Assembly: GCA_963713825.1 (NCBI GenBank)
Contig: CAVQNG010000003.1
Location: 64,001-128,000 of the forward strand
Direction: 5' to 3'
Length of the DNA stretch: 64,000 nucleotides
DNA from: an uncultured Acidobacteriota bacterium
Lineage (GTDB): Bacteria; Acidobacteriota; Thermoanaerobaculia; Multivoradales; JAHEKO01
This document shows, one piece after another, positions 1-64,000 of the stretch. How positions within the stretch are numbered: position 1 is the stretch's first letter; every line of letters begins with the position of its first letter. The notes under the pieces were generated by a model. It had not been told where the DNA came from. It made no database searches and saw only the letters and a program-made list of their open reading frames with translations. Position numbers and translations under genes: made by a program.

Positions 1-828
1 CAGATCAAGGCAGAGGAACCGAAGATCGAATTCCCAGCCATCGAGATCGGCACGCACCCCGAGTCCGGGAAACCGATCGTCATGCGGGTGGGGCGATACG
101 GGCCCTACCTCGACCTCGAAGACTCCGAAGATGAACGGGTTCGCGCTTCGGTTCCGGACGACGTCGCGCCGGCCGACCTGACCGTCGACGAGGCAGTGAA
201 GATGCTCGAGAAGGCGAAGCAGGGTGCACAGCTCCTCGGACACGATCCAGAGAGCCAGCAGAACGTCTATCTGGCCCACGGCCGCTTCGGCGCCTACGTG
301 CAGCTCGGCGAGACGCCGGACAGAGGCTCGAAGGAGCCAAAGCCCAAGAGAGCCTCCCTGCCCAAGGATGTCGCCGAACAAGATGTGACCCTCGACAAGG
401 CACTCCTCTGGCTCTCCCTGCCTCGGAGCCTGGGTGTCGATCCCGAGAACGACGAGGAAGTCATCGCCACCAGTGGCCGCTTCGGTCCCTTCATCAAGCG
501 CGGCAAGGACACCCGGTCCCTGCCCGCCGAAGACGACGTCTATTCCGTCGAGCTGCCTCGAGCGCTGGAGCTCCTGGCGCAGCCCAAAGGCCGCCGCGGT
601 CGGCAGCGAGCCCAACGCAAGGTACTGAAGGACTTCGGCCCGTACGAAGGCGGTTCCAACCTCGAGCTCTTGGAGGGGCGCTACGGCCCGTATCTGACCA
701 ACGGTGATCTCAACGCCTCACTGCCCAAGGGCACGGACGTATCGAGTCTCACAGCGGAAACTGCCTCCACTCTTCTCCGCGAGCGCGGCAAGCCACCGAA
801 GCGGCGCCAGAAGCGCTCTTCGAAGTAG
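1..828 (+). CDS. topA: DNA topoisomerase I, C-terminal part (5'-truncated by window edge)
   Basis: Frame is open from base 1. Repeated Topo-I C-terminal motifs (GRYGPY, GRFGAYVQLGE, GRFGPFIK, GRYGPYLT) and a basic tail. Lies upstream of trmFO-xerC-hslVU, the usual context. Confidence 0.9.
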   Translation, partial: QIKAEEPKIEFPAIEIGTHPESGKPIVMRVGRYGPYLDLEDSEDERVRASVPDDVAPADLTVDEAVKMLEKAKQGAQLLGHDPESQQNVYLAHGRFGAYVQLGETPDRGSKEPKPKRASLPKDVAEQDVTLDKALLWLSLPRSLGVDPENDEEVIATSGRFGPFIKRGKDTRSLPAEDDVYSVELPRALELLAQPKGRRGRQRAQRKVLKDFGPYEGGSNLELLEGRYGPYLTNGDLNASLPKGTDVSSLTAETASTLLRERGKPPKRRQKRSSK

Positions 829-916
829 ACAAACTCGGATCTGTCTGCCGCCCGGAGGTCTACAGAATTGCCGGGCGAGCGAGAGGCATCGAGGCGGACT
901 TATAATCCCCGACACA

Positions 917-2269
917 GTGTTGGGTCCAGTCACCATCGTCGGTGGCGGACTGGCTGGCAGCGAGTGCGCCTTCCAGTTGGCCAATCGAGGCGTGTCCGTC
1001 GAGCTGATGGAGATGCGCCCGGTGCGGTCCACTCCGGCGCATCAAACCGATCGCCTGGCCGAGCTGGTTTGTAGCAATTCCCTGCGGAGCGACGACCCCT
1101 TCCACGCCGCTGGACTTCTGAAACGGGAGATGGAGCGATTCGGATCTCTGATCATCTCGGCGGCCAGAGGAGCAGCGGTTCCAGCTGGTGGAGCCCTTGC
1201 CGTCGATCGGGAGCAGTTCGCAGACCGGGTAACCGATGCCGTCTCCACCCACCCTCGGGTCCAGCTTCACCGCCAGGAAGAGATGCAGATCCCTGATGGC
1301 GAGGTGGTTCTAGCCACAGGCCCACTGACATCCGATGCACTGGCAGCGCAACTGGTGAAGCTCATCGACGATGACTCGCTCTACTTCTACGACTCCATCG
1401 CGCCGATCGTGGACATCGAGAGTCTCGACATGGAGCGGCTGTTCTGGGCCTCGCGCTACGACAAAGGCAGCGGCGACGACTACCTGAACGCCCCGCTGAC
1501 CCGAGAGGAGTACCTGGCCTTTCACCAGGCCATCCAGGAGGCCGAGCTCGCTCCGCTCCACGACTTCGAGAAGGACCTCTTCTTCGAAGGTTGTCTACCC
1601 ATCGAGGAGCTCGCAAGAAGGGGCGTGGACACACTTCGATTCGGCCCCATGAAGCCGGTGGGTCTTCGACTCGCCGACGGCACCAGGCCCTACGCGGTGG
1701 TCCAACTGAGGCGGGAGAGCCTGGCACGCGAGCATTTCAACCTCGTGGGCTTCCAGACTCGCATGAAGTGGCCGGAGCAGAAACGAGTCCTCGCCCTGAT
1801 TCCCGGCTTCCAGAATGCCGAGTTCGTCCGACTGGGTCAGGTTCACCGCAATACCTTCATCAACGCACCCCGTCATCTCGATGCCTTCTACCGGATTCGC
1901 CAGTCACCCAGAGTGCGTCTGGCTGGACAGATCACAGGTGTCGAGGGCTATCTGGAGTCGGCCGCCAGTGGGCTGGCGATTGCCGTCTATCTCGGACAGC
2001 AACTGCAGGGTGCCGACCCCGAGCCGTTCCCATCGACCACAGCGCTCGGGGCGTTGGCTCGACATCTGACCGAATCAGAGCCGAAGACCTTCAAGCCCGC
2101 CAACATCAACTATGGCCTCTTCCCGGAGCTGGCTCGACGCGTGCCAAAGCGGCAGCGACGACAGGCTTTCGCCGACCGCGCTCGAGAGGATCTCGACCGA
2201 TGGGCGTCCAGAAACGCCGTCGATCTGGCTGAGACCCCGGACGCAGTGGTCTCAGGAGGTGTCTCCTGA
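917..2269 (+). CDS. trmFO: Methylenetetrahydrofolate--tRNA-(uracil-5-)-methyltransferase TrmFO
   Basis: VTIVGGGLAGSECA, ELVCSNSL, FEGCLPIE, LRFGPMKPVGL, HRNTF, AGQITGVEGY motifs. Start placed at GTG 917, just after TATAAT 901-906; the ORF-track start at 704 overlaps topA. Confidence 0.95.
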   Translation: MLGPVTIVGGGLAGSECAFQLANRGVSVELMEMRPVRSTPAHQTDRLAELVCSNSLRSDDPFHAAGLLKREMERFGSLIISAARGAAVPAGGALAVDREQFADRVTDAVSTHPRVQLHRQEEMQIPDGEVVLATGPLTSDALAAQLVKLIDDDSLYFYDSIAPIVDIESLDMERLFWASRYDKGSGDDYLNAPLTREEYLAFHQAIQEAELAPLHDFEKDLFFEGCLPIEELARRGVDTLRFGPMKPVGLRLADGTRPYAVVQLRRESLAREHFNLVGFQTRMKWPEQKRVLALIPGFQNAEFVRLGQVHRNTFINAPRHLDAFYRIRQSPRVRLAGQITGVEGYLESAASGLAIAVYLGQQLQGADPEPFPSTTALGALARHLTESEPKTFKPANINYGLFPELARRVPKRQRRQAFADRAREDLDRWASRNAVDLAETPDAVVSGGVS

Positions 2270-3180
2270 AAGGCCTGACAGAGCGCTTCCTCGAGCACCT
2301 GGAAGAGGAGCGGGGCTTCTCGGTCCACACCGTGCGGGCATACCGACGAGACCTGGAGAGTTTTCTGCACTTTCTGGCCATCGATTTTCTGAGTGAAGAA
2401 CCCTCGTCGATCCAACCGAACTCGGTGGACGCACTGGCCGTCCGGTCCTTTCTCGCTTCTCAGGCCAGGGCTGGCCTGGGACCCCAGTCCCAGGCCCGGA
2501 GCCTGTCCGCCCTGCGCAGTCTTTTTCGCTTCGCCTGTCGCGAAGGGACCCTGAACAGCAACCCAGCCGAAGGTGTGCGAAGCCCCAAACAGGGGAAATC
2601 GCTACCCAGACATCTGCGCCCTGGTGAAGTGGAGAACCTGTTGGAGGCGGCCGACGGCGACGAGCCCCTGGCGCGCCGCGACTCGGCCATCCTGGAGCTG
2701 CTCTATGCCTCGGGCTTGCGCGTCAGCGAGCTCGCTGGTCTCGACTGGCCAGACCTGAACATCGAGGCCCGCACTCTTCGAGTCATGGGCAAGGGCGGCA
2801 AGGAGCGCATGGTGCCATTCGGCAAACCGGCTGCCCAGGCCCTGGCGAGATGGATGCAGGCATGGGAAGACGTGCGGGGGCCGGCACCAGGGCCCGAGGA
2901 GCCCGTCTTTCTGAACTATCGCGGCGCCCGCCTCAGCGCCCGCTCGGTGCGGCGCATCATCGACCGCTATGTCGAGAAGGCGGCCCTGGCGGCTGGCGTC
3001 CATCCGCACACCCTGCGACACACTTTCGCTACTCATCTCCTGGAGGGTGGCGCCGATTTGCGGACGATTCAGGAACTTCTTGGACACAGCTCATTGTCCA
3101 CCACTCAGCGCTATACCCATCTCGAGCTCGAGCGACTCCTGCAGGTCTACCGGGAGTCTCACCCACGCGCCAAAGGGTAG
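2266..3180 (+). CDS. xerC: Tyrosine recombinase XerC
   Basis: LYASGLRVSE, GKGGKER, HPHTLRHTFATHLL, LLGH..LSTTQRY catalytic motifs. The frame extends upstream of GTG 2332 to CTG 2266 (ERFLEHLEEERGFSVHT), behind AGGAGG at 2254-2259. Confidence 0.92.
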   Translation: MKGLTERFLEHLEEERGFSVHTVRAYRRDLESFLHFLAIDFLSEEPSSIQPNSVDALAVRSFLASQARAGLGPQSQARSLSALRSLFRFACREGTLNSNPAEGVRSPKQGKSLPRHLRPGEVENLLEAADGDEPLARRDSAILELLYASGLRVSELAGLDWPDLNIEARTLRVMGKGGKERMVPFGKPAAQALARWMQAWEDVRGPAPGPEEPVFLNYRGARLSARSVRRIIDRYVEKAALAAGVHPHTLRHTFATHLLEGGADLRTIQELLGHSSLSTTQRYTHLELERLLQVYRESHPRAKG

Positions 3181-3182
3181 CC

Positions 3183-3773
3183 ATGACCGTACCCGATTCC
3201 CGCGATAGCAGGGCTCTCCAGGAAGGTCGTTTTTCCTGTACTCCTTCTGGAATCATCGCCTCCAGCCGAAGGCGATTTTCCTACTTTCTACTAGTGCTGG
3301 CTCTCGCTATGGTCGTGGCGACCGTGGCGATGATCCTGGCCGGACGCTTCGTGCCCGCCCTGCTGGCGGCCGGCGTCGGGCTCGTCGTCGGCATGGCTTG
3401 GAGAATGAGTCGGGAGCTGAGCCTGCAATGGCTCGAGATCTCGGAAAGCCAACTGAAGGTACAGACCGCCACGGTCCGATTCGAGGTGCCCCTCGAAGGA
3501 GCCACAACGCGAGCCCTCGAAAGAGGGGAGATCGACCATATCGGCCGACTGGCATCAACGGCCGGTCTCGTAGCTGGCGTTGGCGGCTTCGACTCCCACC
3601 TCCTCGGCGAGTTCGATTTGTACGCTACCGACCTCGAGAACGCCGTACTGATCGACTGCGGAGAGGAGAGGTTCGTCGTCACGCCCGACAATCCGAGAGA
3701 GTTCTTGGCGGCGACGGCCACTGCCGGTGCCATGACTCGAGGCCCCCTGTTACAATCCGAATCCCATGAATAG
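3183..3773 (+). CDS. Membrane protein with two TM helices and a probable bacterial PH domain
   Basis: ATG 3183 follows the xerC stop. Two hydrophobic segments, then a G-F...LG-F-LYAT...AVLI...[10 protein letters not shown] pattern typical of bacterial PH domains. Confidence 0.6.
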
Positions 3774-4302
3774 CTTCTTTGCTACCACGATTCTGATGGT
3801 CCGCCGTGACGGCAAGACCTGCATGGCGAGCGACGGCCAGGTGACCTTCAACAACACGGTCATCAAGGCCACAGCCAACAAAGTGAAACGAGCCGGCAAG
3901 GGCCGCGTTCTGGTTGGATTCGCCGGCGGCGCAGCCGACGGACTGGCTCTCTACAGTCGGTTCGAGTCCAAGCTGGAAGAATTCCAAGGCAATCTGGAGC
4001 GCGCGGTCGTCGAGCTCGCCAAGGACTGGCGCACCGATCGAGTCCTACGTCAGCTGCAAGCCCAGATGATCGTCGCCGACGGGCAAAAGAGCTTTCTCGT
4101 ATCCGGCAACGGCGATCTCATGCAGCCTGATGAAGACGGCATTCTGGCGATTGGCTCCGGCGCCAATTTCGCTCTCGCCGCGGCGAGAGCCCTCATTGAC
4201 CACACCGATATGCCGGCCGTCGAGGTCGTCCGGCAAGCCATGAAGATCGCCGCCGACATCTGCGTCTTCACTAACCACCAACTCACCCTCGAGGAGCTCT
4301 AG
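3766..4302 (+). CDS. hslV: ATP-dependent protease subunit HslV
   Basis: ATTIL N-terminal nucleophile, [34 protein letters not shown]. Confidence 0.97.
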
Positions 4303-4306
4303 ACCC

Positions 4307-5677
4307 TTGGCACCTCTAGCTTCGATCGTCTCAGGCCCGACCCTGAGCCTGGATGACCTAACGCCCCGGCAGATCGTTGCCGAGCTCGACAAGTACGTGG
4401 TCGGGCAGCACGATGGCAAGCGCGCCGTTGCTATCGCTCTGCGCAATCGCTGGCGTCGGCAACAGCTCGACCCGGAGATGGCCGAGGAGGTGCTGCCCAA
4501 GAACATCCTCATGATCGGTCCGACCGGTGTCGGCAAGACCGAGATCGCGCGACGCTTGGCCCGGCTGGCCAAGGCTCCTTTTTCCAAGGTCGAAGCGAGC
4601 AAGTTCACCGAGGTCGGCTACGTCGGCCGAGATGTCGAGTCCATGGTACGCGACCTCGTGGAGGTGGCGGTCGGGATGGTACGCGAGGAAACCCGAGCGT
4701 CTGTCTACGACAAGGCCGCCGAGCGAGCCGAGGACCGTCTCCTGCAGCTGCTCGTACCGCCGCCGGCACCCGGCACCGTCAATCCGGATGAGGCCGATCC
4801 TCAAGCCACGCGAGAGAAATTTCGAGACAAGCTGCGCTCGGGGAAGCTCGACGACCGCACAGTCGAAATCGAGGTCGAGGACTCTTCGTTGCCCAGCTTC
4901 GAGATGTTCACTCCACAGGGTGTCGAGGAAGTCGGAATCAATCTCAAGGAGATGATGCCGGGGTTCTTCGGACGCCGACAGAAGCAGAGCGTGCGTGTCG
5001 GCGATGCCCGGGAGATCATCCTGCAGGAGGAGGCCGAAAAGCTCATCGACCGGCAGCAGGTCAGTCGAGATGCGCGATGGAGAGTCGAGCAGGGCGGCAT
5101 CGTGTTCCTGGACGAGATAGACAAAATCGCCGGACACGACCAGGGTCAGGGACCCGACGTCTCCCGAGAGGGCGTCCAGAGGGACCTGCTCCCCATCGTG
5201 GAAGGCAGCACCGTCGCTACCAAGTACGGCTCGGTCAAAACCGACCACATCCTGTTCATCGCCGCGGGAGCCTTTCATTCGAGCAAGCCGTCAGACTTGA
5301 TTCCCGAGCTCCAGGGGCGCTTCCCCATCAGGGTCGAGCTCAACGCTCTGACCGAAGACGACTTCGTCCGCATCCTCACAGAGCCGGAGAACGCATTGAC
5401 CAAGCAGTACGCCGCCCTGCTCAAAACCGAGGGTATGGATATCGTCTTCACTGAAGATGCCATCCACGAGATCGCACGGCTGGCCGTCGAGGTCAACTCG
5501 ACGACGGAGAACATCGGTGCCCGGCGCCTGGCCACTCTTCTCGAGCGGGTCCTTGACGAGGTCTCTTTCGAAGCTCCCGACATGAAGGGAGTTCGAGTCG
5601 ATATCGATGCCGCCTATGTAAATCGCGCTCTGTCGGATATCGTCAAGGATCAGGACCTGACCCGCTATGTCCTCTAG
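4307..5677 (+). CDS. hslU: ATP-dependent protease ATPase subunit HslU
   Basis: [58 protein letters not shown]. Confidence 0.97.
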
Positions 5678-6893
5678 TCCGCTCGCCTCGCGTCGCGTCT
5701 CATCACAGATCGTCCTCTGGACTTTCTTGCTGATCAGCGCCCTTTGGCTGGCCTGCGGACGCAAGGAACCGCCCAGACCACCGGCCAGCAAAGTACCGGC
5801 AAAGATCATCGACTTGAAGGTTCAACAGCGCGGCATGGAGTTTCTCCTCACCCTGACCTACCCCTCCACCACCATGGGCGGTCTGGCGCTGAGCGAGATC
5901 GAAGCCTTGGAGGTCTGGGAGGTCGTGCGCTACGTCTCACCCCTGGTAGGCGAGGAGGAAGCCGCCGAGGACGAAGATGTGTCGTCCGAAGCTGTCGGCG
6001 AGCCCGCCGAGGAACCCGAGGCAGTACCCGAAGAAGAGGCTGCACCCGGGCTTTTTCAGCTACCAGCCGACATGCCGGATGAGGAGTCTATGGAAGATCT
6101 CGTCATGGTCGATCCGCGCGAGTTCCGCCAATCGGCACAGCTGCTGCGGTCCCTGCAAGACACCGAGCTGAGCTCGGCCGTACAGGGCGGCCAACTGCTG
6201 ATTCGCCTACCAATCGAGGAGATCCCCGAACAGGAAGAGGTCAGGGTCTTCGCGGCCAGAACGCTCGCAGGTCCGCGACTCGTCTCGCAATACTCCAATC
6301 TGGCGAAAATCGGCGTGCGACAGCCGCCAACCGCTCCGCGCTCCGTTGCCGTAGCACCGACCGCCTCCGGAGTCGAGCTCTCCTGGGAGACGGACGAGCC
6401 GGGCATGGAAGTCAACGTCTACCGTCGAAGTGCCAATGTCAAAGACTACGGTCCACCCCTGGCCACGGTGCCGCCAGAAACCCGGTCGTTCACAGATCGA
6501 GCGGCTGTCTTCGGAAACCGCTACATCTACACCGTGACGCTCGTCTCTTCGACCAATCCGCTGGTGGAGAGCCGCATCGCATCCGAGCACGAAGTGGACT
6601 TCGAGGATCGGTTCCCACCCTCGGCCCCGGAGAACATCGTCGCCCTCGCCGAGGAGGGCCAGGTTCGCCTGCTCTGGGAGCTGTCTCCTGAGAGTGACGT
6701 AGCGGGCTATCGGGTCTTTCGTCAGGCTCCGGGCGAGGAGTTCCGAGCCATCAACCCAGAGCTGGTTCTTGGCTCCGAGTTGCTGGATCGCGACGTCGCT
6801 TCGGGCATCACCTACTCCTATTTCGTCACTGCGGTCGACGGCGCAAACAACCAGAGCGAGGCCAGCAAGGCCACAACAGCTCAGGTGCCATGA
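5667..6893 (+). CDS. Lipoprotein with fibronectin type III repeats and an acidic linker
   Basis: Lipobox-like [14 protein letters not shown]3 signatures (VELSW...Y-VYR...FTD...YIYTVT; VRLLW...GYRVFR...[15 protein letters not shown]). Confidence 0.75.
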
Positions 6894-7720
6894 GGCACTT
6901 CTTCCGCTTATCTGGCGGTGGCAACGACTTCCTGGCGCTCGTCGAGCCCATCGAGGACCCGACGCCCGACCAGATTCGGGCCTGGTGTCACCGTGGCCTT
7001 TCCCTCGGTGCCGATGGTGTGTTCCTTCTCCACCGTAGCCCTGACGGGGCGCGCATGCGCCATTTCAACGCCGACGGTAGCGCCGCCGAGCTATGCCTCA
7101 ACGGAACTCGGTGTGCGGTGCGCCTGGCTCGCCACCTGGGCTGGTCCGACCAGGAGATCGTCATCGAGACAGGGGCAGGCCTGATAGCAGGCTCGTCACT
7201 GGAGATCACTTCCGTGACTCTGGCCCTTGCACGACCGAGCGAGCCGGAGCCCCTGGAGATCGACTTGGACGGGACCTTGCTGCAGGGATTCAAGGTTCCG
7301 ATCGGCGTTCCCCACTTCGTCCTTCCGTGGTCAGAGGGAGTCGCTCGAGCACCGGTGGCCAGACTCGGACCTCGCCTCCGTTCCCATCCGGCTTTCGGAG
7401 ACGCCGGCACCAACGTGGACTTCGCACACTTCGCGGACCGGAATCGGATGGAGATCCGCACCTACGAGAGAGGCGTCGAAAGCGAGACCCTGGCGTGCGG
7501 CACCGGCGTGATGGCTGCGGTCGCAGTTGGAGTGGAGCAAGGAGAGTTGGAGCTGCCCGTGGCGGTGCTCACCCGCGGTGGCTTTCAGTTGGAGGTCAGC
7601 GCCTGGGCCAGCGGATCAGAAGAAGCGCGTTGGGGACTCAAAGGCGATGCCCGACTGCTGGCGGAAGGTGAGATGGTCGAAGGCGTCGATGACCTGCCCG
7701 AGCCACCACCGTGGGCCTAG
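6890..7720 (+). CDS. dapF: Diaminopimelate epimerase
   Basis: GGGNDF, GADG, FNADGS..ELCLNG.RC, GVPH, GTNVDF, RTYERGVE.ETLACGTG. Confidence 0.93.
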   Translation: MRHFFRLSGGGNDFLALVEPIEDPTPDQIRAWCHRGLSLGADGVFLLHRSPDGARMRHFNADGSAAELCLNGTRCAVRLARHLGWSDQEIVIETGAGLIAGSSLEITSVTLALARPSEPEPLEIDLDGTLLQGFKVPIGVPHFVLPWSEGVARAPVARLGPRLRSHPAFGDAGTNVDFAHFADRNRMEIRTYERGVESETLACGTGVMAAVAVGVEQGELELPVAVLTRGGFQLEVSAWASGSEEARWGLKGDARLLAEGEMVEGVDDLPEPPPWA

Positions 7721-7757
7721 GGCCCGACGATTTCCTGCATGCTAAGCTGCGCTGCCG

Positions 7758-8996
7758 ATGACTGACGGGTCCAATAGCAAAAGCCAGTTCGCCCCGGTCG
7801 ACGAACAGCTCGATCGGCTGACGAGGGGTGTTGTCGATCTGGTCACCGAAGACCAGTTGCGCGACAAGCTCACCCGCTCTCGTGAGACCGGCCGTCCCCT
7901 CACCGTCAAGGCGGGCTTCGACCCCTCTTCACCGGACCTCCACCTGGGTCATACGGTACTGCTTCACAAGATGAAGCACTTCCAAGACCTGGGGCACCGG
8001 GTGGTCTTCGTCGTCGGGGACTTCACGGCAATGATCGGGGACCCGACGGGCAGGAGCCTGACCCGACCTCAGCTCACCGCCGAGGAGGTCGCCGATCATG
8101 CCGAGACCTACAAGGCACAACTCTTCCGGGTCCTCGATCGAGAGCGAACGGTCGTGGACTACAACAGCCGATGGCTCGACGAGTTGGGATCCAGTGGCCT
8201 CGTTCGACTGGCTGGCCGCTACACCCTGGCCAGGATGATGGAGCGCGAGGATTTTCGTAGTCGCTACGAGTCCAACCAGGCGATCAGCCTCCACGAGCTT
8301 CTCTATCCCCTGGTCCAGGCCTACGACTCGATTGCCCTGCAGGCCGATGTCGAGCTCGGGGGACACGATCAGATCTTCAATCTTCTCGTGGGCCGCGATC
8401 TCATGAAGGAGGAGGGACTCGAGCCCCAGGTCGTGATGACGGTGCCCTTGCTGGTGGGTATCGATGGAACCGAGAAGATGTCCAAGAGCTTGGACAACGC
8501 GATCGCGGTCGAGGACTCCGCCACCGAGATGTTCGGCAAGACCATGTCCATCCCAGACGAGCTCATGTGGGACTGGTACTTGCTGCTCACAGAGCTATCG
8601 GAATCGGAGATCGAGGTGCGGCGCGCCAAGGTCGCCGCCGGAGACCTGCACCCGAAAACAGCCAAGCAAGAGTTGGCTACTCGTCTGACAACCGATTTTC
8701 ATGGTGTAGAGGCGGCCGCCCAAGCTGCCGCTGAATTCGACAAGGTATTCGCCGACGGCGGCCTGCCCGAAGAGATTCCGCACCACGCGATCGAAGGTCC
8801 CATGGTGCTGCCCCGCATCCTTGCCCAGAGCGGTCTCGCTGCAAGCAACAACGAAGCTCGCCGGCTGGTCCAGCAGGGAGCCGTGACGATCGATGGCGAG
8901 AGGAGCTCGGATCCGTTCGCCGAGCTGACCGCGCGCCAGGAGCCCTACGTCTTCAAGGTGGGCAAGCGGCGTTTCGCAAAAATCCAGATTTCCTGA
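7758..8996 (+). CDS. tyrS: Tyrosine--tRNA ligase
   Basis: GFDPSSPDLHLGH (HIGH), YPLVQAYD, GGHDQ.FN, KMSKS, C-terminal S4 domain. Confidence 0.97.
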   Translation: MTDGSNSKSQFAPVDEQLDRLTRGVVDLVTEDQLRDKLTRSRETGRPLTVKAGFDPSSPDLHLGHTVLLHKMKHFQDLGHRVVFVVGDFTAMIGDPTGRSLTRPQLTAEEVADHAETYKAQLFRVLDRERTVVDYNSRWLDELGSSGLVRLAGRYTLARMMEREDFRSRYESNQAISLHELLYPLVQAYDSIALQADVELGGHDQIFNLLVGRDLMKEEGLEPQVVMTVPLLVGIDGTEKMSKSLDNAIAVEDSATEMFGKTMSIPDELMWDWYLLLTELSESEIEVRRAKVAAGDLHPKTAKQELATRLTTDFHGVEAAAQAAAEFDKVFADGGLPEEIPHHAIEGPMVLPRILAQSGLAASNNEARRLVQQGAVTIDGERSSDPFAELTARQEPYVFKVGKRRFAKIQIS

Positions 8997-9090
8997 ATCG
9001 GTATCACTTCTCTGCAGGCAGATCCAATGACTGCGGTCCTGTGCCCTACGAGACAGCTTGACGGTAGCGGGCCGTGCTAGCCTACCGGCC

Positions 9091-9423
9091 ATGTCGCCGG
9101 GCGACCCACCACCACTGGACGAGCCTCAGGACACCAGCTCGCAACAGGATTTCGAAGAGATCCACATCCCGAGTCTGCCCATCGGGACGCGCATCATCCT
9201 GTTGGGGCTGAGCTGGATTTGCCTGATCTTGGGACTGGCGGGGCTCCTTCTGCCCGGCCTGCAAGGCGTGTTGCTTCTGCTGCTGGGAATGGCGCTGATG
9301 TCCGTGGCCAGCGACACCGCGCATCGCTGGATGGAGAAAGCACTGCGCCGCCATCCCCGCCTCCAGGAGCGACTGCAGCGCTTTCGCGACAAGATCCACA
9401 CGCGGTTCGGCCACAAGCCCTGA
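9091..9423 (+). CDS. Small membrane protein (PGPGW/DUF454-like)
   Basis: ATG 9091 follows TGnTAGCCT. Hydrophobic hairpin LGLAGLLLPGLQG and a basic C-terminus. Confidence 0.55.
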   Translation: MSPGDPPPLDEPQDTSSQQDFEEIHIPSLPIGTRIILLGLSWICLILGLAGLLLPGLQGVLLLLLGMALMSVASDTAHRWMEKALRRHPRLQERLQRFRDKIHTRFGHKP

Positions 9424-9437
9424 CCCCCGACCGACCC

Positions 9438-9870
9438 GGGGCTTGGGTCCTGGGTAAATGACCCTCTTCTTGTGGAGGTCCGCCGGCGGACGGCGTCGGC
9501 ATTGTAGGGGAGCCCCTTGCGGGCTCCCGCGGGAGGGGGCAAGCCCCTCCCCTACATCCAGGCGGGCCGCCACCTTGTCTCGTCATCGCGCCTCGTCTCT
9601 TGTGCTCTTTCGTGGACCTTGCGCAGCGCTCGACTCGGCACCCCACAGGCGAGCCACCCGAACGAACCTCTGGCACCGACAGGGGCATAAGGGCTTAGGG
9701 CAGTAGGGGCCTAGGGGGTGAGTCAGTAGTCGGAATCTCGATGTGTCTCGAAGGTGGTAGATCGGGCCATGGGTCTCCCTCGTCGGAGGGGCATGGTCGG
9801 GTGAGGCCGCAGACGAGGGAGATCCCTGGTCCGATCGGCTATCTCAACCCCAAGCCCCCAAAGGCCGGCC
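9438..9870. repeat. ~430-nt palindromic interspersed element, copy 1
   Basis: Reverse complement aligns over long stretches with 62077-62490. Ends GGGGCTTGGG (9438) / CCCAAGCCCC (~9849) are inverted, with internal 7-mer G/C-rich repeats. Sits between convergent genes. Confidence 0.9.
9503..9556. repeat. GTAG-family REP doublet inside the interspersed element
   Basis: TGTAGGGGAGCCCCTTGCGGGCTCCC...GGGAGGGGGCAAGCCCCTCCCCTACA. Absent from copy 2. Confidence 0.7.
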
Positions 9871-9948
9871 GACACGGAGTGCGGCCGGTTCAACCCCCAA
9901 GACTTCAAGGAAAAAGCCGGCGGTGAGCCGGCTTCCTCAACCCTTCAG
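9858..9948. repeat. Two-hairpin ~90-nt repeat (also at 56274-56355); possible terminator role downstream of gltA
   Basis: CCAAAG-hairpin-TTCA.CCCCAAG...GCCGGC GGTGA GCCGGC.TCCTCAACCCT, shared with 56274-56355. Confidence 0.7.
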
Positions 9949-9953
9949 TCGCG

Positions 9954-11237
9954 CTAGCGCTCCGCGATGGGTACGAAGTCTCGCTCGGTCTCACCGACGT
10001 AGATCTGCCGGGGGCGGTGGATCTTGCCCTCGGGATCGGCGCGCATCTCTCGCCAGTGGGCGATCCAGCCTGGAAGCCGGCCGAGAGCGAACATGACCGT
10101 GAACATATTGGTCGGAATCCCCATCGCTCGATACAGGATGCCGCTGTAGAAATCGACATTCGGGTAGAGCTTGCGCTCGACGAAGTAGTCGTCCTTGAGC
10201 GCGATCTCTTCGAGGTTCCGAGCGATGTCCAGCAGGGGGTCGTCCACGCCCAGCTCATCCAGCACCTGATCGGCCGACTTCCTGAGCAGCTGTGCTCTGG
10301 GATCGTAGTTCTTGTAAACGCGATGCCCGAAGCCCATGAGACGAAAGCCCGACTCTTTGTCTTTCGCCATGTCCATGTACTTCTGATAGTTGCCGCCGTC
10401 CTTGCGGATCAACTCGAGCATCTCGATCACCTTCTGGTTGGCACCGCCGTGCAGAGGTCCCGAAAGGGCGCTGATGCCGGCAGAGATCGAAGCGAACAAG
10501 TTGGCCTCGCTGCTGCCGACCATTCTCACTGTCGAAGTACTGCAGTTCTGCTCGTGGTCCGCATGCAGGATCAAGAGCAGATTCAGAGCCGAGTCCAGGA
10601 CCGCCGGGACCTCATAGGGCTCCGTGGGAACGGAGAACATCATGTACAAGAAGTTCTCGGTGTAGGACAGATCGTTGCGCGGATAGACGAACGGCTGACC
10701 CACAGACTTCTTGTACGAGAAGGCCGCGATGGTACTGACTTTGGCGATCAATCGGATGATGTTCCGGTTGATGTCCGCTTCCGTAGTCGTGTCCCGATAG
10801 TAGGTGGAGAGCGCCGCCACCATCGACGACAGAATCGCCATCGGATGGGAGTTCGGCGGAAAGCCCTCGAAGAATTTCTTCATGTCCTCGTGCAGCAGGG
10901 TGTGACGCGTCAGGGCCATCCGAAAGTCGTCGTACTCGCTGGCCGTTGGGAGCCGTCCATAGACCAGCAGGAAACAGACCTCTGCAAAACTGGCGGCCTC
11001 CGCGACCTGCTCGATCGGGTAGCCCCGGTAGCGCAGGATGCCCTTCTCGCCGTCGATGAAGGTGATCGAGCTCGAGCAGGATCCGGTGTTGCCGTACCCC
11101 GGATCGTAGGTAATCAGGCTGGTATTGGCCCGTAGCTTGCGGACATCGAGGCCGACCTCCTGCTCGGTGCCAACGATGGCCTTCATCTCATAGTCGATGT
11201 CGCCCAGATTCAGCTTGGCGGTCTGTTCATCAGTCAT
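9954..11237 (-). CDS. gltA: Citrate synthase
   Basis: TFIDGEKGILRYRGYPIE, LHADHEQNCST, GPLHGGAN, GFGHRVYK, YPNVDFYSG. GGAG SD before ATG 11237. Confidence 0.97.
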   Translation of the reverse strand: MTDEQTAKLNLGDIDYEMKAIVGTEQEVGLDVRKLRANTSLITYDPGYGNTGSCSSSITFIDGEKGILRYRGYPIEQVAEAASFAEVCFLLVYGRLPTASEYDDFRMALTRHTLLHEDMKKFFEGFPPNSHPMAILSSMVAALSTYYRDTTTEADINRNIIRLIAKVSTIAAFSYKKSVGQPFVYPRNDLSYTENFLYMMFSVPTEPYEVPAVLDSALNLLLILHADHEQNCSTSTVRMVGSSEANLFASISAGISALSGPLHGGANQKVIEMLELIRKDGGNYQKYMDMAKDKESGFRLMGFGHRVYKNYDPRAQLLRKSADQVLDELGVDDPLLDIARNLEEIALKDDYFVERKLYPNVDFYSGILYRAMGIPTNMFTVMFALGRLPGWIAHWREMRADPEGKIHRPRQIYVGETERDFVPIAER

Positions 11238-11417
11238 AGGAATCTCCACGGTTGCTGCACAGCAGGCACTCTGCGCTTGGCGAAAGTGTAGGAACTGTCA
11301 AGGTCGATTCGAGCGAGCTGGCTTGAGCGACACAGGAATCGCTGGCGAATTCTATCTGCCGCCCTGCAGTCGCGCAATCACACCGCCCCCGCGCCTCGAC
11401 GCAGCGGCCTGCGGGTG

Positions 11418-12398
11418 TCATAGCCTCTTCAAGAACTCGATCGTCGGGGGCAGGCCTTCGTCGAGTCCTCGCGGATGCCAGTCGAGCTCCTGTCTGGCTG
11501 CCGAGTCGTCGAAGCACCACTGACGCTGCAAGCTCTCGAGGTGCTGCTTGCTCACAGGCTGCCGCTTCCCACGCAGTCGGTACACCAGATCCATGGCCGT
11601 CAGCAGCCACCAGGCCACCCCGGCTGAGATCTGGATTCGAGGGCGGGAAACACCGGTCAACGCACAGACTTTGTCGACCGCTTCTTCGATCGTCGCGACC
11701 TCGCCAGTCATCAGGAAATTCTGGCCTGGTGGAGCCGTCTGCACGATCCGATCGACTCCATCGACCAGGTCATCCAGGTAGACCCAGCTCGTCTTCAGCC
11801 TGGCACTGATGAGGGCGGGCAGGCGACCCTGCACCGCGAGCCGGATCAGCGAATTGATCCCCCGCTTGCCTCCCGGCGGCCCGTAGACCAGGCTGGGGTA
11901 GACCGTGTTGACCAACAGCCCCTTGGCTGCCCAGCCCTGCACTGCTTGCTCCGCTGCGTGTTTGGTGGCGCTGTAGTCCGTCGGAAACGGTAGCTGCGGA
12001 GCAGAATCTTCGCGCGCTGGAGAGCCATCTGGCGGGCTACCCCCGAAATAGGCCATCGACGAGATGGACAAGAATCGGCCGGCACCCGCATCGAGAGCAG
12101 TGCCCGCCACGGTGTCGCTCCCCAGAACATTGGCTCGCTGCATCGCGTCGGGGCCGCCACGAGGGTCGATCATCGCCGCGCAGTGCACGACCCAATCGCT
12201 GCCAGACATCGCCTCGAGCAGACTCTCCGCGTCGGTAATGTCGCCCACGTGGCAACGAACACCCAGGGCGTCGAGCTCTTGCCGGTCGCTCGTCGGTCGC
12301 ACCAGAGCGTGTATCTCGTGCCCCTGCTGCCGCCAAAACCGACTCAGAGCACTCCCAATGTAACCAGTGGCACCGGTTATGAACAGCCTCATTTTCAC
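11418..12398 (-). CDS. NAD-dependent epimerase/dehydratase (extended SDR, dihydroflavonol reductase-like)
   Basis: ITGATGYIG, YSATK, PSLVYGP. Confidence 0.85.
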   Translation of the reverse strand: MKMRLFITGATGYIGSALSRFWRQQGHEIHALVRPTSDRQELDALGVRCHVGDITDAESLLEAMSGSDWVVHCAAMIDPRGGPDAMQRANVLGSDTVAGTALDAGAGRFLSISSMAYFGGSPPDGSPAREDSAPQLPFPTDYSATKHAAEQAVQGWAAKGLLVNTVYPSLVYGPPGGKRGINSLIRLAVQGRLPALISARLKTSWVYLDDLVDGVDRIVQTAPPGQNFLMTGEVATIEEAVDKVCALTGVSRPRIQISAGVAWWLLTAMDLVYRLRGKRQPVSKQHLESLQRQWCFDDSAARQELDWHPRGLDEGLPPTIEFLKRL

Positions 12399-12498
12399 TG
12401 CCTTTTCAGGTCTCGAGAGCTACTCGATCGATCGAATTTCAGCGGACGGGAATCCAAACGGCTACTTGCAACGTTATTAAGGATGAACGGTTGCAGTT

Positions 12499-12596
12499 GG
12501 GAGCTGGGACCGTTCCAGAGTCTTCGAGGCTCTGCATTCCTCTTCAGCTCCCTCTCCTCCCCCCGTGCCGGATCCCTCCCCGGCACGGGGCTTTTT
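12499..12596 (+). ncRNA. Candidate small RNA: structured hairpin plus intrinsic terminator
   Basis: GGGAGCTG...CAGCTCCC stem enclosing CAGAGTC-TTCGA-GGCTCTG, then CCCCGTGCCGG/CCGGCACGGGG-CTTTTT. It lies on the strand opposite to both flanking genes. Confidence 0.45.
12561..12596 (+). terminator. Rho-independent terminator
   Basis: 11-bp GC stem followed by C and TTTTT. Confidence 0.75.
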
Positions 12597-12619
12597 CGTA
12601 CTGGGATCTTCGCCAGCCC

Positions 12620-15364
12620 TCAGTCCGTCTCGAGAAGCTGTCTGAGCACGAACTGCAGAATGCCGCCATTTTGGAAATAGAGGACCTCCTGAGGTGTATC
12701 CAGACGGACGCGCGCCTTGAATCTCAGCCTCTCACCCTGTTCATCTACTGCCGTCACTCCCACCTCCAGGTTCTTCTCGAAGCTGCCTGCCAGACCTTCA
12801 CCGATACCTTGGATGGTGAATTGCTCGTGGCCCGAAAGGCCCAGCGATTGGGTTGATTCACCCGCCAGGAACTCCAGAGGCAAGATTCCCATTCCAACCA
12901 GGTTGCTACGGTGAATGCGCTCGAAGCTCTCGGCGATCACCGCTCGGACGCCCAGCAGTGAAGGGCCCTTGGCCGCCCAGTCACGGGACGAACCGGTCCC
13001 GTACTCCTTGCCCGCCAGCACGATCAGGGGAACGCCCTCCTCCTGATAGAGCATGGAGGCGTCGAAGATCGTCATCGGCACCTCATCAGGCAGGTGGAGC
13101 GTGAATCCACCCTCCAGCGACGGCACGAGTCGATTCCGGAAACGCACGTTCGCGAAGGTGCCGCGCACCATGACTTCGTGATTGCCGCGGCGGGAGCCGT
13201 AGGAATTGAAGTCCCGCGGCTCGACTCCCCTCTCCACCAGGTAGCAACCGGCGGGGCTGTCTGCCTTGATGGCACCCGCCGGCGAGATGTGATCGGTGGT
13301 GATGGAATCGCCGACGACAGCGAGTGCTCTCGCCGCCTCGATGTCCTGAATCGCCGCTGGCTCAGCCGGCAAGTCGATGAAGTACGGTGGCAGCTTGACA
13401 TAGGTCGAGGCAGGGTCCCAAGCGTAGGTGTCGCCCTCCGGCACCGGCATGGCGATCCACTGCTCATCGCCCTCGAAGACCTGGCCGTACTCCCTGGTGA
13501 ACATCTCCGAATGCAGAGCGCTCCCGACCGTCTCTGCAACTTCCTGCCGCGAGGGCCAGAGTTCCTTGAGGTAGACGGGCTCACCGTCCCTATCGGTCCC
13601 CAACGGCTCGTTGTAGAGATCCACATCGATCGTGCCTGCAAGGGCGTAGGCCACGACAAGCGGGGGTGAGGCCAGATAGTTGGCGCGCACATCCGAGCTG
13701 ATGCGGCCCTCGAAGTTGCGATTGCCCGACAGAACCGCAACGGCCACCAGGTTGTTGCTGCGGATGGCCTCGGAGATCGGAGCGGGCAGCGGGCCACTGT
13801 TACCGATGCACGTCGTACAGCCATAGCCCACGAGATTGAAACGGAGAGCGTCCAGGAAGGACTGCAGACCGGCTTCTTCGAGATAGTCGGTAACCACCTT
13901 GGAGCCCGGCGCCAGACTGGTCTTGACCCAGGGCTTGGTCGTCAAACCCCTCTCGACTGCCGCCTTCGCCAGCAGGCCCGCCGCCACCATCACAGACGGG
14001 TTGGAGGTGTTGGTGCAACTCGTGATGGCGGCGATGACCACCGAGCCGCTCTCGAGATCGAACTCCTCGCCGCCAAGGGTAGTTCGAACGGCTGTTTCCT
14101 TTGCCGGTGTGACGGCAACGCCGCCCTCGTCCGCTGCGGCCGACGACCCACCTGTCGGGGCCGAGAGCTGTCCCAATTGGCTCGCGAAGGACTGCTTGAC
14201 GTCGCCGAGGAGAATTCGGTCCTGTGGTCGCTTGGGGCCTGCCAAGCTCGCCTGCACGGATGACAGATCCAACTCGAGTGTGTCGGAGTATTCGGCCTCC
14301 GGGCTACTTGCGGTGTGAAAGAGCCCCTGCTCCTTCATGTAAGCCTCGACAAGGTCGATCTGGTCCTGCGGACGGCCCGTCAGCGCCAGGTAGTCGAGTG
14401 TCGCGGCGTCGACCGGGAAGATGCCGCAGGTGGCGCCGTACTCGGGAGCCATGTTGGCCAGCGTCGCCCGGTCCGCCAGTGGCAGCCCTGCCAGTCCCGG
14501 CCCGAAGTACTCCACGAACTTGCCCACCACCCCTCTCGCCCGCAGCATCTCGGTGACGGTGAGTACCAAATCGGTGGCTGTCGCACCTTCGCTCAACTCG
14601 CCGATCAGCCGAAAACCGACGACCTGCGGCACCAGCATGGAGATCGGTTGACCGAGCATGGCAGCCTCGGCTTCGATACCGCCGACACCCCAACCGAGGA
14701 TACCCAGGCCATTGATCATCGTGGTGTGGGAGTCGGTACCCACGAGGGTGTCCGGATAGGCATAGGCGGGCTCGCCGCCCGTCTCCTCCAACATGACAAC
14801 CCGGCCCAGATACTCCAGATTGACCTGGTGAACGATGCCGGTGCCAGGCGGCACGACCTTGAAGTTGTCGAACGCCTTCTGACCCCATTTCAAGAATCCG
14901 TAGCGCTCCCCGTTGCGCTCGAATTCGAGCTCCTTGTTGATCAGAAAGGCCGCATCTGTACCGTACTCGTCCACCTGGACCGAATGATCGATGACGAGCT
15001 CGGCGGGCTGCAGAGGATTGATCTTCTTCGGATTGCCACCCATCACCCGCATGGCGTCGCGCATGGCCGCCAGATCGACGATCGCCGGCACGCCGGTGAA
15101 GTCCTGGAGCAGAACCCGGGCCGGCATGAACGCGATCTCGACCGCTGGCTGTGCCTGTGAATCCCAGGTTGCTACGGCTTCGATATCCTCTGCCGTAACC
15201 GCCGCGCCATCCTCGCGACGCAGCAGGTTCTCGAGCAGAATCCGCATGCTGAAAGGCAACCGCCCCAACGACCAACCCTGCTTTTCGAGTGCCATGAGCG
15301 AGGCGATCCGCAACTCCGAGCTCCCGAGCTTCATGGTGGTCTTGGCTGAATAGCTATCCATCAT
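12620..15364 (-). CDS. acnA: Aconitate hydratase AcnA
   Basis: [65 protein letters not shown]. Confidence 0.97.
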
Positions 15365-15520
15365 CCTCTACCTTCTTTCTTGTCGAGTCCTTGGGCTTGA
15401 TTCGTGCCAGAGCGTCGCCCGCGCTCTGGCGGTGACTTCGGAGTGAACAAGATAGCGCAATCCCCAAGGAGTTGCACCCAGGGGCCAGCCGAATGAGCTC
15501 GCTATCTGGCGTCTCTTGCC

Positions 15521-16984
15521 CTAGTTGTCGAGATAGCCCAGAGCCTCGAGACGCTGCCGCAGATCTTCATCCAGGTCGACTTCATCCGACGAATCGAGTC
15601 CAAGCAGCGACCTCAGCTCCTGGGCCTTGGCCAGCTCTGCCTGCATCGGACCTGCAACCTCGTCGGTCAGGATTGGCTGCATCTCTCGACGATCGTCATG
15701 CAGCTGATAGAGCCAGCCGGGGACCACATCGTCTCTTTGCAGGAGCTTCTGCTTCTCGGTTCTCAGGGCACGCAGGGAGTTTCCATCCACGGTCAGCTCG
15801 GATAGCGAAGTGACGGCGGGCAACTCCCCACCCCGGAAGAGCGGGTTCAGGTCACGACCCTGGGTCTTCAGATCTCCGGCAAGGCCGGCGGCCGCCGCCA
15901 ACGTCGGCATGATGTCGATCAGCCGCACCTGGTCCTCGACCACCGTGCCGGAGCTCAACTGTCCGGGCCAATGGGCGATCAACGGCACCCGGATCATCTC
16001 GTCGAACAGTGTCCGCCGGTGCCCCTTCCCGCCATGCTCGAAGAACTCCTCACCATGATCGGCGGTAATCACTGTCAAGGTGTCGTCCATGAGACCGCGA
16101 CTGTCCAGGGCCTCGAAGATGAGACGCAAGTGGTCGTCGGTGAAGCGAATCTCGCCATCGTAGAGGGCGATCAAGTGCTCGAGATCGCGTTGGTCCATCT
16201 GTTGAGAAATCGCCGGGTTGCTCGCCAGGTTCTCCCCCGTCAGATCACCTTCGTAGTCGGGATCGAAGAGCTCGACATAGTCCTGGGGAGGGATGTAGTC
16301 GTAATGCACGTCCCACAGGTGAAGGAACAAGAAGTAGGGTCTCTCCACCCCCGACTCGGCCCAGCGCGTCACTTCTGCAAGCGTTCGCGGCGAAGTGATG
16401 TCGGCGTGGCTGGGCACTCTATCGAGCTCCAGATCCTGCCGTACGTCTTGCCCCAACTCCGAGCCTGCACCCGCCATGCAACTCCGATAAACGTCGAACC
16501 CCTGGTCGAGACCGAACGTCGGATGAAGAAAGGGACCACCGAAGAATCCGGCGGTGTGGTAGCCACCGTTTCGCAGCACCTCGGCAATCGTCAGAACACT
16601 CTCCGCCAGCCGTTGGTCATCGGTGACCAGGCCGTGGGTCGAATCGTAAAGACCGCTGAACAGTGCCGCGTGGGAGGGCAGTGTCCACGACGTAGTGCTG
16701 ATGGCGTTCTCGAATCGAACGCCTTCGGAAGCCAGCTGATCCACGAACGGACTGGTCTTGCGTGGGTATCCGTAGCAGCCCAGATTGTCGGCTCGAAGGC
16801 TGTCGATCGACACCAGAATGATGTCGGGGCGGGGGTGCTCGTCGGTACAACCCGTCAGGACTCCCCCAGCGCCAACGACTCCCGCCGTGAGAGCGAATGC
16901 CTTCAGAGCTCGGAGAATCCCACCCCGTTTGCGACGGACCGAGAGCGTCAGGTCAGCTTTGGCCGCTCGCCGGGGCCAGCCCAC
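15521..16984 (-). CDS. Sulfatase-family lipoprotein (Thr at the formylglycine position)
   Basis: ILVSIDSLRAD, WTLPSHAALFSG, ADHGEEF.EHG, LEALGY. Lipobox VLTGC. Start inferred at GTG 16984 behind AGGGAG. Confidence 0.8.
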   Translation of the reverse strand: MGWPRRAAKADLTLSVRRKRGGILRALKAFALTAGVVGAGGVLTGCTDEHPRPDIILVSIDSLRADNLGCYGYPRKTSPFVDQLASEGVRFENAISTTSWTLPSHAALFSGLYDSTHGLVTDDQRLAESVLTIAEVLRNGGYHTAGFFGGPFLHPTFGLDQGFDVYRSCMAGAGSELGQDVRQDLELDRVPSHADITSPRTLAEVTRWAESGVERPYFLFLHLWDVHYDYIPPQDYVELFDPDYEGDLTGENLASNPAISQQMDQRDLEHLIALYDGEIRFTDDHLRLIFEALDSRGLMDDTLTVITADHGEEFFEHGGKGHRRTLFDEMIRVPLIAHWPGQLSSGTVVEDQVRLIDIMPTLAAAAGLAGDLKTQGRDLNPLFRGGELPAVTSLSELTVDGNSLRALRTEKQKLLQRDDVVPGWLYQLHDDRREMQPILTDEVAGPMQAELAKAQELRSLLGLDSSDEVDLDEDLRQRLEALGYLDN

Positions 16985-16985
16985 C

Positions 16986-18227
16986 TCACGACTCCCTTGT
17001 CGGCGGAACGGCCGAATCCACATCTTGAATGGCGGGCGGTCCCGCATCGACATCGGGGATGGTCGCAGAGAAGAAATGGACGAAGACCATCAGCCCGGCA
17101 GCGACAAAGAACGGGCTCGAAATGCCCAGCGACTGAAAGAGAGCGCCGGCCCAAAGCGGCCCGACCATTCTCGCGATGCCGCCAAAGGACTGCTGCACGC
17201 CCAGGATCAGGCCGGTTTGACTCGGATCGGCCAGCTTGGAGACCTGGGAGGTGGTGGCCGGAAACAGCAGGGCGGTGCCGACTGGCATGAAGAGCACCGC
17301 CAGGCTGAACTGCCAGATGTTCTGAGCGAAGGGTACCGTAGCCAGGGCGATGGCCATGAACAGCGAGCCGGCTCGCATCACCTGAATCTCGCCAAAACGC
17401 CGCACTGCCCGGCCGAGAACCAGGGTTCGCATGACCAGCGAAGCGGCTCCCACGTACACGAAGAACCAGCCGATCGTCTCTACGGTGATACCGAAACGGC
17501 GCTCGAGAAACAGCGCCAGAACACCGTTCATCGCCATGAAGGCCATCATGCCGAGAGCGTAGATCCAGACCATCGAACCGACACCGCCTCGTGGGTGGGT
17601 CAGGACATCGACCATGGCCTCACGAGTTGCTCCCTTCGGTCTGACAGTCTGTTTTCGGGCCTCCTTGCCTCGATCGGACTCCGGCAGCCACCACAGGCCG
17701 AACAGGAAGTTGAGCACACACAGGCTCGCGGCCAGATAGCCGGGACCGATGAATCCGTAGGCTGCCGCCAACGATCCGATGGCCGGACCGAGCATCACTC
17801 CGGCAGAAGTCGCCGCAGTCAGCCAACCCAAGGCCTTGGCCCGATCCCCCGAGGGCACTGAGTCGCTGATGTAGGCCTGGACCACTCCAACCGTGCCTCC
17901 GGCTGCTCCCTGGACAAATCTGGAGAGGAAGAGGAGCACTACGGTCGAGGCCGACTCGAACAGCACATAGGACACAGCCGAGATCAGCAGCCCGCCTAGA
18001 ATCATCGGCCGCCGCCCGTAGCGATCCGACAGCCTGCCCCACAGTGGAGCGCTGGCGAGCTGCGCCAGGGCAAAGGTGGACACCAGGGCCCCGATCATGA
18101 ACGGGGTGGCTCCCAGGCGCTCCGCATAGAAGGGCAACAGCGGCAGCACAATGAGGAAGCCGATCATGTCGACGAAGACCGTCCACATCAGCACCCACAT
18201 TCGTCGTACGAAGTCTCTCGCTTCCAT
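16986..18227 (-). CDS. MFS transporter (TetA/DHA1-like)
   Basis: VFVDMIGFLIVLPLLP, GRLSDRYGRRP (motif A), LGPAIG; about 12 TM helices. Confidence 0.9.
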   Translation of the reverse strand: MEARDFVRRMWVLMWTVFVDMIGFLIVLPLLPFYAERLGATPFMIGALVSTFALAQLASAPLWGRLSDRYGRRPMILGGLLISAVSYVLFESASTVVLLFLSRFVQGAAGGTVGVVQAYISDSVPSGDRAKALGWLTAATSAGVMLGPAIGSLAAAYGFIGPGYLAASLCVLNFLFGLWWLPESDRGKEARKQTVRPKGATREAMVDVLTHPRGGVGSMVWIYALGMMAFMAMNGVLALFLERRFGITVETIGWFFVYVGAASLVMRTLVLGRAVRRFGEIQVMRAGSLFMAIALATVPFAQNIWQFSLAVLFMPVGTALLFPATTSQVSKLADPSQTGLILGVQQSFGGIARMVGPLWAGALFQSLGISSPFFVAAGLMVFVHFFSATIPDVDAGPPAIQDVDSAVPPTRES

Positions 18228-18234
18228 GATCGAC

Positions 18235-19890
18235 TCAGGCTTTCCGCTCGCGGCCCCAAAGGAGAAAGGCCGTGGCACTCACCAGCATCAAAAGCACACC
18301 GTAGACCGCTGCGACTCCGGTGTCCTGCAGTCGGAGGCTGGAGAGGATCTCGATGGAGATCGGGCGGGTATCGTAGGTATAGAGCACGATAGAAGTAACG
18401 AAGTCCCCAAGTGCCGTGATGAAAGCCAGGCTAGCACCGGCCAGGATTGCTGGCCGAAGAAGCGGCAGCGTGACTCGCCAGATCCTGCGAAGACGCCCCG
18501 CGCCGAGAGAAGCCGCCGCTTCCTCCAGCGACGGATCCATCTGACGCAGCCCCGCCAGCGAGCTCCGACCGGTCAATGGGAGACTCCTCACCAGATAGGC
18601 CATTGGCAAGATCCAGGGGGTTCCGACCAGAACGAGGCGCCCCAACTCGGGTCGGTTGACGCTGAACGCGGTTGCCAACGCGATGGCGAACACCGTGCCT
18701 GGAAGAGCCCAGGGGACCGAAAGCAGGGTTTCCAGAAGATCCCCGAGACGTCCGCCTCGCTTCACCGAGGTACGGGCCGCCGACAGTCCGAGAACGAGCG
18801 CTCCCAGCGTCGCTGCCGTCGCCATCCAGAGTGAGTTGAGAACGGGTCGAAGCCTCTCCGGCGTGCTGGCCAACGATCGGTAGTTGCTGATGTCGAGAAT
18901 CGGTGGCACCGCTTCGGTCGTCCACGTGCCTGGCGGCACGAATGAGATGACCAACAATGTCAGGTGAGGCAGCAAGAGGAGAACAGCCAGCCCCCAGCCC
19001 AGTGCCGCCGCACCGAGGCGTACCGCGGGGCGCCGCAACTGCCGTCGGATCGGGGCGATGCCCCGCACCCCTCCGACCACCGCTGTGCGGCCAGGTTCCG
19101 CCCGGCGCATGGCCCACAGTCCGAGGAATGCCAGCAGCGCCAGGGTGACGGTTTCCACCTGTGCCATGGCGATCTGCCCGTTCAGCTTGGAGGCCACGAT
19201 CTGGGTCGTCATGACCCGAAACCCTCCCCCAAAGATGTAGGGCGCCGAGAACGAGGCCAGCGAAGTCATAAAGGTCAGGAGTGCTGCACCCGCCAGGGCT
19301 GGGCCTAGCAAAGGGAGCGTCACACGAAAGAACCGGCGGCGGGGCCCCGCACCCAACGAGGCCGCAGCTTCCAGCACGGAGGCGTCGATGCGAACGAGTG
19401 CGGCTCGCGTGAACAGGTAGAAATACACGTACATGGAGTAGGCATGGACCAGCAAGATGGCCACCGGGCCCGACAGCCTCCAGGGCGCCTTCTCCAGACC
19501 CAAGACCGTCTGCACGCCGCGACTGACGAATCCGCTTTCGCCGTAGAGGAAGAGGAAGGCAATGACGCCGACCAGCGGCGGTAGAGCAACCGGCAGGGCA
19601 ATCAAGGCTCCGAGGGTTCGGCGCCCGGGAAAGTCCGTCCCTTCGAAGATCAGTCCGAGAGGCACGCCGACCAGTCCGGCCAGAACCACTGACGCGGCCG
19701 AGATCCACAAGCTCTGCCACAGCGCCCGCCACTCATCCGGTCGGCCGGCGAATTCGAGGAAAGGGGCCAAGCTGAAGGCACCGGGTAGTCCCAACGCTTC
19801 CAGGAGAGTGATGAGAAGTGGGTAACCGACCAGCCAGACCAGCACGAGAACCAGGGCAGCACCGCCAATCGACTGCTGTCGACGGCTCAT
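18235..19890 (-). CDS. Fe3+/thiamine/polyamine-type ABC transporter permease (FbpB-like)
   Basis: Two EAA loops (LEAAASLGA, LEEAAASLGA). ATGA overlap with the ATPase gene. Confidence 0.88.
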   Translation of the reverse strand: MSRRQQSIGGAALVLVLVWLVGYPLLITLLEALGLPGAFSLAPFLEFAGRPDEWRALWQSLWISAASVVLAGLVGVPLGLIFEGTDFPGRRTLGALIALPVALPPLVGVIAFLFLYGESGFVSRGVQTVLGLEKAPWRLSGPVAILLVHAYSMYVYFYLFTRAALVRIDASVLEAAASLGAGPRRRFFRVTLPLLGPALAGAALLTFMTSLASFSAPYIFGGGFRVMTTQIVASKLNGQIAMAQVETVTLALLAFLGLWAMRRAEPGRTAVVGGVRGIAPIRRQLRRPAVRLGAAALGWGLAVLLLLPHLTLLVISFVPPGTWTTEAVPPILDISNYRSLASTPERLRPVLNSLWMATAATLGALVLGLSAARTSVKRGGRLGDLLETLLSVPWALPGTVFAIALATAFSVNRPELGRLVLVGTPWILPMAYLVRSLPLTGRSSLAGLRQMDPSLEEAAASLGAGRLRRIWRVTLPLLRPAILAGASLAFITALGDFVTSIVLYTYDTRPISIEILSSLRLQDTGVAAVYGVLLMLVSATAFLLWGRERKA

Positions 19891-20975
19891 GCCGGGACCT
19901 CGTCCGGGCTCGGGAATGCTCGCGCTGCAGGCTCCGACTGCCGCAGAGCAACTCCCACCTGGGCGCCGATCTCCGCTCCGTCGGACGCACCCACCACCAA
20001 CACTTCCCCTTCCATCTCGAGACATACCCGGTAGTAGGTCACCTCGCCCCGATATTGCCTTTCCAGGACTTCTCCACCCAGGACATCCGGTTGCTCAGCC
20101 TCAACGAGCTCCAGACCCTCAGGACGAAGCGAGATCACGACGTCTTCACCCACCGCTACTTCACCCACCGTCAGAACGGGCCACGTCGCTCCCTGGCCTA
20201 CGAAGCGCTCGTCGCCCAGCCTCACCCGGTTCTCTGCCACGAGGCTTCCTTTCAGCGCCGAGGCTCGACCGACGAATCCGGCTACGAAGAGGCTCTGCGG
20301 TTCGAGATAGAGCTCTTCCGGAGTCCCGACCTGTTCGAGCCGGCCTTCGTTGAGCAGCGCGACGCGGTCTCCCACGTCGAAGGCCTCCTCCTGTTCGTGG
20401 GTAACCCAGACTGCGGTGATCCCGACCCTGCGGATGGCGTTCTTGAGCTCTCGTCGGGTCCGCTCACGGAGACTCGGATCCAGGTTCGACAGGGGCTCGT
20501 CCAAGAGCATCAAGCGGGGGTCGGGCGCCAACGCGCGAGCCAGGGCCACCCGCTGCTGCTGGCCTCCAGAGATCTCTTGTACCCGGCGGTCTTCGAATCC
20601 TTCCAGATCCACGAGCGGTAGGACTTCGGTGACACGCGACAGTCTCCGCTCGCGCGGCACGCCTCTGGACTCCAGTCCAAAGGCCACATTGCCAGCCACC
20701 GAAAGGTGTGGAAAAAGGGCATAGTGCTGAAAGACCATGCCGAAATTTCTCTTTTCCGGGGGCAGCGGAGTGACATCTTCGTCCGCCACCAGGATCTGCC
20801 CCTCATCGGGTTGCTCGAAGCCAGCGATGAGACGCAGGAGCGTCGTTTTGCCCGATCCGCTTGGACCCAGCAGTACCAGGACCTCGCCCGGCTCGACGTC
20901 GAGAGAGATCTCTCGCAACACCATGTGGTCGGCAAAGCTCTTCTGAAGACGATCCAGAATGAGAAAGGGGGGCAT
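19887..20975 (-). CDS. ABC transporter ATP-binding protein (FbpC/PotA-like, TOBE domain)
   Basis: GPSGSGKT, FQHYALFPH, ISGGQQQRVALARAL, LLDEP. Confidence 0.92.
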   Translation of the reverse strand: MPPFLILDRLQKSFADHMVLREISLDVEPGEVLVLLGPSGSGKTTLLRLIAGFEQPDEGQILVADEDVTPLPPEKRNFGMVFQHYALFPHLSVAGNVAFGLESRGVPRERRLSRVTEVLPLVDLEGFEDRRVQEISGGQQQRVALARALAPDPRLMLLDEPLSNLDPSLRERTRRELKNAIRRVGITAVWVTHEQEEAFDVGDRVALLNEGRLEQVGTPEELYLEPQSLFVAGFVGRASALKGSLVAENRVRLGDERFVGQGATWPVLTVGEVAVGEDVVISLRPEGLELVEAEQPDVLGGEVLERQYRGEVTYYRVCLEMEGEVLVVGASDGAEIGAQVGVALRQSEPAARAFPSPDEVPA

Positions 20976-21027
20976 GGGTCTGGTGAGAGATACGAAGTCA
21001 GAGGTGTGAGGTTCTAGAGGTCGGGGA

Positions 21028-22119
21028 CTATCCCCGGCCTCGGATTGTCCGATCCCAGTGACTCATCCACTGGTTGCCTTCAGCGGCGATGAGCTGCCAA
21101 TCCACCTCCGCCGGGACGATCTCGTCGAGGGCTTCCTGGGCCCATTCGGGCAGCTCTTCTCTCGGCAGATCGAGCCTCGCCGGCAATCGGAAAGCATCCT
21201 GCGCGGCCAGCAGGAGGGCCTCGCGACTGCCCACCCAGTCGATGAAAGCGCGTGCCTCTTCCTGATGAGGCGAGCCCTTCACCAGACCGATGGAGTCATT
21301 GATGATCGGCGTTCCGCTGGTCGGGAAATTGTAGTCGAGTGGAGCACCTCTCTGCTGTAGGAAGAGCAAATCGGTGAGCTCCCAGATCGAAACCAGCCCC
21401 TCCTGCCGGATCAGCTTCTCGAAGAGCATGGCCGGATTGACCACATAGTCCTTCGTCTGGCGATCGAGCCTGGCAAGCCATTCGAAGCCGGCGGCGGTGT
21501 CCCCCGTTGCCGCAACCGATTGTGATAGCACCATGCCAAAGGCCGAACGCATGGTTCCGCTGGCCAGCGGATCGCGGATGATGATCTCGTCCTTGAACCG
21601 TTCGTCGAGCAGATCTTCCCAGTCTGCCGGTGCCTCCTCCGCACTCAGAGCTTCCGAGTTGTAGACCAGGATTGGTACGGCTTCGAAGAGACCGTGGTAG
21701 AGCTGGTCGGGATGGCGGCTCGTCGGCGGCAGCGAATCGGCCCAGGCAGGCGCAAACGCCTCGAGCAGGCCATCCTCGACTCCCCGCGAGAAGATCGTGT
21801 CGGGCCCGCCGAACCAGACGTCGGCCTGCGGATTGACCGCCTCGGATCGAATCCGGTCGTAGACCTCCTGAGAGCCCATGTCGAGCCAACGAACGTCGAT
21901 CTCCGGCCGCTCGGCCTCGTAGGTCTTCTCCAACAACATCAAGAGGTCCCGCCCATGAGGCGAGTAGAGCACCAGCGGAGTGCGTCCGTCTCCGCAGCCC
22001 ATCGGTGCCAGCAACAGCAGCCAGAGCGCGGCCGCGCCGACAGCCTGCCGCTGAGTTGCGTCGAGATGGCGAACCACGAGTTGACGGAGCCGATTTGCGA
22101 TTCTCACGGTGACTCTCAC
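21028..22119 (-). CDS. ABC transporter substrate-binding lipoprotein (Fe3+/AfuA-like)
   Basis: Lipobox MGC, LVLYSPH, NPQADVWFGG, RDPLASGT. Confidence 0.85.
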   Translation of the reverse strand: MRVTVRIANRLRQLVVRHLDATQRQAVGAAALWLLLLAPMGCGDGRTPLVLYSPHGRDLLMLLEKTYEAERPEIDVRWLDMGSQEVYDRIRSEAVNPQADVWFGGPDTIFSRGVEDGLLEAFAPAWADSLPPTSRHPDQLYHGLFEAVPILVYNSEALSAEEAPADWEDLLDERFKDEIIIRDPLASGTMRSAFGMVLSQSVAATGDTAAGFEWLARLDRQTKDYVVNPAMLFEKLIRQEGLVSIWELTDLLFLQQRGAPLDYNFPTSGTPIINDSIGLVKGSPHQEEARAFIDWVGSREALLLAAQDAFRLPARLDLPREELPEWAQEALDEIVPAEVDWQLIAAEGNQWMSHWDRTIRGRG

Positions 22120-24734
22120 CTTTCACCCAACGCCAAAAGATTCATGAACAGCCTAAAAGCCCCTGGCACCCCGGCGGGCAGCTCACGGAAGAAGGACAGC
22201 CCGGTGTAGACGTAGGTGCCTTCGCCGACCGATGCCACCAACAGCGAGCCGAGCTCTTCGGGTCGGCCTTCATCCTGCAGTGCCAGAAGAGGCAGGTAGG
22301 ACTCGTCCCATTCGGAAGGAAAATAGAGCCCACGCTCCTGGACCCAACCCTCCCAGTCAGCCGACGCAATTCGATTCGGATGCACGAAAACGGGGTGGTC
22401 GGGCTCCAGCACACGGACAGGCGAGGACTCGTCCGTCACTCGGCCGTGGGGCCTCTCGATCACCAGGGGAAGTGGTGCGTAGCCTCCCCTGACGAACTGA
22501 TACTGCTGGTACTGGACGATCAGGGTGCCACCCTTTTCCACGTACTCCAGGAGCCGCGGGTTGGCCCGCATCAGGGCCGGATCGGTCTCGTACGCCCGGC
22601 TACCGATAACGATCGCTGCATAGACATCCAGGTCGCCATTCTCGAGCTCTGCAGGTCCTAGCAGCTCTAGCGGGACACCCACCTCCAGAAGCAGCTCGGG
22701 TACCCGATCGGAAGCTCCGCGGACGTATCCGACCCGGTTGAGACGCGGCAACTGGAGATTCAGGGTCCGCACCTCAGTAGCAGCCCGCTTCTCCATCATG
22801 GCCGGGCGAATGTGCGAGTAGTCCAGGACAGCATAGGAAGCCGCAAGACGCTCACCGTTGTCGAGCACCACGGACACCGAAACCAAGTCCGTCCCCGGCT
22901 CGAGTCCCTCCTGGGCGACCAAAGGTAGCTCGAGGACCATCGAGCCCCTGGGTTGGTCGATGGAGAAGTTCTGGGGATCGACAGGCAACCACCCACCTGG
23001 CAGTTGGGATTCCAATCGACCTCGCAGCGGCTCCTCTGAGTTCGAGCTCAGCAACACCTCCAAGGAGCGGGACCTGGGCGATCCGAGCGGCTCGAGGATC
23101 AATGAAGGCTTCAAGCCGACTTCCAAGATCGGCACCGTTCGTACAGGGCGGCGCACCTCTCCGATCGCTTGGTCCCCATATCGATGCACGACCTCACGCT
23201 CGATACGGATGGCGGCGCCAGCCAGGTCCAGCTCGAGATGCGCCGTCAGCGGTGGAGGCTGGAAAGGCAGCCCCCGGATTTCAGGCGGAGCCTGGCTCCA
23301 ATCATAGAGGTCTCCAACAAGTGGGCGCTGCAGAAAGTATGGCTTCGTAACCGCTTCCTCGGCGGGAACACGGACCTGAAAGCGCCAACGGTCGAGCGAT
23401 TCCAGAACCGACTCGTCAGTCAACTCGACGGGCTCGATCAACCAGCCCTCCGTTGTCTGTAGGCTCACCCCTCGGACCTCCAGGGTCTGACTCCCCCCGT
23501 TCCAAAGCTCGACGGTCGCCTCGAAGTCGGTGCCCAGGGTCACGGCCTCCCGGTCGGCCACCGCATCGACCGCTACACCGGCAGCCGCGGTGAGGCCAGC
23601 CACTGCCACCGCCAGCTTCTCTTCTACAAGACTGGCCACAGCAGTAGAAGCCGGTGTCGGCTGCTCACCCAGAGTCTCGGCCAGTCCCTCAAGCGTTCGC
23701 ACGATCTCCGCCAGGGCCGGCACCGTGCGCTCGAGATCGCTGGGCAGTAGAGAATGTCGCGCTTTTCTCGCCAGGCCCTCCACCAGATCCAGCTCTCCTT
23801 CGACGAGGCGCCGCAGGTCACCGTTCGGCAGGCCCGAGGCCATGGCGGAGAGCCTGGTGTCGATACCGTCGAAGATCGACGACGCCTCCTGCTGGCCCTC
23901 TCCCGCGATCCACACCATGCCGCCGCGATACGAGCCCAACTGCTGCACGCGACCCATGTCCTGAGATCGATGCATCGAGCGACTGGCAGAGGCGATCTGA
24001 ATCACCGACAGGCCCGAGAGAGAGTCGATCTTGCCAAAGTCTGTCTCGAAGAGGGGCTCTCCTCTGCCCCGCCAGAGGCGACGGTAAGCCGCCTGGGGCT
24101 GCCAGGGCCCCAGTCCTTCTGCTGTGAGGGCTGGAAAGCGGTCGGGATCCCCGGCCAGACCCAAGATCTCCGCCGCGATGACACCGGCCATCTGATGCTG
24201 TCCATGACCCGCAGTCGAGTCACCAGGGAAAACTGTCACGATGACCTGCGGTTTGAATCGACGAACTGCTCGAACTGCGTCCTCTTCGAGGATCTCGCGG
24301 GGCCATCGATCGAAGGTCTCCTCCAGGGAGCGGGTGTAGCCGAAATCGTAGGCACGGGTGAAGAACTGCCAGGTACCCTCGAAACTCCGTGCGGCCAGCA
24401 GCTCTCCCGTACGGATCAGTCCCAATCCGACTCCCAGCTCGGGTCCGACCAGATTTTGTCCGCCTTCGCCTCGCGACAGCGAGAGATAGGCCGCTTCCCC
24501 GCCCATTCCCCGACTCACCAGAGAAAGAACCGTGGTGTCCTCGTCGTCGGGATGCGCGCCGACAACCAGCACTCTGCGATGGGTCGACAGCTTGGCAAGC
24601 GCACGATCGACAGTCTCGACACCACCTGTAGAAGCCGGCTCCAGTACGGATGGGACAGGGAGGGCTGGCCGCCAAGCCGAACAGACGACCGCCACCAAGA
24701 CGGCAAGCGCCGCACCGCTAATGTTTCGAAGCAT
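22116..24734 (-). CDS. Secreted PIG-L/LmbE-family deacetylase with NEW3-like and GATase-like C-terminal domains
   Basis: AHPDDED, RGEGGQN, DFGY, HGQHQ, W.GWVQERGLYF, GLSFFRELPAGVPGA. ATG 24734 lies 8 nt after TAGAAT. Confidence 0.88.
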   Translation of the reverse strand: MLRNISGAALAVLVAVVCSAWRPALPVPSVLEPASTGGVETVDRALAKLSTHRRVLVVGAHPDDEDTTVLSLVSRGMGGEAAYLSLSRGEGGQNLVGPELGVGLGLIRTGELLAARSFEGTWQFFTRAYDFGYTRSLEETFDRWPREILEEDAVRAVRRFKPQVIVTVFPGDSTAGHGQHQMAGVIAAEILGLAGDPDRFPALTAEGLGPWQPQAAYRRLWRGRGEPLFETDFGKIDSLSGLSVIQIASASRSMHRSQDMGRVQQLGSYRGGMVWIAGEGQQEASSIFDGIDTRLSAMASGLPNGDLRRLVEGELDLVEGLARKARHSLLPSDLERTVPALAEIVRTLEGLAETLGEQPTPASTAVASLVEEKLAVAVAGLTAAAGVAVDAVADREAVTLGTDFEATVELWNGGSQTLEVRGVSLQTTEGWLIEPVELTDESVLESLDRWRFQVRVPAEEAVTKPYFLQRPLVGDLYDWSQAPPEIRGLPFQPPPLTAHLELDLAGAAIRIEREVVHRYGDQAIGEVRRPVRTVPILEVGLKPSLILEPLGSPRSRSLEVLLSSNSEEPLRGRLESQLPGGWLPVDPQNFSIDQPRGSMVLELPLVAQEGLEPGTDLVSVSVVLDNGERLAASYAVLDYSHIRPAMMEKRAATEVRTLNLQLPRLNRVGYVRGASDRVPELLLEVGVPLELLGPAELENGDLDVYAAIVIGSRAYETDPALMRANPRLLEYVEKGGTLIVQYQQYQFVRGGYAPLPLVIERPHGRVTDESSPVRVLEPDHPVFVHPNRIASADWEGWVQERGLYFPSEWDESYLPLLALQDEGRPEELGSLLVASVGEGTYVYTGLSFFRELPAGVPGAFRLFMNLLALGER

Positions 24735-24822
24735 GACGCGGGATTCTATCCCGTCACGAGCCACCAGCCTCCGCTGCCTCGAGGCACCCATGGATTGAGC
24801 GAAAGGCAGGACCTCGCCAAAC

Positions 24823-26157
24823 TCAGGTCCGCTCTAGGGCCAGCAGCGTGGACAAATCGAGTTCGATCTGCCTTTGAGGGGTCAGGAAGGCGAGCTCTTC
24901 GTAGAACTGCGCTCGGTCGACGATCTCGCCCAGAAGCGGCCCGGCGAGAAGCAGTGCCATGGAATCGCTGCCCGTCATCCACACAACCAATGGCGCTACG
25001 AGTCCGAGGCCGACTCTCGAAGTCGACAGAGCTCTCTTGCCCGATTCCAGATTGCCAGGCCGCGAGAGATAGAGGACCAATTTCACGACGGCTGCCGGCA
25101 GTGCGACCCACGGGCTGCGGACCAGCAGCCCGACGAAAAAGGCGGCGGTCAGCGTCGTCATCGCGCTGTGGGGAACGGTAGGCACCCTCAAGCCCGGTAT
25201 CCGGTAGACCATATCCATGGACAGCAGGGTGGCAAATCCCAGACCAACCGTAGCCAGTGCAAGAGCCGCTGGTCGGTTGCCAGAGATCCCGCTGAGTCCG
25301 ATCGCTCCCAGGAAGGCGGAATAGAAAGCCACCTCCCGACTGACCCACGAGGTACGGATGTTCAGGACCGCTCGCCACGCCCGGGCCGGCTTGCCGAGGT
25401 GAGCGGTGCTGACCATCATCCCCAGAAGCCCAACGGCCAGGCTCGCTGGCCAGAAGAGGTGGTCGCCCTGGATCAGCTGTGCGGTCACGAAGGCCACCAA
25501 CCCGGTGGCGAGAAGTGTGAACACCAACAGTGGCCACTCGGATCGCAGCTTGCTCTCCCCATTCCTGGTCGAGACCTCTGCCACGTTTGGAACAGGGGGC
25601 GCAGATGCTGTCATCTGTGGTGCCGAAGCCAGCCTTCTCCTTGACTTGAGACGGATCGCCGGTTGGAGACCCACATCAGGGAACCCCGGCGGGCTCGTAC
25701 CGTCAGGTGTGCCTCGCTCGACGAACCCCAAGGCATCGACCGGACAAGATTCGACACAGGCCGGTTTCAGACCCTGGTCGAGGCGATGCGAACAGAAGGT
25801 GCATTTCTCCACGATTCCCACTGCCGAGTTGAACTGCGGAGCACCATAAGGGCAGACCCAAGTGCAGTACTGGCAACCGATACAGCTCTCACCGTCGAGC
25901 AGTACGGCACCGGTTGACGGATCCTTGCTGTAAGCGTTTGCTGGACATCCGTAGAGACAGGCTGGCTCGAGACAATGATTGCAGGCCAGGGAATAGTGAA
26001 AGACAGCGCTGTCGGGAAGGTTCTGTTCGTTGAACGTATGGATGCGGCGCCAGTCGATCTGCGCGTCGACGAGGTTCTCGGTCCGACAGGCAATGGCACA
26101 GGCTGAGCAGCCAGTGCAGCGATCCAGATCGAGCGTGAAGAGGGCCTGCTGCCTCAA
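24823..26157 (-). CDS. Fused 4x[4Fe-4S] (DmsB-like) and membrane anchor (DmsC-like) subunit
   Basis: CTGCSAC..AC, CNHC.EP.C..GCP, CIGCQYC..VCPY, KCTFC...PACVESCP, followed by EWPLLVFTLL and HLGKP.RAWRA...SWVSRE. TTG start overlaps the upstream stop, with a GGAGG SD. Confidence 0.85.
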   Translation of the reverse strand: MRQQALFTLDLDRCTGCSACAIACRTENLVDAQIDWRRIHTFNEQNLPDSAVFHYSLACNHCLEPACLYGCPANAYSKDPSTGAVLLDGESCIGCQYCTWVCPYGAPQFNSAVGIVEKCTFCSHRLDQGLKPACVESCPVDALGFVERGTPDGTSPPGFPDVGLQPAIRLKSRRRLASAPQMTASAPPVPNVAEVSTRNGESKLRSEWPLLVFTLLATGLVAFVTAQLIQGDHLFWPASLAVGLLGMMVSTAHLGKPARAWRAVLNIRTSWVSREVAFYSAFLGAIGLSGISGNRPAALALATVGLGFATLLSMDMVYRIPGLRVPTVPHSAMTTLTAAFFVGLLVRSPWVALPAAVVKLVLYLSRPGNLESGKRALSTSRVGLGLVAPLVVWMTGSDSMALLLAGPLLGEIVDRAQFYEELAFLTPQRQIELDLSTLLALERT

Positions 26158-28205
26158 ACGACCTCCACCTCGACGGCGTTGTCGTGGTACGCCGCACCGT
26201 GTGCCATGTCGGTCTCGCGGGCCGCAGACAATTGGTTGATGCCCCCTCCTTCTGACATCCACCAGCCGTTCGTCACCGAGACACAGCCCGGTTTTAGACC
26301 ATAGTCGAGCTTCGCTTCGAGCTCCACCTCGCCGCGCTCGTTGAACACCCTGACCAGCGATCCGTCGGCGACACCTCGCGCCCGAGCGTCGGCAGGATGC
26401 ATGTGGACCAGAGTCTGCGGGTTCAATCTCCGTATGGAGGGCAGGTTGTTGAACTGCGAGTGAATCCGATCTTTGGTGTTGGGGGTCAGCAGGTGTAGGG
26501 GAAATCGTTCTCCTCCCGGGTTGTTGGCTCCCGGCATCTCCTCCGGAGGCGAGAAGCTCGGCACCTGGTCGAGCCCCCATCGTTGCTCCGCCTCTTCCGA
26601 AACCAGCTCGACCTTCCCCGATGGCGTCGGGAACTCGAGATCGGACCACGCGACCGGCTCGCTTCCAGGCGCCAGCACCGGCCCCTGCCTCAGTCGCTCG
26701 AGGGTGAGCTCCGGAAATGGCTCGAGCCGCTTCTTCAGATAGGCCTCGACCGCCGCGCCTCCAGGCTCCGGGATCGACCTCCTCAGCCCCTCTTCGTCCA
26801 ATCCCAGAGCTTGGCCCAGGTGGTAGTAGATCTCCGACTCGGGCTTGACCTCGCCCGGCGGCTCGATGAGCTTGTCCTTGATCTGAATGTAGGAATGCCA
26901 GTAGGCCCCGATCACATCGGTCTGCTCAAAGAAGGTCTTGGCGGGAAGAACGAGATCTGCCTCCAACGCCGTGTCGGTGAGAAATTGATCCACGACAACG
27001 CGAAATTCGAGGGCCCGCAAGGCCTCGAGGACGCGGTGCGTGTCCGGATTCTGCGTCACCGGGTTTCCCCGCTCGATCCAGGCGGCCTTCAAGGGGGGAT
27101 TTCGCTGCTCGAGCATGTGCCGCCCCAGCAGGGCCGTGGAGACCGAGACGCGGATCGGGCCTGACCTGTCCTCCGGTGGAAACAGGGCCAGGGGGTCCTT
27201 TATCGGGTGAAAGACATGGCTTTGCAGGTTGGCATAGACCCAGCCTGCCCCCGGCTTGCCCAAGTTGCCCGTGATCGCCAGCAGAGCAATGAGAGCCCTC
27301 ATTGCCTGCCCGCTGTTGGTGTAGCGCTGCATCCCGAACCCCGCGCACAGAGTCACCGGAGAGCAGCTTCCAATCGCCTCCGCCAGGCGATGTAGGACAG
27401 CCTCTGGCACGTCGGTTAGAGTCGCTACTCGCGGTGGTGAATACTCCTGCACCATCCGGGCGAACTCTTCAAAGCCAAGCACGTGACGTGCGATGAAGTC
27501 GCGGTCGATGGCCCCTTCTGCGATCAGCAGGTGTGCAATACCCAGAGCCAGAGCACCATCGGTACCTGGCTTGACCTGGACGAGCAGCTCGGCCCCTTCG
27601 GCCGTCTGCGTCCGCCTGGGGTCGATGACGATCAGTCGGCCGCCCCGATCGAGGGCCTGCTCGACGAATCGCATCTGGTGGATGTTGGTCTCGGCCGGAT
27701 TCTTGCCCCAGAAGAAGATCAACTTGGCCTTCGCCAGATCCTCAGGCGCGTTGTGCCGATTGTCGCCCAGCGTCAGCCGAGTCGCCTCGAGCCCGGCCGG
27801 CCAGCAGAGGTCACCATACGTCGTGGTGCAACCCCCGAACAGACGCCAGAAGTCAAGAGCCACATCGTTCATCAAACCCTTGGTTCCACTGCCGGCGTAG
27901 AAAAGGACACTCTGCGGCCCATACCGATCCCGGATCTCTCCAAGACGCTCGGCCATGACACTCAGGGCCTGGTCCCAAGAGATGCGCTCGAAGCTGCCGT
28001 TTGTGACGCGTCGCAACGGATAGAGGACTCGATCGGCGGAGTAAACCCGCTCGATATAGCTCTGGCCCTTGAGGCAGAGGCCCTCCGAAGTGGCCCTGTT
28101 CTCAGAATGGGATTCGAGGAGGCGCAGCCTGCCCTCTTCGACGGTCACCCGCATCCCGCAGGTGCTGTAACAGTTTCGTGGACAGGCGGTCGTATGGACG
28201 CTCAT
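26154..28205 (-). CDS. Molybdopterin (DMSO reductase superfamily) oxidoreductase catalytic subunit, no Tat signal
   Basis: ACPRNCYSTC, LCLKG, WGKNP.ETN, IDPRRT.TA, PGTDGALA, TDTA.EADLVLPA, HSQF, MHPADA..RG. Confidence 0.9.
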   Translation of the reverse strand: MSVHTTACPRNCYSTCGMRVTVEEGRLRLLESHSENRATSEGLCLKGQSYIERVYSADRVLYPLRRVTNGSFERISWDQALSVMAERLGEIRDRYGPQSVLFYAGSGTKGLMNDVALDFWRLFGGCTTTYGDLCWPAGLEATRLTLGDNRHNAPEDLAKAKLIFFWGKNPAETNIHQMRFVEQALDRGGRLIVIDPRRTQTAEGAELLVQVKPGTDGALALGIAHLLIAEGAIDRDFIARHVLGFEEFARMVQEYSPPRVATLTDVPEAVLHRLAEAIGSCSPVTLCAGFGMQRYTNSGQAMRALIALLAITGNLGKPGAGWVYANLQSHVFHPIKDPLALFPPEDRSGPIRVSVSTALLGRHMLEQRNPPLKAAWIERGNPVTQNPDTHRVLEALRALEFRVVVDQFLTDTALEADLVLPAKTFFEQTDVIGAYWHSYIQIKDKLIEPPGEVKPESEIYYHLGQALGLDEEGLRRSIPEPGGAAVEAYLKKRLEPFPELTLERLRQGPVLAPGSEPVAWSDLEFPTPSGKVELVSEEAEQRWGLDQVPSFSPPEEMPGANNPGGERFPLHLLTPNTKDRIHSQFNNLPSIRRLNPQTLVHMHPADARARGVADGSLVRVFNERGEVELEAKLDYGLKPGCVSVTNGWWMSEGGGINQLSAARETDMAHGAAYHDNAVEVEVV

Positions 28206-28273
28206 GAATCGCCTGCCGAGCCTATATCACCCGCGCAGCGACGAGGCTCTTCTCCGAACCTCTCTCATGGGTG

Positions 28274-28503
28274 CGAATCCCGTACGCGCTACCAGCTTAT
28301 CCCCAGCCCAGCCACCCGTGTCGCTAGCAGCTTGTCCGGGATCCGTACACTGCATCCCCTCGCCTGCCCCTCCGTGTTCGAATCCCGTACGCGCTACCAA
28401 CTCTCCCCCAGCCCAGCCACCCGCTTCGTTAGCAGCTTGTCCGGGCTTCGTACGCTTGCCCCCAGGCCCCCGCCTCCGCGTTCGAATCCCGTACGCGCTA
28501 CCA
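28274..28503 (+). repeat. Tandem ~105-nt repeats, each ending in a tRNA 3' end (probably tRNA-Glu); no intact tRNA
   Basis: CGAATCCCGTACGCGCTACCA at 28274, 28379 and 28483 (T-loop, acceptor strand, CCA). The two intervening segments resemble each other. Confidence 0.8.
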
Positions 28504-28690
28504 TTCTTTGCAGCATCCAAGCGACCGGCCAGACGGTTGGCCGCATTGATTCTTCATGGCGGGACTCGGTCCCCCTTTGTCACCGGCAGGCTCGAGTTCT
28601 TCGCCTGCTGCTGGGTACCGACTCTCAGGTTCTGGTCCGCCCGCCCGTTAGGGTGGCGCGTTTTCGCGCCCGCAGGCGTAGCCTGAGAAA

Positions 28691-28815
28691 GCCTCGAAAA
28701 AGGCACGCCCGGGGAAACCCAAGGCCGCAATGCCACGGGTCCTCTCTTCCTGCGAGACGGTGAGGTTCTATTGTCCGCCGCGCAGGATCCCAAGACCGCT
28801 GGGCTGCCGAAGGGC
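28691..28815 (+). promoter_or_regulatory. Cyclic di-GMP-I (GEMM-I)-like riboswitch with enlarged P3
   Basis: AAAGGCA.GCC-CGGG GAAA CCC-GG CCGCAA.GCCACGGGTC...GACCGCTGGGCTGCCGAA follows the order of GEMM-I conserved blocks. It ends about 24 nt before a start codon. Confidence 0.6.
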
Positions 28816-28838
28816 ATCGGGAGTTCTAGGGAGGAACA

Positions 28839-29729
28839 GTGTTTACCATCACCATAGACCGTAGCCGATGCAAGAAGGATGGTATGTGCGCCACCGTGTG
28901 CCCTGAGGGCATATTCGTCCAAAGGGAAAAGCGGACAATACCTGAAGTGACGGATGAAGAAGGCTGCATTGCTTGCGGTCACTGCGTGGCCATTTGCCCT
29001 CAAGATGCAATTAGCCATTCCGAGGTCCTATCAACCGACATTCGGACGATTCAGGTTGAGGAGATGCCCACAACAGAACAGCTGCTTTCGTTGCTCAAGA
29101 CCCGGCGCTCCATCCGGACTTTTCGAGACAAGCCGCTGGCGAGAGAGACCATCGAGAGAATCATCGACGGGGCACGCTTTGCTCCCAGCGGTCACAACTC
29201 GCAGAGTACGCAGTACCTCGTTGTTCAGGACAGAGCTGTGCTGAACCAGGTCTCTTCAATGGTCATCGAGTACCTGAGGTTCGAGACCAGACGCTTTGCC
29301 AACCCACTATTCAGAACACTCGCGGTGCTGGCAGACCGAGAATTGGCTGAGAGCGGACTGCGCGAAATTCCCAAATTCAAGCGGGTGACACATTTGTTCG
29401 AATCCGGCGCCGATCCGATCCTCTACGGTGCGCCAGTGTTACTGGCTTTTCATGCTCGGCGGAGCGTTGGGTACGCAGATGTCAATGCACAATTGGCGTT
29501 GCAGAATGCCTCCCTTGTCGCCCACTCCTTGGGCATAGGGCACTTCTACGCCGGTTGGGTTGTTTCTCCTTGTCGAGCGCCCATGGCGGGGAAATGGAAC
29601 CGGCGCATTCCGAGCTTGATCGGCATTCCACCTGGGAACGAGCTGCATGGGGCTTTGGCGCTTGGGTATCCAATCCCCAGGTTCAGGAAGATGATCGAGA
29701 GGAAGCCCCCACAAATCAGCTGGGCATAG
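28839..29729 (+). CDS. Nitroreductase-family protein with N-terminal ferredoxin domain
   Basis: CKKDGMCATVCP, CIACGHCVAICP, RRSIR.F, APSGHNSQ, AHSLGIG, LGYP. GGAGGA SD. GC content visibly lower than the flanks. Confidence 0.9.
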   Translation: MFTITIDRSRCKKDGMCATVCPEGIFVQREKRTIPEVTDEEGCIACGHCVAICPQDAISHSEVLSTDIRTIQVEEMPTTEQLLSLLKTRRSIRTFRDKPLARETIERIIDGARFAPSGHNSQSTQYLVVQDRAVLNQVSSMVIEYLRFETRRFANPLFRTLAVLADRELAESGLREIPKFKRVTHLFESGADPILYGAPVLLAFHARRSVGYADVNAQLALQNASLVAHSLGIGHFYAGWVVSPCRAPMAGKWNRRIPSLIGIPPGNELHGALALGYPIPRFRKMIERKPPQISWA

Positions 29730-29849
29730 AACCGAAACTGTAGCCCAGGCAAGATCTCGAACGAGGAATACCGGGGTTCTCGGCGGGCCCTTCTCGGATC
29801 TTTGTTGCCTCGACGTGAATCTGACCTGAATATTGCACTGACGTGCTCC

Positions 29850-30056
29850 CCAGTTCTATACCAGGGGGAATGTCAGACTCCCGGTTCATGGTCGTCCCTG
29901 GCTCCCCTCTTGGGTGGGTAGGGAACAGGGTGGGGCGGAAGGCGACGCAGTCGGTTGGAGCCCCGCCCCTCGAGCAAGGACCCTCGGAGGCAGCCCGCCC
30001 AGCGAGCCGTGCGGCCGACGGCGAGCAGGTGTTCATGTGGCAGATGCCGGTCCCTC
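29850..30056 (-). mobile_element. Possible IS110-family 5'-end remnant
   Basis: Structured leader, then AGAGGGGAGCC...GACGACC-ATG (29889) encoding MNRESDIPPGIELG, resembling the GIDLG start of IS110 transposases. Similarity stops after about 15 codons. Confidence 0.3.
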
Positions 30057-30057
30057 C

Positions 30058-30981
30058 TCAGCGCGAGAGAAAGGGCTCGATGGCGGCGACGAAGGCGGCC
30101 GGCGTTTCCTCCATCGGCGTATGACCGCATTTGGGAATGGCGACGAATGTGCCATCCGGAATGGCCTCGGCGAAGCGTTGGCCGGATTCCGCAGGCAGGA
30201 GTGGGTCTTCGGACCCCCACAGCACCAGAGTGGGCATCTCGAGGGCGTCGATATCGATCGAGCCTTGTGGACGTGAAGACTCCGCCGTCAGGCCACGGAA
30301 GGCTCGGTTGACGCCTTCGACCCTGAGTCGCTCTCGATACTCCTCGACCAGTGCCTCATCGACCTTACCCGGATCGTAGTACGAGGATTCCAGCGCATTC
30401 CTGAGGAAGCTGGGTCGTAGCATCCAACGCACGGCTATCGGTGTCAACGGCCCTGCACTCCGCAGGCGCCGGCCGGAATCGAACTCGGTGCCTGGAAAAG
30501 TGCTTCCAACCAAGACGAGCGAGCGGACTCGCTCCGGATGCCGGCTCGCCAGCCAGAGGGCCACGCCGCCCCCATACGAGTGGCCCACCACGTGGGCTCG
30601 CTCGATCTCCAGAGCGTCGAGCACCCCTAGCACGGTTTCGACCTGGTTCTCGAACGAGTAGGCCTGATACTCGTGAGGCCGCTCCGACCAGCCAAACCCT
30701 CGCAGGTCTGGGGCGACGAGCTGGTGTCGGTCGCCCAGCTCATCCGCCACTCGGACCCAGTTGTGGCTCGAGCCCCCGAAGCCGTGGATCAGAAGCACCG
30801 GGTCGCCGGCGCCCCACTGCTCGACGTAGACCTGCGAACCGTCGACCGTCACAAACCGATCGTCGGGTATTTGGGTACGGATCTCGGCGTAGGGCTGAAG
30901 AGGTGTGCAACTGACGGCCAGGACGGTCGTTCCAAAGACGATGATCGTTCTCAGGGTAACGAGCACGCTCTCGATAGGCAT
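30058..30981 (-). CDS. Alpha/beta-fold hydrolase, probable lipoprotein
   Basis: LIHGFGG, PDLRGFG.S, GHSYGG nucleophile elbow, WGSED, CGH.P.EE. Lipobox AVSC. Confidence 0.88.
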   Translation of the reverse strand: MPIESVLVTLRTIIVFGTTVLAVSCTPLQPYAEIRTQIPDDRFVTVDGSQVYVEQWGAGDPVLLIHGFGGSSHNWVRVADELGDRHQLVAPDLRGFGWSERPHEYQAYSFENQVETVLGVLDALEIERAHVVGHSYGGGVALWLASRHPERVRSLVLVGSTFPGTEFDSGRRLRSAGPLTPIAVRWMLRPSFLRNALESSYYDPGKVDEALVEEYRERLRVEGVNRAFRGLTAESSRPQGSIDIDALEMPTLVLWGSEDPLLPAESGQRFAEAIPDGTFVAIPKCGHTPMEETPAAFVAAIEPFLSR

Positions 30982-31075
30982 CAGCGGTCCTCTTCCCCGT
31001 CTGATTCGTAGCCCGCGCATCTGCGGTTTCCAATCGCCCGCATGGGCTCGCCTGCAGAGTTCGACCGGCGACCGA

Positions 31076-32563
31076 CTAGCCGCGGTTCCAGGCCACGACC
31101 TTCTTCGCAACGTTTTGCCCACAGAGGATGACCATCGGCATGCCGCCACCGGGGTTCACCGAGCCACCGACGAAGAACAGGTTGTCGTAGCGCTCGCTCT
31201 GTTTGGGCGCCTTGAACCCCAGATTCTTCCAGCGGTCGGCGGCGACACCGTAGATCGAGCCCTTGTTGGAGTAATACTGCTCGGCAATGTCCAGCGGCGT
31301 CCAGAAGTGCTCGAAGACGATGTGCTGGCGCAGGTCGGTCAGTCCCATCCGTTCCATCTTGTCCAGCACGATCTCTTTGAACACCGCATAGTCGTCCCGG
31401 GTCAAAGGGTTCTGCTCGTCGATGTATGGGATGTGTGGCAGGACCTTCAGACAGTCGCAGCCCTCGGGGGCCACGGATGGGTCGGAGCGCGAGGCGGCGA
31501 CCAGATAGATCGTCGGATCCGCTGGCAGCTCACGCTGGCGGAAGACAGTCTCGAAATGCTTCTTTTGATCTTCCGAGAACAGGAAGTTGTGATGTGCGAG
31601 GTGCGGATACTCGCAGTCCAGACCGAGATCGAGCACCAGACCCGAGCAGGCGGGCTCGAATCGCTCCAGCGAACGGAGGAACTCGGGATCCTCGCGCAGG
31701 AGGCGGGTGTAGGCCGGGATCACCTCCATGTTGGAGACGACGATGTCGAAGGGGAGTGGCTGCCCACCCTTGGGCGTGACGCTCGTAACCCTGCCGCCGC
31801 TCTTTCCGATCTCGGTGATCTCGGTCCCCAGTCGCAGCTCGATCCCGATCTCGTCGAGCAGCCGATGCAGGCCGCGGGCGATGTTGTACAGTCCGCCGTC
31901 TACGTACCACAAGTCGTGTTCGAACTGGATGTTGGGCAGGCAGTTCATGAATGCGGGTGCCCGATAGGCCGAAGAACCGACGTACTTGATGAAGTAGTCC
32001 ATGATGTCGCGCATGTAGCGGGTCTTGAGATGCCGGGCGACTGACTGATGCATGCTGCGGAAGAGGTCGAATTTCGGGAACTTGAGCAGACCGTAGAAAT
32101 CCCGGAATTCGTCCGAATTGTCGAGACCCTTCTCGAAGTAGCCCTCGTTGACCAGGTTGTAGAGATCCCGCGAGTAGTCGAGGAAGCGTCGAAATGCGGC
32201 CGGATCCTCGCCGACCTTGAGCAGCTCCGCTTCCATCAGGTCCGCTTCGGGATAAAGGTCGACGACCGTACCGTCCTCGAAGAAGTTCCGCCAGTGTGGC
32301 CTCAGCGTGCGGATCGGGATGTAGTCCTCCATCCGCTTGCCCGAGCGCTCGAACAGCCGACGAAACAGGTGCGGCAGCGTGAGGATCGACGGCCCAAGAT
32401 CGAAGGTGTAACCCTCGGCTTTGAGCTCGTTGAGCTTGCCACCGATCTGCGGGTTCTTGTCGAACAGCGTCACGACATAGCCTTCCTGGGCCAGAGAGAT
32501 GGCGGCGGAGATGCCACCGAGACCGGCCCCCACGACAGCAACACTTCTCCGGTGTTCGCTCAC
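31076..32563 (-). CDS. crtP: Diapolycopene oxygenase-type carotenoid oxidoreductase (CrtP/CrtNb-like)
   Basis: VVGAGLGG, FDLGPSILTLP, FIKYVGSS, FFVGGSVNPGGGMPMV; these motifs are typical of the CrtP/CrtNb branch of the CrtI family. Confidence 0.75.
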   Translation of the reverse strand: MSEHRRSVAVVGAGLGGISAAISLAQEGYVVTLFDKNPQIGGKLNELKAEGYTFDLGPSILTLPHLFRRLFERSGKRMEDYIPIRTLRPHWRNFFEDGTVVDLYPEADLMEAELLKVGEDPAAFRRFLDYSRDLYNLVNEGYFEKGLDNSDEFRDFYGLLKFPKFDLFRSMHQSVARHLKTRYMRDIMDYFIKYVGSSAYRAPAFMNCLPNIQFEHDLWYVDGGLYNIARGLHRLLDEIGIELRLGTEITEIGKSGGRVTSVTPKGGQPLPFDIVVSNMEVIPAYTRLLREDPEFLRSLERFEPACSGLVLDLGLDCEYPHLAHHNFLFSEDQKKHFETVFRQRELPADPTIYLVAASRSDPSVAPEGCDCLKVLPHIPYIDEQNPLTRDDYAVFKEIVLDKMERMGLTDLRQHIVFEHFWTPLDIAEQYYSNKGSIYGVAADRWKNLGFKAPKQSERYDNLFFVGGSVNPGGGMPMVILCGQNVAKKVVAWNRG

Positions 32564-32605
32564 GGAACTCCTCCCTTCTTCAGCTCCCTATAATAAGCTG
32601 TAGCC

Positions 32606-33991
32606 TTGATCGAGTCCGAGCCGGCACTCTCCCGGATGCGCGATTTCTTCTCCGGCGGCGCCACCCGCGACCTGGATTTTCGCGACAGCGCACTGCGCCG
32701 GCTGGCGCGTATCATCGATGAGCGCGAAACACAGCTACTTGTGGCCCTGCACGCCGACCTGCGCAAGCCCGAACAGGAGGCCTGGGTCTCTGAGATCGGT
32801 GTAGTGCTGACCGACATCGCCCATACCGTTCGCAAGATGCGGCGGTGGGCGCGGCCGCGGCGCCGTCCGCCAAGCTGGGGGCTGCGTCCGGCGAGAGCGA
32901 GAGTCTACCCTGAGCCGCAGGGCGTGGTGCTGATTCTGGGTCCCTGGAACTACCCGTTCCAGCTGCTCTTCTCGCCACTCGTCGCCGCCTTGGCAGCGGG
33001 GAACTGTGTCTGTTTGAAGCCGTCCGAGCTGGCGCCGGAGGTTTCGAAGGTCATGCGGGCGATCGTGGACGGCGCGTTCGAGCCCGGCCATGTGACCCTG
33101 ATCGAGGGAGACGCAGAGGTCGCGAGGCGGCTGGTCGGTCAGGACTTCGATCACATCTTCCTCACCGGGAGCGCGGAGGTCGGCCGGCAGGTGATGGGCG
33201 CCGCGGCGGCCAACCTCACGCCGGTCACGCTGGAGCTGGGCGGCAAGTGCCCCTGCGTCGTCGCGTCTGATGCGCGGCTCGATGTGGCCGCCCGTCGCAT
33301 CGCTTGGGGCAAATTCCTCAACGCCGGGCAGACCTGTGTCGCACCCGATCACGTTTTTGTGCACCTCTCGTTGCAGCAAAGCTTCCTGGAGGCGATGAAG
33401 GCGACGCTGCTCGAGTTCTTCGGCGACGATCCCCGTCAGAGCTCGGACTTCGGCCGCATGCTCAACCGGTCTCAGTTCGAGCGCCTCAAGGGCTACCTGA
33501 ATCAGGGCCGGGTCGTCCACGGCGGGCAGATCGACGAAGACGAGTTGTTCATCGCGCCGACCGTGCTGGCCGACCCGCACCCGGACGCGAACCTTCTCGA
33601 GGAGGAGATCTTCGGTCCGGTTCTGCCCGTGCTGACCTACGAAGACCTGGACGAGCTGCTGGCCGCTCTAGGGACGAGGCCGACCCCGCTGGCGATCTAT
33701 CTGTTCAGCGAAGACCCACGCGTCCAGCGGCGATTCGTGGCTGACAGCGTCTCGGGCGGGGTGGCCATCAACGACGTGGTAAACCAGATCGTACCCAAGG
33801 AGCTCCCCTTCGGCGGAGTCGGCGTGAGCGGCATGGGTCGTTATCATGGCAAGTATGGGTTCGACTGCTTCACGAACTACCGGAGCGTGCTGCACCGCTC
33901 GACGCGCATCGATCCGGGGTTCCAGTACCCGCCGGCGCAGGTGCCGCTGAGGACAGTGAAGCGGGCGTACCGCTGGATGTTCAGGAACTGA
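32606..33991 (+). CDS. Aldehyde dehydrogenase (ALDH3-like; putative carotenoid-aldehyde oxidase)
   Basis: PWNYP, KPSE, LELGGKCP, NAGQTCVAPD, EEIFGP, PFGGVG.SGMG.YHG. Lies between two crt genes. Confidence 0.9.
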   Translation: MIESEPALSRMRDFFSGGATRDLDFRDSALRRLARIIDERETQLLVALHADLRKPEQEAWVSEIGVVLTDIAHTVRKMRRWARPRRRPPSWGLRPARARVYPEPQGVVLILGPWNYPFQLLFSPLVAALAAGNCVCLKPSELAPEVSKVMRAIVDGAFEPGHVTLIEGDAEVARRLVGQDFDHIFLTGSAEVGRQVMGAAAANLTPVTLELGGKCPCVVASDARLDVAARRIAWGKFLNAGQTCVAPDHVFVHLSLQQSFLEAMKATLLEFFGDDPRQSSDFGRMLNRSQFERLKGYLNQGRVVHGGQIDEDELFIAPTVLADPHPDANLLEEEIFGPVLPVLTYEDLDELLAALGTRPTPLAIYLFSEDPRVQRRFVADSVSGGVAINDVVNQIVPKELPFGGVGVSGMGRYHGKYGFDCFTNYRSVLHRSTRIDPGFQYPPAQVPLRTVKRAYRWMFRN

Positions 33992-34001
33992 GGGGGGAAA
34001 G

Positions 34002-35501
34002 ATGAGCAGGCAAGTCTCTGACAAGCACGTCATCGTGACCGGCGCCGGGCCGGGTGGGCTGACCGCGGCGATGATCCTCGCCCGGCGAGGGTGTCGGGTC
34101 AGCGTCTTCGAGAGCAAAGATACCGTTGGCGGTCGCAACGCGGCGATGCAGGCAGGGCCGTACAAGTTCGACATCGGCCCCACGTTCCTGATGCTGAAGG
34201 AAATTCTCGACAGCTCGTTCGAGGATGCCGGTGCCGTCTGTGACGAGCGGCTGGAGATGAGGAAGCTCGATCCGATGTACCGCTTGCAGTTCGCCGACAA
34301 GCGCTTGGATCCCACCGACAACCACGAGGCCATGAAACAGGAGATCGAGCGCTGCTTTCCGGGACACGGCAGCTGCTATGACGAGTTTCTGCGCAGTGAG
34401 GGAAAACGCTACGAGAAGCTCTTTCCCTGTTTGGAGGTACCCTACTCCAAGGCCTCGAGTTTGCTGTCCTGGCAGCTGATTTCCGCCGTGCCGCACATCG
34501 CGCTCGGGCGTTCGCTCTTCGACGTGATGTACAAGATCTTCGGCAACGAGGAATTGGCGCTGGCCTTCACCTTTCAGTCCAAGTACCTGGGGATGTCACC
34601 CTGGAACTGCCCGGGTCTGTTCGCCATCATTCCTTACATCGAGCACTCGGGAGGGATCTACCACCCGATCGGTGGTTTGAGCACCATCTCGGACGCCATG
34701 GCCGACATCGCCCGTGAGCACGGCGCCGAGATCCACCTGAACACTCCGGTCGAGCGTGTGCTGGTCGAGGGGCGCAGAACTGTCGGCGTCCGTCTCGCTG
34801 GCGGTGAGGAGGTGCGCGGCGACGAGGTGGTGATCAATGCGGACTTCGGTTACGCGATGTCGAAGCTGTTCGAGCCCGGCCGGATCCGCAAGTACACGCC
34901 GTCGCGGCTTTCGAGGATGGCGATCTCCTGCTCTACCTTCATGCTCTACCTCGGCGTCGACAAGGTCTATGATCTGCCGCATCACACGATATTCTTCGCG
35001 GAGGACTACCGGAACAACGTCGAGTCGGTATTCGAGGGCCGGGATCTCAACGGTGATATCTCGATGTATGTCCGCAACGCCGACGTCACCGATCCGACGC
35101 TCTCGCCCACGGGTCACTCATCGCTCTATATCCTGGTGCCGGTGCCAAACCTGCGAGGCAAGCCGGACTGGGACAACGAGAAAGAGGCCTTCCGCGAGCT
35201 GACCCTGGACTCTCTGGCGAAACGGGCCGGCATGACCGACCTGCGCGAGCACATTGTGGAGGAGCGGATGATCACGCCGCTCGACTGGCGCGATGGAGCC
35301 AACGTCTACGAGGGCGCCACATTCAACCTGGCGCACAACTGGCCGCAGCTGATCTACCTGCGGCCGCGGAACAAGTTCGAGGAGTTCGACAACTGCTATC
35401 TCGTCGGTGGTGGCACCCACCCGGGCAGCGGCTTGCCAACGATCTATCAATCGGGGCGTATCGCCGCTAACCTGATCACCGGCAACAGCTCGGCCGGCTA
35501 G
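34002..35501 (+). CDS. crtN: Phytoene desaturase family protein, C30 CrtN-like
   Basis: GAGPGGL, FDIGPTFLML, FQSKYLGMSPW.CP, STFMLYLG, YLVGGGTHPGSGLPTIY.SGRIAA. Confidence 0.75.
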   Translation: MSRQVSDKHVIVTGAGPGGLTAAMILARRGCRVSVFESKDTVGGRNAAMQAGPYKFDIGPTFLMLKEILDSSFEDAGAVCDERLEMRKLDPMYRLQFADKRLDPTDNHEAMKQEIERCFPGHGSCYDEFLRSEGKRYEKLFPCLEVPYSKASSLLSWQLISAVPHIALGRSLFDVMYKIFGNEELALAFTFQSKYLGMSPWNCPGLFAIIPYIEHSGGIYHPIGGLSTISDAMADIAREHGAEIHLNTPVERVLVEGRRTVGVRLAGGEEVRGDEVVINADFGYAMSKLFEPGRIRKYTPSRLSRMAISCSTFMLYLGVDKVYDLPHHTIFFAEDYRNNVESVFEGRDLNGDISMYVRNADVTDPTLSPTGHSSLYILVPVPNLRGKPDWDNEKEAFRELTLDSLAKRAGMTDLREHIVEERMITPLDWRDGANVYEGATFNLAHNWPQLIYLRPRNKFEEFDNCYLVGGGTHPGSGLPTIYQSGRIAANLITGNSSAG

Positions 35502-35771
35502 GCTGACTCCTGCCTGCCGAGAAAGGTATGCCAGCCCGGACCGACGCTGACGGGGTGAAGCGTGCGTGGAGGGGTTAGCAACGCAACGAGCCGTGGCGCA
35601 GGAAAGCGAATGGGGACCGTAGGTCAGCCGAACCCAGAACTCGAAGTGCTGCAGAAGTACTCGCCGCAAGCTGGTAAGGGGATGGGTCCAGTCGAGCGCG
35701 ACCGAGCTGATCACCGCGCTGCTTGCAGCGACCATGGTCTTACTCGGACTGCCCCGCTGGATTGCGCGCGG

Positions 35772-36269
35772 TTGGGAGCGGGTGGGAGGCGCGAGGGCAC
35801 GAGTGCTCGCCCTTTCTTCTGGGTCGTTCTGCTGATGGCCTGCCTAGGCTGCGCCACGCGGTCCACGAAGCCAGCGCCCGTCTCGCTGACGCCCGAGGGT
35901 GTTGGAACGATCAGCTTGACGATCGAGATCCATGGGCTCCAGAGCGACCTGGGCTCGGTGGCGGTGGCGCTGTTCGACTCGGCCGAGAGCTTCGAGCGAC
36001 GAACCGACGCCATCGCGTCGCAGACCTTGGCTCCCCGGGACGGGTATGCGACCTGGAACGTGGCGGATCTCCCGGCAGGCACCTATGCGGTGGCGGTCTA
36101 TCACGACCTCGACGACAACGGCGAGCTCGACCGCACGACCCTGGGCCCGCCGGCTGAGCCCTACGGCTTCTCGAACGATGCGCGGCGCACCTTCGGCCCG
36201 CCCGGGTTCGACAGCGCCGCGATCGAGCTGCCGCCCGGCCGACACACCATCCGGATCCGGGTGCGCTGA
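35772..36269 (+). CDS. DUF2141-family protein (start uncertain)
   Basis: G.V.VALF, LPAGTYAVAVYHD.D.NG.LD, P.EPYGFSN, FGPP.F. Possible lipobox CLGC. Confidence 0.75.
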   Translation: MGAGGRREGTSARPFFWVVLLMACLGCATRSTKPAPVSLTPEGVGTISLTIEIHGLQSDLGSVAVALFDSAESFERRTDAIASQTLAPRDGYATWNVADLPAGTYAVAVYHDLDDNGELDRTTLGPPAEPYGFSNDARRTFGPPGFDSAAIELPPGRHTIRIRVR

Positions 36270-36573
36270 AAGGGCGACGCTTTGTGAATTTGTCGAGGCT
36301 CACTCCACCCCTACGAATCGCGCAGTGAAGTTGCTTTGCCTCGAGAGTTAGTAGCACCCCTTATGGTGGGAATCCCTGCGCTCAGGGAGGTTTGATCGAT
36401 AGAGCAGGACAGTTTCCAGGCGCTTGGCCTGGTAGGGATCCAACTAGACCCTAGCGCTCGCGCAGACGAGCCTCTGCCTCATCAAAGAGGCGCGGAGGGT
36501 GCCCCCTGCTCGAGGAGTGGGGCGCTTCTTCGAGTGTGATAGCCGGCCTATCGGCATCACCCTTGTGAAAGAC

Positions 36574-37227
36574 CTATTCCGGGTACTGTGCGTCCAGCTC
36601 CGATTGGATCAATTGCCCCAACTGCCTGTAACCGAAGGTTTGCAGCGGTTTGCCGTTCACAAAGTAACCTGGAGTCTTCTGAACATTCAGAGCTTTCACG
36701 TCGGCCATGTCTTGTTCAATGATCCTGGCAATAACGGGGCTATGCATATCCTTCTTGATGCGCTCGATGTCGACCCCTGCCCCGGGAAGAACCTCCCATA
36801 ACCTCTGTGGTTGATAGTCATGGTGGCTGGCCCAGATGTTCTGGGTTCGAAACATGAGTTCCAGGGTTTCCCAGTACTTCCCCTGCATTCCGGCGGCTTC
36901 AAGAATCTTGACGAAGTCATCAGCGCCCTCATGGAAAGGGGCGTAGCGCAGAACCAGTTTGATCTTGCCGGGATTGGCAGCCATGATCTGTTGGATGAAT
37001 GGAGCAAAGGCGGCGCAGGTTTCGCAGGCCGGGTCCATGAACTCAACCAGATAGACCTTCGCATCATCACTGCCAAGTGTCTGCGAATGGGCTCTGACAA
37101 AGAGCTCAGCGTTGTCTGCCGCCAGGAAACCGTACTTCTGAGCCTGGCTATCTTTGTAGTAGTTGCTGGCGATCACAAAGCCCAAAATCAGTAGCAGGCA
37201 GGTGACTCCAACGAGCGCGTATTTCAT
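36574..37227 (-). CDS. DsbA/BdbD-like thiol-disulfide oxidoreductase
   Basis: EFMDPACETC, RYAPFH, KTP.YFVNGK. N-terminal membrane anchor. Confidence 0.88.
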   Translation of the reverse strand: MKYALVGVTCLLLILGFVIASNYYKDSQAQKYGFLAADNAELFVRAHSQTLGSDDAKVYLVEFMDPACETCAAFAPFIQQIMAANPGKIKLVLRYAPFHEGADDFVKILEAAGMQGKYWETLELMFRTQNIWASHHDYQPQRLWEVLPGAGVDIERIKKDMHSPVIARIIEQDMADVKALNVQKTPGYFVNGKPLQTFGYRQLGQLIQSELDAQYPE

Positions 37228-37682
37228 TTGGATGTTCTCCTTCTCAGGATGATCAACACTGTTACCAATATTGAGAATGCGAAGAATGACAGCATCGGGA
37301 TCGAGATAAACCCGAACAGCTCGAGGTACTTCTCTGTGCAGGAAACACCCTTCGAGCAGGCCTGAATGCCTTCCGGGATGATCCCGGCATAGAGCAGGGA
37401 ATGATAGAAGGCCGTCAGGCCTCCGGCTATGGAGAGTGGCAGGGCGTACTTGATGACGCTCTTGTCAAAGGCGGGGAAAAGACCCGCTGCAAGAATGAGG
37501 ATCAAGGGAAACAGGCAGATCCGCTGGTACCAACAGAGGACACAGGGCTGATACTCCAGAACAGAACTGAAAAAGATGCTGATCGTGGCTGAGACACTGA
37601 CGAGAAGCCAACACAGAAAAAGCAGCGTCCAGTTCGTGTTGGTGGATCTGTCAGATTGTGACATCTGTGAATTCTCCAACAT
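37224..37682 (-). CDS. DsbB/BdbC-like disulfide bond formation protein
   Basis: PCVLCWYQRICLFPL, second Cys pair ACSKGVSC, FISIP.LS. Confidence 0.9.
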   Translation of the reverse strand: MLENSQMSQSDRSTNTNWTLLFLCWLLVSVSATISIFFSSVLEYQPCVLCWYQRICLFPLILILAAGLFPAFDKSVIKYALPLSIAGGLTAFYHSLLYAGIIPEGIQACSKGVSCTEKYLELFGFISIPMLSFFAFSILVTVLIILRRRTSK

Positions 37683-37724
37683 CTGGTGATGATTGAGACG
37701 AGAATCGTAGTCTATTGACGCATT

Positions 37725-38957
37725 TCACCCGGCCAGTTCCCGCCAGATCGATTCGGTTCTGCGGAACACCGATGCCCAGGTGAAGGCGTCCAGGTCGGGA
37801 GGGGATTCACGCGGCCGGTCCAAGGAGTCTGCCAGCGCCGAGGCGAGATCGTCCGTGAAGCGGGGCAGGTCGGCGGCCACGGGCTGGTCGACGTTCTCCA
37901 ATCGCGGGAGCTCCACCAGCCGGATGACCGGGCCGAGGCCGGGCGCGATCTGTTCGCGCACCCCGGGGAGGTCGGTGCTGACGAGGCGGCAACCGCAGGC
38001 GGCAGCCTCGACCAGGACTAGCGGGACCCCTTCGTAGAACGAAGGCAGCACGCAGACGGCGCAACGGCGCATGAGATCGGCCAGGGCCGGTTGGTCGAGC
38101 TGGCCGTGCATCGTCACCAGGGGTACGAGATCTTCCATGCGGGCCCGCAGGGCCTCGGCCTCGGCACCGCTCCCCCCTCCGGCGACGTGGAGCCGCAGCC
38201 CGGGGTGATCGGGCGCGAGTCTTTCGACTGCATCCAACAGCCAGGGCAGGCCCTTGGCCGCGCTGTATTTCCCCACGTAGAGTGCATGATCCGGCGAAGG
38301 ACCGTCGCCGCCGGGCTGCGGATGAAAGAGCTCGTCCCGGTAGCCGGCCCGGGTCACCGCGATGCGCCCGGGGTCGACCTGGAGGGTTGCCGCGAGGGTA
38401 TCGCGGTGGTCGTTGCGCAGGACACTGAACCGGTCGATGCGGCGGCACCCCTCGATGACCTCGTCCCGCAGGTGGGGGGTCAGCTCCATCTGGCGCAGCC
38501 CTGTGGCGTGACAGACAGCCACGATCGGAACGCCCGGGGCAGCGTCGGGAATCAGCGAGCTCATGAGCCAGATGTGGTTGGTCTGGATGATGTCGGGTTG
38601 AAAGCCGCGGACTACTTCACCGATACGGTGGCCCCAAACGGTGCGGTAGGCAGCGAGGTCACCTGGAGTCAGGCGGGACCAGACCGAACTGGGGTAGGGC
38701 ATGACGTCGCTCATGCCTGGCACAGGGAAAGGTAGGTCTTCCCCGGCGGGTCCGGATCCGGCCCGGAAGGTGACCGTGTGGATGTCCGCCGCCGGCAATT
38801 CGCCCACCCGGGGCGTGGTTTCGGACACCGGGACCCCCACGAGGGCCTTCTGGCGCCAACCCGCGGCGGCAGCCTGGCGGACCAGGGCGTCGAGGGTCAC
38901 CCCGCTTCCGGTCCTACCGGGTCGCTGGGACAATATGTGCAAGACCTTGCCGGACAT
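37725..38957 (-). CDS. Glycosyltransferase family 4 protein
   Basis: TGSG, YVGK...KG, VLPSFYEGVPLVLVEA.ACG. Confidence 0.88.
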   Translation of the reverse strand: MSGKVLHILSQRPGRTGSGVTLDALVRQAAAAGWRQKALVGVPVSETTPRVGELPAADIHTVTFRAGSGPAGEDLPFPVPGMSDVMPYPSSVWSRLTPGDLAAYRTVWGHRIGEVVRGFQPDIIQTNHIWLMSSLIPDAAPGVPIVAVCHATGLRQMELTPHLRDEVIEGCRRIDRFSVLRNDHRDTLAATLQVDPGRIAVTRAGYRDELFHPQPGGDGPSPDHALYVGKYSAAKGLPWLLDAVERLAPDHPGLRLHVAGGGSGAEAEALRARMEDLVPLVTMHGQLDQPALADLMRRCAVCVLPSFYEGVPLVLVEAAACGCRLVSTDLPGVREQIAPGLGPVIRLVELPRLENVDQPVAADLPRFTDDLASALADSLDRPRESPPDLDAFTWASVFRRTESIWRELAG

Positions 38958-39012
38958 TTCACCTCGACCACTCTGAGTTCAGCTCCCTCAGTTCCCGAAC
39001 GATAGCCCAAGG

Positions 39013-39270
39013 ATGAACAGTCGAAAAGCTCCCTTCGCGCAGGAGCCTGTCCGCGAAACGTGTCGGATTGGGAGATCGCTTCTCCGCGCGGTGGGGTCGT
39101 GTGCTGCGATCATCTTGCTGATACTGGTCATCACCCTGTTGGCGATCGCGATCCGGCAGGTCGAGCGCCGGAACAGCGGCGCAGAGAGTCTTCCGGCGCA
39201 CTCAGCTTCGGTGAGCTTCCCGACACTCGACTCTGCGCCCGAAACCGTGACCACGACTCGGATAAGATAG
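39013..39270 (+). CDS. Hypothetical small single-TM protein
   Basis: 85-aa ORF with one hydrophobic helix, followed by a GCGTCCC/GGGACGC hairpin. No family recognised. Confidence 0.3.
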   Translation: MNSRKAPFAQEPVRETCRIGRSLLRAVGSCAAIILLILVITLLAIAIRQVERRNSGAESLPAHSASVSFPTLDSAPETVTTTRIR

Positions 39271-39467
39271 CTTCGAAGGGATGGCGTCCCAATCGGGACG
39301 CTCTTCCACCCAGTCGAGCAGGCGGCAAGAATGTCTGCCAATGACCCCACCCAAAGACGCTTCCGGCGGCCAACGCCTCGCCGTGGCCGATGTCAGTCGA
39401 CGCCCTGGCGAACAGGGCTGACCCCAGATCCATGGCCGGCGGAAGAGCGGACCAGAGGAGGTGCACG

Positions 39468-40976
39468 ATGACTCGATGGCTACTTGTCGCTAGTCCCATG
39501 CTCCTGTTGATTGCGCCACCTGGGCTCGCGCAAGAACCACCTCCGATGAGCGAGGCCAGCGAGACGTGCTTGATGTGTCACGAGGTCCTGCACCCCGGCA
39601 TCGTCAGCGGCTGGAAGTCGAGTCGGCACGCGCAGGTCACGCCTGCCATGGCGATGGCCGTCGAGGACCTCGGCCGTAAGGTGTCGAGCGAGGACGTGCC
39701 GCAAGAGTTGACCGGAGTCGTGGTGGGTTGTGCGGAGTGCCACACGTTGCGACCCGGAGAACATGCCGGCACGTTCGAACACAATGATGCTCAAGTGCAC
39801 ATCGTTGTCAGTCCCCAAGACTGTGCCGTGTGCCACACCGTCGAGGCGGCGCAGTACTCGCAGAACATCATGGCCCACGCACATGGCAATCTCGAGAACA
39901 ACGCGGTGTACCAGGATCTCCAGCACCATGTCCTGGGCGCCCCGACGCGGATCGACGGGGAGCTCTCGTTCGAGCCGCCGAGTGCGGACACCAAAGCTCT
40001 TGGGTGCCTCTACTGCCACGGGACAAGTCTGGCCGTTACGGGTGTCGAAACCCGGGATACGGACCTGGGTGAGATGGAGTTTCCGGTGATCGACGGCTGG
40101 CCGAACCATGGGGTTGGCCGCGTGAACCTGGACGGCAGCCTCGGCTCCTGCTCGCCCTGTCATGCACGACATGCGTTCTCGCTGGAGACGGCCAGGAAGC
40201 CCTACACCTGCAAGCAGTGTCACGTCGGGCCCGACGTGCCGGTTTACAAGGTCTACTCCGCGAGCAAGCACGGAAATATCTTCCACACCAAGCAGCACGA
40301 GTGGAATTTCGACGCGGTGCCCTGGGTGATCGGCAGAGACTTCACGGCCCCGACCTGTGCCGCCTGTCACGTCAGCCTGGTGGTTGACGCGGACGGGGAG
40401 CTCGTCGCCCAGCGCACGCACCAGATGAACAATCGGATCTCCTGGAGGATCTTCGGCCTCGTCTATTCGCACGCCCATCCCAAGGATCCCGACACCACCA
40501 AGATCCGCAACAAGGATGGCTTACCCCTGCCTACGGCGTTTGACGGCACCCCTGCAGCCGACTTTCTGATCGGCCCCGAAGAGCAGGCGAAGAGGCGAGC
40601 CGAGATGGAGGCCATCTGCCTCAAGTGCCACGGGACCTCCTGGGTGAAAGGTCACTTCGCACGCTACGACAAGTCTCACCAGACGACCAATGCCGCCACG
40701 CTCACGGCGACGGGCACGCTGCAGGAGATCTGGGACCTCGGAGCGGCGGAGGGACCCTCCGCAGGAGGCAGCCCGTTCGATGAGGCGATCGAACGGGAGT
40801 GGACTGATATCTGGCTGCTGTACTCCAACTCGATACGGTTCGCCTCAGCGATGGCAGGCGGCGGGGACTATGCCGTTTTCGCCGACGGCTACTACACGCA
40901 CGCGAAGCGGGTTGCCGAGCTGCAGGAGTGGCTCGAAGAACGCCGGAGCTCAGGCGAGCGCTCAGAAAGCAAGTAG
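39468..40976 (+). CDS. Octaheme cytochrome c, hydroxylamine oxidoreductase (HAO) family
   Basis: Signal peptide and eight CxxCH motifs (CLMCH, CAECH, CAVCH, CLYCH, CSPCH, CKQCH, CAACH, CLKCH). WPN.GVGRVN.DGS.GSC, SKHG, APTCA.CH. GAGGAGG SD. Confidence 0.88.
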   Translation: MTRWLLVASPMLLLIAPPGLAQEPPPMSEASETCLMCHEVLHPGIVSGWKSSRHAQVTPAMAMAVEDLGRKVSSEDVPQELTGVVVGCAECHTLRPGEHAGTFEHNDAQVHIVVSPQDCAVCHTVEAAQYSQNIMAHAHGNLENNAVYQDLQHHVLGAPTRIDGELSFEPPSADTKALGCLYCHGTSLAVTGVETRDTDLGEMEFPVIDGWPNHGVGRVNLDGSLGSCSPCHARHAFSLETARKPYTCKQCHVGPDVPVYKVYSASKHGNIFHTKQHEWNFDAVPWVIGRDFTAPTCAACHVSLVVDADGELVAQRTHQMNNRISWRIFGLVYSHAHPKDPDTTKIRNKDGLPLPTAFDGTPAADFLIGPEEQAKRRAEMEAICLKCHGTSWVKGHFARYDKSHQTTNAATLTATGTLQEIWDLGAAEGPSAGGSPFDEAIEREWTDIWLLYSNSIRFASAMAGGGDYAVFADGYYTHAKRVAELQEWLEERRSSGERSESK

Positions 40977-41176
40977 GTCCCGGAGATGGGCCTGCACGCC
41001 GATCAGGAGGAGTGCGGCGCGGTCCAGATCGAGGTGTAGGGTTCCGTTCTTCTCGGCGTGCCAGGTTCGGAGTCTTCTTCCGGTCAACCGAAAAAGGTGG
41101 CGGCCATCGCCACGTGGTCTACAGAGACTGGTACTGAATCTCTGTCAAAGTGAGTTCGAGTTGAAAGGAGGAGGCG

Positions 41177-41564
41177 ATGAGCAGTTATCCGAGAGCCGCC
41201 CCGGGGCTGTTGGTGATCAACGGCTGTCGCCGTCGGTGTCGGGTACTTCGTCGGGCTTGGTCTGGTCGGTGAGAGGGCTGCGGAGGCTGCTGCCTCGCCG
41301 GTCAAGGCATTGGAACAGCTCGCCGTCTATGACCCGGGAACCGAGGATCTTGCACCGGAAGAGATCCGCGTGCGCATGGCCGCGGCCGACGAGGAGATCT
41401 GGCCGACGGATCCAACGCGACCCAAGGAGACGGCGGAAGGTGTTGGCGATTCGTTCTCCGATTTCACCAAGAGCGGCAGGGAGCCGATGACCGAGCTGGT
41501 GAATCAGATCTACGCCGACTTCAACGAGGCGAACGGCACCGACATCCAGATTGAGAAGCACTAG
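41177..41564 (+). pseudogene. Frameshifted, apparently internally deleted remnant of a secreted MBL-fold (RNase Z-like) hydrolase
   Basis: Strong SD AAAGGAGGAGG before ATG 41177. One extra base near 41219 breaks a signal-peptide-like frame. PGTEDLAPEEIRV runs directly into RMAAADEEIWP, which I recall as N- and C-terminal segments of that family. Confidence 0.5.
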
Positions 41565-43256
41565 AGTTTGAAAATGCGGTGACAGGTACCTCATTTCTGT
41601 GCATTCGGGCGCGCAGTCAGCCCGTCCACCCGGCGCTCTGAGCGCTCCAAGTCCCTGAATGGCGAGCTGGGTAGAGGAGTCGGTGCGAGTCGAGCGCAAC
41701 ACCTTGGCGAAGAAGTTGGTGAGCCAGCCGGCGCGATCGGCTCGGATCACAAAGCTGTGGTTGTCGACACGCTCGACGCTGACCACCCCGTTTAGCGAGG
41801 AGAGCACGCGGGTGTCAATCTCACGACTCGTATGGAATTGCAGGATCGTCGGCGGGTAGAAGGTGTAGTAGAGCCCGGGAGTGTTCAGAATCAAAACATG
41901 ATCGGGTTGCTGTTCCTCGACCCAAACCGCAGCGGCCGCGACGTTTTCGCGCAAGTTCTCACCGCTGGGCACGTACATGAATGGGTAGGCGAGCGAGAGA
42001 ACGATTCCTGGCATTACAACAAGGAGCAGCACGGACCATCCGGCGATGCGGGACAACGTCGAAGCTCGCGGCAAATCAGGAATCACCCTGCGTGCCAGAG
42101 GACCGATCTGAACTAGCAGCAAGGCGAGAAGGATGCTCGACACGAGTGACGGGAGATACACTGCGCGCTCACTGGCGTCGGTACCCAGCTGCGGCAGCAG
42201 GGTCCCAAGGTAGACGAGCAACGACCACACCACCAGAGTGTGCTTGCGTATCGTCCAAAGGGCAACGAGCCAGAGAGCAAAAAGAATCGCTCCGGCGGCG
42301 GCCAGCAGCGGAATTGTCTCGGGCATGAAGAGGGCGAGGCTGGGGGGCACCGGGGTGAGCGTTGCCATCCAGGTGACGGGCAGGTGCATCAACAGGTGAA
42401 AGAGAAAGCGCACGGGATCGGCAAAGGGATCCACATACATGGCGCTGCTGACCGTGCCGAAACCGAGCGATCGATAGGCCCCCAGATAGGCGACGATCAC
42501 CAGAAGAGCGGGTGCCCAGGAAGGCCAATCCCCCAAGAATCGGGCCAGCGATGAACGCAATCGAGGAACCGTAAGGCGTTCTACCGTCCGACTCCGACCT
42601 TCCGGCATGAGCAGGGTCATCAGGATGATTGCCAACGGGATGACGACGGCGCTTTCTTTCGACAGCATGGCAGCGACCGTGGAGACGAGCGTGATCACGA
42701 GCATCACGGGTCGTCTCGTGCGCAACCAGGCGGCATGGGTCACCAGAGCCAAGGTTGCGAACACGTTGCAGATCACGTCGGTCATGGTGGCGATCCAACC
42801 CACCACCATGCTGTGATCCTCACAGGCGAGAAAAACGATCCCTGCCAAGAGTCCGATGCCGGGACGACCCGTCAATCCGCGCACCAACAGGAGGAGCAGC
42901 ACGGCGACGAGTCCATGTGCGGCGACGGATAGCAGGTGGAGAGGCAATGCCGACTCGCCGAAGAGCCGAATCGAGCCCTCGAAGAGAAGTGACGGCAGCG
43001 GGCGCCAGAAGCCGCCCATGTCGTATTCACCTTCGAACCACCAGATCCGCGAGAGATCCGGCATATCCTCGAAGGCCCAGAGTCCGAGCCAGCGGGAGAA
43101 GGGTGCCGGATCCTCTCTCAGCGTGTTGAGGAAGAAGAACTCGTCGGCCTGGAAACCGGCAGTCAGGTAGAGGCCGTTGAAGACGAAGGAAAGCAGCAGC
43201 AGCGAGGCGATTGCCAGCCCGGTCCGCCTGAGCCGCTCTGGATCCACGTCGGCCAC
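41217..43256 (-). CDS. Polytopic membrane protein, GT-C/ArnT-like glycosyltransferase; C-terminus probably disrupted near 41690
   Basis: ADE, FWRPL, LHLLS..AH, V.WIA..D, LSKES pattern. The last ~155 aa look out-of-family and overlap the opposite-strand remnant. Confidence 0.65.
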   Translation of the reverse strand: MADVDPERLRRTGLAIASLLLLSFVFNGLYLTAGFQADEFFFLNTLREDPAPFSRWLGLWAFEDMPDLSRIWWFEGEYDMGGFWRPLPSLLFEGSIRLFGESALPLHLLSVAAHGLVAVLLLLLVRGLTGRPGIGLLAGIVFLACEDHSMVVGWIATMTDVICNVFATLALVTHAAWLRTRRPVMLVITLVSTVAAMLSKESAVVIPLAIILMTLLMPEGRSRTVERLTVPRLRSSLARFLGDWPSWAPALLVIVAYLGAYRSLGFGTVSSAMYVDPFADPVRFLFHLLMHLPVTWMATLTPVPPSLALFMPETIPLLAAAGAILFALWLVALWTIRKHTLVVWSLLVYLGTLLPQLGTDASERAVYLPSLVSSILLALLLVQIGPLARRVIPDLPRASTLSRIAGWSVLLLVVMPGIVLSLAYPFMYVPSGENLRENVAAAAVWVEEQQPDHVLILNTPGLYYTFYPPTILQFHTSREIDTRVLSSLNGVVSVERVDNHSFVIRADRAGWLTNFFAKVLRSTRTDSSTQLAIQGLGALRAPGGRADCAPECTEMRYLSPHFQTLVLLNLDVGAVRLVEVGVDLIHQLGHRLPAALGEIGERIANTFRRLLGSRWIRRPDLLVGRGHAHADLFRCKILGSRVIDGELFQCLDRRGSSLRSPLTDQTKPDEVPDTDGDSR

Positions 43257-43359
43257 CTCACGGTGTCGGCACCAGCGATGAGTCGCAGTGCCGACCCGTT
43301 CATTCTAGCGGTGTTGTGTGTCGTGGGTACGGTCCCGGGCGAGAATCTTGGCGTACTGG

Positions 43360-44217
43360 CTACGGCACAACGCCCGACCACCATCTCGTGTCACCGAATT
43401 CGAGATCGTCGAAGAACACGGTGCAATCCTGGGCGAAAAAAGTGGGCTCTGGATTCCCCTCGAAGAGGCCGTCGTGACCGTTGCCGCTGTCGTCAGTGGC
43501 GTCGCCCATGTTGAAGCTGTAGTAGGCCAGCAGGCCGGGTTCGTCACCGTACAGGGGGCAGTCCATGTCGCCTGCGATTGTCGCCGCGTCCCGGGCGTGG
43601 TCCCAAATCCGCACCTCGTCGATGATGCCGTCGAATCGATAGACGAACCCGCCGGTGAAGTTCACTGCTCCTATTAACACGTCTTCGTTTCCATAGTCGA
43701 TCACGGGCGAATCCGCATGGACAATGTTGTCCAGCTGACCATTGATGAAGATCCGCAGCCAGGTCCCGTCAAAGGTCATGGCCACGTGGGCCGAAGTGCC
43801 CATGGGTATCGTGCCGACGGACCACAGGCTCGTTCCGGACACGTAAACCTCAGAGGTTATGCCCACCAGGATCTTGCCGCTGTCGGCACCCGTGGTGGGG
43901 GGAGCCCACCACATGGACCAGGATCCGGCGTGAGCGCCGCCCGCATCCTCGCGGGCTTTGGCGATGATCGGCGCTCCAGGATTGTGAGTCTGCGAATAAC
44001 CGTTCCCGAGAGGGTGGATCCACGCCTCGATGGTTAAGGTCTGCGGCTCGAGGCCGTCGTCATCGGCGATGCGCACCCAGCTGTAATCCACATCACTGGC
44101 GTTTGACAGGTCGATGCCCAGAGGCGCGCCGCCGAATCCTCCGTCCCCAGCCTCGAGGGGACCGCCGGCAATTCCAATCAGAGACACCAACGTGAGTACA
44201 TAGAAGATTGGCTTCAC
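43360..44217 (-). CDS. Secreted LamG/concanavalin A-like domain protein
   Basis: GTG start behind GAGGAGG, signal peptide, LTIEAWI, HVAMTFDG...IFINGQL, FDGIIDEVRIW, ATDDSGNGHDG. Ends in VFFDDLEFGDTRWWS. Confidence 0.85.
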   Translation of the reverse strand: MKPIFYVLTLVSLIGIAGGPLEAGDGGFGGAPLGIDLSNASDVDYSWVRIADDDGLEPQTLTIEAWIHPLGNGYSQTHNPGAPIIAKAREDAGGAHAGSWSMWWAPPTTGADSGKILVGITSEVYVSGTSLWSVGTIPMGTSAHVAMTFDGTWLRIFINGQLDNIVHADSPVIDYGNEDVLIGAVNFTGGFVYRFDGIIDEVRIWDHARDAATIAGDMDCPLYGDEPGLLAYYSFNMGDATDDSGNGHDGLFEGNPEPTFFAQDCTVFFDDLEFGDTRWWSGVVP

Positions 44218-44555
44218 AGGAACCTCCTCTACGTGTTTGTCGTTTTGCAGGCGGAACTGCAGCACACTTGCCCAAATTACCATGGAATTGCAAACAGGTG
44301 TTCCACGAAAGGAGCGTTCACGATTGGTGCCGTCAGTGGTGGGGGGGCGAGAGCGATCGTCAGTTCGGATTCGAGATAGAGCTTCCATTCTCCGTTAGAA
44401 AGAACAGATGAGTCTTCCGGCCGCCTTCGCGCGTGCTTCTGCGAGGATCTCCAGCGCTTCGGAAGGTGAATGGCCAAGGACCTGGGATCAGCGGCCGGCA
44501 ATTTTCGAGGAGCACTGTCTGACAGATCTGCGACCTCAGCGAACGCATCGCCTCG

Positions 44556-45173
44556 TCAATCCGGTCTGAAAAAGCTCCATGTCGTCAGCTCAGGCGCCAC
44601 GACCGCCTTGCCGACAACCTGGTAGCCCAGATACTCATAGAGCGAGACGTTGGCCGGATCCTCTGTGGTGAGCGTAACCCCCTCGGATTCAGCGTCGTCG
44701 AGGGAGAGCAGGTGGACATGCTCGATCAGCCGGCGCCCATGCCCCTCACCCTGAGCTCTGCGGCGCACGCCGATCATGTTGAGGTGGATGTGGGGGACCG
44801 CGACCTGGAACGGAGCGCTGGCGGCACCGAACGCTTCGTACCGGCCACGCGCTGAAGCGCCCAGCTCTGCCCACACCTTCTCTCGCAGGTGGCCCAACTC
44901 CGGCGGGGCCTCTGGCCCTTTGGGGCGCGAAACAAGCGCTGCGGCGGCGAGTCCCTTGTCGTCTCCGATGCCGAGAAGGACCTCCTTCCGGAGGACTCGG
45001 GCCATGACGAAGAAGTGAATGAGAGTCTGGAGCTGATTCTGGTAGTGCCGCAGGGCAGGACGCAGAACGAAACGCATGGCCGGATAGTCGAAGAAGGACT
45101 CGCAAAGCACGCCCACCACCTCTCCGACACCTTCTTCGCCCAGCTCGACAGCATTTCCGCCCACTTCACCCAT
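44556..45173 (-). CDS. GNAT family N-acetyltransferase
   Basis: HLNMIGV...QGEGHGRRL, L.T..P.NVSLYE.LGY. Confidence 0.85.
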   Translation of the reverse strand: MGEVGGNAVELGEEGVGEVVGVLCESFFDYPAMRFVLRPALRHYQNQLQTLIHFFVMARVLRKEVLLGIGDDKGLAAAALVSRPKGPEAPPELGHLREKVWAELGASARGRYEAFGAASAPFQVAVPHIHLNMIGVRRRAQGEGHGRRLIEHVHLLSLDDAESEGVTLTTEDPANVSLYEYLGYQVVGKAVVAPELTTWSFFRPD

Positions 45174-45248
45174 GGATTTCTCTACTCCTCCCATGCCACC
45201 TTTGCAGTCCGCAACCCGGACGAGCTCAGTCAAATGCTGGCGTCGGCG

Positions 45249-45668
45249 TCAGCCTCGCTTGGGGAGCGCCTTTGCGAGGATGAGCACGAGGAAACCAACC
45301 GTCGCGGTCGTCGGCTGCATCCAAGAGACGTATCCGATGATGACCAATTGTACCGCCAGCCAAACGAACAGGATCGCAACAGCACCGAAGGCTGCCGGGC
45401 GGGCGAACCGACGCCTTAGGAAGACGGCAATCGCCGCAACAAGAGAGGAGCCGCCCACAACTAAGAACAGGATGAGACTCGGGATGAAGTAGTCGCTGAA
45501 AGGCGTCCCACTGAGCCATTCAACCGGCACGCCCTCCGCCCCGGACATACCGTAGAAACCCCCAGCAAAGGCGTTCAAGGCAACGAAGACAAGCAGCGCT
45601 CCCAAGACATAGCGGATCAGGTTGTGGCGTGACTTGCGCTGGCGATCGCTCATACCAGGCTCATCCAT
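45249..45668 (-). CDS. Hypothetical four-TM membrane protein
   Basis: ALNAFAGG, WLSGTPFSDYFIPSLILF.VVG, W..VQ pattern. Co-oriented with neighbours. Confidence 0.7.
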   Translation of the reverse strand: MDEPGMSDRQRKSRHNLIRYVLGALLVFVALNAFAGGFYGMSGAEGVPVEWLSGTPFSDYFIPSLILFLVVGGSSLVAAIAVFLRRRFARPAAFGAVAILFVWLAVQLVIIGYVSWMQPTTATVGFLVLILAKALPKRG

Positions 45669-45717
45669 TCAAAAGAGACCCGCAGCATGAGTAGCCGAGG
45701 GCTGCTGCAACGCGTTG

Positions 45718-46188
45718 TCAGGCCTCTTTTCGCTTGATCCCTGACACATGCGACGCAACCGCTCGCCAAGTGCCATCTCGTTTGATCAGAACGTTGGTCG
45801 ACTGGTACTCGAGAGTGTAGGGCCCTTGCTCATCGGTGCCAGAGACGAGGCCTCTCCCGGCGACGATGGCAGAGCCGTTCTCGAAGATGTCCAGGCGAAT
45901 GATCTCGAAGACGAGCGAATCGTAGGAAGGAGGATTCGAGCGCACCCACTCCAATTCGTCTGCTTTGGTGGACCAGTTTCCTTCGGCGTCCACCATCTGG
46001 AACTCGTCCGCAAGGAGCGAATCGAGTAGCGCTACATCCTGCTCGGCATAGGCCCGTGGCCAGAGCACTTCTTTGATTTCGCGAAGGGCAGCTTCATCGG
46101 AGGGCTCTTCCGCCCCGAAAGAACCTGCCACAGGGACCATCAGGAGCATGGCGATCAGCACGGCGGTGCGGTAGCGAGTGGCTATCAT
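45718..46188 (-). CDS. Secreted NTF2-like (DUF4440) protein
   Basis: Signal peptide, DV..LD.LLADEF, T.VL.KRDG.WR.VASH.S. GGAG SD. Confidence 0.8.
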   Translation of the reverse strand: MIATRYRTAVLIAMLLMVPVAGSFGAEEPSDEAALREIKEVLWPRAYAEQDVALLDSLLADEFQMVDAEGNWSTKADELEWVRSNPPSYDSLVFEIIRLDIFENGSAIVAGRGLVSGTDEQGPYTLEYQSTNVLIKRDGTWRAVASHVSGIKRKEA

Positions 46189-46332
46189 TCTGTTCTCCGA
46201 ATGCAATTGTACTCTCCCAATGGAAGCTGCCTGCTGCGGCAAGGTCTCCGGGGATCTCGACACACCCAGCTGATGCTCTAGAAGTTCCAATCCATTCCCC
46301 TAGCTGCGGCGTAGGCTCCTGAAAACACGGTC

Positions 46333-47670
46333 ATGAAGACTCTCGTCCAAACTCTGCTTCAGCCGATCTCCCCTGAGCGCCGCCGTGTCAGCTCCGGGCG
46401 ATTCCAGGATCTGCCGGACTCTCTGAAGACGCCTGAACAGATTATCGGCTTCGCTCATCACTCGTGTGGTGCAACACACGGCGTGCTGGAGCGCTGTGAC
46501 TTCGCCTGTACCAGTTGCTATCTGGGCGAGGAGGCCAACGCTGCAGAGCCTCTGCCCAGGGAGGAGGTCTTTCAGCAACTCGATCAGCTGCGCGAGTTCT
46601 TGGGTCCGCAGGGTAAGGCACAAATCACCGCGGGAGAGGTCACTCTGCTTCCCCGTGAAGTGCTGGGAGAGTATGTGCGCTATGCGATCGACATCGGACT
46701 CGATCCGATGGTCATGACGCACGGTCGCCGCTTCCTCCAGGAGCCGGAATATCTACAGCGGCTGATCGAAGAAGACGGTCTGGAGAAGATCTCTATCCAT
46801 GTCGACGCCACGCAACGGGGGCGGGAGGAGTGGAGTCCCTTTGTCACAGAAGGACAGCTCAACCCGGTCAGAGATCGGTATGCGAATCTGATTCGCCACA
46901 TGCGGGCCAAGACGGGTCGAAAGCTCCACGCCGCCCACACCGTCACGGTCACCCAGAAGAACCTCGATCAGATACCGACTATCATGCGCTGGCTCGTTCG
47001 CAATCTCGATGCCTTCAGGATGGTGAGCTTTCAACCCGTGGCCGAAGTAGGGAGAACCGAGGATCAAGCCAGTGCTGACTTGACGCTGACCGATGTCTGG
47101 GAACACATTGGCACGGCTCTCGGAAAGCCCCTCAACCGGGACGCCATGCACTTTGGGCATCCCGAATGCCACATCATGATCCCCGTGGTCGTGGTTCGCG
47201 TCGGCGAGGAGCTCTGCGTTCTGGAAACGGTCCGAGCCGGAAAGAGCTGGGACCGTTCCTACCTACGGAACCTGCTTCGAGCGGTCGGTGGCTATACGGT
47301 TCGCGGCAAGAGCCGGGGCGAGAACCTCCTGGGAATCGCCTCGCTGACCCTTCACAACCCGCTTCTACTCCTCGAGACGCTCTTCTACGGCTTGTACCGC
47401 ATATGGGGTGATCGACGAGATCTGGCCCGGATCCTCCTGCAAGCCATTCGAAGACGTACCATGAGCGTCCGCCCCCTCGCTCTCGTGGTCCACAAGTTCA
47501 TGAGCTCAGGGGAGCTCGAGACACCCCTGGGGCGGGAACGTCTTCAGGCGTGCACTTTTCGAGTTCCCGTGGAGGGTAGGATGATCCCGATGTGTGAGCT
47601 CAACGCGACGGGCCTGCGATCGAAGCTGTACCCGGCAGCCCGTCCCAGAAAGGTGGTTGGGGAATCATGA
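46333..47670 (+). CDS. Radical SAM protein of unknown function
   Basis: CDFACTSC (CxxxCxxC), QITAGEVTL, SFQP.A.VGR. C-terminal ACTF.VP..G.MIPMC. Confidence 0.82.
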   Translation: MKTLVQTLLQPISPERRRVSSGRFQDLPDSLKTPEQIIGFAHHSCGATHGVLERCDFACTSCYLGEEANAAEPLPREEVFQQLDQLREFLGPQGKAQITAGEVTLLPREVLGEYVRYAIDIGLDPMVMTHGRRFLQEPEYLQRLIEEDGLEKISIHVDATQRGREEWSPFVTEGQLNPVRDRYANLIRHMRAKTGRKLHAAHTVTVTQKNLDQIPTIMRWLVRNLDAFRMVSFQPVAEVGRTEDQASADLTLTDVWEHIGTALGKPLNRDAMHFGHPECHIMIPVVVVRVGEELCVLETVRAGKSWDRSYLRNLLRAVGGYTVRGKSRGENLLGIASLTLHNPLLLLETLFYGLYRIWGDRRDLARILLQAIRRRTMSVRPLALVVHKFMSSGELETPLGRERLQACTFRVPVEGRMIPMCELNATGLRSKLYPAARPRKVVGES

Positions 47671-48461
47671 CAACGGCATCCATTCGCTTTCGCCTCGTGC
47701 TATCGATCCTCTGCGCTATCGTGGTCGGGTCGATGTCGATCTCCGCCAGAGCCGCTGATTTCTCCTACGACGACTGGAACGTTGTCCTGAAGAAGTACGT
47801 CGACGACAATGGCTTGGTCGACTACCAGGGCCTGGCAGCGGACCGCCAGGCGCTCGACCGGTTCATCAGCCAGATCGAGACCACCGGCCCCAAGAGCGAC
47901 CCTGAGGCCTTCCCGACTCGGGAGCATCGGCTCGCTTACTACATCAATGCCTACAACGCCCAGGTGTTCAAGGGCGTCCTGAGTCTGTCACCTGATACCA
48001 AGACGGTCTGGGGATTCACCGGTACAGGCCTCGGCTTTTTTGTTCGCATGAAGGTGACCGTCGATGGCGAGACGATGAGCCTAAAGTCCCTGGAGGACGA
48101 CATCATTCGCGATGGATTCAAAGACCCCCGGATCCACGCCGCCCTCAACTGCGCCTCGGTGGGGTGTCCGAAGTTACCCGCCGAGGCTTTTGTGGCCAAG
48201 CGACTCGACGAGCAGCTCGACGCCGAGATGACGAAGTTCGTCAACGAGGAGCGCAACTGCAAGATCGACGCGGCGGCGGGGACTGCAACCCTATCGAAGA
48301 TCTTCGACTGGTTCCGAGAGGACTTCGAAGAGTATGAAGCGGCACACGGGGGCGGTGGTCTGCGGGAGTACATCAATCGCTACCGCCCCGCCGACGCCCA
48401 GCTCAACGCCGAGCTCAGGCTGGAGTTCTCCAAGTACGACAAGAGCCTGAATCGGCAGTAA
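47667..48461 (+). CDS. DUF547 domain secreted protein
   Basis: GLVDY, LAYYINAYNA, DPRIHAALNCAS.GCP, LSKIFDWF.EDF, YD.SLN. ATGA overlap with the rSAM gene. Confidence 0.9.
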   Translation: MTTASIRFRLVLSILCAIVVGSMSISARAADFSYDDWNVVLKKYVDDNGLVDYQGLAADRQALDRFISQIETTGPKSDPEAFPTREHRLAYYINAYNAQVFKGVLSLSPDTKTVWGFTGTGLGFFVRMKVTVDGETMSLKSLEDDIIRDGFKDPRIHAALNCASVGCPKLPAEAFVAKRLDEQLDAEMTKFVNEERNCKIDAAAGTATLSKIFDWFREDFEEYEAAHGGGGLREYINRYRPADAQLNAELRLEFSKYDKSLNRQ

Positions 48462-48465
48462 GCGA

Positions 48466-49908
48466 CTACCCCGTGGCTTCTGCGACCTCGATTCGTTTCT
48501 TCTTGTCGACCCGCGCGTAGTCGTAGAGTCCGGCCTCGTCGAAGATGACGCGATCTTCGTAGTCGTCGAACCAGATGGCGTCCGGATTGCGACCGACGAT
48601 GCAGACCTTGCCGCGGTCGGGGGCGTCCAGTGCGTTGCGGAGGATCTTGAAGATCACCACACCGTTCTCGGTTCCAGGAATGCCGGGAATCGGCTCGTTC
48701 GTGACAGCGGCCACTTCGGTCTTGCCCTTGTAGTGCGTGATCGACAAGCGGGCATGCGTTTCCACGCCGGACAGCCCCTTCTGGGACTCGTTCAGGGTCT
48801 GCCACACGGTCTCGATCGGGACGTTGAAGGCTCGATAGGCCACGATGTCCCTGCCGCAGAAGAAGTAATGGTTGCCGACGCCGACCCGAAACAGGGCTCG
48901 TTGCATGACTCTGAGCGCTTCCGAGTCAGCGTTGACCCCCTTGATGATCGGCGCTTGGTTTTCGATCTGGATCCAACCCCGGGAGGTGAGCGCCTTCATG
49001 GCCCGCCAGGTGTCCTCGTGGAACCTGAGCGAACCGTTCGGATTGGTCAGGTAGGCACCATCAGGCCCCTTTTGCAGGAACTCGTCCGGGTGGTTGAAGT
49101 GGATCATCAACCGGAAACCGACATCCGGGTAGGTCTGGTGGAAGTTGTCCAGCATCGAGAGGAAAGCCTCGTCGAATCGCTTCGGATGGAAAGCCAGCTC
49201 CTTGGTGCCCAGTCGGATCGCTTCCACTCCGGCTTCCGCGAGAGAGGCTAGCCACTCGCCGATTTTCCGGTTGGGTAGCACCATCGGATCGCCGCCGGAC
49301 AACAGGACCTCGCGGAGCTTCTCGCGGCCCGTCTTCGGGTGCCTCCCACCGTTGGCGGCTACGATCTCGTTGTGGGCCCGCACGTAGTCGGTGACAGCTT
49401 TGATCTTCGCCAGCCCCTTCTTGGCAACGGTGCCGTCCTGGCGCTCGATCTCCTTCTGGCTGATCAATTCCTCGCGGTAGCAGAACCGGCAGTGTGCCGA
49501 GCAGGTGGAGACGACATAAAGCAGGCCCATCTCGTACTTGTGCAGCATTCCCTCCACCGGAGCGAAATCCATCTGGTAGCCGGGGTCCTCGGAGCCGGCC
49601 AGATTGAGCGTCTCGTCCGGACTGGCCTTGACGATCCTCTGTACCGCCTTGCTGTTCTTGGCAATCTCGAAATAGTGCCGGGTGATTTTCACCGGCATGC
49701 GCTCCTCCACGTCCCGTGCCGTTCCGTGAACGCGAGACAGTGCGGCAATTTCCTCCGGAGAGTAGAAGCTCTTCATGTCCTCCGGCGCCTTGTCCTCGTA
49801 GAAGGGCTTCAAGCCGATGATGATCTGACGGTCGTACTTGGGGTTCTCGATCGTGTCCAGGAACGCTTGTTCGCGCTGCGTCGGAACGTAGTTGTCGTCG
49901 GTTGCCAT
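48466..49908 (-). CDS. KamA-family radical SAM/PLP 2,3-aminomutase (divergent)
   Basis: HKY, CSAHCRFCYR, VLLSGGDP, IRLGTK, HFNHP.E, NQAPIIKGVN, LSG, KGKTE (putative PLP lysine). Confidence 0.88.
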   Translation of the reverse strand: MATDDNYVPTQREQAFLDTIENPKYDRQIIIGLKPFYEDKAPEDMKSFYSPEEIAALSRVHGTARDVEERMPVKITRHYFEIAKNSKAVQRIVKASPDETLNLAGSEDPGYQMDFAPVEGMLHKYEMGLLYVVSTCSAHCRFCYREELISQKEIERQDGTVAKKGLAKIKAVTDYVRAHNEIVAANGGRHPKTGREKLREVLLSGGDPMVLPNRKIGEWLASLAEAGVEAIRLGTKELAFHPKRFDEAFLSMLDNFHQTYPDVGFRLMIHFNHPDEFLQKGPDGAYLTNPNGSLRFHEDTWRAMKALTSRGWIQIENQAPIIKGVNADSEALRVMQRALFRVGVGNHYFFCGRDIVAYRAFNVPIETVWQTLNESQKGLSGVETHARLSITHYKGKTEVAAVTNEPIPGIPGTENGVVIFKILRNALDAPDRGKVCIVGRNPDAIWFDDYEDRVIFDEAGLYDYARVDKKKRIEVAEATG

Positions 49909-49972
49909 TTCACACCTCTTCTTTGGCTGTCGCTATCGGGATGCCATCTTTCGGAGTTGCTGATGTCAATCC

Positions 49973-50022
49973 GTACTGTAACACAATGTACTCTTGACTT
50001 GTGGTAATGTAACACAGTGAAC
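49973..50022. promoter_or_regulatory. Paired operator-like direct repeats in the divergent promoter region
   Basis: GTACTGTAACACAATGTAC (49973-49991) and GTAATGTAACACAGTGAAC (50004-50022). TTGACT lies between them; minus-strand TTGACA at 49964-49969. Confidence 0.55.
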
Positions 50023-50859
50023 ACCGCGGAAGTCCCCACCTCCACCAGAGACCTGGTAGCCGCGGTGAGCAGCGAGCTCACCCCCACCGAACGGCGCATT
50101 GCGGAAGCCGTGCTGGCAGAGCCGACGCTACTGGCCTTCGGTACGGTGTCGGACCTGGCGGGCCGCGTTCGCACCAGTCGACCGTCCGTTGTGCGTTTTG
50201 CCAGGAAGCTCGGCTTCGAAGGCTACACGCAGCTGCAACGAAACGTCCGCCGCGATCTCTCCCGCCGTCTCGCCCGCCCAAGTGAGCGGATCCGGCACGA
50301 TGACGAGACCGGCCGACCGGCCAGGGTGGCGCTCGACAGCGCCATCGCCTCCGTGTTCGAAGCGCTCGAGGGCGAACGGCGGGCGGCCCTCGCAGCACCC
50401 TTCGTGCGCGCAGAGAACGTCTGGGTCCTTTCCGGAGAGACCTCGCAGGCTGGCGCCCATGCGTTCCACAGTCGCCTCTCCATCGTCCGACCTGGCGTGC
50501 GTTTGCTCGACGAGCACTCGATTGGCACCGACCTGAGCAGTGCGGGACCCGGCGACGCGGCGATCGTCTTCGACTTCTTTCGCTACCGCCGCCGCGTGGC
50601 CACAGCTGCCCGCTTCCTCGCGGATTCCGGTGCCACCGTCGTCGCGATCACCGACAGCCCGCTGTCGCCTCTGGTAGAGATGGCCGATCTCTGGTGCGAG
50701 GTCGAGGTGCCGGCCATCGGCCCGTTCGACAGCTCGGTCCCTGTCGTTGCGATTGCCGAGTCGCTCGTCTCCCAGGTGGCCAGGGATCTCCAGAACGAGG
50801 CGACTGCCCGTATCGACCGCATCGAGGCGCTTTGGGAAGCGACAGAGGTCTTCCTTTAG
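50017..50859 (+). CDS. MurR/RpiR family transcriptional regulator
   Basis: LTPTERRIA, S.PSVVRFARKLGFEGY..LQ HTH. SIS domain with AITDSPLSPL. Confidence 0.92.
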   Translation: MNTAEVPTSTRDLVAAVSSELTPTERRIAEAVLAEPTLLAFGTVSDLAGRVRTSRPSVVRFARKLGFEGYTQLQRNVRRDLSRRLARPSERIRHDDETGRPARVALDSAIASVFEALEGERRAALAAPFVRAENVWVLSGETSQAGAHAFHSRLSIVRPGVRLLDEHSIGTDLSSAGPGDAAIVFDFFRYRRRVATAARFLADSGATVVAITDSPLSPLVEMADLWCEVEVPAIGPFDSSVPVVAIAESLVSQVARDLQNEATARIDRIEALWEATEVFL

Positions 50860-50913
50860 CTATTCAATACCCAGGATTCGACAACCAGGAATCGCAGCCC
50901 AGGAGGTGTACCG

Positions 50914-51624
50914 GTGATTGACAAGACTTACCTTTCCGTCGCGGAGGCCGTGGCCGATATCCCGGACGGCGCGACCGTGATGGTGGGTGGCTTTGGCGCC
51001 TCGGGTAGCCCGATCGAGCTACTCCACGCGCTGATCGACCAGGGCGCCACCGGCCTGACCGTCATCAACAACAACACCGGCAACGGTGATGTGGGGCTGG
51101 CGGCGCTGATCGGCAACGGTCAGGTCAGCAAGATGATCTGCTCCTTTCCCCGATCCAGCCAGTCCAGGGTCTTCCCGAAGATGTACCAGGCAGGCAAGGT
51201 CGAGCTCGAGCTCGTCCCGCAGGGGACCCTCGCCGAACGAATTCGGTCGGGGGGCGCGGGGATTCCGGCGTTCTACACCCCGACCACGGTGGGCACCATC
51301 CTGGCCGAGGACAAGGAGTCGCGGGATTTCGATGGGCGCACCTTCGTGATGGAGCGCTGGCTCAAGGCCGACTTCGCACTGATCAAGTGCGAGGTCGCCG
51401 ACTCCCTCGGCAACCTGACCTACAACAAGACAGCGCGAAATTTCAGCCCTCTCATGTGCATGGCGGCTTCAACGACCATCGTGCAAGCGAAGCGACTGGT
51501 GGCCCGCGGTGAGATCGACCCAGAGCACGTCGTCACGCCCGGCATCTTCGTGGATCGCGTCGTCGAAGTCTCTCAGCCGGTCCACGAGGACACCCTCATC
51601 GCCGCGGGAAGGAGTTACCCATGA
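50914..51624 (+). CDS. pcaI: 3-oxoacid (3-oxoadipate-type) CoA-transferase subunit A
   Basis: MIDK, VMVGGFG, NNTGNG..GLAAL, ICSFPR, PQGTLAERIR.GGAGIPAFYTPT, TARNF.P.M. Confidence 0.88.
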   Translation: MIDKTYLSVAEAVADIPDGATVMVGGFGASGSPIELLHALIDQGATGLTVINNNTGNGDVGLAALIGNGQVSKMICSFPRSSQSRVFPKMYQAGKVELELVPQGTLAERIRSGGAGIPAFYTPTTVGTILAEDKESRDFDGRTFVMERWLKADFALIKCEVADSLGNLTYNKTARNFSPLMCMAASTTIVQAKRLVARGEIDPEHVVTPGIFVDRVVEVSQPVHEDTLIAAGRSYP

Positions 51625-52268
51625 GCAACGGTTGGACTCGAGAGCAGATGGCAGCGAGAGCGGCCCAGGACATCCCCGACGGCTCGTACGTCAATCTGGG
51701 AATTGGCATTCCCGAGCTGGTCGCGAAGTTCGTTCCGGCAGGCCGAGAGTTCATCTACCACACCGAGAACGGCATGCTCGGCATGGGTCCGCCGCCCACC
51801 GACGAGGAGCGGGACCTGGACCTGATGAACGCCGGTAAGAAGTACGTGACCGAGGTCCCCGGCGCCGCCTATTTCCACCATGCCGACAGCTTCAGCATGA
51901 TTCGTGGCGGCCATATCGATGTCTGTGTTCTCGGCACCATGCAGGTGGCGGAGAACGGCGACCTCGCCAACTGGTCGACCGGAGAGCCAGGTGCCATTCC
52001 CGCGGTAGGCGGCGCTATGGACCTGGTTCAGGGAGTCGAACGCATCTACGTGATCACCCAGCACACGACCAAGACAGGCGAACCAAAACTGGTCGGAAGG
52101 TGCAGCTATCCGCTAACCGGGACAGGGGTCGTGTCGCGGATCTATACCGATCTCGCCGTGGTCGACGTCACCGCGGATGGGTTCCGTGTCTTCGAGCTGG
52201 CGCCGGAGATCACTTTCGAAGAAGTCGAACAGAAAACCGGGGCGCCGATCCTGCCGGCCGAGCGATAG
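51621..52268 (+). CDS. pcaJ: 3-oxoacid (3-oxoadipate-type) CoA-transferase subunit B
   Basis: YVNLGIGIP, HTENG (catalytic Glu), HHADSF.MIRGGH.D, IPAVGGAMDL. Confidence 0.88.
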   Translation: MSNGWTREQMAARAAQDIPDGSYVNLGIGIPELVAKFVPAGREFIYHTENGMLGMGPPPTDEERDLDLMNAGKKYVTEVPGAAYFHHADSFSMIRGGHIDVCVLGTMQVAENGDLANWSTGEPGAIPAVGGAMDLVQGVERIYVITQHTTKTGEPKLVGRCSYPLTGTGVVSRIYTDLAVVDVTADGFRVFELAPEITFEEVEQKTGAPILPAER

Positions 52269-52308
52269 CGCTGGTATCAAGTCCCTATTCGAGAACAGGA
52301 CATGACAA

Positions 52309-53508
52309 ATGACCGATGTATTCCTGTGTGATGGCATTCGAACGCCCGTCGGACGCTACGGCGGGGCCCTCTCAACGGTCCGGACAGACGATCTGGCAGC
52401 AATACCGATCACGGAACTGATGGAGCGGAATCCAGGGGTCGACTGGGACGCCCTGGACGATGTGATGCTGGGCTGTGCCAATCAGTCTGGGGAAGACAAC
52501 CGCAACGTGGCTCGCATGAGCAGCCTGCTGGCCGGTCTGCCCCAGGAGGTGCCGGCCTCGACCATCAATCGGCTGTGCGGCTCTGGACTCAATGCCGTGG
52601 GTACCTGCGCCAGCGCCATCAAGACGGCAGAGGGCGAACTGATGATCGCCGGCGGCGTGGAGAGCATGTCCCGCGCCCCCTTCGTCATCGGCAAGGCGGA
52701 AGGCGCCTTCGGACGGACGCAGGAGATGCACGACAGCACCATGGGGTGGCGCTTCATCAACCCGAAGCTGCAAGAGCAGTACGGCACGGATGTCATGCCG
52801 AAGACGGCGGAGAACCTGGCTGAGGAGTACGACATCAGCCGTGAGGATCAAGATCGCTTCGCGTTCTGGAGCCAGACCAAGGCAGCCACTGCGCAGGCCG
52901 ATGGTCGTCTTGCCGGTGAGATCTGCGCGGTCACCGTTCCGCGGCGCAAGCAGGACCCTCTGATCGTCGACCGGGATGAGCATCCACGCGAGACATCGCT
53001 CGAAAAACTCGCCAAGCTGCGACCGCTGTTTCCCGACGGCACCGTGACCGCGGGCAACGCCTCGGGCATCAATGACGGAGCCGCGGCCCTGCTACTGGCT
53101 TCGGAGGCAGGAGCCAAGCGCCACAACCTGGAACCCAGGGCCCGCATTCTCGGCATGGCCGTTGCCGGCGTACCGCCTAGGATCATGGGAATTGGACCAG
53201 TTCCGGCAACCCGCAAGCTACTCGCGCGTCTGAAGTTGACGCTGGACGATTTCGACATTCTCGAGCTCAACGAAGCCTTCTCGGCCCAAGCGCTCACCTG
53301 TACTCGGCAACTGGGGCTGGCCGATGACGACCCGAGGATCAACACCCGCGGGGGCGCGATCGCGTTGGGCCACCCGCTCGGCATGAGTGGCGCCCGCCTG
53401 GCGGTGACCGCGATGGATCAACTCCAGCGCGATGGAGGGAAGCTGGCGCTCTGCACCATGTGCATCGGGGTGGGGCAAGGGATCGCCCTCGTTCTGGAAG
53501 GACTCTGA
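52309..53508 (+). CDS. pcaF: 3-oxoadipyl-CoA thiolase (PcaF/PaaJ type)
   Basis: [60 protein letters not shown]. Confidence 0.9.
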
Positions 53509-53510
53509 GA

Positions 53511-54815
53511 ATGGAATCACTCGAGCAAGCCATCGAAGGCGCCCGGGCGCGGTACGCGTCCGCCAATCCCCTCAGCCAGGCCGCGGATCACGAGGCGGAA
53601 CGTTGCCTGCCAGGTGGCAACACGCGCTCGGTCCTCTACTTCGAGCCCTTTCCCTTGACCATGGTCACCGGAGAGGCAGCAGAGCTGACCGACCTGGATG
53701 GTCACCAGTACGTTGATTTCGTAGGCGAGTTCTCCGCGGGCCTGTTCGGACATTCGAACGAGATCATCAAATCAGCGGTGCACGAGGCCCTCGACACGGG
53801 TGTCGTCATGGGTGCGCCGACCCGCTTCGAAAGAGAGCTGGCCAGCCTGTTGTGCGAACGGTTCCCCTCGGTCGACGAGATCAGGTTCTGCAACTCGGGT
53901 ACCGAGGCCAACATCATGGCGCTGGCCGCGGCGCGAGCCGTGACGGGCCGCGACAAGGTCCTGGTCTTCGAAGGCGCCTATCACGGTGGCGTCCTCAAAT
54001 TCCCGGCCGGAGGCTCGCCCCTCAACGTCCCCTACGACTTTGTCCTCGGGGTCTACAACGACATCGAAGGCACCGCCGAGTTGATCCACCGCGCGGGAGA
54101 CGAGATCGCGGCCGTCATCGTCGAACCTATTCTGGGCGCCGGCGGAAACATTCCCGGCAGCCTGGAGTTCCTGAAGATGCTCCGGCGAGAGACGCGGCAA
54201 GTCGGGGCGTTGCTGATCTTCGATGAAGTCAAGACCTCGCGGCTTGGCCCGGCGGGTCTCCAGGGTTTGCTGGGTATCGAGCCCGATCTGACAGCGCTCG
54301 GGAAGTACATCGGCGGCGGGCTGCCGACAGGCGCGTTCGGCGGCAGCGCCGAGATCATGGAACGCTTCAACCCGAAACAGAAGGGCTCCTGGGCCCACGC
54401 CGGTACCTTCAACAACAACATCTGTTCGATGGCCGCCGGCTGTGCGGCGATGAGTCGGGTCTATACGCCACAACGCGCGGCGGAGTTCTTCGCAACCTCC
54501 GAGGCATTTCGGGTGTCGCTCAACGAGATGTTCACAGAGCGAGAGGTGCCGATGCATTGCAACGGACTGGGATCCATCTTCGCGATTCACTTCGCACGTC
54601 AGCCGGTTCGAAAGACGGCCGATATCACCGCAGGATGCTTATCCCTTCGCCCCCTGCTGCACATGGAGCTGCTCCTCGAAGGCGTTCTGGTCTGCAGTCG
54701 CGGCGACATGTTCCTGTCGCTGCCGATGACCGAGACCCATCTTTCGAAGGCACGTCACGCCCTCGAAAGCTTCGCCGATCGTTACAAACCTCTGATTCTC
54801 GAAGTCCTGCAGTAG
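53511..54815 (+). CDS. Class III PLP aminotransferase, beta-amino-acid transaminase type
   Basis: PGGNTRSVL...PFPL, GEFSAGLFGHS, NSGTEAN, YHGG, VLGVYND.EGT, LIFDEV.TSRL, LGKYIGGG, AHAGTFNNN, SRG. These match my recollection of the Mesorhizobium/Variovorax beta-phenylalanine aminotransferases. Confidence 0.85.
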   Translation: MESLEQAIEGARARYASANPLSQAADHEAERCLPGGNTRSVLYFEPFPLTMVTGEAAELTDLDGHQYVDFVGEFSAGLFGHSNEIIKSAVHEALDTGVVMGAPTRFERELASLLCERFPSVDEIRFCNSGTEANIMALAAARAVTGRDKVLVFEGAYHGGVLKFPAGGSPLNVPYDFVLGVYNDIEGTAELIHRAGDEIAAVIVEPILGAGGNIPGSLEFLKMLRRETRQVGALLIFDEVKTSRLGPAGLQGLLGIEPDLTALGKYIGGGLPTGAFGGSAEIMERFNPKQKGSWAHAGTFNNNICSMAAGCAAMSRVYTPQRAAEFFATSEAFRVSLNEMFTEREVPMHCNGLGSIFAIHFARQPVRKTADITAGCLSLRPLLHMELLLEGVLVCSRGDMFLSLPMTETHLSKARHALESFADRYKPLILEVLQ

Positions 54816-54907
54816 TTCGGGGGACACAATACTGATTCCCACCGTTAGTGGGCTGCAGGGACGGGCAGGGGTGATTCGGAGCTGAGATGCTCGGGGAATC
54901 CGAAGTA

Positions 54908-54929
54908 TGGCTGGGAGGCAGGGATTCGA
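54908..54929 (-). repeat. Direct duplication of the tRNA-Gln 3' end (att-like)
   Basis: TGGCTGGGAGGCAGGGATTCGA is identical to 55078-55099. Confidence 0.85.
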
Positions 54930-55077
54930 GGATCGCAAGCGACCCTCGATGCGAGCTGTGTCTTCGGGGAGGGCAAAGCCCCTCCCCGTACCCCTCCCCA
55001 GGGGTTCGAATCCCAGCGAGTGCACTGACCCGCAGAGAACAAATTCGGAAGTGTGGTGCTTGAATAGTCAGGTGGGG

Positions 55078-55151
55078 TGGCTGGGAGGCAGGGATTCGAA
55101 CCCCGATTCCACGGTCCAGAGCCGCGTGTCCTACCATTGAACGACCTCCCA
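55078..55151 (-). tRNA. tRNA-Gln(CTG)
   Basis: TGGGAGG/CCTCCCA acceptor stem, anticodon arm CGCGG-CTCTGGA-CCGTG, GTTCGAATC T-loop, encoded CCA. Confidence 0.95.
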
Positions 55152-55329
55152 ACGGCGGCGAGATCCTAGCAATTCCCTAGGCGAGAGGTCAAACCCCGAG
55201 ATCGTCAGAACAATCAGGCAGTGACCCGAAAGTTCTATACTTGGCGAGGGTGATGTTTCCTGTGATCGATTCGAAAATCCGAGACACAGGAGTCCTGTGA
55301 ATCGCCATACCAAAGAGGGGGACGGGACC

Positions 55330-56241
55330 GTGTCAGAGACCAGACCCACGAACCTGCGTACCATTCTTGTCGCCACAGACTTCTCACAGACTGCTCAGGC
55401 GGGAATCGACTGGGCCGTGCTGTTGGCGAGCTCACATGGAGCCCGCATTGAGCTGGTGCACGCCCTCCTCGTACCGAATCGAGCAACAGACTTCGTTCCC
55501 TCGCCACCCGATTTCACCGAGGCGCTGCAAGAAGCTGCCTCCGGCAAACTGAACGAAGCAGCTGAAGCCATCCGGGCGAAAGGGGTGGAGGTCGATTCCC
55601 ATCTCCGCCTCGGAGTCCCGTCCCAGGTGCTCCTGCAGACCGCCGAAGACAAGGAGGTCGACACGATCGTCGTCGGCACACGCGGTCTCACAGGAATCCG
55701 ACACCTACTCCTTGGCAGCACCGCGGAGCGAGTCGTGCAGCACGCCACTTGTCCGGTATTGACGGTCCACCCCGGCGACGCCGATCACCACCGCGAGATC
55801 AGAACGGTTCTGGTCTCGACCGACTTCTCCCATGACTCCGAGACGAGCATCGCCGCCGCATTGCGCCTGCTCGGCCCGCAGCCCGAAGCCAAGCTCGTTC
55901 TGCTCCACGTCTATCATCTGCCCTACGAGTACACGGCATACGGCACGATCCCCACCTCGCTGGACTATTTCAAGGATGTCGAAGGCGCCGCAGAGGAACG
56001 CCTCAATGAGATGGCCCGCGTCCTCGGTCGAGAAGGCCTCACTGTCGAGACCGTGGCCAAGGAGGGCTATCCCCCGGACACGATCATCGATCAGGCAGAC
56101 GAGGTCGGTGCCGACCTCATCGCCCTCGGAACTCACGGCCGAACAGGCCTCGCACACCTGCTGCTGGGCAGCACGGCGGAGCGCGTCGTGCAACACGCAC
56201 GCTGTCCCGTGCTCACGGTGAAGACCGCAGGCGAAAGCTGA
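55330..56241 (+). CDS. Universal stress protein, tandem USP domains
   Basis: Two repeats of (I/V)LV.TDFS...G(T)RG/HG...LLLGSTAERVVQHA.CPVLTV. Confidence 0.92.
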   Translation: MSETRPTNLRTILVATDFSQTAQAGIDWAVLLASSHGARIELVHALLVPNRATDFVPSPPDFTEALQEAASGKLNEAAEAIRAKGVEVDSHLRLGVPSQVLLQTAEDKEVDTIVVGTRGLTGIRHLLLGSTAERVVQHATCPVLTVHPGDADHHREIRTVLVSTDFSHDSETSIAAALRLLGPQPEAKLVLLHVYHLPYEYTAYGTIPTSLDYFKDVEGAAEERLNEMARVLGREGLTVETVAKEGYPPDTIIDQADEVGADLIALGTHGRTGLAHLLLGSTAERVVQHARCPVLTVKTAGES

Positions 56242-56273
56242 CCGCTGATCAGGTATCTGGCTGCTTCACTGCT

Positions 56274-56355
56274 CCAAAGAGCGGCCGGCGCCGGCCGCTT
56301 CAGCCCCAAGCCCTCGAAGAACGCCCGGCGGTGAGCCGGGCTCCTCAACCCTCAG
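56274..56355. repeat. Two-hairpin repeat, second copy (see 9858-9948)
   Basis: AGCGGCCGG-CG-CCGGCCGCT and GCCCGGC-GGTGA-GCCGGGC-TCCTCAACCCT. Lies between convergent usp and tRNA-Ser. Confidence 0.7.
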
Positions 56356-56371
56356 GGCGGGTGGGTGGGTA

Positions 56372-56465
<94 letters not shown>

Positions 56466-56660
56466 GCGGTCCTTGCAGGACTTCACATTCTATGGGCCCC
56501 TTCGAGCCGGAGTCAAAGCATGCTTTCAGCCGCGGCTCCTCGGTTGGCAGACGCCCGAATCCCGGCTATGCTCGTGCCACCCCAAGCTGTTGGATCCCTT
56601 GACCACGCAACTCCACCATCCGTTGACGCCCCATCTCTCGCTGGAACGAAAGGCAGATTC

Positions 56661-58679
56661 ATGAGCCCCAAGGCCCAGGCTGAAGTCGACACGACGGCCA
56701 TCAATACCCTTCGCTTTCTCGCCGTGGACATGGTGGAGAAAGCGAACTCCGGACACCCCGGTGCACCCATGGGACAGGCCGCGATGGCCTACTCCCTCTG
56801 GACTCGCCACCTGCGTTTCAGCCCCGGGACTCCAGGCTGGCCGAATCGGGACCGATTCGTTCTTTCCTGCGGCCACGCATCGGCCCTGATCTACTCACTC
56901 CTTCACCTCAGCGGCTTCGATGTTCCTTTGAGCGCACTGCAGGAGTTCCGGCAGTTCGAATCGATCACCCCTGGTCATCCGGAGTACGGTCTGACTCCAG
57001 GCGTGGAAACAACGACCGGGCCTCTCGGTCAGGGACTCGCCAACGGCGTCGGTATGGCCATGGCCGAAGAGATGCTGGCCGCCTACTTCAATCGTGACGG
57101 GTACGACCTTCTCGACTACAACACCTGGATCTTTGCCAGTGATGGAGACCTGATGGAGGGGATCGCTTCCGAGGCCTCTTCGCTCGCTGGGCACCTCGAA
57201 TTGGGCAAACTCATCGTAGCCTGGGATGACAACCGGATCTCGATCGATGGCTCGACATCCCTGACCTTCAGCGAAGATGTGTGCCAGCGCTACGAAGCCT
57301 ACGGCTGGCATGTGCAGAGGGTCGAGGACGGCAACGACCTCGAGGCCCTCGACGCGGCCTACGAAACGGCCCGAGAGGAAGGCAACAGACCCTCCCTGAT
57401 CGCAGTACGCACGCACATCGGCTTCGGCAGCCCCAACAAGCAGGATACTTCGGCCTCTCACGGTGCCCCGCTGGGGGCCGAAGAGGTCGTTGCCACCAAG
57501 AAGGCGTTGGGTTGGCCTCTCGAGCCGACCTTTCATATTCCCGAGAAAGGCCTCGAGCCGTTTCGGAATGCCGCTGAAGGGGGTGCCCTGGAGGAGATGG
57601 CCTGGAGGGAGATGTTCTCGCTCTATGCCGAGGACCATCCGGAGTTGGCGAGTGAGTTCCTGAATCGACTCGCCCGAACGCTGCCCTCGGAATGGACCGA
57701 GAGCCTGTCCACTTTCGGTGTTGGGGACGGCCCCCTCGCTACGCGCAAAGCGTCAGGCAAGGTCCTCAACTCCATTTGTGACGCCATCCCCTACCTGGTG
57801 GGTGGCTCCGCCGACCTCGCCGGTTCCAACAATACCTACCTCCAGGGTCTCAGTGATTTCTCGGCTGGCGAACCCGGCGGCCGAAACCTCCATTTCGGCG
57901 TTCGCGAGCACGCCATGGGTGCCATTCTCAACGGGCTGGCCCTTTCCGGAATGCTAATTCCTTACGGCGGCACGTTTTTGATCTTTTCGGACTACATGCG
58001 GCCTTCGATCCGCCTCGCGGCCCTCATGGGGCTGCCGGTCAAGTATGTCTTCACGCACGACTCGGTCTTCGTGGGAGAGGATGGGCCCACCCATCAGCCG
58101 ATCTCCCAACTGCTGTCGCTGAGGGCCATCCCTGGCCTCACCGTGATCCGGCCCGCTGACGCCAACGAGACAGCGGCTGCTTGGCGGGTGGCCATCGAAC
58201 GCCAAGACGGCCCGACTGCACTTGCTCTGAGCAGACAGAGCTTACCGGTCATCCGGCAGGATCCGGAGAAGGCAATGGAGGGCGTGGCTCGGGGGGCCTA
58301 TGTCGTGGCCGACCCTGACGAAGACGAGCCCCAACTGGTGCTCATTGCCTCAGGTTCAGAGGTGTCCCTGGCTCTCGATGCCCAGGCCTTGCTGGCGGAG
58401 CAGGAGATCGCGGCCCGCGTCGTGAGCTTTCCGTCCTGGGACCTCTTCGACGCCCAGGATCGCGACTACCAGGAGAGCGTCCTACCGCCGGGGATCTCGA
58501 AGCGGCTGGCGATCGAGGCCGGGACGACGCTGGGCTGGGACCGCTATGTCGGCGCCGAGGGAGATGTCATCGGCATCGACAGCTTCGGAGCCTCGGCTCC
58601 CCACCAGGCCGTCGCCGAGCATTTCGGATTGACCCCCGAATCGGTGGTGGAGCGCGCCAAGGCCCTCCTCCTCCGCTAA
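56661..58679 (+). CDS. tkt: Transketolase
   Basis: [52 protein letters not shown]. The real start is MSPKAQ; the ORF-track start overlaps tRNA-Ser. Confidence 0.97.
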
Positions 58680-58691
58680 GCTACCGCCGCT

Positions 58692-60266
58692 ATGGTGAGA
58701 ACTCGCTTCGCTCCGAGCCCGACGGGCTTTCTTCACATCGGTGGTGTGCGCACCGCGTTGTTCAACTGGCTCTTTGCTCGCCACAACGAGGGACACTTCA
58801 TCCTGCGAATCGACGACACCGATGAGCAGCGCAACGTCGCCGAGACCCTGCAGCCGATCCTCTCCGGTCTCCGATGGTTGGGGCTCGATTGGGATGAGGG
58901 CCCCGACGTCGGTGGTGACTATGGTCCCTACTTTCAGTCGCAACGCCGAGAACAGCACCAGGCTGCCGTAGAGAATTTGCTGTCCGGTGGATACGCCTAC
59001 CGGGACTATTCCACCCAGGAGGAGCTCCAGACGGAGCGCGAAACGGCCCAAGCCGAAGGCAAGCGCTTCATCTACAGCCGGCGCTGGATGGCAGAGACCG
59101 CGGAGCAGGCGGAGCGCTTCGAAGCCGAGGGACGCACGGCGGTGGTCCGCCTGAAGATGCCCAGGGAGGGCGTTTGCCGGTTCAGGGATCTGATTCGAGG
59201 CGAGGTGGAGTTCGAGTGGGCCCAGGAACAGGACCATGTCATCCAGCGTGCTGACGGATCCTGCCTCTATCACCTGGCCAGTGTTGCCGATGACGCGGCC
59301 ATGGAGATCTCTCACGTCATCCGGGCCGAAGAGCACCTCTCCAATACGCCTCGACAGATCTTCATCTTCGAGGGCCTCGGTCATGAGCCGCCGGAATTCG
59401 CTCACTTGCCCTTCGTAGCCGAGCCCGGCAGTCGCAACAAGCTCAGCAAGCGCAAGCTCGAGAAGTACCTCAAGAATCCCGACTTCGCCAAGATGCATCA
59501 ACACGGCGTGACGATCGCGGCTGCCATCGGACTCGAAACGGCCGCCGAGACCTTCAACCCGGTCATCGTCGACTTCTACGAAAAGGTCGGCTACCTGCCC
59601 GACGCTCTCGTCAACTATCTACTGCTCCTGGGATGGGCCCTCGACGACCGGACGGAGTTCTTCTCGAGAGAGGAGATGATCGAGCAGTTCACGCTCGAGC
59701 GGGTCAATCGTTCTCCCGCCAGCTTCGACCCCAACAAGCTCCTGGCCTTTCAGGAGCACTACATGCAGGAAATGCCAGTGGCCGAGAAACTACCCTGGGT
59801 CCTGCCTTACCTGGAGGCCGCCGGGTTCCTCCCATCTCCACACATTGATGAACCGTCCGGCTTCGTGACGGAGATGCTGCGGGCAGCCGGAGACCGGATC
59901 AAGGTGGCAGGCGAGAGCCTCGACTACCCCGAGTTCTTCGTCGGCGACGCTGCCTTCCCCTACGATTCAAAGGCCTTCGACAAGCGCTTGAAGAACGCGC
60001 CAGAATCGGTAGCACTTCTGCAGGCCTTCAGAGATCAACTGGCGGCCATCCAACCCTTCGAGGCCGCCACCCTCGAAGAGGCAATGCGCCGTTTCGTGGA
60101 GTCGGAAGGTGTCAAGATCGGACAGATCATCCATACACTGCGGGTGGCAGTCACCGGCAAGGCCGTCGGATTCGGCATGTTCGAGATCCTGGAGATCCTC
60201 GGCCGGGAACGCAGCCTCGCACGCATCGATCGGGCCCTGGCCCGGCTCGACGAAGCTCCTAGTTAG
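58692..60266 (+). CDS. gltX: Glutamate--tRNA ligase
   Basis: RTRFAPSPTG.LHIGG, LRIDDTD, HVIRAEEH, KLSKR, LRVAVTG. Confidence 0.96.
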   Translation: MVRTRFAPSPTGFLHIGGVRTALFNWLFARHNEGHFILRIDDTDEQRNVAETLQPILSGLRWLGLDWDEGPDVGGDYGPYFQSQRREQHQAAVENLLSGGYAYRDYSTQEELQTERETAQAEGKRFIYSRRWMAETAEQAERFEAEGRTAVVRLKMPREGVCRFRDLIRGEVEFEWAQEQDHVIQRADGSCLYHLASVADDAAMEISHVIRAEEHLSNTPRQIFIFEGLGHEPPEFAHLPFVAEPGSRNKLSKRKLEKYLKNPDFAKMHQHGVTIAAAIGLETAAETFNPVIVDFYEKVGYLPDALVNYLLLLGWALDDRTEFFSREEMIEQFTLERVNRSPASFDPNKLLAFQEHYMQEMPVAEKLPWVLPYLEAAGFLPSPHIDEPSGFVTEMLRAAGDRIKVAGESLDYPEFFVGDAAFPYDSKAFDKRLKNAPESVALLQAFRDQLAAIQPFEAATLEEAMRRFVESEGVKIGQIIHTLRVAVTGKAVGFGMFEILEILGRERSLARIDRALARLDEAPS

Positions 60267-60296
60267 ACCCTTTTCGAGAATCGCAGGGAATCAACA

Positions 60297-62036
60297 ATGA
60301 GCAAGCCCACTCCTGAGAACCCAGACGCCGGCCACGAGGCCGAGACTCAGACCGCCAGCAACTTCATCCGTTCGATCATCGATCAGGATGTCGCGGCCGG
60401 CAAGCATGAAGGTCGGGTTCACACCCGCTTTCCCCCCGAGCCCAACGGCTACCTCCATATTGGGCATGCCAAATCGATCTGTCTCAACTTCGGCATCGCC
60501 GCCGACTACGACGGCCTGTGCAACCTCCGATTCGACGATACGAATCCCATCAAGGAGGAGGCCGAGTTCGTCGAATCGATCAAGGAAGACGTCCGGTGGT
60601 TGGGCTTCGATTGGCAGGATCGCGAGTTCTACGCTTCCGACTATTTCGGACAGCTGTACGAGTGGGCCCTCGAGTTGATCCGCAAGGGCAAGGCCTATGT
60701 GGACGATCTGACGGCCGAAGAGATTCGCCAGTATCGAGGCACGCTGACCGAGCCCGGCAAAGAGAGTCCCTATCGAGACCGGTCGGTGGAAGAGAATCTC
60801 GCTCTCTTCGAGTCCATGCGAGCCGGCGAGCTCGCCGACGGATCCAAAGTATTGCGGGCCAAGATCGACATGGCGGCCGGGAATCTCAACATGCGGGACC
60901 CGGTCCTGTACCGCATTCTGCATGCCAGCCACCATCGAACCGGCGACGAGTGGTGCATCTATCCGATGTACGACTTCGCGCACGGTCAGTCCGATTCCAT
61001 CGAGAAGATCACGCACTCCCTGTGCACCCTGGAGTTCGAGGATCATCGACCGCTGTACGACTGGTTCATCCGCGAGCTGGAGATCTTCCCCTCTCGTCAG
61101 ATCGAGTTCGCCCGTCTAAACCTCAGCCAGACCGTCCTGAGTAAGAGAAAGCTCAAGCAGTTGGTCGACGAAGGCCTGGTTTCCGGTTGGGACGATCCAC
61201 GAATGCCCACCATCTCGGGGCTTCGCCGCCGCGGCTACACGCCGGAATCGATCCGCGATTTTGCCGACCGAATCGGCGTTGCCAAGGCCGACAGCACCGT
61301 GGATATGGCCCTACTCGAGCACTGCCTGAGGGTCGACCTCAACAAGCGGGCGCCGCGAGTGATGGCTGTGCTCGACCCCCTCAAGGTCGTGATCGAGAAC
61401 TACCCCGAAGGCGAGTCCGAGCTGTTGGAGGCCGTCAACAACCCCGAGGACCCAGAGGCCGGCAGCCGGCAGATCCCCTTCTCCCGCGAGCTCTGGATCG
61501 AGAAGAACGACTTCCGCGAGGAGGCACCCAAGAAGTACTTCCGGTTGGCTCCGGGCCGGGAGGTCCGCCTGCGCTACGGCTTCTTCATCACCTGCCAAGA
61601 GATCGTCAAGGATGAGACCACCGGCGAGGTCGTCGAGCTGCGATGTACCTACGATCCCGAGACGAGGGGTGGCTATGCTCCGGACGGGCGAAAGGTCCGC
61701 GGCACGATCCACTGGGTCTCGGCACCCGAGTCGGTCGATGCCGAGGTCAGGCTGTACGACCACCTCCTGAAGCCGGTCGAGGAGAGGCCGGCTGGCGAGG
61801 CCAAGGACTTCAAGGCCAGCCTCAATCCCGACTCTCTGCAAGTGCTATCTGGCTGCAAGGTGGAGCCCAGCCTCAAAGGAGCAGCGCCCGAAAGCCGCTT
61901 CCAGTTCGAGCGCCAGGGTTACTTCTGCGTCGACAACCACGACTCGACGCCCGAGCACCTGGTCTTCAACCGGACTGTGACCCTACGAGACACCTGGGCC
62001 AAGATCGAAAAGGCACAGAAGCAGGCCGCCGGGTAG
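60297..62036 (+). CDS. glnS: Glutamine--tRNA ligase
   Basis: [57 protein letters not shown]. Confidence 0.97.
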
Positions 62037-62076
62037 CCCGGCAGGCCTGTGGGGTGAGGCGCCCGGTCGTGCCTCC

Positions 62077-62493
62077 GGCTGGCCTTTGGGAGCTTAGGGG
62101 TCGAGACGGCCGATCGAACCAGGGATCTCCCCCGTCTGCGGCCTCACCCGACCATGCCCCTCCGACGAGGGAGACCCATGGCCCGATCTACCACCTTCGA
62201 GACACATCGAGATTCCGACTGATCAATCACCCCCTACGCCCTTAAGCCCCTACACCCCTAGGCCCCCTTTTGTCTCCATTGGTGCCAGAGGTTCGTTCAG
62301 GTGGTTCGACAGGGGTGCCGAGTCGAGCGCAGCGCAAGGTCCACGAACGAGCACAACAGATGAGGCGCGATGACGAGACAAGGTGGCGGCCCACCCGTCA
62401 TAGTCTGAGTAGCCGACGCCGTCCGCCTGCGAACCACCCGGACGGGCCTCCACGAGAAGAAGGTCTTCTGCCCAGGCCCCAAGCCCCAAGACC
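62077..62493. repeat. ~420-nt palindromic interspersed element, copy 2 (inverted relative to copy 1)
   Basis: Long near-identical blocks with the reverse complement of 9438-9870. Lies between convergent glnS and DUF885 genes. Confidence 0.9.
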
Positions 62494-64000
62494 TCAGTCT
62501 CCTACAAATTCCTCCATCACGGCCTTACGGATCAGGGCAGGGGGCAGGACGCCTTGCGCCAGGATGAAGTCGTGGAAGGCTCGGGCGTCGAACTCGTCGC
62601 CCTGGAGGCGCTCCACGTCAGCGCGCAGCTCCATCAGTCGAGAGTAGCCACAGAAGTACGACGTGGCCTGTCCCGGCTGACTCGAAGGTGTAGCGTTCGA
62701 CCTCCTGCAGAGCCATGGCCTCGGAGAAGACGACTTCCTCCCGCAGGATTCGCATGGCCTCCTCGGATGTCACTTCGCCACTCTGCAATCCCGGATCGAG
62801 AAACGCCCGCGCCGCCCGCAGCAAGCGATGCTGCAGTGAGATGAGCTGTCCTTCGAGTGGCATGTAGGGCTTCATGACCGCTTCCGTGTACAGTGCCCAC
62901 CCTTCCGCATTCGTGCTGTTCAGGGCGAACAGGAGTCGAGCTATGGAGACACCGTTCTCCACCATGCCGGCAAACTGCATCTCGTGTCCAGGACGGCCCT
63001 CGTGGACGGTGAGGGTCCAGGAGGCCGCATCGAAGGTAAAATCGTCCGAGATCAAATCGCCGCCCGCCGAGATGTTCTTCAACGGCACGACAAACTCGCC
63101 CCTCTCCCCGGTGTTTCCCAACATTCGCGGCGGATTCATGTGAGGTGCGGAGCCTGCTGCCGACTCGGCTTCGCTAGCCAGACGGATGATCAGGTCACGC
63201 TCCGGCAGTGCGACCAGATCGCGCTGCCGCACGATCTCTTCGATCTCCTCGATCCTCTGCCGAAACAGCGCGATCGCCTCTTCGCCGCTGACCTGCTCCT
63301 TCTTGAGCTCTCGTATGACATCTCTGTAGTCCGACGACTCCAGGCCCCGGTCCTCGGCGATCAGCCTGGCCAGGACCTGCATCTCGTTCTGGATCTCCAC
63401 GAAGGCCACCTTGGCTCGGCTGACGAGCTCTTCGACTGGCATGTCGACACCACGGTCCTTGAGCTTGAAGGCGTAAAGCTCCGACGGGATGCGGAAATCG
63501 GTTCGGGCCTCTGGTAGGACCTTGGTCTGGAGAAACTCGTCCCACTGTGTGATCTGGGTCTCGAGAGCTTCCATGCCCTCTTCCCAACCCTCCAGGCCGT
63601 ACTGTTCGAAGAGGGGCGCAAGGCCGCCAACGAAGTGACTACTTTTCGCGAGATCACCCTCGAGCTCCTCCTTGACCGGTCTCAAGAGCTCCTCGTCGCC
63701 GAGTCGAGTGGTCAGAAGGGCGATGTGCTGCTCGATCAGCGGTGTGTACCCTTCTTCCAGACCAACGTAGCGATTCAAGCGAACCACAGCGGCCGGCCGC
63801 CGGGAGGGGTCCACCTGCTCGTCGAGCAGAACCCGGATGCCTCGCCAAATGTCCTCCGGAACGGTCTCGTAGCCCACCAGATACTGGTCCTCCAGACGAA
63901 TCTCATCGAGGATGAGGTCGGTTGCATGGAGCAGGATATTCAGGTCCAGACGCACCGCAGGGTCCTGTTCTTTGTCGAGTCGAGCGGTCAGCTCCACCTT
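62494..64000 (-). CDS. DUF885 family protein (5'-truncated by window edge) with a frameshift near 62681
   Basis: HEGRPGHEMQ, EGWALY.E, EVERY. The conserved tail PGQATSY..G...FHDFIL.QG.LP continues in another frame to a TGA at 62494. Confidence 0.82.

Follow-up and report, generated by a model that had tools for sequence, protein, structure and literature searches.

A KamA-like radical enzyme linked to pcaIJ(F) and beta-transaminase-type genes in several phyla: a candidate route of amino acid breakdown through a beta-isomer

Results

The locus lies in a stretch of 64,000 nucleotides (the window) from an uncultured Acidobacteriota bacterium, and all six genes that an earlier note, made from the sequence alone, had placed there were found at their positions, together with two short boxes in the divergent spacer.

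48466-49908, minus strand: KamA-like radical SAM/PLP protein of 480 aa, a candidate 2,3-aminomutase with a presumed acidic amino acid substrate
49974-49982, minus strand: GTTACAnTA box, distal copy; candidate RpiR operator and/or -10 element
50005-50013, minus strand: GTTACAnTA box, copy beside rpiR, ending 4 bases ahead of the rpiR start codon
50017-50859, plus strand: rpiR, RpiR/MurR-family regulator, first in the plus-strand operon (Pfam HTH_6 52.5 bits, SIS 38.1 bits)
50914-51624, plus strand: 3-oxoacid CoA-transferase subunit A, PcaI-like (TIGR02429, 354 bits against a cut-off of 128.5)
51621-52268, plus strand: 3-oxoacid CoA-transferase subunit B, PcaJ-like (TIGR02428, 295 bits against a cut-off of 243.55)
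52309-53508, plus strand: 3-oxoadipyl-CoA thiolase, PcaF type, an optional module member (TIGR02430 pcaF, 677 bits against a cut-off of 597)
53511-54815, plus strand: beta-transaminase-type class III aminotransferase (longest ORF from GTG 53460)

The plus-strand run is tightly packed, with gaps of 54 and 40 bases and a 4-base overlap of pcaI and pcaJ, and the KamA-like gene diverges from rpiR across a spacer of 108 bases, just as had been described. The aminotransferase probably starts at the ATG at 53511, which is residue 18 of the ORF and lies 3 bases past the thiolase stop; its orthologues are mostly about 435 aa long.

The sequence GTTACANTA has only two matches in the whole window, against 0.10 expected. 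Of 69 loci, 58 have two direct copies of GTTACA between rpiR and the KamA-like gene, at a spacing of 31 bases in 55 loci and of 30 bases in 3, and their conservation supports a presumed co-regulation of the two divergent units, which RpiR probably controls through these boxes in the shared spacer. The usual signals of SIS-domain regulators are sugar phosphates, which counts against an amino acid reading of the module.

Gene linkage was followed in the loci of the best 80 of 281 relatives of the KamA-like protein (72-98% identical, from several phyla), which are labeled Thermoanaerobaculia, Woeseiaceae/Lysobacterales, Acidimicrobiia, Planctomycetota, Gemmatimonadota, and others and whose carriers originate from sediments. 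This neighborhood analysis, the check that the note had called for, speaks strongly for the linkage of the KamA-like gene that had been read from the single locus and that holds across these phyla, as CoA-transferase subunits A and B are encoded in 75 and 73 of the 80 loci, respectively, and a class III aminotransferase in 65. The proposed PcaIJF set stood for the CoA-transferase pair but not for its third member, since the PcaF-type thiolase is present in 29 loci and missing from 51, and PcaIJF is therefore not a constant core. Control by RpiR was likewise upheld in part: an RpiR orthologue adjoins the KamA-like gene in 68 loci but is absent elsewhere.

Two gene orders recur, each with its own type of aminotransferase (30 sequences of each type). 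In the gamma-type order, which is that of our locus, the KamA-like gene points away from an rpiR-pcaIJ(F)-aminotransferase run, while in the second order rpiR is divergent from a codirectional kamA-pcaI-pcaJ-aminotransferase run. A third variant, on a plasmid of Mesorhizobium sp. 113-3-3, consists of a KamA-like gene (protein 66.5% identical), the ferredoxin gene fdxA, an aminotransferase gene of the second type (61% identical), a glutaconate-CoA-transferase-like pair (match to 1poi_B, E 1.8e-32), and a GlxA-type regulator in place of RpiR. In a reciprocal check of 401 genomes from the phylum, no more than 4 encoded an aminotransferase of at least 71% identity; each of these has the cluster, with a visible KamA-like gene in 3. 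Neither a further recurring gene family nor a recurring transporter was found among 1081 ORFs at the loci or among 246 flanking ORFs, and an ABC system for polar amino acids adjoins the module in only four related Acidimicrobiia loci. Our best reading of this distribution is that these five or six genes form a self-contained module and have been transferred between phyla. Two loci, one with 10 kb of flank on each side (L057) and one with 9 kb of upstream flank only (L077), carry no partner genes and count against the explanation that we favor below.

The designation of the radical enzyme as KamA-type is right for fold and superfamily, but the protein reaches only 93 bits with the generic KamA model TIGR00238 (NCBIfam; cut-off, 199), 70 bits with the lysine 2,3-aminomutase model (cut-off, 525), and 79 bits with the glutamate 2,3-aminomutase model (cut-off, 650), and since it falls below every curated cut-off, a different radical reaction is possible. 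Its family profile matches lysine 2,3-aminomutase of Clostridium subterminale (2a5h) at E 4.8e-78 over 2a5h residues 8 to 356, and 2a5h is also the top Foldseek match of its AF2 model (pLDDT 89.8; E 1.8e-19; TM-scores 0.57 and 0.66). The two proteins are about 19% identical, and ours differs by insertions at about positions 150 to 198 and 280 to 300 and by its C-terminal part. The CxxxCxxC cluster (C136/C140/C143), the SGGD motif (S204 to D207), the PLP lysine K396, and R145, aligned with Arg134 of 2a5h, which we take to be the carboxylate-binding arginine, are all kept and are invariant in 70 sequences. Equally invariant are Arg353 and Ser389, which replace Asp293 and Asp330, the residues that presumably hold the side-chain amine of lysine; this exchange argues for an anionic side chain, and Arg353 would fit 2-aminoadipate, glutamate, or another acidic substrate. 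Glutamate 2,3-aminomutase has Lys and Asn at these two positions. Arginine at the Asp293 position is also found in relatives of 30-46% identity and so is not specific to the module; these closest relatives outside the family are uncharacterized throughout, and the family itself is tight and isolated, with only 79 library representatives at E <=1e-30, many of them fragments.

The class III aminotransferase is closely related to solved beta-transaminases, as had been proposed, with matches to 6iz9 and 2yku (Mesorhizobium sp. LUK) at E of about 1e-136 (best, 2.4e-136; 2yku, 2.8e-136) and to 4ao9 (Variovorax paradoxus) at 4.6e-123, and the motifs PGGNTRS, GEFSAGLFGHS, and AHAGTFNNN align with those enzymes. 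The two types found at the loci are not orthologous, yet both have beta-amino-acid transaminases or HemL-like enzymes as their nearest relatives, in the glutamate-semialdehyde-aminomutase-like branch that includes the solved beta-transaminases. Residues aligned with MesAT Arg54, Tyr172, Lys280, Ala312, and Arg412, to which we ascribe roles in the beta-transaminase, are kept in the gamma-type enzyme, in contrast to Met256 and Met414 of the 2yku enzyme, which are Lys and Asp in all 30 gamma-type orthologues. The invariant Asp at the Met414 position sits oddly with an acidic substrate, being a strange match for a second carboxylate. The 2yku/4ao9-type enzymes act on aromatic and aliphatic beta-amino acids, and we know of no aminomutase partner reported for them.

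Family models and matches also bear out the assignment of the thiolase as PcaF-like and of the CoA-transferase as PcaI-like. The thiolase matches the beta-ketoadipyl-CoA thiolase 6pca at E 8.1e-168 and is the sole thiolase of its genome above the TIGR02430 equivalog cut-off, which was reached in 0 of 14 control genomes. The PcaI-like subunit, the only copy above cut-off in its genome, is closest to rhizobial pcaIJF genes and 68.8% identical to its PcaI counterpart in an IclR-pcaIJF operon carried by a plasmid of Rhizobium phaseoli (NZ_CP013565.1). Both findings, a PcaF above its equivalog cut-off and a PcaI with 69% identity to the rhizobial operon, support a C6 dicarboxylate. The reported absence of ring-cleavage, lactone-hydrolase, and IclR genes extends from the window to the whole genome, which is 96% complete: it yields no match to IclR_C or to the protocatechuate dioxygenase beta subunit, best scores of 164.8 bits for PcaD (cut-off, 255.85) and 29.6 bits for PaaA (cut-off, 280), and no aromatic feeder gene above cut-off. 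No L-lysine 6-transaminase scores above cut-off in this genome either, so that no source of 2-aminoadipate was identified.

Discussion

Our results lead us to propose, as the probable explanation, that the module breaks down an alpha-amino acid by way of its beta-isomer under RpiR control and that the substrate is acidic, with L-2-aminoadipate favored and L-glutamate as second choice. The KamA-like enzyme would carry out a C2-to-C3 shift of the amino group, the aminotransferase would remove this group and leave a 3-oxo group, and the family I CoA-transferase would form the CoA ester, with succinyl-CoA as the probable donor. The CoA-transferase may act either before or after the transaminase, because a HemL-like transaminase specific to a beta-aminoacyl-CoA is described by Perret et al. 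2011 (PMC3149608). Finally, the PcaF-type thiolase, encoded within the module in about one-third of the loci and presumably elsewhere in the remainder, would split 3-oxoadipyl-CoA into acetyl-CoA and succinyl-CoA, the latter regenerating the CoA donor. The chain proposed earlier, from alpha-amino acid to beta-amino acid, 3-oxoacid, CoA ester, and thiolysis, is partly backed by linkage and family matches; the thiolase of its last step is not constant.

The same scheme with L-glutamate as substrate, which differs in chain length only and would lead through beta-glutamate to 3-oxoglutarate (free or as the CoA ester) and then either, with a decarboxylation, to acetoacetyl-CoA or to acetyl-CoA together with malonyl-CoA, seems unlikely to us, though several observations speak for it. 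Arg353 fits its acidic side chain, and a long arginine in place of an aspartate would suit this shorter substrate at least as well as 2-aminoadipate, in the manner of the basic residue of glutamate 2,3-aminomutase. The glutaconate-type CoA-transferase of the Mesorhizobium variant belongs with enzymes of C5 dicarboxylates and hints at a C5 acid rather than 2-aminoadipate; the dispensability of the thiolase in most loci fits an acetoacetyl-CoA-like product handled by housekeeping thiolases; and beta-glutamate is abundant in the pore water of sediments, from which the carriers come. Against glutamate stand the PcaF-type thiolase wherever one is encoded, the rhizobial affinity of PcaI, and the large shortfall from the glutamate 2,3-aminomutase cut-off, and glutamate needs a single step to reach central metabolism, so that a detour of four enzymes, one of them oxygen sensitive, would call for a special reason. 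We consider it distinctly unlikely that the module instead burns an environmental beta-amino acid (for example, beta-glutamate or 3-aminoadipate), with transaminase, CoA-transferase, and thiolase as the main line and the mutase as a side branch that interconverts alpha- and beta-forms, perhaps from beta to alpha. Aminomutase reactions are reversible, the mutase gene is a separate transcription unit in the gamma-type order, and the transaminase has solved relatives that were discovered through their role in beta-amino-acid use; however, the second gene order puts the mutase first in the CoA-transferase/transaminase run, a better fit to a linear pathway, and no transporter recurs, the ABC system being confined to four loci.

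A different radical SAM/PLP reaction, or a biosynthetic run from 3-oxoadipate to a beta-amino acid or 2-aminoadipate, is suggested by the subthreshold scores, the two insertions, divergent C-terminal part, and modest TM-scores against 2a5h, and the uncharacterized nature of all the closest relatives. We regard it as highly doubtful, because each residue class that the aminomutase mechanism requires (cysteines of the cluster, GGD for SAM, lysine for PLP, and arginine for the carboxylate) is kept, beta-amino-acid-consuming partners recur in three independent versions, and a patchy accessory distribution, with the transaminase marker in so few genomes of the phylum, fits catabolism better. Least probable of all is an ordinary lysine 2,3-aminomutase feeding lysine through beta-lysine and 6-amino-3-oxohexanoate, even though several JGI records label homologues "lysine 2,3-aminomutase", the sole solved relative is such an enzyme, and the gamma-type transaminase has an invariant Asp that might accommodate a cationic side chain. 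Both aspartates that would bind the epsilon-amine are replaced in all 70 sequences, the lysine model is missed by far, and thiolysis would yield 4-aminobutyryl-CoA, a product with no obvious fate.

The favored degradation of an acidic amino acid through its beta-isomer looks like a not-yet-described route to acetyl-CoA and succinyl-CoA, and literature searches found no published description of it. The earlier suggestion that the pathway is new nevertheless appears to hold only for this substrate and gene set, because the general scheme has precedents. Poston's "beta-keto pathway" follows the same logic, from alpha- to beta-amino acid, 3-oxoacid, 3-oxoacyl-CoA, and thiolysis; its leucine 2,3-aminomutase is reportedly B12 dependent and acts on a branched neutral amino acid, and to our knowledge no genes have ever been assigned to it. 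In lysine fermentation, as described by Perret et al. 2011 (PMC3149608), the genes are clustered, a KamA-family aminomutase comes first, and in the Kat variant a HemL-like transaminase, acting on 3-aminobutyryl-CoA only, takes off the beta-amino group; the final steps fall to a CoA-transferase of two subunits and a thiolase. That route requires beta-lysine 5,6-aminomutase, 3,5-diaminohexanoate dehydrogenase, and the cleavage enzyme Kce (PMC3149608), none of which is encoded in the module loci, and the module mutase lacks the lysine-binding aspartates. The lower beta-ketoadipate pathway of R. phaseoli shares the gene order pcaI-pcaJ-pcaF but is regulated by IclR/PcaR instead of RpiR, while the module combines these genes with those for a radical SAM enzyme and a transaminase and includes the thiolase in only some of the loci, and the genome is without ring-cleavage, cycloisomerase, or enol-lactonase genes.

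Gene content of the cluster

Open reading frame positions and family models confirmed at the locus all of the genes that the earlier note had read there, and they are arranged as follows.

48466-49908, minus strand: KamA-like radical SAM protein, 480 aa; the KamA models are its sole family matches, all of them far below cut-off
50017-50859, plus strand: rpiR regulator gene, with HTH_6 and SIS domains
50914-51624, plus strand: CoA-transferase subunit A
51621-52268, plus strand: CoA-transferase subunit B
52309-53508, plus strand: thiolase; pcaF equivalog model TIGR02430, 677 bits against a cut-off of 597
53460-54815, plus strand: ORF of the class III aminotransferase; likely start at ATG 53511, 3 bases past the thiolase stop

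The KamA-like gene is divergent from the tightly packed plus-strand series that runs from rpiR to the aminotransferase, and a spacer of 108 bases lies between the two. The regulator has the N-terminal HTH_6 (Pfam, 52.5 bits) and C-terminal SIS (38.1 bits) domains of RpiR/MurR regulators and falls far below every named equivalog model. The CoA-transferase pair scores 354 bits with pcaI_scoA (cut-off 128.5) and 295 bits with pcaJ_scoB (cut-off 243.55), models that do not separate PcaIJ from ScoAB. Subunit A shares 68-71% identity with rhizobial plasmid genes, one of which, at 68.8% (330 bits), belongs to an IclR-pcaI-pcaJ-pcaF operon, and the best solved match of subunit A (225 bits) is 3cdk, an entry named succinyl-CoA:3-ketoacid transferase. 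The thiolase matches the beta-ketoadipyl-CoA thiolase 6pca (E 8.1e-168), and the pcaF cut-off of TIGR02430 was reached by none of 14 control genomes. Upstream of the module are genes for a 445-aa radical SAM protein and a DUF547 protein, and downstream are those for a universal stress protein and a transketolase; none of these is conserved with it.

Linkage of the module across genomes

A search with the KamA-like protein in the GTDB set, with one genome per species, found 281 relatives, of which the best 80 were kept with flanks of up to 10 kb (L001-L080); in these, the protein is 72-98% identical to the query. The best relative, at 98%, is labelled Thermoanaerobaculia, and the other records carry labels as varied as Woeseiaceae, Lysobacterales, Chromatiales, Acidimicrobiia and other Actinomycetota, Planctomycetota (Bythopirellula), Gemmatimonadota, Polyangiaceae, Krumholzibacteriia and Kiloniellales. 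MAGs account for almost all of the 80 loci, many of them of sediment origin.

The central prediction of the earlier note was that the KamA-like gene would have recurring partners, and this was borne out when 15 window proteins were compared by tblastn with the best 80 loci: PcaI was matched in 75, PcaJ in 73, RpiR in 68 and the aminotransferase in 65 of them, and the thiolase in 29. Several of the misses are contig ends (L002, L024, and L075), and the partners are absent from two loci that do have flanking sequence, L057 (10 kb on both sides) and L077 (9 kb upstream, less than 1 kb downstream). The DUF547 and stress protein genes were matched in two loci each, and the upstream radical SAM gene, the transketolase and the gene at 58692 in one each. 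The genes at 46333-47670 (radical SAM) and 47667-48461 (DUF547), present in 1 and 2 of the 80 loci, were accordingly ruled out as members of the module, since the pair is kept in the two closest loci only (L001 and L002).

Clustering of 1081 ORFs from the 80 loci found no recurring genes beyond the six of the module, and the families that follow are an ABC ATPase (10 loci), an acyl-CoA ligase (7) and FtsK (6). Among 246 flanking ORFs, counted in two halves with the top 25 families of each, no Pfam family had more than about 10 members (NAD_binding_8, 4 + 6; Pyr_redox_2, 4 + 4; AMP-binding, 4 + 3; Oxidored_FMN, 3 + 3; Sacchrp_dh_C, 2 + 0). The 80 loci were also searched for a recurring transporter, dehydrogenase or lysine-to-aminoadipate enzyme, and none was found.

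The module occurs in more than one arrangement. Most loci labelled Gammaproteobacteria or Thermoanaerobaculia, together with both Bythopirellula loci, share the order of the window, with the KamA-like gene divergent from rpiR-pcaI-pcaJ-(pcaF)-aminotransferase (gamma type). In the other order (actino type), which is found mostly in Acidimicrobiia and also under some other labels, rpiR is divergent from a co-directional kamA-pcaI-pcaJ-aminotransferase run, and the aminotransferase is only about 34% identical to that of the window. A third version is carried by NZ_AP023244.1, a conjugative plasmid of Mesorhizobium sp. 113-3-3, where the genes are ordered as KamA-like (66.5% identical), ferredoxin FdxA, an actino-type aminotransferase (61% identical to that of locus L047), a glutaconate-type CoA-transferase pair (beta subunit against 1poi_B, E 1.8e-32) and a GlxA/AraC-type regulator. 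This strain is cultured, so that a cultured host of a module variant exists. A radical enzyme, a GSAM-like aminotransferase and a family I CoA-transferase have thus been kept together while the aminotransferase, the CoA-transferase and the regulator were each swapped at least once, which is the pattern predicted by a functional pathway and not by chance adjacency.

Approached from the aminotransferase, the picture agrees. Across 401 evenly sampled genomes from the phylum of the window, an aminotransferase at least 71% identical to that of the window occurs in only 4, the next best being 42% identical, and the cluster is present in all 4 of them; the KamA-like gene is visible in 3, and the contig of the fourth stops at rpiR.

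Conserved boxes in the rpiR/kamA spacer

The spacer between rpiR and the KamA-like gene contains two direct copies of GTTACA in 58 of 69 loci, 31 bases apart in 55 and 30 bases apart in 3, and a single exact copy in the remaining 11. The consensus of the box is approximately tgtGTTACAtTA. Within the 64-kb window, GTTACANTA is found only at 49974-49982 and 50005-50013, against 0.10 matches expected, and two or more matches were seen in none of 100 shuffles of the window. The rpiR-proximal box ends 4 bases ahead of the rpiR start codon. In the direction of the KamA-like gene, each box looks like an extended -10 element (TGnTAnnnT), and in the direction of rpiR it contains TAATGT; the boxes are candidates for either an operator or a promoter, and joint control of both transcription units is likely. 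When 48200-55400 was scanned for standard promoters and terminators, no signal exceeded the shuffled expectation, and these conserved boxes went undetected. The conservation of this non-coding stretch across phyla shows that the spacer travelled with the genes.

The radical enzyme

The KamA-like protein reaches neither the generic KamA model (TIGR00238, 93.3 bits against a cut-off of 199.2) nor those for lysine 2,3-aminomutase (TIGR03820, 70.4 against 525.4), glutamate 2,3-aminomutase (TIGR04368, 79.4 against 650), arginine 2,3-aminomutase (81 against 600) and EpmB (79 against 369). It belongs to a tight family, with only 79 representatives, many of them fragments, at an E value of at most 1e-30 in a library clustered at 50% identity, and its next full-length relatives are 30-46% identical. 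None of 10 relatives scanned reached a named equivalog, and the five closest were also below the generic KamA cut-off. A profile of 29 sequences aligns to residues 8-356 of 2a5h, the lysine 2,3-aminomutase of Clostridium subterminale, with an E value of 4.8e-78. An AF2 model (pLDDT 89.8) has 2a5h as its top Foldseek match (E 1.8e-19; TM 0.57 and 0.66), followed by a match at 1.9e-05, and by this predicted structure the protein has the lysine 2,3-aminomutase fold.

Residues of 2a5h and their counterparts in the KamA-like protein
Cys125, Cys129, Cys132: C136, C140, C143; CxxxCxxC, the [4Fe-4S]/SAM cluster motif
Arg134: R145
Ser169-Asp172: S204-D207
Asp293: R353
Asp330: S389
Lys337 (G336-K337): K396 (G395-K396); G-K context of the PLP lysine

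None of these residues varies among 70 family sequences, which keep 186 of the 480 positions unchanged, and G395-K396 is also invariant in the 29-sequence alignment. In lysine 2,3-aminomutase, Arg134 holds the alpha-carboxylate, Lys337 binds PLP, and Asp293 and Asp330 bind the epsilon-ammonium group of lysine. In glutamate 2,3-aminomutase, these last two positions are occupied by Lys and Asn. Aligned with these roles, the KamA-like protein is a candidate 2,3-aminomutase that appears to have kept its catalytic machinery, would exclude lysine and would favor an anionic side chain. Arg at the Asp293 position is also found in the uncharacterized relatives at 30-46% identity, so that it is not confined to this family, and two canonical-looking relatives have Asp there. 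No glutamate 2,3-aminomutase above cut-off was found in 21 related genomes.

The aminotransferases

The aminotransferase of the window is closest to solved beta-transaminases (6iz9, E 2.4e-136; 2yku, the MesAT enzyme of Mesorhizobium sp. LUK, E 2.8e-136) and to the Variovorax beta-phenylalanine aminotransferase 4ao9 (E 4.6e-123), with true HemL enzymes at 1e-69 or weaker; HemL itself was ruled out as an assignment (297 bits against a cut-off of 398). By these matches, it is a member of the beta-transaminase group in the GSAM-like branch of the class III aminotransferases. It keeps the residues aligned to MesAT Arg54, Tyr172, Lys280, Ala312 and Arg412, including the PLP lysine and two arginines, and in 30 of 30 gamma-type orthologues Met256 of MesAT is replaced by Lys and Met414 by Asp; in MesAT these positions have roles in the pocket. 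The actino-type aminotransferase is nearest to 6k8h and ForI (6ssd), lies in the GSAM-like branch too and keeps the GGxxR arginine.

Kat, a HemL-like enzyme of a variant lysine fermentation, acts only on 3-aminobutyryl-CoA (PMC3149608). By analogy with Kat, the transaminase of the module might follow the CoA-transferase and take a CoA ester as its substrate in place of the free acid; the gene content is compatible with either order.

Genomic context and distribution

In the genome that holds the window (5.42 Mb, 96% complete), a single thiolase exceeds the pcaF cut-off and a single PcaI/ScoA exceeds its own, and both of them lie in this cluster. The classical beta-ketoadipate pathway comes with upstream genes for ring cleavage and the enol-lactone step as well as an IclR/PcaR regulator, whereas this genome has no enol-lactonase PcaD above cut-off, no match to the protocatechuate dioxygenase beta subunit (PcaH) and no match to an IclR-type regulator (IclR_C), nor does it have a PaaA of the phenylacetate route above cut-off. 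With these feeder genes absent, there is, within the assembled sequence, no known supply of 3-oxoadipate to the enzymes of the cluster. L-Lysine 6-transaminase was likewise sought in this genome with no match above cut-off, so that no source of 2-aminoadipate is named. Elsewhere in the window, a 363-aa alpha/beta hydrolase (30058-31149, minus strand), 17 kb away from the cluster, is the sole match to PcaD; its 73 bits, split over two pieces, compare with a cut-off of 255.85, and it has the look of a generic hydrolase.

The module has a patchy distribution in the genus: the KamA-like protein is matched in three genomes (G000, G003, and G004) and not in three less complete ones; the tally of genus and related genomes includes an unpublished genome (G006, among the 12/21 genomes counted). 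The CoA-transferase subunits are 64-98% identical between those of the 80 loci that are labelled as different phyla. This patchiness, together with the 72-98% identity of the KamA-like proteins between phyla, points to horizontal transfer, and the module and its spacer boxes were evidently passed among sediment bacteria in this way, the identities being far above those of vertical descent.

Near-identical DNA, amounting to at least half of the sampled words, was present in 18 of 24 listed public runs from 14 studies, labelled as sediment, freshwater sediment or salt-marsh metagenomes, one of which may be the window's own source. A metatranscriptome run (X19) contained 0.07 of the sampled words. 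Its contigs, short and 90-97% alike, covered 23 of 30 bins and matched four of the genes (KamA-like, rpiR, pcaF and aminotransferase). These contigs were rejected as evidence of transcription, as DNA carry-over is possible and they stem from relatives. A further run (X20) is probably DNA.

Proposed route and alternative substrates

The chemistry of the module is, for every activity, one that we infer from its genes. In the route that we propose, 2-aminoadipate would be converted to 3-aminoadipate by the radical enzyme, 3-aminoadipate to 3-oxoadipate, and 3-oxoadipate to succinyl-CoA together with acetyl-CoA, which would bypass 2-oxoadipate dehydrogenase and glutaryl-CoA dehydrogenase and replace two oxidative decarboxylations with a redox-neutral path. 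The full reading, that the KamA-like protein is the first 2-aminoadipate 2,3-aminomutase and the module a non-aromatic, oxygen-independent and carbon-conserving route that has spread by transfer, with its own regulator and operator, across at least five phylum-level labels, is one that we advance tentatively and hold at less than an even chance.

As to the substrate, 2-aminoadipate has in its favor a thiolase and a CoA-transferase of the 3-oxoadipate type, the succinyl-CoA that thiolysis would provide for recharging the CoA-transferase, and the redox-neutral character of the path, and we regard it as a plausible candidate that nonetheless falls short of probable; the invariant Asp in the transaminase pocket speaks against it. 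The same Asp speaks against glutamate, which is suggested by the glutaconate-type CoA-transferase of the Mesorhizobium plasmid, by the dispensability of the thiolase and by a long basic residue that would reach toward a shorter side chain, and which we consider unlikely. What remains of the probability falls to another substrate or a different reaction.

Relation to known pathways

Poston's beta-leucine pathway is said to follow the same general logic as the 2-aminoadipate route, and the general scheme has a precedent in lysine fermentation (PMC3149608). No description of an enzyme or pathway of this kind was found in the full-text open-access and bioRxiv literature, where 3-aminoadipate, beta-aminoadipate and aminoadipate aminomutase appear in metabolomics, meteorite chemistry and a review only. 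Among the open-access and bioRxiv matches listed, nothing relevant combined aminomutase with CoA-transferase or beta-glutamate, and none combined it with beta-ketoadipate terms.

The radical SAM 2,3-aminomutases that have NCBIfam models act on few substrates, namely lysine, glutamate and arginine, and a new clade that is strongly conserved and has a defined metabolic context would extend this list by one and open up a wider uncharacterized branch to study. If the proposed activity is true, it would provide a substrate logic for the large uncharacterized branch of the KamA superfamily that has Arg at the Asp293 position. The lower part of the beta-ketoadipate pathway is known for completing aromatic degradation, and an entry from amino acids would alter the interpretation of pcaIJF genes where a genome lacks ring-cleavage genes. 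The MAGs labelled Woeseiaceae, Acidimicrobiia and Thermoanaerobaculia, taken with the sediment and salt-marsh DNA, suggest that the module may matter for amino-acid turnover in sediments. Bio-based production of adipic acid seeks 3-aminoadipate and 3-oxoadipate as intermediates, and a natural aminoadipate aminomutase would also be useful there.

Further observations on neighboring genes

In four loci of related Acidimicrobiia, and only in these (L040, L041, L043, and L044), an ABC transporter of the polar amino acid type, with a GlnQ-like ATPase and two unusually long permeases (526-615 aa), adjoins the module upstream of rpiR, and in L044 a saccharopine-dehydrogenase-like gene lies between this transporter and rpiR. 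The latter gene was rejected as a partner, as tblastn finds no copy in the other loci; these neighbors give a lineage-specific hint of amino-acid uptake and lysine metabolism. In the flanks of the 80 loci, Oxidored_FMN was found on 6 ORFs and Pyr_redox_2 on 8, which suggests that 2,4-dienoyl-CoA-reductase-like or amine-dehydrogenase-like proteins stand next to the aminotransferase in some loci.

On the Mesorhizobium plasmid (locus L081, 1-6884 and 11995-17918), the module is located some 5 kb downstream of the genes of a BREX-1 defence system (pglX, pglZ, and brxL). The alpha subunit of its CoA-transferase is missing from the gene table, where a 912-base gap is filled only by a 242-aa ORF with a weak CoA_trans match; the subunit may be a pseudogene or simply unlisted.

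In the window itself, the genes of the 445-aa radical SAM protein and the DUF547 protein (46333-48461, plus strand) are translationally coupled and convergent with the KamA-like gene. The first of these two proteins resembles TrsS (69 bits) and the tetraether lipid synthase Tes (62 bits) only weakly, with scores that fall far short of the cut-offs. The longest transketolase ORF (56373-58679, plus strand) is 768 aa long and its TIGR00232 match begins only at residue 109, so that either its start codon has been called too early or it has an N-terminal extension of about 100 aa.
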